DNA of 64,000 bases from Ascidiella aspersa. Its lineage: Eukaryota. The stretch spans positions 9,300,001 through 9,364,000 of the forward strand of contig OZ004610.1 of NCBI GenBank assembly GCA_963924565.1, written 5' to 3'. Of this stretch, positions 1-64,000 are shown one piece after another. A program made the translations under genes and the position numbers. A model generated the notes under the pieces. That model was not told where the DNA came from, did no database searches, and was given only the letters and a program-made list of their open reading frames with translations. Positions within the stretch are counted from its first letter, which is position 1. Every line of letters begins with the position of its first letter.

Positions 1-1000
1 GCATTCGTTCGTTTCTGGAGAAATTTTCCTCCAAAGCGCTCAACCCGATACTTCCCGTCATAGCATCGCCATTGGCGCGGCAAAGTGGTGTTCCCGAGAA
101 GCCAAACCAGTCAGTAAACAGTTCCTCTCACTTTCGGTCACGCACTAGGCAGATAGGACTTTTTAGTGACTCGTTCCATCCCTGCATAAACCACACATTA
201 TTGTGTTTTGGTTCGGGCCTCCCTTCCTTTCGCCCGGTAAACATTTTTATCATAGGCCTATACTGTAAACACGAAAAACTTCGCGGCAGAATTTTGTGCA
301 ACAGTATACGAATCGACTGCTGTAAACCTGCCAAAACCTCTAGTAAACTTTAAACGAATTTTTAACGCCTTCGTATACAGTTTAATTAAAGTTTGATTAT
401 GATGTTTTTTTCAACAGTAATGTAAAGTGTTACGATTGACCTAAAAAAGAGCACTTTGAATCTGTGTTTTTAAAGTCGAATGTTTTTCTTGACTTAAGTT
501 TCATGGTCTTGTTGACAAAATTACATTTTTTGAAAAGGTAATAGAATCGAAAGACTTGATTTAATTAATGTCATTATATGCGCACCGATAACTTAGAATT
601 TAGACTATATAAAGATAACTTGGACGTTTTTCTAAAATAATTTTCTAATAAAGATGTCCTAAATTCTGCTGGTATTCCTTTTGTTGTTAATTTTAAGGTT
701 GTTAGACTGTTGACTGAGGTAGACGGTGACATACAGTTGACTTGCTCTTTGTGTCTTTGACAATCATTTCAAAAACGGGTCGACTTGTACTTTAGTACAA
801 CGATAAAGTTTGGTCGATTCAAGATTTAGGCCAGTGATTGTAGCCTTAGAGCACTGATGCCTCGCGGGTACAAGCGCGAGACGCCTAAATACATTGCACA
901 GCGTCCAGTCGGTGAATCACCGATGCCGAGTCACGCTGAATCACGCAAACGTCGAAACACTCCGGATCTGAATATACCAACCAGCGCCGTTTGTTTTCAG

Positions 1001-4000
1001 GTGTATCCGCTGAGCGGTCCAGTTAACGGAGGAACGAAGTTGACAATCGAGGGCTCCAACCTCGGCGTCGTTCCACGTGACATCATAAACGTCACGGTTG
1101 GCGGCGTTCCGTGCACGCTCAACAACGACGAATACTTGGCATCGAAGAGGTTAGATTTCTGCTGTTATTATCTCCAAATCAGATAGGCGCTTTGCTGTAG
1201 GCCTACCGCTGCTGGTAAAACGACACACTGTTTTATCTACGACGAACGCAACGTACCAAACGTTGTTTAACCCATGAAATGTTGTTTAAATTGGTTAAAC
1301 TCTTGGGTTTTAAATTGGTTAAACTGTGGGTTTTGTTTAGAGGTTTTCAACTGCGCGTTTTAGATGACCGTCCTTACAGGTTTTACACTAAACATCTGAA
1401 AGAAGCTCATGATATTCTTTTTTTGTTTTAAATCGGGGTAATTCTTCTTTACCCTATAGTGGTTACTAAATTGAACCAAATTTATGATATTTGCTATGGT
1501 AAGTCCACTTAATAAAAACGTTTTAAAATTTGTGCAATTCGTATAACTGTAGAAATATATTCGCTTGACTTGATCCATTCTCAGAATCAATTTGCCTTTA
1601 TGCACGTTTCCATGGTCGTACTGCTAAAATTCAAATTTAATCCACAAAAATGCGACGCAATTAAGACCAAGACTTCCAAATCGTGCCTCGACCCTTTTAA
1701 CTCTTTACAGGTAGTTCGACCTGCAAACCACACTAGCCCTATTTTTAGTACAGCATTCGGAATTCGTTTCCAGTCGGCCCAACGTTTCTCTGCTGTGCTT
1801 TTGTTGAGTTTTGTTCACTGCCGAGAAATCAACGTAAAAACCAGGCGTGAAGTTGGCACGAAACTATAGAGGTCAGCCATTCAGGGCTTGCAAATTTTAA
1901 GTGGTCACCGAAACCAAGCATCTTATTTCGCTTCCCGTTTCGGGCGCAACTCGCTAACCTCGTGATTTTTGCTGTTGTTTTTAGGGTGGTTTGCCTCACA
2001 CAGACGGCGGCGCCGGGAACCGGCCCCGTCACCCTTAGAACGAACCACAGCGGCAAGGCGGTCAGCTTCGGAACGAACTTCAACTATCAGGTAAGATTTT
2101 GGAGCTTTGGCTTGTATTTAAGTCTTAAAAGTTAAAGCTGCTGGTGTTACTATTCCGTGCAACACTGGTACCAAGCCCAGACAGCTTTCCTTTATATGCA
2201 AGGCCATAGAACCGCTCGCGAAATGCTGGAATCCGCCTATAGGCAAATATTTACCATGTGCTTTATGTCGGTAAGATTGCGCGTCTGGTTCGTCTGTAAA
2301 CGTAGGGCGCTTTGTCGCTCCCTGCTCGACATTTGATAGATTTGACGAAATTTGCGTTTCGTATATAAGGGGACCTTTGTCCGGCAATTGCCTTGCCTGC
2401 TGGCCACGTGTTACTGCCTGCTAAATTTAATAAATTGGTTAAAGAAGACCATTTGGCAGGGCGGCTGAAATTTATTTGGTATGTTTATTTTCTTTCTTTA
2501 GCTTTCGTGTTATTTTCTCATAAATAAAAAAAGGCGTATAAACGTGATTTGTAAGGAGCTTGACACATGAAGTGCCGATTGAAACTTGCCCGGTACATTC
2601 CTAATGTAAAACACTAATTGCTAAAGAAGAAATGTCAAATGCTTTATTCAGGTTACAACTCGAAAAAGATGTGCTCCGGCGAATAAAACTTAGCGGTAAA
2701 CGAACTGAAAAGATGTTGCACGGACCGAAATACAAAAAAAGATGTAGCGCGAAGCAAAAGTTCTTCACGGACCCCAGTTTGAACACCACCGCGCTATAGA
2801 AATTGACCTATGTGTACAAAGTCTCGATCGGCTCTGTAGTAATTGGACCCACTCAGCGCATTCTCACCCAAAGGGTGACGTCACTCATTACGACATACCG
2901 CTTCTGAATCAGGCCACGTTCCAGCCGAGACGCGTGGTGCTGCTATTTCGTATAGTCGTTGCCTTGTCAGCAATGCGTAATTTGTCCGCGAACAATCGAA
3001 GAGTTGTCTATAGGGCGGTTATTAATTGGGGGTCGCACCAGCGTCTTGGGAATATGCGTTTCGAAACAGCTGGCACGTGCTTACCAGTGGGTTTCGAAGC
3101 TCGGACGCGCAATCTAATTAAAACTCTGCTTGACCCCGATCATTAGTTTGTTTTTCTGTATTTAATTAAATCACGCCAGTTTGTTTTTAGTCCATTTTTG
3201 CCGCCTCAAATACCAAAGCTTCCTTTCTCACTTAGTGTGTCTTGGTTCAGTATAACAAAATCTGTAAAATTGTTACGATTTCTTGTCAAAATGTTTATGG
3301 TTCGCATAAACCGCTGTTTAATATAAATAAGGTGTTACTTAAGAGGTTTATATCTACTTAAAACAAATCAAAAAATATCCAAACAATGCGAGTATTTTAG
3401 GCACGAATAAATTACGCAATTACCTTTGATGGTGAAAACATGTGAAAAGCTATAGTGGGTTTAGAGTGACGGTTGTCCGCGACGTTTTGACGTCAGGAGC
3501 GACAAATATTACAACCGCAGCAGTTTCCCTGCTTGGTAGAAGGGCAGTACGTAACTTTCAAACTGGACAAATAAGGTACAAGGCGGTTTCATTGCGCCAA
3601 TGGTAGTCCCCTGCTGGTGAACAGCCGTCGGCGCAAATAAAATTACCCATCGTTCAGTGGACTTATCCGCTCAGTACACATTTGGCAACCTCGCGATTGT
3701 CGAATCCCCCCTAAGTGCCCTGAAATTGACTTCTTGATGACCCTCGATGACTGCGAAAGGCCTCTCCAGCCTATTTCGCCATTGTTTGTTCTTACGCCTG
3801 GGCAGCAAAAAAGCAAGACTTGAAGTAATAAAGCGTGGTCAAGGTATTTTCATATATACCCAAACCAACAAATTAATAGTTAACAAGCACATCTGTCCAA
3901 GACGAATTTGACAATTGATCCTGATGGACAACAGCTTCGTAATTTATTCTGACTTTTTATATACTAATTACGATATTAAAGGTAAAGGCCCGAGAAACGC

Positions 4001-7000
4001 GTATTTTAGCACACTTGTAAACATATATCGCAGACCTAAAATTATAACGACAGGACCACATATTCAGTTGCGTCAAGGGCCTTGCCAAATAAAACTATAT
4101 ACTATACGTGGCATAAAAGGTTGGTTATAAAGCCCTGCTGTTTATAAATTGGTCATTTGTTTTCGCAGACAGTTTCTGTTTCTTCGTTTTCCCCAAGTCA
4201 AGTTCTGAACAACACGAAAGTGACGATCACCGGGAGCGGAGTAAACGCCGGAAACGGAGCCAGAATCGTCGTAAACGGCAGCACAGTCAACTGCAACCCT
4301 CGGTAAGGATTACGCAAACAGTCGGTGCCTAAATGTAGAGTATAGCTCCTTTGTGACGGCCTCCCGCGATAAGCTACCGATTTGACTTCTGATTAGTCTG
4401 CAACACGCCAAACTGCCTTATCTCAGTTACATATGTCGCCGTAGTGTAGGTCGCCAGAGCCAACGTGCAAGTGATTATGACCGTAACGCTGGTGTAAACA
4501 AGGTTATCTCAAACCCTCGGATAATTATTTTTGGTATGGTCAAATTGGACTGTTTTTGACATGTTATGGCATGCGATTGGGGAAAAAATCACTTAACGTA
4601 CCATATAATAGTTTTAATAAACCAGCAATAAACCGTTTGGCTTTTAGTTTACCGAAGTTGGCTGTAACAGCTGAGTGACTTTTTCAAATGCAAAAGTCAA
4701 ATGCAACCCGGACACAATTTCCAACATTAAACGTTGCAATTAGGCTGTTTCGACGACGAAAATGACGCATTACGCATCTACGGTCTCCAGTTTCTGCATT
4801 GCAAGCGTTGAGGCGCGAGAAAGCGTTCGGGAATATGCATTATGCATGCATGAAAAATCGCCGACGTAAACAGAAGTGAAGCGCGTGCGATCGCACTGTA
4901 ATTTAGCCCTGCACCCGCTGGGCGCTATCCATTAGAGTTGTGTGCAAGTGTCTTTATGTGTCCGCCTACATTTCGACAATAGCTGCTGATTGTAAACCGT
5001 TTTTTGGAAATAACTGGATTTAAAAAGCGCATAATTGCACACAACTCTTTTCTTTAAAAGTCCTTGGTAATTTTTATGTGAATACTTGGCGATTGCAATG
5101 CTCATTTTGATCAGATGTATTAGTTTTGTCTCGGAAAGTATAACAGGTGTACTGCATCTAATGTCTATACATGTGTCATGTAAGCCTCTATAGTTTGTTA
5201 GGAAAACCATATCAGCTATAGTTGTATAGCAAACATAAAGTAACTGAAGCTGCACTTTACTCATTCACCGTTTTCCATAATTATGTATTTAACTCCATAA
5301 GAAGATTAAAGACGGAATATAAAACTAGTGTCTTGTATTGGAAAATATGCAGCATTTGAAACTCGTTCCACTTTGATTGCAATCTCCGTTTTAAAATAGG
5401 ACAAAATCTCCTGTCATGCATAAGTCAAGGTGAATATAATGTTAAAACCGCGACGCACTTAAAAGGGTCAATCGCCTCGCAAGCCATATGCTTTTCGAGC
5501 TGGCCGTTTAGGCTTGCCAGTTTCCGGATTTAAAACGAAAACATTTCGTTAATTTGGCACTTACTGAGCATCCGCTATCGCTTGCCGACAATCGATTGCC
5601 AATCAATCGCCCTGTTTTGGCAGACACATTTCAGGCCTTGGCAGCAGCAGCAGCCTGTCCCCGTCTTTGGCAAACACAGCCAAAAAGAAATGTGGACGGG
5701 GATTTACATCGCCGTTTGCGCTCGGTTGATCCGATCGACTAAGTTCAACAAACTCGTTAAGAATACATTAGTTTAAACAGCGCCCCCGCTGTGGCATATT
5801 ATCTTTGTATGTTGTAGGTGTTCTTGAGAACTAACACGTTTAGTAACGACATCCTCTGCTTTTATTATTTTAACCGTAGGCGCATAGTTACAGACTTGTT
5901 CGTGTTCAACACTATAGTTGATCTTACGGTATTCTGATACATTAAAAAACTAAGCAAGTACGTTGACAAGCAAAATTTTGGGCGGGGTAAATATCTTGAC
6001 CACGAGAAAATTCGCCTGTATAAATTTTGTTTTTTGACTCCTTGTTGATACGAAAACGTTTAGCAGCTCACAAAAATTAAGTCTGTGTGGCAAATTGCTT
6101 TGATTCTGCTCGCTAACGTAAAGGCTACTTACGAAGACAAAATTAGGGAATTAAGCGGGGCAAAGACACTTTTGGTCTCTTGGCTAGGCATATACGCCAA
6201 AGCCTCCAACATTTTTAGTCTTGCACAAACAAAGCTCAGCATTTTTGGTTTATTCTGCAGTTCTTCTACTATACTGGATTGCGTTAGTCCTAACGTCGTC
6301 CAGCCCGGAAACTACTCGATCCTCGTGAAGGTCGACGGCTTCAGCAGCTACGTGCCAGGCTGGCTCCAGTACTTTGCTGTACCCGGAATATTTCGCAGCG
6401 GCCCGCTACAGAGCTTCAAAAGGTTGGTTTACATTACTCTTCAATCGAATTGCATTGATGAAAGTCTCCAAAACTAGAAGAAAAATTTCAAACTATATAA
6501 AAGTATAGGAAACCTTGTGTGAAAGTTTCAAATTAAATTACCATTGTGTAAAGAGTAAAAAAAACACACTGGGTTCGCTACGACGTTGAAACGAAATTTA
6601 TTCGAAAAGTTTACACATTTGTTACCGACTTCGATTAGAGCTGTGCTATGTCTTTCATTCGTTAGTGGATATTAGGCTGTTTGGTATGTGTGCCAGTAAC
6701 CCACCACATTTGCTTTTAAATTTACATACTTTTCTATATCGAGTGAGCCCAAAACAACAAAATAAGTTTTAAAGCGATGTACGTTCACTTGTAAGGTTTT
6801 ACCCTAAAAAGTGTCCTATTACTTACCTGACGAAAATGCTCTTATAAGTTAGTCTTGGCGAGATCTAGTAACAAATTCAATTTAGCATTATCGAAACACC
6901 TGTCTCACAGTGATCGGAAGAAACCGTTTTTAGTTCCCGATTACAATAGACCGAATAAAATATTACCTACAAGTGCACGTTGCTTTGCATAGTTTGGTGC

Positions 7001-10000
7001 GCAAATGTGTCGTCGTGGTTGTTTACGAGTTCATTTTTATGAGTGATAGCCTGTTTCCTGTCGAAAAGTTCCACTACTTTGTTTTGGGGAAATGATCTTG
7101 GTACTCTACTTTTACTCAACACTTAATAATGGCGCGTTTTAAACCGGGTGTTAGTATCCTCTATGACCGGCCATATAAACTTCCCATTGCGTCAGTCTCA
7201 AACTATGATCCAGTAGCAAACGTGGTCTAGACATTTTATTCGCCAGCAGAGCGAAATCTATATATTTTGCTAACACATCTAAAACGAGCGTTGGTTTCTG
7301 TTTTCTATTGCAAATTTATTAAACCCTCTCTTGCAATTAGTTGTCCATTATGATTTTGCAAGTGAGGTGTTGTGGCGCTAAGTACATTTTAATCATATAA
7401 AATATTTTGCATATATCACCTGCTTTCCGGTAATTTGTAAATAGCGTAACAAGTTTTATGTTCCATTGAAACACAAGTGCTGTTTATCATGACAACCACA
7501 CCGCGACTTAATTACCTGACACACCAGATATCCAGTCTTTGTATATTGGGTCTTATAGGAATGCCTGACCACAGAGTTTAAAATGGTCGATTGCCTAGTG
7601 TAGACATCGAGAATTTAAGCCCTACAGCAGGGTTTTTGACCTTTTTATGGTCGTGATCCAACTTTTTTAAAATATTCCGTGGCTCACTTCCTAAAGTTCT
7701 GCTTAAATTGGTTATTTATAATCAACTGAAATTTGTAAGAAATCAAAAATAACTTTAAAAAATGTGTGAAGAAGAAGAACATTTTATAATAACCCACACA
7801 TAACGCAACTATTAATGCGAAGTTTAAGAATGTACTTTAAAAAAAGCTAAAGAATTAAAATAAAACTAAAATATTTACAGACGTAACAATTTCCAAATGC
7901 TCTGTGGACCACCAGTTAAGAACACATGCCCTACTAACTGGTCCCGTCAGTTCGTTTAAGAGTACAACGAACTTATATTTTAACCGTCATCACTAGCACA
8001 TGCATACTACAAAGGTTATTTTTCTTTATAACCTTGCTTCTGTTTGCAGCGGTGGCCGGACGATGACCGTTAACTTGACCGATGCAAGAGGAGTCCACAG
8101 CGCTGCCTTGGAAGTGGCTGGCTGGGCACCTGTGGTAAGTAGCACTGCATGATGAATATGACCGATCTTGTGTCACTTCCCTTTACCCGATGCAACTAGG
8201 CAAGGGAACGAGGGCGGATGTGACTCGTTCAAAACGATGGGAGTTATATGTTATGGCGGTGCAAATCACGCCACGTGTTTTACCGGTGCCCGGGATTTTC
8301 TTGTACCCTATACTAAGTGGCTTTAAAGCGTCGGCGTGGCTGCTTCTGCCAACAACGTATCGATCGGCTGCCTTGTTCAGCAACCGCTAATGGCTGATAA
8401 ATTTAGGGTTGGTAAAATTGTAAGCCATTTTTCCACACCCTAGGGATATATACCAATTTTCGTAAAAACATATAAAAAACGTTCTTTTTACATCGTTTAA
8501 AGTTTTAGCCTTATATGTCTTTTACTAAAGATTTTCAAATAAAAACAAACATTTGTCTGATTACCCCATACAAAGATGCAAATGTATCAATTTAAAGTTG
8601 AAAAAGGTTATACTGGACTACATTTATATTATGTGTAATAACTTGTGACTGGAGCAAGCTGTAAAGGAGGCTTGCCGCGTTAAACAGCAAAATTCCTGCG
8701 ACAGTTGATTGATAGGTCGTGTCTGTCGGCTGTCACAAACAAATAAACTCACACGTCAAAAAACGTGATAAACCTGTTTCGCTAACGATTTCGCTTGCGT
8801 TTCCTTTGACGAGAGTGTTTTATACGTTGATTCGAGATAAATACCTCGATTCGAGAAATTTCTGCGCCATTGGTTCATCTATGTGTAACGCTCTCATGTC
8901 TTTTACTACACAACACAATTAATCTTACTACACAAAGTACTACACAATTAATCATTTTAGTTAACTTCCAGATTAAGCAAAACAAAACTGCTAGTATAAT
9001 TTCACATTTGGGTACTCATGGATTGAAAATAGTTCACCAGTGTATTTATTAAATTGTTGACATAAAAAAGGGCAATGACATTAGCAGAATTGCAAAAAAA
9101 TGACATTAGCATAACCGCGACATAATATTATTTTATTTAGTAAAATGAGTTGGAAATTATAACTATAGAGTCCTTTTATTTTTTAATTAAGTTTTATGGA
9201 TTTTTTCATGGCCTGTATTTCTCATAAGCAACCTAGCAAGGCGGTCCGCTTGTTTTTTTTGACTTATTTTTTCCTGTCACCCTTAGCGGGGCCTTGGGCC
9301 AAACTAGTAAGGTTATATGGCCAAAAGTGTCGAGCGCTTTTCCCAGTTATCTATCAGCATTTGGTGTCTTGCGAAACCTAACTACATGGGCATGCTTTTA
9401 TCATCACCCCTTTAATGCCACCTTTCGGAGGGGTCCAGTATAACGCCTTTTAAAACCTGTTTCGCTAACGATCTCAGTTGCGTTTCGTTGAGGAGAATGG
9501 TTAATACTTCGATTCGAAATGCATTGCTGCGCCATTGGTTCAACTATGTAAAGAAGCTTTTTTGTATTATTTACTACACACTTACAATCAATCAAGATTT
9601 CAGTTAAAATTCATATTACCCAATATAACGCTTCCCCTGTATCGGCAGCCTTGTGAGATCGACCGTGCCAATTCAACTCTCCAGTGTCGCGTGCCAGCCA
9701 TCTCCCAAGTGTCAAGACAGCGGAGAGCGGTGCCCGGCAACGGTAAGTCCCAATGTTTTTTTTGTTTAAACTTCGCCAGTTTTTTCGCCTGCAACTGTAA
9801 AACGTGGGATCGCTTCGCGTTGGCGTCATACGCGGAAATTAAGTGCGACTTCCGGTCGCGTAAACTCTTGCGGATGCTAAAACTAGTTGTTTAAACTATA
9901 TTGCGTGCTTTTTTTAACGTCAATGTTATTACCGCTAGGCTACGACCGAAACGAAATAGTTGCATTCTCTTTGAAGAAAACTCAGACTTGCATTAAAAGT

Positions 10001-13000
10001 GTAGTATTAGTGATTTGGGAGGAATTTAAAATGGCGATTTTTTCAATAAAAAGAAATAAACGCAGTTTGCTCTTTGTGTAGAATTTGCATACGCATTTTA
10101 ATTTGACTTTTTGTCCTGTTCAGATAACAGCCACATATGTTTGATATAATTCTTTGAGATTGCAAGATTAGTGTGGCAGAACAGCGGTTTATTCATAACG
10201 TCGTCTTCGCGTCTCGAATTTCGTGAAAGTGACATAAACAAACGTCTGCCAGTGCTCGGCATCAACCAGCCAGTCACCACTGCACGACGCTGACATTTCC
10301 TGTGCGGCGTTCACCGACTCGCGAGTTCCAAACAACCTCGCGGTCTGTTTATAACGCGTCATAATCCCTGACTTGTTAACGCGGACCGATTCGCAGTAGC
10401 CAGGCTTCCTTTGTTCGAGCCATGTTTTCTTGATTTATCCTTCGATTGGCCAGTTTGCTGCATTGCCGCTTTATAGGCAGCCGGCTCCTTTATTTTACCC
10501 CGGTTACGGATCAAGGCTTACTTTGTTTGTCCATGCTTTCTCGATTTATTTTTCGATTGGCCAGTTTGCTTCATTGCCGCTTTATAGACAGCCGGCTCCT
10601 TTATTTTACCCCGGTTACGGACCAAGGCTTACTTTGTTTGTCCATGCTTTCTCGATTTATTTTTCGATTGGCCAGTTTGCACCATGGCCCCTTTGTAGGC
10701 AGCCGGCTCTTTTATTTTACCTCGTTTACGGATTATGGTCATGTAAATTGGTCTATTATTATCTTGTGATTCTCGTTTACTAGCCACGCGTGAACAGACC
10801 TCGTCTGTAAAGTAAGCCGCCGAACCGACTGTAAGGTTCGGCCTTTATCTGTGTTTTGGTCCTTGGTGGTGTAACCCTTGCACCGGAAAATCGTAGCGCC
10901 GATGAGTGTGCGTTGCTGCGAGCGGAAACGGAGAAGAGACTGCATGATGTGTTGCGCATACCATTTGCATGTCGATTAACGCAACTGTCACTGTGTTTTT
11001 GACCGGCGGTAATGACATGGCCTTTTTTGCGCTCTAATTAAGCTACAACAAAGGCGCTAAAAGTGATATTTAGAGTTAAGTTGAAAATCGCAAAATTGGC
11101 CGTATTTTAGGATTTAACTAGGTTTAACCCCTTTACCATCGCAAAGGCCTTATAAGTTAAGCCACCTGACAAGACAAACGAACCATTCCAACCGATTACT
11201 TGCAGTTATAGTTACACTTTTGCGTTCGAACATCATGCATTGGCAAATCGGCCTGGTTTTGAATGAGCAGGGCGTGTGTTACTGTGTTTGCCAATTCGAT
11301 AATATTTATGACCCATGCGTGCCGAAGTGTCTGCATGTTTTTAAAGCTACCCATATAGGCTCTTGCGTTTAATTGGTTCGGAAAATAGCAACGTAGCGTA
11401 GCTTCACAGTCCACTGCGACCGCTCGACCACGCTGAATAGAGTGGGTATCGGAATGCGGCCAAACGAAACATGGGCTTATTTTGTTGTATGTACGCACGC
11501 TCCATTCAATTCAATGACGTCACATCACAAAATTAAAATGAGCCCAACGTTGTCGGAAATGAGCAAACCCGGGCGTCAGCCTTTTAACAAAACCTAAGTT
11601 GCGTAGTCGTGAATGTTCCAAATGTCTACTGTTGAGTTAATTAAGTTTTTCAAGTTAAAAAAAAGGGGCAAGTGTTTACCCACAACCACAACACTGTTTC
11701 TGGGTACAGATAATGATTCTGCGAATCTTGTTTAAACATTTGTATAGCTCTGATTAGATATTTGTGTAAAGTTTCACATTCCTCATAAAATCACTTTATA
11801 GGCACAGTTCGATTTCATCTAATTCTCTCATTCAGGAAACTCTGGCAATATAGTTTTACATGTGGCTTTTTCCAGCTAGGCACTTGTAGTTTTCATTACA
11901 ACTTCCGCGAACATACCCAGAACTTTAGCCGGACCTGAAGCCAGAGTTGGTCACAATCAATCAGTAACTTTGTCAGGCTTCATTGCGTTCATCCGAAATA
12001 AAAGCGCGCCCATGCTTTTTCCTACGTCTCTGTCAATCCCTAAACACCAAAATCGCTTTCCGTTACTAATACCGGTTACCCCGACAACAAAAACAAGCGC
12101 AACCCAAACCCTTCTGACGTCATTGTCAGCTGGCTTAACAGAGAGACGCGCGCTCAGCCGATGACCAAAGTAAAACGATACAGCTTAACAGGCAGCCCGT
12201 CATCTCTTCCTTTTAAGGCTACGCCGTGGACCTAATTATCAACGGCGTCCATCGGGTTCCGGCCGGCACCATTACGTACCAGGACGACCCGTCAGTGACG
12301 TCACCGCCCCAGCTGCCCTGCGAGACCTCGACCACAGCGCCCTCGGGTGGTGAGCCTGCAAACGCGACCGCCCAGAAACCACCCTTGGACACCGGGACTG
12401 TGATAATCACGGTAAGATTGCGTAGCTATACGGACTTGTTATGATATAAACCAGGGATGGCGAACCTTTTCATCTCGCGGGTCATAAACACGACTCAATC
12501 CTTACAAAATGCACAAGTGGGTCATATATTTAATTAAATGTTAATTTATGCGAAACTTTGTTGCTGCGTCGTTTTAAGTGTTTGGGTTAATAATTCAAGG
12601 TTTTGGACGATTTCCAAAACGGGTTCCCCCGAATATTTAGAACCTAAATATAAAAACAAATGCTTTAGCATTTTTTATGGGATTGCAGTAGTTCAGCAGA
12701 AAGCTTTTCAGCATGGTTTAACCAGTTTTTTTTTATAATTTTTAGTCTCTTTTTAGAATTATTTATTTGTCTGCTTTTCTGCACGCATTTGTTATAATGC
12801 AGTTAATGTAGGCTTCCTCATCAACCCTAGAACACTTTTGTTCGACCCATAGATTGGACAGCCGCGATTTCAACAGTAGGTTATAGCGCTATTGTTTTTT
12901 ACTTTTATGTTCTCCTGAAAATGATTGATAACATTTCAGTATTTCTAGAGAGACAAGTGGGTCATTAAAAGCTGTGGTGTCAGTGGTTCGCCATCCCTGA

Positions 13001-16000
13001 TATAAACGAACAGGCTTTGTGGGCGATTTGGGCGCCGGTCTAAATTCCGTTTATAAATTGGCGTGGGTTGTGGATTGCATGCTCGTACAAACATCGCCCA
13101 CTGTGATGTTTGCGTTTTCGGAAACGCGTACCAGTATGCGCCCACTATACCTATGCAGTGAGTAAAACGACAACCACAACTGCCATTTTTAAGCATGATG
13201 ATTCTAAATCAAGCGCTATAAACCACATTTTCTTTATCACCACTTTGCGTTTCTTATTGATCTTGGTCGAACAAGTCTGAAATTGGATATATACATATTT
13301 CTGCATGAAAAAGGTTCGTATTCGGTCATGACACTATGAAGTCCCCATTAAAGGTCGTTTCAGAAAATATATTTTTTCGCTAGTAAATAGATATGTATGT
13401 ATTCGATGGAACATCGTGAAAACATCCTTATTTGAAAAGGTTTAGTACCCTAATTTGTTCTACATTTGGTATTACAGCGAAGAGTCCATTTGTGGTTCTA
13501 ACAATTATATTTAAATTTCCCTGGCCTAATATAACTTTTTGGTTTCAGGTGTAATTTTTATTTAGTTTAAACCAAACTATTGACTTTCACAGTTTAAACA
13601 TTGTGATTTTTACACCAGGGTAAGGGTTTCAACGCAGCGGGTTCCCTGGCCTCGAATTACCGTGTTACATTGAACCCACCTGGAAGCGGATCGGTGTCGA
13701 TTCCATGCGCGGTCACCTTCATCGAGGACACTTCCATCTATTGCCGCGCGCCTTCGCAGGAGCTCACCAAGTACAAGAACACAAAGCTCAGTATCACGGT
13801 AGGTGTATGTCGCTACTATAGTTTGTATGGTTGAACACACCAATTTACAGCATGCATAGCGTCTATCATACACGATTATTTAGTCCAAACGCGAATTTAT
13901 ATTTATATGCAAACTTTCTTACAAAATGTATGCTAGTTTTGATTTAAGAACATGTATGGATCTCTTTAAAATGTAAGGTTAGCTAAGTAGAATCCAACGT
14001 TTTACGATACACCCTTTTAACTGTATTATGCCCATATTTTTTGTTATCTTTCCTTATCAAGAGATGAAGCTATCACAGGCGAACATACATAATTATTCAT
14101 TTTAACCAGAGGTTCTCATACTGACATCCGTACACCCCTTATTTCCAATTTAGTGCTAGACAAATATATTGGCCGGAGCAAAATGATATTATCAATTACG
14201 TTTTAACGATAATAAATCATAGTTAGATTGTGAACAGTATAGTTTGTATGATTTGAATTTTTTATGTAACATAGCAAGATGTTTCTTTTTTTTCGTGTTT
14301 TAAGAATTAACCTGGTTCGTCTATTCTTTTACAAAGCAAAGTGGTCTACCAAATTGAAACCACTGCTTTAAGCAACTGATTTTTTGTTTTGTTTTCGATA
14401 AAACAGAAAAATATAGTTCACAGACATAGCCTACTGTAGAATTAAGATAGATTGTATCGCATAAATCACATTCGGTAGCAACATCGAGGTTTCAATAACA
14501 GGTTACCACGGGAAACTGGACGCACACGACGCCCCAGGTGCTATACTGTCCAGCAGGGAGCATGCTCCCCCTCATCATCGCCATCCCTGTGGTGGTGGTC
14601 CTCATCCTGGTGATCGTCCTCCTATTGGTTCGTCATCGGCGTCGCACCAAGGAGCAGCAAAAGGAGCGAAAGATGATCCTCTGCAAGTTGGACGACCTTG
14701 AGAACAAGACCAGGGAGACGGCCAGAAACGGTTCGTGCTTTCCATTCAATAGTTTGGTTCCCCTATATGCTTGCTTTAAACGCCGGGATGAGATATTGCA
14801 AGCGTTAAAGTTTTGTAACATAAAATGCCATTTTTGATGAAGAAATTAATAAATACTTCTTGGAATACTTCGAGGTGCGCGATGAATTTTATCGTTTACT
14901 ATCCCCTGCTTTAAACACCAGGGTAGAGTATTGCAAGCGGTAAATTTTTGTATAACCAAAAAATGCCATTTTAATTTACGTTTACAAAATTAAAATAACA
15001 AAAAAAATTAACGAAAAAAGAAAAATATATCACGTTTCGTGTTTCAATTTAAAGTCGTATAGTTGGGTTACCCCCTATGCTTGCTTGCTTTAAACGCCGG
15101 GATGAGATATTGCGAGCGTTAAAGTTCGTATAACAAAAAATGCCATTTTAATTTGCGTTTATATGGTTGACAAAATAAAATACTGGCTAAAAAATTAATA
15201 ATGAAAGAAAAAAATGTGTGCTTAATATACTTTGAGGGGTGAGATAAATTTCATCGTTCACAAAAGTTTTATATAAATAGGGCTGTTATATTAATTTTTA
15301 CGAAACGTGGCATTTATATTCCGGTTGCTCACCGCGGCCAGTTTATTTGTTCAATGCCTAATCTCCCTTATAACCCCCCATTGAAGACGGCGGAGGAACT
15401 CATGTCGCAACGCGTTCTGGTAAACTTATGAGGCTTTTAGCCAGTTAATGATTCGCATTACAAAACGCTTTTCTTTTCTTTTCGGTTAATGTAGAAGTTT
15501 AATATTGAAAATCGCAATGTTTAAAACAGGTTTATCGCACCTTTTGGGTTCAGCCAACGCGGCGAACCAGCTATTGACCGGCCTATTACCCATTATTACT
15601 TTTTTGCGCTATTCATATATGTATATATATAGTCAATAGTCATATAAAATGAGTTTATGAAACAACGCAAAATCAAGACCAATAATGTAAGATCTTTGCC
15701 GCTTTCGGTTTGTGTGGCGCCCTAGAAACCTTGCCAAGCGCATCGGCACGTTTGATAATGTAATTCGACCTAACGGTGACCCATTTCTCTCTGACCGATT
15801 TACCAGCATATAGCCAACACCGCCCATCGACGTGACTAAAACTCTATTTCCTTTGTACAGCCTACTTCGAGCTGCAAGTGGGTTACATGACGAACCTCAC
15901 TGAGAACCTGTCGGACCGCATCACCTACCTGCCCGCCACCACCTACTTTACGCAGACGCTGTTCAACAAGACCGCCGGTCACCCGGTACAAGATAAAGCG

Positions 16001-19000
16001 GTGGGTTATTCGTGTGATACGCTTCCGCTTTGGCCCGGTGCCAAATTCACGAGTAAGCGTTGCCGTGTCGCGCGGTCGTGTGTTGTTGAAGACACCCCTG
16101 GCTGTGTTCCCGGCCCTGGCATGTTTTTAATCGATCTCGGGGGCCCCTGCCAAGGGCTGTTGGCCTGGCATCAACAAAATGAACTAGCTGCGTTTTACAG
16201 CTTAGCCTAACTTTCTGCACGTAATTCAAGAATCGAATACCTCCACAACTTCGATTGATTTCTTCACTGCCAAAAAATTAAGGTATAACCATATAGAAAA
16301 CAACTTTGTTGTTGGATGGTTAGGTTAAAAGCCGCCGAGGTCCCAGCTTGTTTTAAAAATACCTAAATTAACATGTATTAATTGTTCATAAAGCGTGTTG
16401 AAAGTATGAAAAACGATTCAAACATCACCTAATCTTCAATTGATTTCGTCACTGAAAAAAAAAACATGTATATTAAGATATAACCACATAGAAAAACAAA
16501 CGAACAAAGTTTGTTGAAGGGTACGACATGTACAAGTGTGAAATTCTGTGCTATTTAGGCGTATTTGTAAAGAGTGCGTAATTTACGAAAAGCAACAACA
16601 AAAAAACCATTAGTAAATTGACTGATTGCTTGCTTGTGTGTTGTAAGTATTGTTGAACTTACAATAATGTATTTATTGCATACATTCAACACGCAAGGTA
16701 TAAACACTGAGTTTAATTCCTATTACTACAATTTTATTTCACTTCCGTCGACCATACAGGGGGTACGAGAAAATTTCATGAAAGCTCAAAGGGTAGGAGC
16801 ACTAAAAAGGTTAAAAACGCTGGTCTTAACAATCGAAAGGCCAAAAGTCTATCCTTTTGACCACATGCATTGTTGAAATGCATACTCGTTTCTTGCGGTT
16901 TTCCATCCATTCACACCCACGCTGTTTCTTTCGCCACAGTTTCCGGAGCTATAGGCTGGAGAGCATATGCTGAGGGCGTTGGTCGATTTGTGGGTCCCAC
17001 GACCATTGGTGTTAGAGAAAAGGGGTAAATGTGTAGTGCGGTTGCTTCACATTTCGTTCAACTGCACCACGAACAAAATATATGTTAATTGGAATTCGAC
17101 GAAAACCGCATACAATATACAGTATTACTGAGACCGAAATTTAAAACGACCTTACGTATTTCCTTTGATAAAATGACGTTACCTATTTTTTTTTTATATA
17201 AATATCTTAATTTATGTATTTGGCTTTTTCTTTTTTTTTCGCACTTATAATATTTGAAAATCGATTATAGCCAATATTAAAAAAAACATACAAACGAACG
17301 ACAGGCAGCTTTTTCGTTATTATTTTAACGTTAACTGATTGTATTTTAAAATGCTACTGCTGCATAGGCATTGAAGTGCGAATCAGTGAGCACATTGGAC
17401 GCTCTCAACGAACTTATGACCCTGCTGAAAAAGAAGGACTTCGTAATTACGCTCATCACAACCCTGGAGGACCAACGTAGATTCACAGTTCAAGACAAGT
17501 AAGACGATTTTTTTACGATTGTCTAACTCAGGCGTGGACAACCTTTTCTTGTCGCGGGCCAAAACCAAACTCAGAACGATCTCTTAAATTTTAACTGCAT
17601 AGACTTTACGCATTTTATGATAACAACCGCAACGACTGTAAATCAGGGATATAACTTGGGCATTTTGCAATTAAAAAGGAGTCTAACTATGTTACATTTG
17701 ACACAGAAACAAGATTTGCGCAAAATTAAGAAAATGTTGCTTTTACATAGTTGATACAGCCAAAAAATATGAGGAATTGCCACGTACCCAGTTTGTAAAA
17801 TAGGTTGCGGGCCGGATGATCTACTCTGGCGGGCCGGATCTTGCCAACCCCTGGTCTAACAGCACACCCTTTGGACTGTTAATTAATCGTATCTAATTGT
17901 CTTAAAATGACCAAGAATAATTGGTAGAAGTTTGAGTAGCAAAAAAGCAGCCAATAATTCCTAAAGCTTTTAGGTGATATAGAACTGTCGACTTAACCAT
18001 TAGTTTTTAACGCTGTATAGGCTTACTTGTTTGCCCAACAAAAACCTTATCTGTTCCAAATAGAATGCCAAAAATGGATATTTATAACCTCGCCCCAGTG
18101 CAAACGGTAAGCGCTGTATTCAATTTTACTGAACCAGTGTGTATCTTTCGTAACTATAAGTGACCGTGCTCATTGCATTTTAATCCGTGTTTTTGATTTG
18201 CAGAGGCAGCGTCGCTTCCTTACTTACCGTGTGCCTTCTCTCTGATTTGCCATATTACACAAAGTACGTTGCGTTTGTCTGTTTTATCGCATTTTAGCTT
18301 CCTGAAAAAAGTGACATCGTATTTTTTTAGGATAATGTTGGAACTGCTTTCGCAGCTGATAGAGAAACACGTCGCCAAAAACCCCAAGTTACTTCTAAGA
18401 AGGTAAGACAAATCCTTATGGTTGAGTTGTTTATAGGTCATACCAAATCAGTTAAATATGTTCTAATAACAGTTAAGGTCGGCTAGCGTACTTTGAAATA
18501 GAACTATTGGTATTTTTAGATGTATAGTCTTGTTAAAATACGCAAATTTTATAGCAAAATATATTTTTTGTAACAAACAATGGCAAGACTAACTTGGATA
18601 TATTTAGCGTTCCTTTGTATTTATATGAAGGACAATGGATTTTGAAAAGCAGAAATGTATTTTAGTGCATACCCCTAATGAAGCAAATTAAAAAAACACA
18701 ACATATTTGAATCATAGAGGGTATTTATAAGTTGTGATTTTAATTAAATCGCTGACGCTGAGTAATACAAAATCTTAGATACATGGCAACCCATTAAAAA
18801 TAATTAGGATCGCATCCGAAAAACCAAGATATTTAAATTGTATTCACTGTATTAGGAGTTAGTAACTTGCTCATTTCATAGCATTACGTGTTATTGGTCT
18901 GTTATTGCAGATCTGAGTCAGTGGTGGAGAAGATGGTTTCACATTGGCTCTCGATCACTCTTTACGACGATTGCATCACGGTAAATTAGTCTTTAATATG

Positions 19001-22000
19001 TGGGCTATACCACAATTTGTTTTTTCTTTGTTTTTTAAAAGCGGTTATTTCACAATCTCCTCGCTGTTAAACATGGTATTCAGGTAATTAGGATTCCTAG
19101 CTTTCTAAAACAAAGCTTGAATATTTTAGAAGAATGTTTATTTGTTGAACTAGACTCATGACACTAACTCGTCACCGTCTTTATTTATGCCCCTAATAAA
19201 GTCACACATCCTGTTGCCGTATGTCGTTGACCAGTGACGATTCCCGCGTAATTTATTAAACACGTCGATGACGTAGAATACCAACCGCAGACAACTAAAT
19301 AAAAAAAACTCTAAAAACACCCGGCCTGTGAACTATTAAACCTGACTTAGTCCTTTGTAATCACTGGATTTCGATATTTCGTCAGGATAACGCCGGAAAG
19401 CCCATCTTTCTACTGACAAAGGCTATTCACTATTTGGTGAACAGTGCCCCCTGTGACGTAATTGCCAACAAGGCGATGAACAGCTTGAACGAAATGACGC
19501 TGCTGGGTTCGGAAGTTCCCCATGATCCTGTGGTAGGTGTTTTTGTTCAAAAGTTCATGAGGTGACAGAAATAAACCGCCTGGAAGTGAGACTGCGTTGG
19601 TTTGTTTTTAACGAATAGAACGAGCCCATGCTGTTGGGTCTTCAGAGTATAATGTAGGATGCAGTGCCATTGCATTTAGTAATTTCCCGGAAACCGCGTG
19701 ATTTTCTAAAACCGTATTCGCTCTCACTGTAATTAAACTGTAAAAAAAATTCCATCGAAATTGAATATTAAAATGTTAATAGTATCAACATTAAAAATAG
19801 CTAATGGTACTTGAAATTAGTAAACATTAGGCACGATCACATAACGAAGTAACATTTTAAATTCTGGCATACGTGTTAAAATCGATTTTGTGAGATTCGT
19901 TTTTAAAGGGTTTAGCGAAAGGTCACCCAAGTACACGTCCTAATTAATGTTCGGGCATTCCATTAGCCCAACGGCAGGTTGTGCAATCGATTTAAGATCA
20001 AATGTCGCCGTAAAAAAGTCGGTGTCGCGAGTGGTTTTTAACTTTGTTTGATCGGAAAAACCACAACTGGACGAAATTTGATTTCTCCCTTTCGTGGCGG
20101 CTTTAAAGGTTGACGCGTAAAAATCTATAACAACCAGGAAGTTACGCAACTTTGGACTGCCTAAATATTGACAATTGTACTATTTACATTTAGGTATACT
20201 TTTATGTTTAGGTTAGCACCACAATATAACAACCACTAACCAGTATAGGTGTGCGTTTTTTTCAAATAAAAGGTAATTATTATTAACGGGGTTCAAATCA
20301 CGACTGACAAAAAACTAATCTAAATAGTTCGCAGTTTATATTTAGTTCAATATTTTGTACTATTAGACAAATCTAATGCAATCGAGAAGTTTTGTATACA
20401 AAACTGTTTCTCCATGTAGTGGTTTGAAACAACAACAAGCTTTAAAAATTGCTACTGCGGAATAGTGAAAAATAGGCCAACAAAAACATTGAATGATGTA
20501 CACACATATGTGTGTTAACGACTGTGATCTAGCCCTTCTGAAGCTGCTTTTTGACCAACAGCAAAGCCATGGCCGACTCCACCATGCTTGCACCATTCAT
20601 CGACGGATTCTTCTGTGATGGCTTTCGCTATACCAACAAAAACAATTCATAAAAGCATCTATTTTACTAAATACCCAAATGACACGTCCGACTTCATTTA
20701 TAGATTCTTCACGCGTCCATCGAAGAGAGCGCCTACGAGAACCTGAGGTCAAGCGTAGACGTCAAAGTGATCAGCGTGGACACGATCACCCAAGCCAAGA
20801 CCAAGGTCATCGAGGCCGTGTACAAAGACCGACCCTACAGCGAGTGCCCCAAGCCCGATGACCTTGAGTTCGGTAAGCTTTGTTACGTTCAGAGCTGCCC
20901 AGCTTATGTGTGTACACTGCTGTTGCAGAACTGAAATAAACTAGAATGTTGGTAGGGCGACGGTCCCGGTGTGACCGGAGGTCGTGGTGAGTTCGAACTT
21001 TACTGCAAGCTAGTTGTTTTTCTAGCCTGCCTTGCTTGGCGCACTGATTCGTTTAGACTGTGATGGCTTTCCGGGGTCATAAACTGATGGACTTTTTGAG
21101 TTTAAAGCGCCTTTGAGGTGGATTTAAGGTGACGATTAGTTCTTTACACTTGGTATTGTCCTTTAAACTTAACTGTACAAAAATGATGGATACTCAATAA
21201 TAAATCAACTCTAAAAATTTTTTACTTGTGGTTAAATAGTGAAAATACACCAAAAATGGTATTAATAACTGTATGTGTGGATGTTTCGAATAAAATTCGA
21301 TCAGATTGAATCGTTGATAAAAAGTGGCAAACGTTAGCAAAATTTTTTCAAAAGAAAATCCAATAACTTTGGTTTTCGGTTATTTGAAAGGCTGCAAGGT
21401 AATTTTGATATAGGAAACTTGTTTTTGATTGGCAGTGACATATTTTTGATCGCCAAATATGGTCAATCGGTCGCACCTTGCCAGTAGGGTGACATCACTA
21501 GGTCATATAGGGTCTTTGAACTCAATGAATTGAGCAATGTACGACCCACAATCCTTCGATTAATTGACAGTTTTAAAATCTTGATCTTGATTGTAGCAGT
21601 TATAGAAAATCTTAGTTTCTAAAAAAAGGAGGCATTCGGTACTATACAGCGCAATCAATATTTTTAAACGAGTGCCTATAGTTAGCAAATGGATGATCGC
21701 CGCGAAATGTCACGCGGCCTTGAGGTGTTGATTGCGTCAAGGACTCATGACTTTGTCGCTTCATGCCTTTTTTAGACAAATATTCCGTTTTTTCTGCAGT
21801 GTATCTTAGCCCCAGCAATCCGACAGACGGCATTATCCTGTCCGACGTCGATTCCACGTCGGAACATGACGGACATTACACGAAGATCAACACGTTAAAG
21901 CATTACAACGTAAGCTGAGCGTATAGCCGTTGTCGCATATACGTATTTCCTCAAATTTAAGTCACGCAAGTCTTCCCATTACTTGAATACCGCGATGTTT

Positions 22001-25000
22001 GACTGGGAGGAAGCTGACTTTTATCAAATCGCAAATCATTAGTCGTTAAAACGTTTTTGTTTGTGTTTTGCTTTGGCAAGTATTGCCAGCAATCCCCTTA
22101 TACTTAAATTATTTTATTATATTATTGCAGTTCATAAAGCTATATCTTCAAGGGGGTTTTATTTCGTTTGAACTCTGACTGTTCAGTATTAGCCTAACGA
22201 TTATGCTTTATTTTGTGGCGAAATATATTTCCCTCAAGAACTTAAAAATTACCTTTATTTGGTTGACACAGAAAAGTACAGAGAATATTCTTCAATTTGT
22301 AGTCCTTTAACTGTGAGGGCGATTATATTTTTCTCTTTTTGCACTCTCAGTTTGCCATTGTTGAGTACTAAGTTTGTACTTTCGATCACTATTTGTCATA
22401 CGATACGATAAAGGACAATATAAAATCAAAAACAAATCTGAGGTACTGTCGATTGGACGCAACACCAGCGACCATTAAAACAATACTAGTTCATATGGAC
22501 ACTGTACAGGGCTAACCGGCTTTGTCCTAGCAGTTCCAGGTAAACGCGAATATGACAATATCCATATTTTGGCATGCGACAACACTAAAATACCTTGCCG
22601 TTGTTAACGAAGATTTAACGGCAATCGTGCTTTCCGAATCGCGACACGTTAACTTGATTGCTGTTTACCGGTGTACGTCATGCTAATGGCTCAGGTAAAC
22701 CCGATCTCCGTTAGATGCAGTGCAATATACTTTTCGCCCTTTGTCGTGAATTCTTGTTGGCGAAGTTTGTGTACTTTGGGGTTAATGTTAGTGTTTACTC
22801 TTGAAGTTTAAATATTTTGCGTTTTTTCATAGGTACCCAACGATGCAATTGTCATGCTGCGACCGCCCAGCGAAGAAATACCAGGTGAGCATTGCTCTTA
22901 CCTAGTTTTGTTTGTGTATGTTTGAGTTATAACCAACGATATATGTCTTCATTCAAGTCTAAACAGCTAAACAACAATAATTTGTCACACCACCATATTA
23001 AACGATATAAAGATCGAACACCCATGGAGACCACATGTCACTTTACGTTCAAGACATGTTCTCATTTACTTGATAAAATGACAATAAACCTAACACCCGC
23101 AATAGCTAAAAGTAAAAAAGGTATTTTACAAAACAGCAAACTGAGCACACGAACCAATCAAAGAAACAGCAGCAGCTTCACAAAAATGACCTTAGCAAGG
23201 CGAAACGTTTTACCTTGCAATAAAACGTGATTGAGTGACTTCATCGCAATACTACTGCAGTCATGTCATTTATTTTCGCTTAGTCGATCACGCCCAGACA
23301 ACTCGTTGCACCGCTTTACATCATTTACCGTGGTGCGCTTAAATTCAAATGCGCCAACCCGTGACGGGCTTTTAGCTGGGGCGCGAAAATGTGTGACGTC
23401 ACGCCTTAATTGCGCAGAAGACCGGATGCGCGCTTTTGCGCAGTATCGAGGGTCAGACGGGTTCATGCTGTTGTATGGTCGAAGCATTTTTAATCTATAA
23501 CAAGATGATTCCGGCCGCCGAATGTTTTTGGCAAGCCATAACTAGCCCGATTAATTCGAAAATAATTAGCGTAACCAGTCTATGCTTTTCTTCCGCCCTT
23601 TTTGTTTCCCTGCTTGCAACGGGTTTAACATTTTTTCACCATACATCTGTCCATTTTACGCGTTTCCTATATAATGCATTTATTTGGTATAGGTTCTGTT
23701 TTGACTCATCGTTGTAAAATGGTAACCCACGCATCTTGTACTAACTTTAGCACAGGGATTTAATGTGGTAAACGTGTAGGTGGTTTGCCAGTATTCAAAG
23801 CGTATGACACCTAAACCTGCAACGATAAGTCACGCGAGCGTACCGTAAAACATTCGAGTTATTCTGAAAGCGCAAACTTTAATAAAGACACAATTCAAAA
23901 GAAAAACGAACACAACAATACTTTGAAAGGATATTAAACTTTTAGATGCACAATCGTAACATGTCATGTAGATCAATTAAATCTTTATCGTTGAGAAAAA
24001 TCCCAAACCGCATACAGTTGCCATTTTTACAGCAAACCCATATTGCCAAGTCAAACATTATGCCCGGGACAAGGCACACCCCCTTACACACGCACATACA
24101 TACAATTACATGCACCTATTTACCAATCTACACACACACACAAACACAAACTCAACAAAATCCGATAAAAACTTTTATCTTCGCCTTTCTTCATCCATCC
24201 AATCCACCCGAAGACGACGAGCGCGATAGGGGGAGTTTCGCGCAGTTCCTGGAGCGCGGTTTCAGCTTCGACGTCCACCTGCCCCCCACCAGCCCCCGAA
24301 GCCCCTCGGTGCAAGACAGCTCCGTGTTTTTCGCCGGTCCGTATCCTATAGTGCTCCGCGCACGCGCGCACATTTGCATGAGTTGCGATCGATCGCAAAG
24401 ACGCGGACCAGCCGTGTTGTATATAATTCGCATGTGTTTTTGATTCGGCAGTTTGGCGAACTCGCTCTTTTGCAGTTTTTTTTTTTTGTAATTTGATGCA
24501 AGAGTTTGCAGTAGATACCAAGTTGCATTGGTTACAATTTTGGGCATGTCTGATAACATTGGATGGAAACCGAACCCGGATCCGGATCCCAAATACCAGC
24601 CGGCGTTATCGTAATCGTACAAAACTAAGTTTCTAACAAAAATCCAGTATTAACAATTAATGTTAACTTGGCTTCCTAACGGTCAAGCAATTGTTTGCAA
24701 AATAACCTGGTTGACATAGCCTTTTTAGTTTTAATTTCAGTAGCTCGGTTTAATAACGCCATGTTTTGCCAGATCCGCTATGGGTAGCACAAAATCACCA
24801 AATATCATCCTAGTTACAATTATGCTGTAGTGGCTGTAAACTTTTTTTCAATTGTTCGCAAACATCGTTCGCTAATCAAAGGCAATTAATTACGCAATGG
24901 ACAATCAATAATTGACAAAAAAGCATTCACCAAGTAAACGTATTGTGAAATCAGTGTTGTAAACAAGTCATTTTGAAATGACTAAAGTCCTAGTCAAGTC

Positions 25001-28000
25001 ATTTGACTCAATGACTTAAGTCTCAGTCAAGTCATTTTGCTTAATGACTGAAGTTCAAGTCAAGTCATTTGTCTAAAAGACTTAAGTAAAGGGAAGTCAC
25101 AGAGACAAATAAATAGTAGCACTGTGCATGCTGTGTGGCGTCTGCCAACTTTACCTAGGTCACCACCCTGGTGCCAGACAATGCGGTAACCGAAACAAGA
25201 CCACTGATACTGTTTCGCCAAAATTACGTGCACGCTTTCTAAATGCATTTCCGCCCCGTCACGAATTTTCGAGGAAATGTGCCGCGCCATGCTGCCATAT
25301 TACCGCGCTGCCGCAAATTTTACAATTTAACACAGCGACGCAAATCGGGGTTTCGTGATTGCTCTTGATGGCGTTATGCCAACAACATTGCGCTCCTGTT
25401 CTTTTAGCGTGGTCTCACAACGTATTTTATTTTTTTTGCAGCCTCCCCAGATTCGAAATCTCCACTACTTACCCCAGGACGACGAATTTATCACTTGGTA
25501 AGTAAATGAAATTGTTATTTTTGGGCCATGTAAAATTCTTAGGGTAAAATTCTCTCTAAATTCCGCTAGGGGGCCCCCTTTTTCAAGGGGGCTTTAAACA
25601 TTTTGAAAAATAATAAATAAGATTGCCATTGTATTTGTATCAGTCTAACTACCGGTTACTGTATAAACCAGTTTTTGAATTGAAATGACGTTTTTATTTT
25701 TTTTAAAATAGTTAAAAAAAATAGGGGGGCCATTAATTTCTCAAAATTTTCAAAGGGGGCCACGGTGTAAATAAGGTTGGGAACCCCTGTTCTAAAAAGC
25801 GCCTTTTATTTTTCCGTACAGTATATTCAAATAAATAATTGAAAATAATTACAAATATGTGTACTGCTGTTATTAAACATTCCAATTGACGTGCAGAACC
25901 GCTGCATATAGGTTACCGAATCCGTTTGGTTTCCCAAATGTATTCCTGTTCGCGTATCAATTGCTTGCAATCGATTGAACAACGAATTAGTGCCGTCTTT
26001 TCCCGCCGCTTCTTAGTGACAGACGTCGCCGGACGTTTAGAAATCGAGTACGCCAAATCAATATTTCGGTAAGAAATTAAACGAAAGCGTTCGTTTGATT
26101 TGAGAGACGCCCATTGAAATGTCGAGTCAAAAGCGACAAATGTTGGCGTCACATTAAAACACAATTGTTTAGACTTTTTATATTAATATATATTCAAGTC
26201 GCCCCTTTTTGCGCCCCTAGAAAAAAATTATCTGGAATTAATACAATTTTAGTGGTTACGCCAGCCTACAACATATCCAGCCGAAGAACTTTGGGACATT
26301 TTGCTTGGTCTCCATGACTTGACTATACTATACGTATGGCTAAGCCGTACACACTTTTACATAAAGCACATATGCTGAGTATTTTTTGTATATTCAAGTG
26401 GTCCTTGAATCCTCCGTCTTTAGATCCACCCGCGTGATGACGACTCGGCCAACGGCTTCACTGAAACGGATGAGAACCAGAGCGGTGGACGGAAGACCAA
26501 GGCGCTCATCGACAACCTGATGAACCGACCCTTCCAGGAAATGTACCTCACCAGGATGGTCCGCTCCAAGGTAGAAACCATTATACATTGTATATTTTAA
26601 ATTGGGAGAATTTGTGTTGCTGATCCATAACAGCGTCTAAGGCTTGGAGTTGGGACACGCATTTTACTATGCTGATTGTGCGTGTCTCAAGAGCGAAAAT
26701 GTATGCCGTTTTTAGAGCATAATGGTTGGATGTTGTAGTAGGACTCAATAAGAATATAAAAGCCCATACAAAAGTAGGTATCATTTTGAACGTTTCGAAA
26801 AACTCTTTATTCATTTTCAACATAGAGCTATATATACCTACTTCTGTATGGGCTTTGATATTCTTATTATGCCGTTTTTGTTCGGTGCGATCGAATCAGA
26901 TTTCAAGTTGACCAGAGTTGTATTTTTTATTGTTTGACAAACCGGGCACTTTTTGGCAAACAACATTCAACGTTAACCAACAGCTGTAGTAACTTCACGG
27001 CGCTCGGTGATGCACGTAAATGATGACAAATAGGAATTTATTCATAGAAAATAGTAGCACACCGCAACGAAAATTATTTTCGGTTACTTTTTCTTTCCTT
27101 GGTTAATTGATAGTAGGTTTCCCGCTCAAAGGTCACTAAAGCGTCGTATATATGTAACTTTTCTGGTGCATGTTCTAACCCTAAATAATAATTCCAGTTA
27201 TCATCGACCCACCTGACGCTAGGGCAGGCATGGCGACAACCTTTTTAGCTTGGTGTTTTACCTCTCTGCAAGTTTTATTATCCCTGTTGGTAATTGTGTT
27301 TTTTGGCTTTCTGCATTCAGCACTCGTATCTCGGAGACAATTCCCTGTGCTTGATTGCGCAAAATCCATGTGCAGAAATGTGTTATCATGCAAATGGGGA
27401 GCACCAAATAACGTTAACAAAGCGACCCACAAAGCACAAAGCACTCAGTTACTTGCCTAAAAACGCATTGCTTTTGTTCGTTGCGACATGGTACAAAAAA
27501 AAAAATGATGGCAAGGTAATACAAACACTTAGTGAAATACTTTATACTTTCATAAAGAATACAATTATACCTCGGATTTGAAACAAGGTAGATTTACTGG
27601 AATGTGTGATAGGTCAATTTGTGACCTGCGAGCCTAGTGTATGGCAGGGGTAAAGCAGACATGGAAACACTGTATGAAAAAAAAACGTGCAAGCGCATGC
27701 AGTACTGGACCCACTGACGCCCGCTTTCCTTCACAGACTACTTTGCAGCAGTACGTCGACGACGTCTTTCGCGCCATCCTGTGTCCGAAGCCGCTGCCGA
27801 CGCCGGTTCGCTACTTCTTCCAGTTTCTGGATCGCGAGGCGGAAAAGCACAGAGTGAACGAGGCGGAAGTCATTCACATCTGGAAGACCAACAGGTAAAC
27901 AGACCCGCGCTATACTGCTGTTGTTGCTTGTTGCCGGGTTTTGAGAAAGGCGTTCAATCGGGCACCAATCGAGTCGGCATTTTGTACTAGCAATATGCCA

Positions 28001-30478
28001 ACAATGCTGTAGTATTGGATTGTTTGGTTTTTAAAGACTGTAATCGGGTTTTGAAGTAATATTTAGCTACTCTTTTATAGTCCGCAGGCCGACCGCCACC
28101 CTGTAACTGACCGTTTTAACAACATTTGGAATTGCTTTTCTTAAAAGCCTTTACTTTTTAAGTACTTTTTTTCTTGCAATAATTATGTACCTTTTACAAA
28201 AAAGCTTTACTTATTTTAGTTCCTAACTGTTTTAGGAAACATCGCATTCATAAAAACGCAATATCACAAACCCCCTGTGATTTTAAACAATCTATAAGGA
28301 CGAGATGAAGTATTTATCGGAGAGTTTTTTTTTAGCTATTGCGGTTATGGCTGCACCCTAGCCAAGGGTTACTCAACCGTGGCTCACGGGAAGTCGATAA
28401 CCACTGCCCTGGCTCAAACGACCAAAATCGAAAACAAACAATGTCAACCCTCCACACACGTATAGTAATAACAGCAGTCAGCTGAAAGAGCTTTTATAAT
28501 TGTTCTGAACTTCCGTGCAGCCTGCTGCTTCGCTACTGGGTGAACGTACTCAAGAACCCCGAGTTCCTTTTCGACACAAACAAGACGGCGATCGTGGACA
28601 GCTGCCTGAACGTTATAACCCAGGCCTTCATGGACGCCTGCACCACCACTCACCGCAAGCTGGGTCACGTGAGTCGCTCTTTCCTTGCGTGTTTTGCACT
28701 TGGTCAAGCCGCCGTCTCTGCTTTTTTAACGCTTTGTGAACGAACTAAGCAAATTGTGTTTTAAACGCCTTTTTTTCTGAAGGTTTATTAAGGAACGCTT
28801 TTCGCAAAATAAAATGATCAAAGTGACTTTCCGATTAAACTAATGAGGTTGAGTTATATTTGACTTGCCAAGTTTGAGGCGAAACCTTTGATTTTTGACT
28901 ATCTTAAGTAATTTATTCTATTTGTGCAGGATTCTCCCTCCAACAAACTGCTGTACGCCAAAGACGCCGAAACCTACAAAGTAATGGTCAAAGAGTAAGT
29001 CTCTTTAAACACTTGTAGTACCACTTTTAAATTTAAACTGAAGCAATGAATCACAATTCCTGTTGTTTATAGGTTCTTCGTTAATGTTTCAAACACAGAG
29101 AAGCTTGGTGAAGAAGACATGAACGCCATATTGCGTGAACGATCAAAGGTAAAATTAATAGCACAGTCACGACTGAATGGTATTATATTTGTTTCCATAT
29201 CCGCCTTGCGTCGATTATTACAACGGTGTGGGTCGCATCGCAATCGGTGACTCATAATTACAATCATTTCAAGTCTCGTGGCTGGTCTGTGCGTTTGGTA
29301 AAACTCACTTCGGAGACTTCTGAACATGAATACAATATAGATTAGTCACAAAATCGAAAAAAAGTGTGCGTTTTACTATTTTTTCTACCTATCCAACGGT
29401 AGTATTTCAAACGGTATTAAATATTTCAAGCTCTTTAGGCTGTCTGCCCCTTTTATGATGCCCGAAAGGTGTGCACTGTACAGCACACCCTAGTGATCTC
29501 ATCTATTGAACTAAGGAACTATAAATAGTCCATGGTGACCTATTGATTGTGTTGACAACATAATTTTGTGGTAACTATTCCTTCTAGACAGCAACTATTC
29601 TTCCTGTTACCTTTCATGTTTATTTTTGCAATACAGAAGTACGGAAATCAGCTGAACGAGCAAGCGGCCGCGCAACTTCTGGCGTCCCACCTTCTCAAGT
29701 ATCGCGAGCAGGTTAGAGATTCAATTGATTTTAGTTTCCTGATCCACTTTAACTTTGCTTCAGAACGCTGTTAAATGACGATTTTACACCACAATACAAT
29801 GTTAAGTATATCTTTCGAATACATGTGCTCCGTCAGACTAGATTCTATGACGTAATGGCAGTATTGTAATGACTTAAGTCTCTTGGGCAAAATGACTTAA
29901 CTTGACTTAAGTCTTTTAGACAAATGACTTGACTTGACTTGGCTTAAGTCTTTAAGACAAATGACTTCAGTTGAAATTAAGTGTTTTCATTAAGCATTAT
30001 TTAAAATTGGGTTATTATCCTATTTTTTGCACATAAAACAAATTTCTCTCTATTTGGTATTGTTTAGCTAAGACTTTGCTCATAATAGGACCAATTTACC
30101 CAATTTGAATAGCTTAACATGTTTAACCGCCTGCATATTTACTCTAAACGCCACCTTGTAAAAATGGCGTCGCTCTAAGTCACTTAAATGTCAACATTGA
30201 CAATTATGTCGTTTTACAACGTTCCACGTGCTTTGCAGGTTGTGGACGGTTTCAAGCCCTAGTTAACTGCCCGCATACTCACTCAAATCACCACAATGTA
30301 AAAATGTGCTGGTCGCCAAGTCGTTTTTTTGCATTGACAATTCGTCGTTTTTAATGTTCCACATGCCTTGCAGGTTGTGGACGGTTTGCGAGACAGCGGC
30401 AAAGATTCCTACGCCAAGGCAATCGAGTCGATCTGTCAGCGACTGGGCGAACGGAGCTCGATCACCACCGTTGTGTGA
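1001..30478 (+). CDS. Plexin, class-B-like; 3' portion only (sema/PSI exons lie upstream of the window)
   Basis: Phase-consistent GT-AG exons: 1001-1149, 1985-2090, 4169-4302, 6261-6422, 8050-8134, 9649-9742, 12218-12411, 13619-13798, 14502-14730, 15861-16000, 17368-17498, 18204-18263, 18331-18402, 18911-18980, 19386-19532, 20704-20872, 21800-21909, 22833-22884, [24214-24336 optional], 25442-25497, 26424-26570, 27737-27894, 28521-28668, 28930-28994, 29073-29148, 29637-29711, 30374-30478 (TGA). Motifs: IPT 'VYPLSGPVNGGTKLTIEGSNLG'; TM 'LPLIIAIPVVVVLILVIVLLLV-RHRRR'; GAP 'KNPKLLLRRSESVVEKM', '[26 protein letters not shown]' and 'DSPSNKLLYAKD'; RBD 'VDTITQAKTKVIEAVYK...KINTLKHYNVPND'; C-terminus ...SSITTVV*. 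Confidence 0.95.
7628..7928. mobile_element. Degenerate hAT-type MITE, ~300 bp
   Basis: Ends CAGGGTTTTTGAC ... GTTAAGAACACATG, flanks CCCTACAG / CCCTACTA (6/8 match). Confidence 0.45.
8770..9590. repeat. Local direct duplication of ~130 bp (8770-8915 and 9452-9585)
   Basis: AAACCTGTTTCGCTAACGAT...GCGCCATTGGTTCA.CTATGT...TTTACTACACA present twice in one intron. Confidence 0.75.
10400..10735. repeat. Tandem repeat, 111-bp unit, ~3 copies
   Basis: GATTGGCCAGTTTGC recurs at 10444, 10555 and 10666. Explains the repetitive ORFs 10430..10783 and 10446..10769. Confidence 0.9.
12452..12999. mobile_element. Non-autonomous hAT-type element (MITE), 548 bp
   Basis: Perfect 15-bp TIRs CAGGGATGGCGAACC / GGTTCGCCATCCCTG. 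Perfect 8-bp target-site duplication ATATAAAC at 12444-12451 and 13000-13007. Confidence 0.9.
14757..15155. repeat. Three diverged copies of an ~80-bp unit
   Basis: TGCTTTAAAC.CC.GG....GA.ATTGC.AGCG.TAAA...AAAATGCCATTTT at ~14770, ~14905 and ~15085. Confidence 0.7.
17529..17853. mobile_element. Degenerate hAT-type MITE, ~325 bp
   Basis: Imperfect TIRs CAGGCGTGGACAA / TTGCCAACCCCTG, flanks GTCTAACT / GTCTAACA (7/8 TSD), and subterminal GCGGGCC motifs. Confidence 0.7.
24214..24336 (+). CDS. Candidate 123-nt cassette exon of plexin (41-aa Ser/Pro-rich insert after the RBD)
   Basis: GC-rich island in an AT-rich intron, bounded by AAG acceptor and G|GTCCGT donor. Phase 1-1, length divisible by 3, open in the plexin frame: DDERDRGSFAQFLERGFSFDVHLPPTSPRSPSVQDSSVFFA. 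Confidence 0.6.
24962..25092. repeat. Dispersed repeat family built of AAGTC/GACTT units (also ~29868-30000, ~46712-46790, ~56255-56375)
   Basis: Recurrent AATGACTTAAGTC and AAGTCAAGTCATT palindromic units. The copies near 29975 and 56350 share the flank AATTAAGTGTTTTCA..TAA.CATTAT. Confidence 0.7.
25773..25789. mobile_element. hAT-MITE-type right end AAGGTTGGGAACCCCTG (also 33652-33668; related end near 46078-46095)
   Basis: Identical 17-mer in two different genes, resembling the TIRs of the complete elements above. Matching left ends not confidently found. Confidence 0.5.
26747..26868. mobile_element. 122-bp foldback/MITE with ~35-bp inverted repeats; partial copy at ~39225-39300
   Basis: AATAAGAATATAAAAGCCCATACAAAAGTAGGTAT ... 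ATACCTACTTCTGTATGGGCTTTGATATTCTTATT (2 mismatches). The left arm plus the internal TTTTGAACGTTTCGAA..CTCTTTATTCATTTTCAACAT recurs in an intron of oxidase A. Confidence 0.75.
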
Positions 30479-30770
30479 CGTCACACTCTGCTGGACACTG
30501 GTCAGAGGTCGGCGGCGGGATCAAGCTACTCAGGGATGCGCACTCTTGGCGAAATCGCCACGGTCCCTCTGTCCGAACGGGTAAAAAATGTGCGAGGGAT
30601 TGTACGCTGTACTGTTTCACGACGTTTTACGTACTTTGCATTGCTTTTTTATGATTTTAACCACAAAGTTTCAAAAGAGTAAACAAAGCAAGATGTTGCG
30701 GTGTTTAAAAAGATTGCAGAATCGATGTTTTGGGTAACATAGACAAATTTCAAATAGAAATATACATAAT

Positions 30771-30846
30771 AATAAACCATCTAAAAAACTGTGTTTTGAA
30801 TTCTATGTTAAAACAAATAAGCTTACATTTTAAGCTTTCCAATAAA
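30771..30846 (+). terminator. Candidate plexin polyadenylation signals
   Basis: AATAAA at 30771-30776 and 30841-30846, 300-370 nt after the stop. The AT-rich context weakens the evidence. Confidence 0.35.
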
Positions 30847-32327
30847 CTTACATAAGAGTTTTTTGGGGGTCTTATAAATCGTCACTGTGCTTTGTAGGGA
30901 AATAGTAAGGTTTTTAATTCTCTGCACAGTTGTCATTGGTATATCTTAGAAGGTAGGGAATAACCCCCTGGGCTATGCAGAAAAAGTCTGAAGTTGAAAA
31001 ATACAGTTAATCATCGATCGTTGTATTTTAAATATTATAGTGTGTGTTTTTAATCGTTAAAAATACGTTTGTTTATTTTTCGTTAACGAAATCGTGAAAA
31101 GTGTTTTTGTGTCGTTTGGCATTTTAAGTATAAACCCTGACGAACGATGTCTGACAACGTCCGCATTTTTGTATCATTGTTTAAATACGTTTTGTTTGTA
31201 ATCGTGAGATTCCTGATTTTGCAATATATAGTTACCACACGAAAATCGTTTGCATTTTATACGCCTTTCCACGCTGCCTATTACATCTGCAGACTGTCAT
31301 GTCGCGTTGTTTTTCTGTTCCAAATAAAAATACCCTCCTAAACCGAAGGCGGCAAGTTGTTTTTTGGAGAGAGCTTCGTCTAAGTTTGGCGAATTCGTAA
31401 TCAATTTTAAATTCTTTAGCTGATGATGCTTGTATAGATAGCAAAAAGTTGTGAATCACAACCAGTTGTTACGTTGGCAGCCGTGTGTTCCGAATTTATT
31501 TCTAACGGATTCAATTAATTACTATGGTAAGTTCTTTAGTAAATTTTGCAGCTGTTTTAAGCTTTTACTTGGATTTTTATTTCTATAGGCCTATTAGCTA
31601 AAATAGCGTTTTATCTGGTGCCGCATGTTAAAGCTAAATAATAATTTAAAGTCTTTTCTGTAGTGTTGTAAAGAAGCGTTCAAACTTTTCTGAAGATTGC
31701 TGAAAGCAAATCAATCAGCAACTGGCACTTGACTGAGGTTTCTATTTTTTCACTGTTGCGTAAGTCTGAAATTCGACCTGAAACAACCTGATTTGCGCTA
31801 ATGATCCAGTTTATAGCCAATGCTTCAAGCAAGAGCTAACTCAGAATAAGCGCATACCTTGTTGAAAAGTGTTGTGTCACGATGCAGAGTTTCAGACGAT
31901 GGTTTATTGCGGATCTGCGTTTTCTAAAGGGGGGCAGGTACAACTAAAAAGCACTTAGTTTCCGTTTCATCTTAAATTTATTTTCTGCTGACAAACTGCT
32001 TGCGAAGCGTTTTCAGCTTGCGTCACGGTCTTTACATGCGCGATCAACCTTTGAAGAGACACTGAAATCGAGGCCACAAAAGTCGGTTTTCGAGGATTGC
32101 CGCAACAGTTGAGCTACTGGGCAGAACAGCATGCGGGCCGCGCAAGTTAAAAAGTGTTGTCCACTTCTAAGCGCGATGTATTTATTATTTCTGAGTGATA
32201 GAATTTTCTGTTGAATTTATATTTTCAAGCAGTGTAATTCCGTTTGGTTGAATTCATTTTTGTCACGTAACCAATCTCTCTGTTTGTCTATTTTAATGCG
32301 ACAGCAGATTAACTTCGGCTGTGCAAA

Positions 32328-35300
32328 ATGGGACATCTTGCAAAATTTCTGGTAGCTGCCATCATAGTCGGAGCCCTTGCCAATTACTGCGAGGCCAAGG
32401 ACAGGATTTACTATCTTGCAATCAAAGAAATTATTTGGGATTACGCGCCTTCTGGATTGAACGTGTACACTGGCAATAAGCTGGACTACGAAAAGTAAGT
32501 GTTTTTTCGACGCCCAACAGACTGCAAAAGTTGTGAAGGAATATATACATTTTGTGCGATTGACAATTAATTTATCTATTTTCATTTATAGCAATTTGTA
32601 TATCGCCCGTAGATTCGCTATGCCATTGCTTAAATAGCAGAAATCTCCAACGAAAGCATAAGGGCAATACTACAATAATGGCGAGTAAGAAAATTTATAT
32701 TAAAACTTAGCAAAAACTTAAAATGGGAAAATAGAATATTATGTAACAAAACTTCTAAAAAAATAAGAACGACGTTTTTTTTGAAAAAAAACTTTACATT
32801 GTCGTTATCTTGTTTGTTGTATAACAGGATTGCTAGAATCTACAGCAACATGTACATTGGGAAGAAATACAAGAAGGCCGTATATCGGCGCTATACCGAC
32901 AACACGTTCACCACAGAAATTCCGCACGACCCCAATCTGGGATATATGGGGCCGACCATTAGAGCTGAGGTGGGACAAGTGCTTTTATTTTATCGTTGTA
33001 AAAGTTGACTTTTAATAATTGCGGTGTTGTGGCTCTTGGTGAGCTTGTTTATTCTCGAGATGCGCCGTAGAATGTCTTCACACTCAAATGAATTGTAAAA
33101 TTTAACACACTTTATAAAACATTTTTAGTGTATCTGAATTCGCCCCTAAAACAATTGCCTGAAAGCATTACAGTTGGTTTTACTATAAAGTAGCCACAGT
33201 TCCGCCGCGCCGTAAAAATGATAATTTGTCGAACTGAAATATAACAAGAAAAAAAGGCATAACGTTCTACTAGTTTTGCCAGTGAAACAAGCGTTTAAAT
33301 TTCAAAAGTTGTGCTTGTGTCTATTTTACTTTTGTTTCGTAGGTCTACCAATATTTTATTAGGGTTGAGTTGCTATTAATTTATACAAAAACCTATTTGA
33401 TTATTACTTGTGGAAAATGAAATATGCATAGTTATATTTCAAAACCCAGGCGATACCGCTTGCGAAAAGCGCATGTACTTTTATATACATTTTACTGCAA
33501 AGGGTTGTCATCGTTTTTTTTTCAAGAAACAAACAAACAAACATCGATCGTTTATTCCTCTTAATGCTAACGTTTGTAATATTACTGACCAATGCGCAAA
33601 ACACTTTATTTCCCCCGATATAAACATAAACGAAAGAGCCACAGTGTAAAAAAGGTTGGGAACCCCTGCTCCAAGGTATACTTTATATGTCAAAATCGAT
33701 CAGCATATATGCCCTCACGGTCCATTCGTGGCAAGTCGGCGACCAAATCCTAGTCCATGTCCATATTTTTAAGACGCAGTATATAAACCCGCAAGCCACT
33801 CAACCTCATGGCATCTGACCGATCCGCCTTTTGTGAGCGCGATAAGCCGTAATTTAGCGTATTTCTTAGACAAAGTACTCCCAAAAGGCTAAGGTAACGC
33901 CAGGTCGTTTTTACCATTCATTTTGCGCAGGTTGGCGACCGAATCCTAGTCCACCTTTTCAACAACGCGTCACGCAACTTTACCGTACATCCGCATGGAG
34001 TATTCTACACGAAGGCAAACGAGGGCGCCCGCTACTTCGACAACGACACGCAGCACCTGGACGATGGTGTTCCGCCGGGTGGCCGCTACACCTACGAGTG
34101 GGAAGTGCTTGAAGCGTAAGTACCGACTGCTCTGATTTGTACTGTCACGGGTTAACTGTTTACTGATTTGTGCTCGCTTTGTAATTTATCGCTGTGACTA
34201 CGACAACGCTTTGCCTTCCCTAATGGTGTTTAAGTACACGGTAAAACCAGTTAAAAGTCATAAAACTTATTGCGCTGCGAAGCAATAATCTACCAGCATA
34301 GCAAGTTCGAAGGGCCAGTCTGTTATTATTAGTTGCTATTTATTCCGCTTCATAATTTAATATCGCGGCAACAGTTTGCACACCTTTTCGATGCGCCGTA
34401 TGATTCGGTTTCGCGAGTATTTTATTTTAGTCGAAACATGCATAGGATGACAATGACGTATGTAGGAGTAATGAAAGACCCTTACAAACACCGCATTGTA
34501 TGCATGTCTTTTTGTAATAGGCCTACATATATAGTTGTGTCCCAAATTACACAGCTATAGAACCTTTATAAAACATCTGGAGTCTATGGTCAGGTCCAAT
34601 ATAGTTCCATGTGGGTAAAGGCCCGGAATCTTGGTAGTCACAAATTGAAATTACACTCACTCATGGGGCTTGGGTCGAAATCAGGTTCATATTAGTCACT
34701 CTTTAGTCTATGCTTATATAACGTCGTTGAAAAGCTCATATGCCACTTTTTGTGTGAAGTGATGTTCTTTAAATGCTTTACCGTCTTACTAAGTACATCT
34801 TAAAGCTTTAATTCCAAATTAGAGTAAGTTCATTTTTCGTATTTTAGTGCTAAGTAATGCTTGTTGCGCGATCCACGTAGTTTTAAGCCTTTAAAAAAGA
34901 GTTTTACAAACAAACACAAATAACAAGTGCGCCATCCTAATAACTTATTTTGTTGGAAACTGAAAGGAGTAAAATTCTAAGTTTACCGCGGAAATTTCCT
35001 GCGTATAGGTGTCGACAGCAATACAGAATATCTTCGAAAAAACATCTATCGTCACGATGTTATTAACAAGGTTCCCATCAACCGAAGAAATTTTGATAAA
35101 ATTCCAACATTTCGGTGAATCCCTCTGTCTAGCTCTCATTCCTTATAAATACTCTCATTCCATACAAAAATTACCGCCGGTTTGGGTAAAAAAAATTGTA
35201 TTCCCGAGATAACCACCTTCCCCCTAAAATTGATTGATGTCTGGCCCAGTTCGTTTAACGTCTAAATTTTTAACATTTTTTAACGCTTGGTCGTCTTTTT

Positions 35301-38300
35301 AGGTTCGTACAGGACTGTAAAACTACGTAACTATTTTTATCCACTGTAAACTTATGAGTAGGCTACCCAGTTGACAACTATTCAATAAAATGGTGGTATT
35401 CTAAAACCAATTAAATATTATCAAATGCAGATACGGCCCGGCAAAAGATGACCCTAACTGCATGACCTGGGCCTACCATTCGCACACGCATTCACCAGTC
35501 GACATCAACTCAGGCCTAATCGGTGCATTGCTAGTCTGCAGAAAAGGTATATATAGTCAAAGAGAGATATTTCGTCGATTTAGTTTTAAGATTAAAGGTA
35601 GGACGTAATTTAGGTATGTTGTTCGGAGGAACCGAAATAGGCCTCTTTGTTGAAATTTTCTAAAAATGTATTTTTTTTTAATTTTCGGTAATGTAGTGTT
35701 TTAAGTGAATGAGTAAGTTTGTCGAAAGTCCTAACTTTTGAGAAAAAATATACGCTGCTTATCAATTTAATTTTTTGACGACCCTGTGGTTACTTTTCCG
35801 AAGTACGGGAAAACACTTATTTTATTGTTTTCCACAAAATGTGCCTTGAATTCTGAGAAAAAATAAGGTTGAGTCGCAATCCTACATGTTACGGTGTTTT
35901 GGTATTGCGCAACGCACAAGCACGGTAGATTCTCGTCGAAGCGACACAGATTAAACATTTGGTAAACAATTCTGGCTCCTGGAGTGTTGTTGTCACGCAT
36001 GATTGCAATTCGGCCAACAGGCACTTACAACGACGACGAAACGCGAACGGACGTCGATCACGAGTTTGTCGCCATGTTCTTCATTGCACACGAGCGTGAA
36101 ACCTGGTACTTCTGGGAGAACTTGGACGTAAGTTGCGCAAATTTGTTCAGCTCAAAGTTTAATACAAACGGCTTCACAGCCTTTGAATGAAAACCGAGTC
36201 ACATAGAAAGCGTACTTTGATATTTTAAGCTGGTCATATTTTACTAATTATTCAACCTTATGACTAAAACTTGGTAGCCTTAAGCACATCTCTCTTAAAA
36301 CTGCTAGTTGGACATTCTGATGAAGTCCAAGGTGTGGATAAAATCAAACACAGCTGACCAGCGTTTGTTAAAAAATAATTTTACTTCTGGCCCAATATAT
36401 CTAAAACAAAAACCCTCAATTCGTTTGTCGTTTACCAGTCACAAAAGGTCGATAGCGGTTTATGCCCAAGGTTGTTTTTGTTCCGTTGCGAAAAGAAGTA
36501 AACTTGTTAATCTAACACAGTTCTTCAAACAGCCTCAACCTCTTTGTTGCTTTTGCACAGCTATTCATGCCGAACCAAACGGTGGACATCAAGGAGAAGT
36601 ACTTCAAGAAGGGTAACAAAATGCACGCGGTTAACGGCTACATGTACAGCAACACGCCAGGCTACCAGGTGTGCCAGGGCGACACCATCAGCTGGCAGAT
36701 GATCGGTATGGGCTCCAACCGGGACCTGCACCCCATCCATTTCCAAGGACAAACGGTAGCCTACTGGGTTTAATGCGAGTAGATATGAGCATCATTCTAA
36801 GATAATTACCTTTGCAAAAATAATTTTAAATCTGAAGTATTGCGATCCGTCTCGATATCGGAGCTTGAAAACTAGACCTAAAAACCAAACAAAAATTTCA
36901 CACCATTAAAAGCGCTATTCAATGTTACAAAATAAAATCATTAAGATAATGTAAGCAAAATCATTTAGTTTAACGTTTTTTAACCAAGTAGTGTTTAAGA
37001 CAATGCGGCTGCGTCTTTCGATAAAAATATAGTACCGTAATCGAGAAAAGGACCCATAAACTGTATTTAGTAATTTCGCTCAAAACAGTCGTTTAAAAGA
37101 TGCCATTGCAAAAGGCAAGTAAGTATATCACAGTGTCGCAATAGAGGAAGCAAAACGTTAAGACAAGCGGCAATATTGATGTATTTTTTCCACAGCTGCT
37201 GCGTCACCATCATCGAAAAGACTCCTTCATTTTGATCCCGGCCACGCTAGTGACGTCAACAATGAAGGCGGACAATCCAGGACGATGGATGATCGCTTGC
37301 CAACTGTACAGTCATTTCACCGGTAAGTTGTCATCCTACTAAAACTGTGTTTTTACATTTTATACAAGAGGCAGCAAAGTTACCAAGTTAAATTACGAAT
37401 CACTTGACCACAATGGCGTAGGTTGATGACAAGTAAAAACTAGGGAAAAGCACAGATATTGATGTGGAAACTTGTAAAAATGTTGGAAATTAAGAAATTT
37501 CATTTTAAGATATCTATTACGTATGGCACAAAAGCTGTTAGATTTTAGTGATCTAAAACAGTTTTGTAACTTATATCACGTGCAGGAACTTGACTAAAAA
37601 CTGGAATTAAATCTTCCAAGGCGCGACGCGTTCATATCGTGTGCCTATAGGTTAAGGTCCGATTGGAGTGCTATCCCATTTTTTTTTTTTGGGGGGGGGG
37701 GACTTTCCTTAACAAAACTGTCAACGGTATATCGGTGCTGGATTATAAATCCAATTCCTATTACCGCCCAAGCTCGACATTAAACGCTTTTGCCGCTATA
37801 CGCTGCCCAACATTTTACATCGATAACATACCAATCTGTTCGTTGTTTGCCAGAGGGCATGACCGCCTTGCTTGAAGTGGACGCAACATGCCGCAAGCCT
37901 TCCTCGCCCCTCCCTTCCGACAGCTTGACCGGCGAGACGAGGAGGTACTACGTGGCAGCGGAGGAGGTGCTGTGGGATTACGGACCAAGCGGTCTCAACA
38001 CCGTTACTGGGGAACCACTGGACCTTCCCGGAACGTGAGTCTGGCGCTTAATACGATTAGGGTAATTTCGGACGCCTTTAGTTGCAGTTATATTGCCCTG
38101 AAGAAGATTGCCCGAATAGGTGGTCGAAACGTTGGCACTTTAACCAAATTTTGCCGGAAGAACCATATTGTACAATTGAAACAATGCCTGGCAGCAACAG
38201 CATACTCATAAAATGTATTTATATTTCTACTTTTTAAATGTTTGGTTCTGAGCTTGGTTTGAGCGTCAATGTTCCAGCTTACCTAAATTCAATCAAACGT

Positions 38301-41300
38301 CCATTTCAACCCAAAATATGACTTGATTTTATTCTACCTATATACAATGGGAAAGGTTTACGTTTTACTATTTTAACAGCCCAAAAAAAACAAATTAATA
38401 ACGCCAGTCAAACCAATGCCTTGTGATTCTTTGCTTTATAAACGCCTTTGCATATAAACATTTTTAACACTTGGAACGCTGTTAAAGAAGTGCCCGATAC
38501 CTCGTCTACCGATATTATAGAACTATGAAGTACCCCTGTGCGATATGTTGCAAACACTTGTCTGAATTAAAACAATATATGGATAACTCCTGATAGATTG
38601 TATTATGCGAATTAGCCTCACTTGTGAGCATTTTAGCAGTTAAACTGTAGTCTATATGCATTGCCTCACTAAAACCATTTTTTATTACCGTATATAATAT
38701 GTCTATAAAATTTTAATACAATACCCGCGATTCCCCAAATGTAAACTCCCGCTTTTGCACAACATTGAATTGTGGCTATAAAACAGCCTGTACAAAAAGA
38801 AAACAAAACTCTTAAATGGCGGTTTGTGTCTTTTTTCCCCAGTGATTCGGCCACCTTTTTCGAGACCGGCCCGCACCGCATCGGCGGCGTTTACAAGAAG
38901 GCCGTGTTTCGCGGGTACACGTCCGACTCCTTCGCCGACCCATCTCCGCATCCCGAGGACATGGGTATCCTTGGCCCGGTTATTGCTGGAGAAATCGGCG
39001 ACACCCTTCAAGTCACCTTTAAGAACAAAGCGGGGAGTCACGTATGTAAACTTGTCGTTATGTTTATTGGCTTTACAGAAGTCTGAACAAAGTGCTATAT
39101 ATGTTTTGAATATTATACGTTCTTGAAATGTCTAAATACGAATGAAATTACTTCTTAAAGTTTGTTATTTCTTCCCGAATTAGGTTATAACGTTCTTGCA
39201 AAGTGACCAAAGTGAGGCGTATTAGAAATATTAAAGCCCATACAGAAGTATATAAGTTATTATTTTGAACGTTTCGAACTCTTTATTCATTTTCAACATG
39301 ACTTTTGTGCCTTTAGGCTTTTAACGTGGAACCTCATGGTGTTTACTTCTCCGAAGCCTACGCCGTGTTGCCGAACATGAAGCACACATACACATGGTAA
39401 GACTTACCATTGGAGAAAAGTAAAAGCTAAAATATGCTTATGTAGCCTACTTCTGGTAAAAGCAACAAAAACATAAACACATAGTACGTATAGGCTAACT
39501 AATTATACTATGACAAGCTATGTAGTGCAAAATGTTTAAACGCACGTATAAACACATTTCCCACTTGCTTGGTTGGTCATAGTCACTGATTTGAAATCAA
39601 TTAAATTACCGTGTTTTATTTGTGACATAACCATAGTTGCCATTCTAGATTATTTTAATCTAGATTTAGATGTTTTGGTTTGAATCTAGATGTAGTATTG
39701 TACAATCTAGATGTTAGATGCTTTTTTAGATTTTTATTAAAAAATATTGTATAATCTAAATTAGTGACAGATTCGCTATTGACGATAAATATTTCAGTAA
39801 TTTCAAAAGTTGTTTTTTGCAAATTGAAAAAAAAAGATGAGATATAAAATCGAAATTTCAGTAACTCGTCATGTTCAGTAAAATGTTTTATAAAGCAGAA
39901 ATCTTAAATCTAAAGCATCAAGCAAGTCCCTTTATGCAACTTTATACGGCATTAAGCCAACGCCTCAGGCGTTGATTAAGCTTTTATGTTGATTTTTTGT
40001 CCAAAAGTATTGAATATTTTCAAAAATCTCTTTAGATTATTTTTTTAGATTTCTCCATAAAAATCTAGATGTTTTTAGATTATTTTTTTGGTAAATCTAG
40101 ATGATTACTGTGAGAAAAAAATGGCAACTATGGACATAACAACTTTATTCGATTTCAGTTGTCAAATAAAACGCTTGGGCCATATTTGTTGTCGGGAAAC
40201 TATGATAGGCTATGTTTAAGTGGCATTTGGACAACATTTTGGGCAAAAAAATCTACGCCAAAGTTCAATAGTCTCAACTTAATTTTGTGATCTAAACCCT
40301 TTTTTGAAATTAGTAAATTCACTTTGATATGGTTGCTACTGGAACTGTTTTGTAAACGATTTGCATTAAACATGGACATTAATGACTTCATTTGCGCTGT
40401 CGTTCCACCATTTCGCTCTCGATCGATAATAATCTATGACATCACTAAAGCAACATGTTATAATCACTAACACACATTATTTCGAACCTTGTCCCACTCA
40501 GTTCAGAATGAAAATTGAAAATCACTTTTTGCTAGCTTTTCATTGCCACTGAAAATGTTTCACTAATGTTGCAACTTTACTAAGTCATCACAAAAACGAC
40601 TTGTGAGCATCCCCATTAATTTTATTCAGGACCTTACCCGACTCGGTTTCTCCTGGTGACAACGATCCTGACTGCATCACCTACCTCTACACTTCCTCGT
40701 TAGAGTACATCTCCGACTCTAACTCGGGATTGGTCGGTCCACTCGTGGTTTGCAAGAGAGGCAAGTAAACCCCGAAACCGTATGAGAAACACAAAACCAA
40801 CGATACGCAGAATACGAAATAGACGTTGACATTCCAAGCGGTAGGAAGACTGCCATTTACTTTGATTTAAAGTTTAAAACCCTTCGCTAAAAAGTAAAAC
40901 ACCGTCATATTAAAGAAAAACACCTGTCAGATATTAAATGTAAAAAATTTAAAATGTAGATGAAAACACCTGTCAAATATCAAATATAAAAATATCAAAG
41001 GTAAATGAAAATATCTGTCAAATATCCAATAAAACGTATTTAAGCCAAAGTTTGGTAACATTAAAAAAGCATCAAATTTGTAGTAGGCCTACCGTTAACG
41101 TATTAAAACTGAAACATTTTCAGTTATAACTTATGTTAATGTTGACTCAAACTACCTTTCACCCACATTTTAGTTATCCCCTCCCAAATGTTATTCGCTG
41201 TTTACAACAGTTTAAGTTAGGAACAAAGAGCGTTTCGAAATTCAAGTAACTTATCGCCCGTATTGGACGTATCGCTCCATTGCAAATCACGCAACATAGT

Positions 41301-44300
41301 CAGAAACCAGTGTGATATGCAGGAACCCTCGCCGCGTGGATGGCTAAGCGCAACAGGTACTTGATGATGACAGTGTACGACGAAAACAGCAGCTGGTACT
41401 TTAAAGAGAACCTGAAGAGGTTCGCCGGAGATCCGGCAGGGACCAACACGAAGAGCTCCGATTTTAAGGAATCCAACATGATGCATTGTAAGTCTAGGGA
41501 TGTCCAATAATATCGGATCGGCAGTCTGGTAGGATTGACAAACGCCTGATAGTAGGTGGTGTCGGCACCGTTCCTAGTAACAATTTCATGTGTACGTTTA
41601 GCCAATCCAACACTATTTCAAGCTGGAAAAAATTATTTTAGTTTTAATATAACAATTCCAAACTGAAATTACTCGCCAAATCAAATTTTGTTAAAATAAC
41701 ATATAAAAGTTTGCATGCCTTTGCGAGTTCTCAATTTTATCTATTTCGTTAGATTAAATCAATTTTTGTATCTGATATTGGTTTACCGTGTAGGGATCCC
41801 GTAGGAAAATCAAAATAACTGCAAATTATTTTTATATCTACCGTGCTGTCGCAAAATCGGCGGGTAGAACATTTCCAAACCAAGTGCCATACTTACCTGT
41901 CTTGGCGCCTTTTACAACAAATGTATAAAATGGCGATAGTCTAACTTGTACAAACCACTTACAGCTATTAACGGGCGAATGTACGGCAATCTTTTTGGAC
42001 TGGACATGTGCGTTGACGAGGACACCACTTTCCACCTACTAGCGGTCGGCACAAAGTTCGACATTCACGCCATCAAATTCGACGGAATCAACGTCAGACA
42101 AGAGTAAGAGTCCAACAATACATTCCTTAATCAAACGTGATCATGAATAATGTCAGCCTTCGAAGTTTATTATATTCTTAGTAATTTTATACAGAAAAGT
42201 TTGCCTTTTTAAGTTTTAATTAGTTAAATACAGCTCTCAGGGGCATAGTTTTTATATTTTATTGTGAGCGACCAACCGTTATTATATTACGAATAACGCC
42301 TCGTGCCAAATTTTGCCAGTGTGATGCAGCATCTGTAACCTCACTGTAGACAAGTGGTTCTCCACCTTTTACTACTTGCAGCAAACAAACAATAGAAAAC
42401 AACTCGCGGCGCACTTTTGTATTATTACATAACAAGCCAATACAATTGCAACTTGATAATGTTGTACTACAAGGTAATAGGTAAATTACCTTAATAACAC
42501 AAATTATAATAATAGTGTAGGTTATATCTAAGTCCTGTACGCTTGCTTGAATGCCTGTTTTTATAAGTTTCTTTATCACGTCGTAATGCTTTGGTCGTTA
42601 AACAAAATCCATGGCTGTGCAGGGATATACCAAATGGAGCGGTCAACCTGTTCCCTCACACTTCGCAAACCATCACGGTTCGACCGACGAACGCTGTAAA
42701 TGGAATGGTCTACTGCGTTCTCATCGACCATCTCGCTTCCGGGATGTTTGCAGTCTTTGAGGTATTTTGCAAAAGTGACCTGGATTTTTAATAAGCCTCG
42801 TCTCGTCACCGAATGACGATAAGGCAACTAATTTAAGAAAAACTTATATTGATACGCATAAGATATATTACAAATAAATACTTATCCCGTCCGAGATACG
42901 TGAAAAAGGGTAATAATTATTTTCAGTCATCTGGATCTAGTCAGATTAGTTTTTTATCCCCAACTCTTAACACGAATTTAAAAAGCTCATTTATACATTA
43001 TTTTTACCTTCTACAGTCTTGGATTTCCATTGAATTTTTATCATCTTGTCAAACAGTAAATTTAATTGTGTTCTAAGTTTGTTGCCCACAATAATCGACG
43101 CGATTTATAAATAGGCCTAAAAGTCAATTTCTTGCTGGGTTCGAGTTATTGTGTCGCCCTCGGCGTATTTCACAAATAAATGTCGGATAATATCTGATCG
43201 GTGACGATTCCGTATACCAATTGATAATATCAATACTCGTCCAAAACTGGGGTGATATCAGTGCGGATTTGATAGCAAATTAGCTTGTACCTTCAACCAT
43301 GATTTGCGATCAAACGCGACGTTTACCATCTTAAAAAATCACAGATAACAATCGAAGATAATAGTCTTTCCAACGAAAAGGTAAATTGGTGCCTTACCAT
43401 TTGAAGACATTGCACTGCACATTTAATTATTTACAATTTTGCTTATTTGACAGTAGTAATGACGTAATTTGATATCAAGTCGGATGGACGTATTTTTGCC
43501 CGAAATATAACCTATCGCAATAGAATACAGAGAATCGGACATTCCCAATACCAATAACCTTGTTTTACCGCAGTCCGACGTCTGCAACGAGAAAAGTTTA
43601 AAGCCTGGTCGATACACATTTTGCACGCAATCGTTTTAAATTAACAAATAACGCCCACCGCCCCAGACCGATTCCGAGTTCATAAACCGGCCTTACTTGC
43701 GTATTCCAATAACATTGTCGCGCCTGCAATGCAGTCCAGTGTCTGCAACAAGGAAGCAGTTGATGAAGCGGAGGAAAGGCAGGAAGCAGTTGAGGAGGAC
43801 GGAATCACAAGACGCTACTTTATCGCGGCCGAGGAGACGCAGTGGGACTACAGTCCTTCCAAGCTCAACATCGACGGCTCGTCGGTAAACGTCAAGGGAA
43901 ACCACGGCTACGATTACGCGCATCGAGAACCGGGCAAGACCATCGGTAAGAACCTGCTACTGTTTTTTTTAAGGGGCTCTAGATGACGTTGTACTGGAAT
44001 GTGGACTAATTGCTTCCCACCAAGCAGTAATTTCTCATCATCAGTTCGATATCCTCGTAACTAAGTAGTCATTTCGCTATACACATTATTTCACATCAGT
44101 TCTATATCTTCATAACGAAGTAGTCATTTCGATATTCACATCAGTTCTATGTCCACATAACATAACGAAGTAGTCATTTCGATATACAAATCAGTTCTAT
44201 ATCCACATAACGAAGTAGTTATTTCGATATACAAATCAGTTCTATATCCACATAACGAAGTAGTTATTTCAATATTCACATCAGTTCTATATCTTCATAA

Positions 44301-47300
44301 CGAAGTAGTCATTTCGATATTCACATCAGTTCTATGTCCACATAACATAACAAAGTAGGCGTTTCGATATTCACTTTAGTTGTATATCCTCATAACTAAG
44401 TAGTTATTTCGATATTCACATCAGTTCTATGTCCACATAACATAACGAAGTAGTCATTTCGATATACAAATCAGTTCTATATCCACATAACGAAGTAGTT
44501 ATTTCGATATACAAATCAGTTCTATATCCACATAACGAAGTAGTTATTTCAATATTCACATCAGTTCTATATCTTCATAACGAAGTAGTCATTTCGATAT
44601 TCACATCAGTTCTATGTCCACATAACATAACAAAGTAGTCGTTTCGATATTCACATCAGTTGTATGTCCACATAACATAACAAAGTAGGCGTTTCGATAT
44701 TCACTTTAGTTGTATATCCTCATAACTAAGTAGTTATTTCGATATTCACATCAGTTCTATGTCCACATAACATAACGAAGTAGTCATTTCGATATACAAA
44801 TCAGTTCTATATCCACATAACGAAGTAGTTATTTCGATATACAAATCAGTTCTATATCCACATAACGAAGTAGTCATTTCGATATACAAATCAGTTCTAT
44901 ATCCACATAACGAAGTAGTTATTTCGATATACAAATCAGTTCTATATCCACATAACGAAGTAGTTATTTCAATATTCACATCAGTTCTATATCTTCATAA
45001 CGAAGTAGTCATTTCGATATTCACATCAGTTCTATGTCCACATAACAAAGTAGTCATTTCGATATGCACATCAGTTCTTAAATCTTATAACAAGGAGTCA
45101 TTTTGATATAGCGGTATTGTCATAACCAAGTAATAATTTCGATATACTTATAGGTGTGAGTGAATAAAATACATTCCAATCACAAATTTATACTCAGGTT
45201 CCACATACATAAAGGCTCTGTACTACCAATACACGGACGACACTTTCACAACGAAAGTTCCAAAAGCAAACCATCTTGGATTCTTGGGTCCAATCATTAA
45301 AGCAGAAGTTGGCGATAAAATCTCGGTGGGTAGAAAAGCTTCAAAAATAAAAATAATTTGTCACATTTAAAGCAGTAATATATGATGTTAATCCTACGAC
45401 CGATGTTATGTTTTTAAAGATTACGTTCTTCAACAAAGCAAAGCGTCCTTACAACATTCACCCCTGGGGAGCGATCGACCCCAACGCCGATAACTTGGAC
45501 CCAGTTGCTGTCTTACCTGGTGAACGAATGAATTACGAATGGACGGTAGGTTTCCGAGCAATCTGGGTTGATGAAAATTCTCCTAATTTACTGGCAGCAA
45601 AATGTATCCATACATTTTTCGTCTAACGTTTAAATGTAAAAAGTGGCCTAGCCTAGAAGGGGCTGTTCATGGTGGGTTCAGTTTGATTGTTCCAATCAAA
45701 GCTGCAATATGAAGACCGAAGTTTAAAAACTACTAAGTTCAATTTTGTGGAAAATAAGATTTCGCCAGAAAAGAGTTGTATGGTTGTTAACCAGTGGGCC
45801 ATGGCTCACTGGTGGGCCATGGAAACTTTTTAGATGGGCCACAGACCAATTTAGAAAAGCTAGATTTATAGAAGAATTTAGTTTTATTTGCGTCACTATA
45901 CCTAACTTTACAGGAATAATGGCTTGGGGAGGAATTGAGTAGGAATGAAAATGAAACATAAATTTATTGTTATATGCTCCGCTATATTTTGTTCTAAACC
46001 TTTTTATAGTTTGTCCATTCATAAAAATTTATTGGATTACAGAATTTTCGTTCAACGAAAATGGGCCACGAAAGAAAAAAGGTTGAAAACCACTGGTCTA
46101 AACTCTATGCCATTGTTAGTCTGTGCAAAAATTATCTTAGAAACTACTTTATTTCGGTAAAGCACAGCCGATTTCCCTAATTGCGCAAATTTAAGTAAAA
46201 GGGGCTACTTAAGGTATACGTTTCGTTGAAAAAATACATAAGTCTAGATTAATTTATATTTTTTTTGTAAACAAATATATTTTAGGCCACATTAGTGAGT
46301 TATATGAATAACACCAATCATAGAAGTTGCAAACCAATCTCGGTAAAATCATGATTTGCAGCAGCTTTGCCAATTTTTAACATCAAATATCTCCAAAGTC
46401 GTATTTTCTGAAAAAAGTTGTTTTAACTTACGTCTTTAAATATGAAAGCAACGTTAGAAAAAGTATGTTTCGACACGACGCACAGATCACGACAAAGTTT
46501 CTATTTGTAGGTGCCGGAATCGGCGGGGACTAGCGGCGAACAACCAAGTTGCGTGTCGTTCATCTACCTCTCATCAGTTGATAAGCCGATTGACGCCACA
46601 GACGGACTGATGGGCCCTTTGCTTGTGTGCCGGAAAGGTTCATATTGACGTATTAGATTATTGGCCATGATCGGACCAATTTGAATAATTTAAGGGTTAA
46701 TTTTTATGATAAGGACTTGACTTAGCTTTTTAGTTATCCAAAGTGACTTGACTTGAACTTAAGTTCCCTCAAAAATGACTTGGACTTGCAAGGCAACGAC
46801 AACCATGCGAAACGTAGGAAAAAACAAACAATATTATAGGTTAATAACTTACATAAAATCAATATTAAGCGGTTAATGCCATCTGTTAAGCATTAAATTG
46901 GTCTAACTGGTTAAATCTTGTCACCAAACTTCAGATCTGGCTTAACTTGGGGCTTATGCTTAACTAGGGGCCTGATTATAACCCCAATTAAACTTGAATA
47001 CACATTTATTGCTCTTAGGTTTTTGGAGCATTTCAGTCACAAATCAATATACTATATCCTATATATTAAGTATAGCATAACTATTGACAAGGGCAATTTG
47101 TTTTAGGCAACCCAAACGGTATCTTAAATTACTATCGAAGGGTAGCTCAAAGCGTACTTCTGCAATTATACATCCAAAAATTTTCAGTTAGACTTTGTTG
47201 CTTCTTTGAAATAACAGAGGACCTCAACATTTTAATAAAAAGAAAATACTCTTGTAATTTGAATCAGTACTGGTATACTAACTGCTATAACGCTCTGAAA

Positions 47301-50169
47301 TGATTTAGTACCATAAATCAGTAATAATAGTTCATCAGTCAATAAATCATGCAACGTAGCACGGGCAATCGGGCATTTTCACCGAGCCCAGTTTGATAGC
47401 CAGTTATCGGAACATACAAAACCTGAGCTGATTGTATTCAACATTAACTCTGACGAATGGTTAGGCGGCCTGGACAGCGGCGACATAGACGAGGAGTTCT
47501 TCCTCCAGTTCCAAGTGGTCAACGAAAACCTGAGTCACTACATCGACGACAACATCCGGGAATTTATCGGAGTCGAACCGAGCGAATTCGTGCCGGGCAA
47601 GAACTTCGAGGAGAGCAATAAAATGAAAGGTGAAGTCTTTGAGCTGATGGCGAATCGTTTTATTTCGATTGTAGATTGTACGTTGCAAAGTCTGACCACC
47701 CCGAAAGTAGGGTTATAATGCTTTAGGTTGGTATTCAGCGGTTTTAGTAATTTGGAGATAGTCATACGGCAATCCTTTCACTGAAAAACAGACTTTTGTC
47801 GTGCCATTATTCGTAGCAGGCATATCTGACTGTTTTAAGGAACTACACAAGCCAAACAAACTTCCCAACAAGCCATTTAAAAACAACCTACTGTCAGGAT
47901 CAGTTCGAAAATATATATATCGGACTCTGTAGCCCTGCTTTTCAGTAATAATGCTATCTTATTTCAGTAATTACGTTTTGTTTTTATATTGTATTTGCCT
48001 CTCCAGGAATCAACGGGTACCTGTCTCATGTCGATGGACTGAACATGTACAAGGACGACATCGTGCGGTGGCATTTAATCGGTTGGGGAAACGAGAAGGA
48101 TTATCACTCGGTTCACTTCCACGCCCACACTTATGATGCGATGTGAGTAGCGAATTAAGATAATATTATAGTAATAATATTTAGATTTATGTTTGTTTTA
48201 TTAAGGTAGATTGTAACGAAACCTCCCTAAAATGTATCCAGAAAATAGTCAGTTTCCAAAGTTAAATATAATTCGTTTTATTTAGTTTTTACCTAAATGT
48301 TTTAAGTCATTCTAACAACAATGTAGAACCACAATATCACCCGAGAGTATGGAAAATTGATTTACTTATAAATTAATTTCATTTTTAGCCTTTGAAAGTA
48401 TTAACATGCGGTTGGCTACGAAACATTTGGCTCTAATTTGTTTTTTCCGAAAGCATAAAAGGTATGGGGCAACTGCACTGTCAAAACAGTTATTATTTTA
48501 CTCTTTTCGCTTTAGTACCGACGGCGTATATCGCGGTGACGTGTTCGATGTTTTTCCGGGATTCTTTGGAACAGTTGTCATGAGAACAATCGCCGTCGGT
48601 GATTGGTTGCTCCACTGTCACGTGTTCGATCATATGCACGGAGGAATGGAAACCACCTACTCCGTGATGGACAGCGGTCCGTAGCTTTATTCTTTCCTTA
48701 ACCAGTTTAACAAATATGTTTTACAAAATGTTTAGAATTATTAGTTTGTTCAAACTTGTGAAGTAGGTTAATATTAGCTTTATTATTAAAGGGATCATTG
48801 GCATTTTGACTTTACATTATGTCACACCAAGTATTTAATATGGCATCACTAGTAATACTGCAATTAATTTTAGCATACTGCGGCTACCTGTGTAAAATGT
48901 AAAAAGTGTACTTTATTATTGATATCATGTTTTTTTTATTTTTGCTTTAACTAAAAATAATAGGCTGTGTAGGTTTTTTATAGATATTCAAATATATATT
49001 TCTAAATAAAAAATTGAACTAACAGTTTGCTGCATGATATTGACATTCTTTTCCGGATTGTACATTTTCTACTTCTAATGTTAATGACCTAAGTAGATTT
49101 GTTTTGCCTAATTGTGTTTGCTCGACGAATATTTTATATGTAATTTTTAACGTAGAGGCCTGCCAAAATGTGTTGATGTACTAACAAGTCTGAGTAGTAA
49201 TTATAGACCTTATTGTACCTCGTGTCTCGTTGCATAATACCATTTCTTTTTCATAAAATATTTTCTTCTTTTGACCCCAACTGTTTTTTTTAGTTTTTAT
49301 TCATAATGTCTAACTGTTTAAAGTATAGTACTGCGCTTAACTGTCTCCCCAGTATAATTTTGGTCCTGTTTAATAATATATCTGCTCTTATGGTGATGCT
49401 TGTTTTTCTTGCACGACCTCTATTTGCTCGGTTTGATTTTCAAAACATGTATTTTAATTTTAACCAACTATATACGTCTTAAAAACCGAAGCAAGGATCT
49501 TTCTTTGTTTATGCTTGTTGACTTTTCTAATAAAGGACTTGATATAATTTACTAATCTTCTGCATACGAGTTGATGAGAAAACTCCATTGGCATCCGGGC
49601 TTTCCAGTCAGAGACTTCTAAAACATGCGCACTGACCCGAAGCAAACCCTCTTGGCGCAGGTATAACGGCAGAACAGGAACGTCCTCACAAGGAGTGCTG
49701 TGAGGCGCACAAGGACGGCCCTAACTTCGTGCTGGACTGCAGCGGCATGGGCCTTGCCAATTACAAAGACCTCTTCAACGGCAACCGGTGGAAGGTAAAC
49801 GCGAGCAACGGGCACGGCAAGCAGCGAATGGTGGCCGCAAAGCTTGTGACCAGCATCGATCTCAGCTACAATATGCTGAGCGACCGAGAAGTAGTTAAAG
49901 TGCTCAAGCGATTCCACAATCTCCGCGTGGCAACCATCAACGGGAACCCGATTGCCAAACTGCACCGCAACCTGCTTTCAAGGAACAAGCACCTCGCCAC
50001 CCTGGTGGCCAGAAACACCCCGTCCCTGACCGGCGTCGCCAGAAAGCTTGTAGTTGGTCGCGACATGGATATGATCGACCTGTCCAACAACCCCCAGTTG
50101 CTGCCGGCCTGCCTCAATCGTATGTTCATAAGCCAGGAACACTTCCAGGCTTGTCGCGACGGGCAGTAG
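32328..50169 (+). CDS. Ceruloplasmin/hephaestin-like six-domain multicopper oxidase, copy A, with predicted C-terminal LRR exon (1211 aa; 1044 aa if it stops at 48684)
   Basis: Exons: 32328-32494, 32828-32969, 33931-34115, 35431-35546, 36021-36127, 36561-36755, 37196-37322, 37854-38034, 38843-39041, 39317-39396, 40630-40760, 41323-41487, 41965-42103, 42623-42761, 43735-43945, 45198-45325, 45420-45545, 46511-46637, 47465-47629, 48007-48142, 48516-48676, 49661-50169. Total 3636 nt, divisible by 3. Signal peptide [23 protein letters not shown]|[18 protein letters not shown]. Trinuclear-cluster ligands HPH, YHSH, HSVHFH, HCH. Type-1 sites [11 protein letters not shown] (D2), [11 protein letters not shown] (D4), [12 protein letters not shown] (D6). 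No TM segment. Confidence 0.92.
39632..40132. mobile_element. Non-autonomous DNA transposon (hAT/P-type, 8-bp TSD), 501 bp
   Basis: TIRs CATAGTTGCCATT / AATGGCAACTATG. Perfect 8-bp TSD GACATAAC at 39624-39631 and 40133-40140. Subterminal clusters of TCTAGA/TTAGAT motifs at both ends. Confidence 0.88.
44020..45150. repeat. Minisatellite of 45/50-bp units (~24 copies) filling most of an oxidase-A intron
   Basis: Unit CATAACGAAGTAGTTATTTCGATATACAAATCAGTTCTATATCCA, with CATAA-duplicated variants and degenerate edges. Explains ORF 44746..44979. Confidence 0.95.
49661..50169 (+). CDS. LRR-domain exon, predicted last exon of oxidase copy A
   Basis: Branch-like CTGAC at 49632-49636 and acceptor cttggcgcag| in phase 1. 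An in-frame TGA at 49633-35 lies just upstream, with no ATG or signal peptide before the Cys cap. Sequence [32 protein letters not shown]...[11 protein letters not shown]...[13 protein letters not shown]...[14 protein letters not shown]...[21 protein letters not shown]...FQACRDGQ*. Confidence 0.85.
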
Positions 50170-50307
50170 CTCGTGCCTTTGGTTGCTCGGCAATTTTCGT
50201 TGTAAATATGTTGCTTGCCCGGACACACGTGGACCAAGGCGAAAAAGCCGAGGCAAGCGTTTGTAAGATGTACATATATCGTTATGATTTTTACGGTAAG
50301 GCTTTCA

Positions 50308-50429
50308 ATTAAAGTTAAAGCTAAGTACACTCATTCACTGTTACGAACCACGATTAAACTCTGATTAATGTGTACAATACGGGATTCAACCACATTTGAG
50401 ATAAAAACATTTCAGCGTTGAACTTTATT
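50308..50429. terminator. Candidate convergent polyadenylation signals of the two oxidase-LRR genes
   Basis: ATTAAA on + at 50308-50313 and 50353-50358; AATAAA on - at 50429-50424. All lie within the 440-bp gap between the two stop codons. Confidence 0.5.
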
Positions 50430-50609
50430 TAATGGATTTTGCGTCAATTGCCCATGCACAAAACGTCACACTTTACGGTTTTTAAGTCGTAATACACTTA
50501 TATACAATTGAAATAAGGCAAATTTGGTGCAAGCCAGCGGCGTTTTAAACGCTGCAGAGAGATCTGGGCGAAATTAGCTTAGGTAACATTAAAAACAGGC
50601 ACCTCAGCT

Positions 50610-51154
50610 TTAGGGTTTCAGGCAGTTTGTAAACTCCTTCATGTTGTAGAAGACGCGGCGCAGACATGCCGGATTAAGGCGCCGGTTGTCGCTCAGATCT
50701 AGCAGCGAGAAGTCGTGCGACGGTGTGCCGCGTGCCGCGTTGCCGGCGACAAGCGACGGCGACACGTAGAAGAGGCTGGGCATGTCGCGCATAATCAGCG
50801 CTTTAAGGTGCTCGTTGTTCGCGACCAGACTACCGGTTACAAACCTGACACGGTTGCCACTTAAGTCGACCGACCTAAGGTTAGGAAAGGCTCGAAGGAT
50901 GCCGCGCGCCTCAAAGAAGTTTAGCCGGTTGCCGCTCAAGTCAAGGTGACTGATTTGAGATGGGTCGATCGTGCTTACGGAGCCGTTGGGCTGGCGGACG
51001 CGCACAGCAGGGCCCGGGCCTATGAGGCCGGAGCTGCGTCGCAGTCGCATGTTGCCGCAGACGCACGCACGCTTGCCGGCGACCTCGGTCAGATCGCAAA
51101 CGTCGTACTTCTTCCGCGCCTTTCGCGCCTCGTCGAACAGTGCACTTGTCATTT
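50610..51154 (-). CDS. LRR-domain exon, predicted last exon of oxidase copy B
   Basis: Acceptor aatttgcag| in phase 1 matches donor CGA G|GTGAGA at 51903/51902. Sequence [38 protein letters not shown]...[11 protein letters not shown]...[13 protein letters not shown]...[14 protein letters not shown]...[21 protein letters not shown]...FTNCLKP*. Clearly homologous to the copy-A LRR exon. Confidence 0.87.
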
Positions 51155-54100
51155 CTGCAAATTGTTCGTTCAAGTTTGGTTTAAGGTGTTTAGGTGATAG
51201 GTATGCTCGTAGGTATGGTGCTGCTTGTTTATTGATTTGCCTTAACGTATTATATTATTATCATGAATAACAGATATGAATTTTAGGTTATTAAGATTTT
51301 TAAACAGATGTATACTTTTCGAAAATGGCAGGACAAAAGATTTACTCAGCCAAATACATAAAGACAAATGGCTTCGAAGTACCAGTAATTCGTCATAACT
51401 AACTGTTAGGTAAGAAAATATTCAGGATCCATGCTGCACAATGCCTCCCATGATGCTTACAACCAGGCGCATGGACAGTACCAATTTCAAAACCGGTAAG
51501 GCCGTAAACTGTGAACCACGTATTTTTGTTGGGTCAGTTATATGACCCCTTAAATAAAAATCCTATTTTAGTTCTGTCAATATAGGTGGAATATAGGCTG
51601 TATAAAGTCGGAGTCGGACTTGAAGATAATGACTTTAGTCGGAGTTCGGGAGTCTAGCTCAAGTTTATTTTTTCGGCTGGATTTGAAATATAACCCGCAG
51701 CCCTGCTTATAACAAAGAGTATAGTTATCGATAAAACTGCCCTTTCCAAAGTCCAAGCTGCCCTTTTAAAAAAACAAAATCATCTTCTCACGCCGTTACC
51801 ACAAAACCCAGCATTACAATGCTGTACACAGCATTCACGCCTTTATACGATGTGAACGAACCGCGGGCCAGCGTTAACCTCATCGTCATTTTATGCTCTC
51901 ACCTCGTGGCGCGACGGTGTAGACTGTCTCCATGCCGAGCCTGACGTGTTGGAAGACATGACAGTGGAGCAGCCACTCGCCCACCGCCACCGTGCGCATG
52001 TCCATCGTGCCGAAGAAGCCCGGGAACACGTCGAACACGTCACCCCTGTAGCTGCCGTCCGTGCTGCGAGGAATCAATAGATTTTCACAATCAAGAAAAA
52101 AAAGGAACCGGTGTCCATTTCATAATAGAAAAAAGAGAACACAGTGAAAACCCCCATAAACGACCATAGCCTATTAAACATCGAGAGAACCAGCGGACGC
52201 TCAAGTTGAATTTACGCCTGTCTAGGTCCAAGTTACAAAAAATAGTTTGTCGTTAGCCACCGTTATTTTCGCTTAGTGTTTTTGGTCCCGTTAGAATATA
52301 CATCGATTAATTATTAGTAACCTTACCCGCCCTCGTGTTTTTGTAACCAATTATTATTTTGAACTAGAATTTGCTTTGCGGGCCGGGTCAGCAGTGCTGC
52401 ATTTTTATCTACAGCAGGTTAGCGTTCTGACTAGGACCACAATAGTATGAAAATATATTCAAATTTTGCAGTGGAAGGCAAACAACACAATGTTCAAAGG
52501 GTCGTATTAGTTTTAGCTTTCTGCATAATTTTCAAACATTGTAACTTCTGTCTCATAATAAGCAAGGTCGAAATTTGGGTGCGTAAAGTTCATTTTTACG
52601 GCGAAATGCACACTTACATAAGTTTGAATGTGTTAGCGTGGAAGTGAACCGAATGGTAATCCTTCTCGTTTCCCCAGCCAATCAAATGCCACCGCACGAT
52701 GTCGTCCTGGAGCATTTGCAAGCCGCCCACGTGAAATAGGAATCCGTTGATGGCTGTAAAACAGCGAATATGGTTAAATACTTGTATATGATTTCGTATA
52801 AGCAATTCCGAATTTTTTTTTTGGTTCCGAGGTCCACAGAAAACAAGGGCGGATATTAAATATATGAAAACATACTTGGTCAACAAAACTTCTAAAAATC
52901 AGAGACACTCATATTGCCTCCTGGCAGAAGTTTGCCAGGCCAACTCAGTTGAACTTTTATTACGTGACTAAAGATTGTTCTATCTCAGTTTTGCCGTTAC
53001 CAATGGCCCCTCGAAAAAGTTTTTATACTTGGGAAATGTTCGAGTATATTCTTGTTGAGCAAAGTTGAATTACAAACCTTATAAATATATATAATAATTA
53101 GTGTAAGATTTGACCAAAATACAAACAAAGTTCACATCGTGTGCTTTTATAATGTTTTTTATTCTCTTTGGCTTTATTGCAGTGATGATACAGCTTTTTG
53201 CACGGGGAAAAACACGGAGAAAAAAATTACTGCTCAAATGTTTAGGAGGTGATGCTGCGTCTAATAAGAAGCATACCTCGAACTCACCCATCATTTTGTT
53301 TGACTCCACAAAAGCGCCGTTTTTCTTGTTGAAGCTGGATGGGTCGGTTCCGATGTACAAGCGAATGTTGTCATCCAGGTAGTGACTGAGGTTCTCGTCG
53401 ACGATGTAAAATTGCAGGAAGAACTCTTTGTCAATTTCAGCGTTGTCGATCTTTCCTAAAACAAAATACAAGAGGGAGTTACGAGTTGCCTGTCTTCCAT
53501 TGCTCTATAGTAAAAGTTAACGTATATATATATATGATGAAATCTATACTAAAAGTGTTCAACGTATATATGTGTGATGAAATCTCTAGTAAAAGTGTTC
53601 AACGTATATATATGTGATGAAATCTCTAGTAAAAGTGTTCAACGTATATATATACGTGACGAAATCTCTAGTAAAAGTGTTAAACGTATACATATGTTAT
53701 GAAATATCTAGTAAAAGTGTTTAACGTATGTGAGTATGTGATGAAATACAATACAGTATTGCACTTTATTATCAGATTATTTTAACAGATGCTACAGGCA
53801 TTGTAAACTCTCTAATAACTACTAAACCTAAATGAATTCACCTGGCCTGCAAACGACTAGTGGACCCATCAATCCATCGGCGACGTCAGCCGCTCTGTCC
53901 ACTGAAGACACGTAAATGAAGGACAAGCAACTCGGCTGCTTGCCAGTGGGCGACGCCGATTCTGGAACCTACGAAAATATGACGAGTTGAGGTTGAGCTC
54001 TTTAGGCTACATTTACACGCTATGTTAGCCTGTATTTTTTATAAGGTAACGCGAATTTTCACGCTTGTCTACAAGTCCGGTTAAGAAATTTTATGTTTCA

Positions 54101-57100
54101 AGTGGCAATAGAAAGTCTATTCACATTACCTGCTCAAATGTGCTGATCCTGAATGATCATATTTGTTATACGAATATTTATTTTATTCACCAAGCATCGA
54201 ACAGTCAAGTCGGAAAAGACATGTATTACCATCATAGGTATTTTAATTTTTAAAAGAACTTCTTTACCTTCCACTGGTATTCCTTTACTTCACCAGGCGC
54301 AACTGAGTGGTTGTGTATAGTGTACGCGGCGTCGAATGCTCCCCACGGATGCATGTTGTATGGTCGATTGGCTTTGTTCCAAAACGTCACCTATGCATTA
54401 TAACGATATGCTAACTGTAACCAGAGCATCAAACTCTTAGAAGCTTTACAGCATAATTATATTCGAAGAACATACAGGTGATGTTAAAACTAAATTTTCA
54501 TTAAATTTTACCTTAAAGGCTTAGTGTCACCAATAGATATCTACCAAACAATGTCGCCACCAGTCGTTTTTCCATATCGAAGCCCTTATGCTACAATTTT
54601 TAAAGCAACCGACCTCTGACATATCAACTATTGAAATGAACTTACATGTATAGTATCGCCCACTTCTGCCCGGATCGCCGGTCCTAATATTCCCATGTGT
54701 TCTGGAGTTGGCGTGCGAACGGTAAAGGTGTCGTCGGTGTAGCCAACGTACAAAACCTTCTTGTACACCGAACCTGCAAAACAACCATTTAAGTTGCTGT
54801 AGATAATAAATCACTAGAGGCTCACACTTACAAAAATAGAAATTACCTGGTTCGAAATTTTAATGAGAAAGTGAACAAGTTGTTTACAAGGGTTAGAAAT
54901 ATGTCCGATAATTGACTTTGTAATCCGATAAATTTTATTACCATCAGTTGTCAACCGACTATTTTGTTGATAAATATACCTTTCAAGGTAACAATTGCTG
55001 CATAAAATACCTATATTAATTTAGTATCGTATCGGTAACGACACTACCACTTAGCATTAGGTATCGGATCGGATCCGATATTATCGGACTTATCTAGTTG
55101 CAAGTTAGTCAGACAATGCTTGGGTTTCGTGTACAAAAAAATTATCAAAAGTGAGGGCACGGGATATGGCGATTTTCAGGAAGCTTTCTTATGAAACGCA
55201 TCAGCTGTATAATACACAAATAACATCAAAGCAGCAAACCTATAGTCTTCCCGGGAATCCTGTGCAGGTGCTCGTAACCGTAGTTGCCCACCACGTTTAC
55301 CGAGTCGCCCATCGTGTTCTTCCCGGAAGGATTGTAGTTCCACATTACTTCCTCTGCGGCGATGTAGTAACGACGAACTGTGCCCTTCGCTGCGCTATTT
55401 ATTGTAGTTGTGCTGTCTTTGATCATGGCAGGGGATTCGTTGTTGCACGTCTTTGCCTGTAAAGATTGGCGGATGCAACCGTTGATTTATATTAAAAAAA
55501 ATGGGGATTAAAGCGAGAAAGTAGGCTACCTTAACAAGTAAACGCTGTGACACTTTTTTGAAGAAACTGTGAAGAGTTTGCCTTATTTACATTGGTGTTT
55601 TAGTATAACATTTTGTTTCTTGATTAAATCGGAAAGCTAAACCGCAATCAAAATTTTAAAAGATAAAATATGCTACTTTAAATGATTAACTTTTGCAACT
55701 TTCTATGTCACCATCATGCCATAAAACCCAAATAGTCGGGCCTACATTTAAACTATGTATAGTGCTCATGCAAAGCGATTTTTAGAAATCGCTTACAACC
55801 AGTTAAACGCACCTCGAAAATGGTGAAGAGTCCGGCCTTAATGTGATCCATAAGACTGCAGAAGAGAACACCCGCACCGGTCTGTTCCGCTCTGACCGTC
55901 ACAGTTTGTGAAGTGTGGGCGAACAGGTTAATCGCGCCCGTGCTCACGCCGCTAAAAACGCAAAGAGGCTTCGTTTTTGTGGTAATTTCTTTAGTATTTC
56001 GTCCGGCTACGAAAGTAAGATTAGGTAAAACGTGTATGTTTTTGCAACTAAAAGCTTACTTGATTACGTGTTTGACAATTTTTGTTGCCTTAGATAAAAC
56101 TTATAAACTGATTAGATTGGAATAATACTAATTTGATTCATTTATTTTTTGAAGATTTTTAAACGACAATCATGGCCCACGGTTTTAAGGTGGTGTGCAA
56201 GAGCCTTTCTTTAGGCATATTGAGTTGATTTTTACTGATATTAAGTGTTGTAATGAGTTAAGTCAATGACTTGGGTTTTGAATTGACACAAATCTTTCTG
56301 GCAAATTACTTGACTTGGACTCAAGTCATTGAGTCCAATGACTTGGGTTAAATTAAGTGTTTTCACTTAACATTATGTTGTTTTTAATACATTTGAGTTG
56401 AATTGTTTCTCATAATCCAACGAGTTTAACAATGTTGATGGTTTATCATTTATTTTTTATTTTAGTGGTTCGACTTTGAGTTGACTTGGTCTGGGACTTA
56501 ACTTGTATTTTGTAAACGACTTTGGTTGATATGAGTAAGGTGATGTTACGAAATGTCAAGTGGTATACATAGGAGACAAATGAATTACTTCTATTAAAAT
56601 AAATTGTGTCGTTTGTTGTAATTTGTAAAGTGTTTTTTTTTTACCCAACGATTAGTCTTTGAACTAGGCCTATATATTTAATTTTTAGTAACTATGTATA
56701 GTTGTTACTCGGCAACAACAATTGTGCAGTTGCTTCGGAACTGTTATCCAAAAATACCTAACGCAGTGGCGGTTAATCAAGTTTATTGAACAGTTTTACT
56801 GAATAAATCGAGTTTATTTAAGTTCGACTTACGCCAACTTGCCGACAGCTCTCTTTGCGCGTTTACCCCCAATAAATACATACATTATTGCTTTGCCATG
56901 TCCAACGCTTTGCCGCGGCTTCCTGTCATTAGCGCCAAGTAAGCGTAATATCCTCAACGCGGGCGCTCAGCATTAACAGGAGCTGTCAGCGTTAATGCAT
57001 TCAGTCTACGTAGGTCTACGCATGTTATCCTATATAACCAGGTAACGCGCCACGCGCCGAACAGGAAAAAACACATTCGGGCGCAAAGGTAACATCGCCA

Positions 57101-60100
57101 CATAGGAAGTCGCTCTTACTTAATTTTGACGTTGACGCCGTCGAACTTAATGGCGTGAATGTCGAACTTGGTGCCGACCGCAACTAGATGAAAGGTCGTG
57201 TCCTCGTCCACGCAAACGTCGACGCCAAACAGGTTGCCGAACAGCCGGCCGTTGATTGCTGAACATGAAACGTCGAACAGTTTTAGTAACCGTTTGCTGT
57301 TGCCATACAACTAATTCAAGAAATTTTCAGCGCCGAAATTTGATCTTACAGTCGAGTCGAAACTTGCTACAAAAATTCTACACCATTACTTGGTCAGTGG
57401 AATAAACGTTTAACAGGGTAGTCCAGTTCAAACCGATTACTCGGGTGAAACATGCTGCCCATATATGAATAAGATATGTAATTTGGCATGTTATCGTTCC
57501 TATAATTTTAGGGAACTGGAAACTAGAACTGCTTGGCTACATCTGCATTGCCAAGTTGTCAACAAAATCTTCGCCCATATGTATATAAAAGATGCTAGGT
57601 TTGATATAACTTGTGTTCTTTTCCCCGGCCTGCTGACAATACAGACCAAGTGTTGACAAAATCAACCTTCTAATAATCGTACCGTTAGACTTTATAAAAT
57701 ATTTCAGTTATGAAAGATTCTCACAATGCATTTGGTTTGGCTCAGTCGGAATCTTCTTTCCCGCTGTGGGAACAAACATCTTCATGTTCTCCTCGAAGTA
57801 CCAGCTCTTGTTCTCTTCAAACACGGTGGCAAGCAGATATCGGTTGCGTTTAGCCATTTCTTTCTTGAGCGTTCCTGGTGATTTGGAAAATCGCATCATT
57901 AAACTTTATCTGGTTGAGACATGATATTTACCACTTAACGTTTGGTAACACTCGAAAATTACCCCATGCGTTGTTAAAGTTTTTCGTTATATTTAACAGA
58001 CGTCTGCGTTTTTTTGTTTAATTTGGCATTTCAGCTGTTCTAAATATTGGCCAACTTTATATCACGAATAACGTTTACGCAATTGCACTTTGTTTTGTTG
58101 TCCATTTCTTTAATTCAGTAGCAAAACAGTGTTTGAAAAGCATTTGATACCTCGCTTGCAGACCACCAACGGTCCTATTAGGCCGGCGTTAGAGTCAGCA
58201 ATGTATTCGAGTGCCGACGTGTAGAGATAGGTGATGCAGTCCGGGTCGTTGCTACCTGGGCTTACCGAATCGGGCAGTGTCCTGCAGAGATTTGTTGGAT
58301 AAAGATTGCTTTTTTTCAGCGTAAAAGTGGCAACAAGTTGATTGAACTTACCAGGTGTAAGTGTGTTTTTGACCCGGCATTGTAGCGTCTGATTCGGTGA
58401 AGTAAATGCCGTGCGGTTCGATGTTGAAAGCCTGCAAAACATCCCAAATATATTTTTTTACCAATGTTTCAGTTCAGTGCTCATGACAACCAGTTGCCGC
58501 TAAAATCTTTAACGTGCGAGCTTGCTTGCCGTGTTTTTTTTCATGATTGGTATGTCAACTGAACGCTTTGTCGGGCCATTGAAAGACGAAACCCGAAAAA
58601 TCGCCTTGAGAATCTATCTTACATTTTATACATTTATTAGCAGTTCAACAGACAAAACATGGCCGGATTTAGGCAAGATGATTTAATCTGCTTCTTATGC
58701 TTTGTGTAGCATAATAGAAGTTTGTAAGCATAAAGCTTCACTTAGGAGCTCTGTAGCCTGGTTTAACAAAGCAGTATTCTCCTGGAAAGACGTTCGGCGG
58801 GATTGATCAGAGCTATAGTTTTGAAGATATTAAAAACTAGCGCTGAACAAACAGCCGGTCGTGGCAACTTACGTGCTTGGCGGCCGTGTTTTTAAATAGG
58901 ACTTTGACGGTGTCGCCGACCTCGGCCGATATCACGGGCCCGATGATGCCCATGTCGTCTGTGCGTGGCGTCGGCTCCGCGAAAGCGCTTGTCTTGTAAC
59001 CGCGAAAGACCGCTTTTTTGTAAACACCCCCGATCTTGTTCGAGGACCGTGCGAAGTAGGTTGCCGAGTGTCTGTGTGGCGAAGCGAATAAAAATTATCT
59101 TGGTTTCTGCGTCGCGTGAAAATCGGTATATTAATTGGGGGCGGCCTAAAACGAAGAAGATTCGATTCGGGTCCTTGCTTAATGTTATTTTATGTTAAGT
59201 AAGATCAGCCAAACGAGATGCTTAGACATTTTACGTTGTTGTTTACAACACTTTTATATAATAGTGTTATCAACGCTTGGTTGAATACATTTTAACTAAC
59301 CACGAACGGAGCATTGTGGAACGCGATTAATTGTTATGTCTAAAATATTTAACTCGAAAAATGCACTTTGGACGGCTGGAGTGTTGTTAAGTTCCACTAT
59401 AGGGCAAATCGGGTATCATGCTATAGCAGCCTAAACGATACAATACAGCATCGTTAAACAAAGTATAAATTGGAAAAGAGCGTAAGTAATTTTTTATAAC
59501 TAACATCCCGATGCACTGAATACATCAATAAGTTTAAACCTAACTTATCAGTGAACTGGATACACCTTTCAGGACGCTAAGTTTTAGCTATCACGTTAGC
59601 ATGCTAACTTTTTCATATACAATTACATATGACGAGAACAACGTACGTTCCACTCGCATTGAGAACTTCCTCTGTCAGTTGGTTGAATCCACTTGGTCCG
59701 TAATCCCACATCACCTCCTCTGCAGTGATGAAGTACTCCCGGACCTTTCCCGAGAGCCCGGTGGTGGGTGAGGAAGATGATGGCTTCTTGCATCCGGCAT
59801 CCACTTCCAGCAGTGCGTTCATACCCTCTGCGTCAACATTACTTTTGCTTGTACGATTGAAAGGGGACACGTGCATAGAAAAGTTTTATAACAAAAAGAT
59901 GGTGGAATAAAAATGAGCCTTCACATTCTAAATCAATCTTATATGAAAATTTTCATTAATAATTTCAAATAAATAGTTTGCCTTGGCACGGATGGTGAAA
60001 AACAAGCGATTCTTTTTGGAGTAGTTAAAATTAAATTATCATTGAAATTATTCTAATAAGAATGAATTTTATCTATCTTCCATAAACAAACCAATTTTAG

Positions 60101-63080
60101 GTTTCCAAGTTCTGTACTCAATTTGAACGTTCACTGGAAGAGAAATCACAGTCGTATGTTTTAACCACAGTTTGTATAGGATAGGCTTTGTTATTTTTGG
60201 TTACTTATGACCGCTTTCAGTCCCGTTAAAACATTTATCGATTTTTGATACGACAAGGAGTACTATTTTACCGGTGTAATGGCTGTACAGCTTGCAGGCA
60301 ATGATCCATCGGCCGGGGTTGTCCGCATTCATGATCGCCGTTACGAAGGTGGCTGGAATCATGATGAAGGAATCCTTGCGGTGTCTATGATGGGACACCT
60401 GGGTCGAAATTGATGATTTGGTTCAGTTTATGTTGTATGCACAAAGTTCTAAGTTATTTGATCGCTAACTTGTGTTGTCAGTTTGCACATTTTTAAAGAT
60501 AATCCTACAGATCTACACCTAACTCTGTGTAACGGATTACCGGACTACAAAGCTATTACGAAAGGCACGATTAAGGTCGCTTTTATGCAAAAAACATTTA
60601 TTTTATGTGTAGCTTGTTCCAAATACTGTTACTGTTGGCTTTACAAATTTTAATACAAATTAAAAATTACTTCATCATTTGATTCACCTTTTTTAACTGG
60701 TCGTTTATATTTCTTATTTGCAAAATTCTCTAATTGAGACTGTGCGAGTGTGCGTTAATAGCCTCAAAGTAGATAGGTGGCAACCAGCTTCAATATATAC
60801 CGGTATATATATATAGGCCTACATTTTTATTAAGTACCAAAATACGAAAATCGTTAATTTGATTTAAATCGTGTCACCATGAGATTACTGATTCATCAAA
60901 ATCCACCAAGTCAGTCGCACATTTACTTACGGTCTGTCCTTGAAACTGGATGGGATGCAGGTCGCGGTTCGATCCCATACCTATGATTTGCCAGCTGATG
61001 GTGTCGCCCTGGCACACCTGGTAACCTGGTGTGTTGCCGAACATGAGACCGTTCACGGTGTGCATCTTGTTGCCCTTCTGGAAGAGCGAATCTTTTACCA
61101 CGTCGGGATTTGCACCGGGCATAAACATCTGGGCAACAAGTTAAAAGTCGTCGTAATTGCGATCGATGGAGAAAAATCAACCCTAATTGAGTTCTCGAAC
61201 TCGGCACGAGAAAATATTTTTAACAAAGTGATAGAATCAAGTGATTTTGCAAACAGTTGCAAACCTATTTTTTTTTTCAATCTAAATTATGGTGAATCGA
61301 AAATGCTTATTTATCGAAACAAAATAGGGAAAATTACGAGCTAATAAAAAATTGGAACGAGCTACTAATAACACGCTTTGCATGACGAAATAGGTTGTTT
61401 GCGGTGACCTATCTTATTATTAAGGAAGTAACATGTTTTTCCCAATAAAAAGTGTTATTTATCTATGAGCATTTTTCGCCTTCTGTAATATAAATTGCGC
61501 ACACATTAGAACCAACCTCCATGTTGTCCTTGAAATACCAGCTCATCTTTTCGTGATCGATGAAAAACATGGCGACGAACTCATGGTCGACGTCTCTCCG
61601 TTTCATGTTCTTGTCGTAGGTTCCTTTGAAAAAAAGGCCAAATAAAATCGCTCGTCGGAATTTTGCGTTAGGCCTTTCACGTAATAACTGTGTAATAGGG
61701 TGATAGTAACAGGTAAAAGAACGCCTAAAAAGCCTAAAAACATCTAATTTTTGAGTTCATTTCTTCCCCGAGGAACAGCATGAAAAGTACTTTTATCGTA
61801 CGTTTTATAGTTACATTCGAAGTTGTATTTTCCTAACATTTATGTTTTTGAGTCTCCCTTTAACATTGGGAGTCGTTGAATATTTTTTATTGCAAAAAAT
61901 CAACCAAGGTAATAAATCACCATTAAAGGTCTTCAACTATCTATATATACCTCCTCGTCAAAGGATGGCCCACCGTTTGTCCAAAACTGCTACCCTACAA
62001 GAAACGCGTATTTATTGCCATATTTGGAAACGAGACAATGGTGATATTACAACAAACAAGACTTTTGCCACGTCACCAATACCAGTCATCTCACCTGGCC
62101 TGCAAACGATTAGGGCTCCAATCAGGCCGGTGTGAACGTCACGTGACGAGTCGACGTGGGAGTGATAGGTCCACGTCATGCAGTTTGGGTCATCGGGAGC
62201 TGGGCCGAAGCTTTGAACAAGGATGTTTTAGCACGTGTACTTCAACGTATTACGTTTTTAACTCGGATTTTTAACGTTGGAAGGTACCTTTGCGCGCGTT
62301 TAGTCTTAACTAACTGAACAACTACTGTACATTTAGATGGAGAGCGACATTGTGAAAACTTGCTTTGGTGTTTCTACCTTGTATTAAAACTGTGTGTTAG
62401 TGAAATAGGCTTACATATAAGATGTATATAACAACGTCGTTTTTTTGTGATATAACAGATGACTTGCTCCAATTGTATAGTGCAGGTGCTTTCACACAGT
62501 ATTTTTAATTGGTTAGATTTGACTATAAGTTCGTATGAGGATGATTTCTTTAGCAATTTCACCGTGAAAAATCATTTTCAGAGATTCATCCGTATAAACT
62601 TACAGATGTGTATCAAAGAGGATTTTAAGAATGAAACCAAAAGATGAGCACTCTCGAAATTTTGTCCGCTCATAATTTGTCCGTTTTCTTTGATGTATAC
62701 TGATGCGTGTCCGTATGTCGCCGTTCGCCTTAAGCCCAATCGCACTCAAATCACTCACCCGGGTTGTCTTTTTACCGAAATAGGCCAAGAAAAGTATGCC
62801 AAAAAAAAAACGCAAAAGCGCTTCCGTTCATAGAACGAATACGAAAGCGTACATTAGGCCTAGGGTACAGGGCAAGTCACCCTCGAATCACTCACTCGGG
62901 CCTGGCGTGCCAGACGTAGGTGTAGCGACCACCAGGTGGCACACTGTCGCCGCTGGTGTTGGCCGTGTTATCGTTGTACATCGCGCCTTCGTTGGCCTTC
63001 GTGTAGAAGACTCCGTGCGGGTGGGCCGAGTAGTTGCGTGACGCGTTGTTGAACAGGTGGACGATGATTCGGTCGCCAAC
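50610..63080 (-). CDS. Ceruloplasmin/hephaestin-like multicopper oxidase, copy B (5'-truncated by the window), with predicted C-terminal LRR exon
   Basis: Minus-strand exons: 63080-62896, 62210-62095, 61623-61517, 61128-60931, 60398-60272, 59827-59647, 59071-58873, 58431-58352, 58281-58151, 57874-57725, 57258-57120, 55951-55813, 55456-55240, 54773-54646, 54390-54268, 53968-53842, 53455-53288, 52753-52618, 52063-51903, 51154-50610. Intron positions match copy A, as do most exon lengths (185, 116, 107, 127, 181, 199, 80, 131, 139, 139, 128, 127, 136, 161 nt). Motifs [47 protein letters not shown]. Confidence 0.92.
53505..53745. repeat. Minisatellite, ~40-bp unit, ~6 copies, in an oxidase-B intron
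   Basis: AATCTCTAGTAAAAGTGTTCAACGTATATATATGTGATGA repeated with variable TA count. Confidence 0.9.
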
Positions 63081-64000
63081 CTACGTACACGACTGGTAAA
63101 AACGACCTGGGTTACCTTGTAGCCTTTTTGGGGCGCTTTGACTAAGAAATACGCTAAATTTAGGCTTATCGCGCTCATAAGGTTGGGTGGCTTGCGGGTT
63201 TATACATTGAATTTTACCAATATGGACATGTTCTCTTGTAGCTTAAATTATTATTGTTGCCCTAACAAATACACCTGCCCTATTTCGTAAAAAGGTGTTG
63301 TTTTTTTAATAGTTTTTCGAAAAATGTGTACCAAATAAATTGTGAAAAGGGAAAATACCTGCAGATGGAAAGTTAAAATTAGTTTATCGCGGCCCAAGCT
63401 TCAAATTAGGCCTACCACAACTGTAAAAAATAGCCTAATAGAACTACTTTGAGGATTCTAAGTGCGACCTTGTGGGGCTGTGGTTGTCCCAAATGTTTTT
63501 TAATCCGTTTCAAACTGTTTTATTTTTTACAACTGCCTTTTCAATGTAGCGCAGGATCCATGCAAACCAAAGTTTTTCACCTATTAAATTCAAACATGTC
63601 TTCTTAATAGATGGGTTTTATACCGTTTTGTGGTAGACACAGAGGTATGATATAGGGCAAGGCTATATTGAAACGTAAATTTTTCAACGAAATTTAAAAT
63701 CACAATTATTTTATTTCGCAAACAAAAAATGTCGTTTTCACTCAGGATATATTACTCGCCTAAAAATTTAGCCGATTAATCAATGGATTACGTTTATGGT
63801 CAATGAAGGACGTATTAGCATACAAAGTGCGGCGTGAAGTTAAAATGCGTAAAGCGGATTATATTACGTTTGTCTGACTATAATTACATTTGCGCTTTCA
63901 ACCTAAAGTCGTCCAGCAAGTTGTATATCTCGGAATGTGCCGTGAGTCACTAAGTAGCAACGAAACATTTCCATACAAGATCATGTCTATTTTCAAGCCA

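Follow-up and report, generated by a model that had tools for sequence, protein, structure and literature searches.

Secreted six-cupredoxin multicopper oxidases of tunicates with a putative spliced leucine-rich repeat tail

Two convergent paralogs in the window (the whole 64,000-nucleotide [nt] stretch of the Ascidiella aspersa genome analyzed here) very probably each encode a single protein, namely, a secreted six-cupredoxin oxidase with a leucine-rich repeat (LRR) tail that is joined to it by splicing and that may act as a binding handle. In the proposed layout, a signal peptide would lead into a catalytically equipped multicopper oxidase of the ceruloplasmin/hephaestin type, and a conserved phase-1 intron, situated about six residues before the point at which ceruloplasmin ends, would join this enzyme to a terminal exon. 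From the terminal exon would come a short linker, predicted to be disordered, and then an LRR domain, basic and ~160 amino acids (aa) long. Its N-cap would be a hairpin held by one disulfide pair and its C-cap a helix carrying a second cysteine pair, and about four repeats would lie between them. As a putative handle for proteins or other ligands, the LRR could place the soluble oxidase at the cell surface, in the matrix, or on some other partner.

The body of oxidase A (positions 32328 to 48676, plus strand) begins with the ATG and signal peptide, comprises six cupredoxin domains, and is delimited by its paralogous exons and by matches to ceruloplasmin A-domain starts. Its last cupredoxin exon (48516 to 48676) holds the HCH...H...GM copper site and ends in a phase-1 donor, G/GTCCGT, which is weak in having C at both +3 and +4. 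Intron A (48677 to 49660; 984 nt) is AT-rich (GC, 0.30) and closes with the acceptor ...TTGGCGCAG directly ahead of 49661, where tail exon A begins (49661 to 50169, with a TAG stop at 50167 to 50169); this exon encodes a linker and a short, Cys-capped LRR domain, 168 aa in all. Oxidase B lies on the minus strand and extends past the window end: the greater part of it (52064 to 64000) is recognized by exon-by-exon paralogy with A, and exons 1 and 2 fall outside the window, on contig L016 (3059-2904 and 2409-2278, minus strand), the first of these carrying the signal peptide ~2.06 kb beyond position 64000. The last cupredoxin exon of B (51903 to 52063) is 75% identical to that of A and likewise ends in a phase-1 donor, G/GTGAGA; it is followed by intron B (51155 to 51902; 748 nt), whose acceptor (TTTGCAG; ...AATTTGCAG) stands directly ahead of 51154, and by tail exon B (50610 to 51154), which specifies a linker and a Cys-capped short LRR domain totaling 180 aa, with its stop at 50612-50610. 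No RNA families were detected in the window with Rfam.

A sequence-only reading had placed the splice sites at 48676 and 49661 (A) and at 51903 and 51154 (B), and on re-reading, all four were found at these positions, both joins being in frame (phase 1 to phase 1). The same reading had reported a CTGAC motif and an in-frame stop ahead of acceptor A; both exist, the former as a branch-like motif ~27 nt 5′ of the acceptor and the latter as a TGA nine codons 5′ of the first full codon of the tail. The GC content at third codon positions (GC3) of the tail exons (0.74 to 0.75) equals that of the oxidase exons, against a GC of 0.30 to 0.38 in the introns, and a foreign origin of the tail exons is rejected on this ground.

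The oxidase body is, judged from exon translations and matches, a six-domain enzyme with a signal peptide and intact copper ligands; the count of six rests on per-exon matches, the exons having been searched singly. Three A-domain start motifs occur in A (at ~32397, 37895, and 43801), each matching a ceruloplasmin A-domain start, and B has the corresponding exons. Both last exons match Pfam Cu-oxidase_2 above its cut-off (28.2 bits in A and 30 bits in B), and that of A aligns to residues 990-1039 of the 1,046 residues of ceruloplasmin (E = 1.5e-24). In both paralogs, domain 1 presents the ligands HPH and HSH and domain 6 presents HFH and HCH...H...GM, whereas the T1 sites of domains 2 and 4 read C...H...M or L; the domain 2 site has an axial Leu, as does that of human ceruloplasmin. 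Immediately ahead of the T1 His of domain 6 stands an Asp in A, in the Phallusia protein CAB3252517.1, and at loci L006, L010, L011, and L015; B has Gln there, and L012 has Glu. We take this Asp to correspond to ceruloplasmin D1025, part of the acidic Fe(II)-binding site. By eye, exon 1 of oxidase A (at 32328) encodes a hydrophobic leader ahead of the first domain and exon 1 of oxidase B (L016:3059-2904) a signal peptide.

The junction geometry recurs well beyond the window. We compared seven loci at which the oxidase and the tail share a contig: A and B of the window and five others (L006, L010, L011, L012, and L015) drawn from other assemblies and metagenomes. At every one of them, the last cupredoxin exon stops at a G/GT donor exactly 160 nt past its first full codon, and a phase-1 AG acceptor on the same strand, pyrimidine-rich in its approach, follows 142 to 1,517 nt downstream and opens into a tail of 168 to 196 aa with four conserved cysteines. 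The residues ahead of the donor vary (MDS, APR, LDN, TER, VEG, IDR, and IER), but the GGT is invariant. The arrangement exceeds chance, since the five further loci repeat the donor position, both phases, and the open frame. Within the 308.6 Mb genome to which the window belongs, the tail was found only twice, each time following one of only two such oxidase exons, and the convergent A/B pair is also present in another species (L012). The oxidase-plus-tail layout is conserved in several tunicates.

The same loci bear on whether the LRR reading frames could instead be separate genes, either with promoters of their own or as downstream cistrons of an operon receiving a trans-spliced leader. Tunicates use spliced-leader (SL) trans-splicing and operons, both of them common in the group, and the tails of B and of its orthologue at L012 have a Met one or two codons after the acceptor, so that B-type tails could conceivably be downstream cistrons. 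Two or three sense RNA reads also fall in intron A just 5′ of tail exon A (49270 to 49643) and could mark an alternative 5′ end, and the gene calls in databases are short, stand-alone proteins. Set against these points, the tail of L011 contains no Met in 196 codons, and among the other six loci, four (window A, L006, L010, and L015) have their first in-frame Met only beyond the N-cap cysteines; where the A-type and L010/L015-type tails have this first Met, L011 has Asn at the equivalent position. None of the seven tails has a signal peptide, which would be expected of a free-standing Cys-capped LRR of extracellular type, and at 7/7 loci the donor GT is retained, as are both phases, despite the variable flanking residues. 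Moreover, the stand-alone tail gene calls start at GTG/TTG codons or inside intron that has been translated, most of the short homologues being prokaryote-style ORF calls on metagenome contigs. With a Phallusia sequence that crosses the junction in frame, these observations make separate genes very improbable.

That sequence, CAB3252517.1 (A0A6F9DEX9), is annotated as a "hephaestin-like protein" of Phallusia mammillata and carries the last two cupredoxin exons in continuous frame with the tail, joined at the same junction. Compared with window A, it is 90% identical in the oxidase exon and 43% identical in the tail. Our search recovered no contig encoding it, and it was itself the only protein to match its tail part in a homologue search. 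A de novo mRNA assembly of P. mammillata, destined for ENA and with sequences named by their best Ciona hit, has been described (PMC7237864), and CAB3252517.1 probably derives from such an assembly. A profile search of 1.84 billion representatives gave full-length tail matches of 141 to 260 aa and none of ~1,200 aa, an absence that says little, as the query was the tail rather than the full-length fusion. The claim of the sequence-only reading that both paralogs are six-domain oxidases spliced to an LRR is thereby upheld in the main, through the geometry common to all seven loci, the Phallusia protein that spans the junction, the Met-less tail, and the LRR models presented below.

Transcript evidence from the window's own species is sparse: from one RNA run, of which ~6% was read, 16 reads could be placed, with no joint among them, a number too small to test the junctions. 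A second run was rejected as transcript evidence, since it resembles low-coverage DNA with pieces in introns; the 48375>49149 joint of this DNA-like run, bounded by AT..TT, is not a splice. In the accepted run, the last oxidase exon of B has a depth of 2.8, and the 187 nt of intron B beyond the donor (51701 to 51887) have a depth of 0, although these values come from few reads. They are relevant to the idea that the locus has two products, the tailed form and, through intronic polyadenylation or read-through of the donor, a tail-less secreted oxidase. At every one of the seven loci, reading through the donor meets a stop after only 2 to 25 added codons, which would leave a tail-less protein whole; donor A is weak, the AT-rich introns contain many hexamers resembling poly(A) signals, and the secreted and GPI-anchored isoforms of ceruloplasmin, made from alternative 3′ exons, offer a parallel. 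The drop in depth past donor B speaks against read-through, albeit in a single sample. We consider two products a real possibility but not the expected one; this course would be compatible with the spliced, LRR-tailed oxidase proposed here but would alter how the locus works.

The two tails are homologous to one another (29% identity; E = 7e-21), and some features of tail A raise the question of whether it is decaying or under relaxed constraint in this species, leaving only B and the A-type orthologues elsewhere to make a working fusion. Its donor is GTCCGT, it has no LRR match in Pfam, and the oxidase A exons and tail A received none of the 16 RNA reads; furthermore, the three variants seen in tail A of another individual (49677, 49826, and 49889, with codons read by hand) are all non-synonymous. 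But its 168-codon frame is unbroken and retains the core LRR positions and all four of the conserved cysteines, its GC3 (0.75) resembles that of other coding exons, AlphaFold models it as confidently as B, and in Phallusia the A-type orthologue is found fused. Decay of tail A seems quite unlikely.

Assignment of the tail to the LRR fold is weak by Pfam and firm by structure prediction. In Pfam, tail B reaches 23.5 bits against LRR_8, under the 27-bit cut-off, and neither tail matches LRRNT or LRRCT at E values up to 1. Repeat core residues are nevertheless conserved in an alignment of tail homologues, and the PACL...F...C C-cap that had been described as conserved is present across 10 homologues. 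Two conserved cysteines precede the repeats and two follow them, compared with four in each canonical LRRNT or LRRCT cap; the caps are of their own kind rather than members of those families. AlphaFold models of tails A and B each have a pLDDT of 90.8, with a pTM of 0.84 to 0.85. Foldseek against the PDB gave, for tail B, a best match to the amphioxus VLR-like protein Bf66946 (4xsq) at an E value of only ~2e-3, and an exhaustive VIA-align search had only LRR proteins among its top matches, almost every one an ectodomain (Z = 12.2 for TLR1 and hagfish VLR and 12.0 for Slit2 D4). The tail resembles 4xsq, 2o6q (hagfish VLR), and 2wfh (Slit2 D4) in size and fold (Z = 10.5 to 12.2 and rmsd = 2.7 to 3.7 Å over 118 to 134 residues), sharing with them an N-cap hairpin, few repeats, and a C-cap. 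It differs in that identity is just 18 to 23% and each cap has one Cys pair in place of the usual two, and, unlike free LRR receptors, this LRR forms the C terminus of an enzyme.

No tail contains a hydrophobic stretch of transmembrane (TM) grade or a hydrophobic C terminus: the highest 19-residue Kyte-Doolittle hydropathy is 0.29 to 1.03 across the seven tails, and the C termini are polar or basic. By this measure, the GPI signal and TM helix of membrane-anchored ferroxidases are absent from all seven. All seven tails are also strongly basic (pI 9.6 for A and 10.2 for B), and the earlier description of an Arg/Lys-rich tail lacking TM and GPI signals therefore holds, with hydropathy staying at or below 1.03.

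The closest known systems differ chiefly in what follows domain 6. Vertebrate ceruloplasmin, which has secreted and GPI-anchored forms through alternative 3′ exons, shares with the tunicate proteins the six cupredoxin domains, the three A-domain starts, the signal peptide, and a variable attachment right after domain 6. In the window's two genes, by contrast, a folded LRR of 168 to 180 aa is spliced on ~6 residues before the point at which ceruloplasmin ends or its GPI signal begins, and the C terminus, unlike that of GPI-ceruloplasmin, is not hydrophobic. Hephaestin and HEPHL1 (zyklopen) are likewise built on a ferroxidase-type body of six domains, and an extension C-terminal to domain 6 sets their site of action; theirs is a TM helix with a short cytoplasmic tail, whereas the tunicate extension is a soluble, basic LRR with no TM segment. 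Coagulation factors V and VIII, which have lost oxidase function and possess discoidin C1-C2 domains and a B domain, also append C-terminal modules to a six-cupredoxin scaffold, and tunicate exons match their A domains, but in the tunicate proteins the copper ligands are retained and the appended module is an LRR rather than discoidin C1-C2. Factors V and VIII are the nearest precedent for a six-cupredoxin scaffold with a C-terminal binding domain.

By analogy, the LRR would play the part taken by the GPI and TM anchors of vertebrate ferroxidases and by the C1-C2 domains of factors V and VIII. In place of a membrane anchor, it may dock the oxidase on ferroportin/transferrin-like partners, an anionic matrix, or microbes. 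Divergence is much faster in the tail than in the enzyme, and the tail's putative partner is therefore probably fast-evolving or lineage-specific.

Tunicates have no antibody-based adaptive immunity, and one could suppose that a fast-evolving, VLR-like recognition module on a secreted multicopper oxidase serves them as a combined recognition and oxidation effector. Iron could then be withheld, or oxidative cross-linking carried out, at microbial or wound surfaces, and A and B would differ in specificity. Several observations fit such a role: between-species identity is 43% for the tail against 90% for the neighboring enzyme exon; tails A and B share only 29% identity; all tails are strongly basic; the best Foldseek match, obtained with tail B, is an amphioxus VLR-like protein; and all three variants of tail A are non-synonymous. 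We nonetheless regard an effector of this kind as unlikely.

The layout of a six-domain copper oxidase with an LRR tail is apparently undescribed. The sequence-only reading had known of no LRR-tailed member, and our searches of the literature on ascidian/Ciona hephaestin, ceruloplasmin, and multicopper oxidase with leucine-rich repeat found none, although that reading had missed the precedent of factors V and VIII, with their C-terminal docking domains. A 2013 phylogeny of six-domain proteins included two long Ciona models (1,670 and 1,434 aa) and did not discuss their C-terminal domains. Gene calls in public collections present the tail as a small orphan protein, a systematic annotation problem.

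The C terminus sets where a six-domain ferroxidase acts: ceruloplasmin has nothing or a GPI signal there, and hephaestin and zyklopen have a TM helix. Tunicates, which are sister to the vertebrates, would represent a third solution, in which a phase-1 intron attaches a folded LRR at the equivalent position. By implication, the end of domain 6 would be an ancient point at which exons governing localization are exchanged. The arrangement predicts that ascidians have a binding partner that positions copper-dependent oxidation.

The window holds two convergent, paralogous six-domain multicopper oxidase genes, A on the plus strand and B on the minus strand, whose gene models were searched one exon at a time, unjoined. 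Gene A starts with an ATG at 32328 (+), from which a hydrophobic signal peptide leads directly into the first A-domain start motif; gene B continues off the window, and its first two exons, with the signal peptide, lie ~2 kb past 64000 (L016:3059-2904 and 2409-2278, on the adjoining stretch). A translated locus-versus-locus comparison recovers every conserved exon in both genes and places three A-domain starts in A (~32397, ~37895, and ~43801), which a PDB sequence search matches to the A-domain starts of ceruloplasmin. The last cupredoxin exons (A, 48516-48676, plus strand; B, 52063-51903, minus strand) exceed Pfam's threshold for Cu-oxidase_2, and this exon aligns with ceruloplasmin residues 990-1039 of 1046 (E 1.5e-24). 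Translated exon by exon, both paralogs show trinuclear-cluster His pairs in domains 1 and 6 and T1 Cys/His sites in domains 2, 4, and 6; with these copper-ligand motifs legible, both bodies look like working oxidases. In B, a Gln (51951-51949, minus strand) precedes the domain-6 T1 His (HCHVFQH versus HCHVFDH), where Asp stands in A, in the Phallusia mammillata protein, and in most of the other loci, and the domain-4 T1 site (55810-55947) has an axial Leu versus Met in A. The substrate site or redox tuning of B may be altered relative to that of A.

Both genes end in an exon encoding a leucine-rich-repeat (LRR) tail (A, 49661-50169, plus strand; B, 51154-50610, minus strand). The junctions that the sequence-only reading had called, 48676/49661 in A and 51903/51154 in B, are exact: the donor of A (...S G|GTCCGT after 48676) is followed by the acceptor ...GCGCAG|, with the tail from 49661, and that of B (...R G|GTGAGA after 51903) by ...TTTGCAG|, with the tail from 51154. 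As that reading held, both joins are in frame, phase 1 to phase 1, and an in-frame stop stands upstream of tail A, nine codons before the first full tail codon. The tails (168 aa in A and 180 aa in B) share 29% identity (E 7e-21) and, by a hydropathy check, are basic and free of TM-grade or GPI-like hydrophobic stretches, again as first described. Tail and oxidase exons have the same GC3 (0.74-0.75 in the tails), in contrast to the AT-rich introns. Across the whole 308.6 Mb genome, the tail and a last cupredoxin exon of this type are each found at A and B only.

The introns carry repeats of their own: a 45-bp minisatellite in A (44090-45109; ~22 copies, with higher-order periodicity at 280 and 330 bp), and a smaller 40-bp array in B (53525-53747). 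A segment upstream of A (25004-25102) matches one in an intron of B (56369-56271) at ~60% when translated, with stops on both sides; the two probably represent one repeat, or a piece of one transposon, present at both sites. Around the last oxidase exon of A, contigs from other runs skip 773 nt (48375>49149) with non-splice ends, short inverted matches occur (48360-48377 and 48924-48941), and another individual has a 29-bp insertion at 48786; this exon and its flanking introns look like a region of structural polymorphism or repeat.

The LRR identity of the tails, barely detected by Pfam (LRR_8 at 23.5 bits in tail B, no LRR match in tail A, and no LRRNT or LRRCT match in either), is borne out by structure. 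AlphaFold models built with a 10-sequence alignment reach a pLDDT of 90.8 for both tails (pTM, 0.84 and 0.85) and comprise a disordered linker of ~8-15 residues, a beta-hairpin capping the N-terminus, one further hairpin, approximately four strands from the repeats, and a helix at the C-terminus. In an exhaustive structural search, the top matches are LRR proteins, mostly ectodomains (TLR1 and hagfish VLR, Z 12.2; Slit2 D4, 12.0; an amphioxus VLR-like protein, 10.5; as well as TrkA, Nogo receptor 2, LGR5, and decorin); Foldseek, too, ranks the amphioxus protein first. The confident models and these matches together identify the tail as a small LRR domain whose caps are non-canonical.

A two-tail profile searched against 1.84 billion representative proteins returned eight full-length tail relatives, all of them short proteins. 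Wherever their contigs are long enough (L006-L009, L010, L011, L012, and L015), the tail is closely preceded, on its own strand, by the last cupredoxin exon. The main alternative to a fused tail is a separate unit downstream of the oxidase, either a gene of its own or an operon cistron, a reading favored by the ATG that directly follows the acceptor in B-type tails and by the occurrence of trans-splicing in tunicates. Against it stands the invariance of donor and phases: in a scripted junction table of seven loci, including A and B, every locus has an exon end G|GT exactly 160 nt past the first full codon of the last cupredoxin exon, a pyrimidine-rich AG acceptor 142, 211, 748, 984, 995, 1127, or 1517 nt on, and a tail frame open from that acceptor in phase 1. 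The residues preceding the donor differ in each locus while GGT is invariant, as a constrained donor would predict and a conserved C-terminal glycine would not; the 142-nt intron, in locus L006, has the consensus donor GTGAGT. Moreover, no tail has a signal peptide, and the 196-codon tail of L011 contains no methionine, such that stand-alone translation from an AUG is impossible there. Four cysteines are conserved in the tails, one pair on each side of the repeats, and the start Met chosen by metagenome gene callers is positioned after the N-cap cysteines and is Asn in L011. An additional tail-less isoform, produced by intronic polyadenylation, is possible, given that read-through past the donor would add merely 2-25 codons.

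The remaining argument against a separate gene is a sequence that spans the junction. One of the eight relatives, P0002 (NCBI CAB3252517.1; UniRef100_A0A6F9DEX9; "hephaestin-like protein [Phallusia mammillata]"), consists of 260 residues in which the last two cupredoxin exons and the tail run uninterrupted and in frame, with the junction at the predicted place; identity with A is 90% in the last oxidase exon and 43% in the tail, which marks the source of the window as an ascidian related to Phallusia. UniProt entries of this kind are presumably mRNA records from the group that assembled P. mammillata embryo mRNA. Embryo mRNA of this species was assembled de novo, with an ENA deposit announced and models named by best Ciona match (PMC7237864). 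We infer that P0002 derives from that assembly; if so, a related species provides transcript-level support for the A-type junction.

In L012, from the run of a different species, the convergent arrangement is kept, with the 3' end of an A-type tail on the opposite strand ~540 nt from the B-type tail, which indicates that the two-gene unit predates the split between the two species. This more compact genome (introns of ~67 and 211 nt) fits the B-type penultimate exon, last exon, and tail, plus the A-type tail 3' end, into 1.7 kb (L012:1-1724; Logan DRR090687). P0004 and P0010, which end in ...PDCFRESF..., form another tail clade on contigs too short to reach an oxidase: L013, a scaffold from an open-ocean metagenome (Tara Oceans), and L014, from Logan SRR20439968. 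Their origin is a hint that pelagic tunicates have the tail as well. In L010, an RVT_1 reverse-transcriptase ORF ~2.4 kb downstream of the tail exon (12917-13150) is probably a retroelement insertion.

The RNA junction check suggested by the sequence-only reading, applied over 47400-53000 to X5, the only RNA run of the window's species, yielded 16 reads and no joint above the listing threshold, far too thin as a test. In gene B, the last oxidase exon has a depth of 2.8, the 187 nt past the donor are uncovered, and the 3' part of the tail plus UTR is covered in the same orientation as the oxidase exon, a pattern that fits splicing within the limits of those few reads. Gene A is essentially silent, with no reads on its exons; two or three reads sense to A in the intron just upstream of its tail exon (49270-49643) could represent pre-mRNA, an alternative 5' exon, or an unrelated transcript. 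Of the variants that run X2 shows in another individual, all three in tail A, with codons read by eye, are non-synonymous (49677, 49826, and 49889; Q>H, R>Q, and E>A), and those in tail B (50793, 50960, and 50964) comprise two synonymous changes and one S>A, a hint that selection on tail A is relaxed or diversifying. It is possible that tail A is decaying in this species, as its weak donor, its variants, and the absence of expression in X5 would suggest, but its frame, cysteines, codon bias, and model confidence are all intact.

Taken together, the evidence is solid for a secreted six-domain oxidase with complete copper sites, to which the last exon appends a folded and basic LRR domain at the point where ceruloplasmin ends. 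The literature searched contains no description of an LRR-tailed six-domain oxidase, in agreement with the sequence-only reading, which knew of no such member. The nearest architectural precedent is factor V/VIII, in which discoidin domains at the C-terminus of the same scaffold mediate docking to membranes. LRR ectodomains serve in binding, and the vertebrate members of this enzyme family act where their C-terminal appendage places them; by analogy, the tail would most likely tether a soluble oxidase to a partner located on a cell surface, in the matrix or tunic, or on a foreign surface. Divergence is far faster in the tail than in the enzyme, a sign that this partner is probably fast-evolving or lineage-specific. 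Such an enzyme is of interest to both iron and copper biology and chordate evolution.
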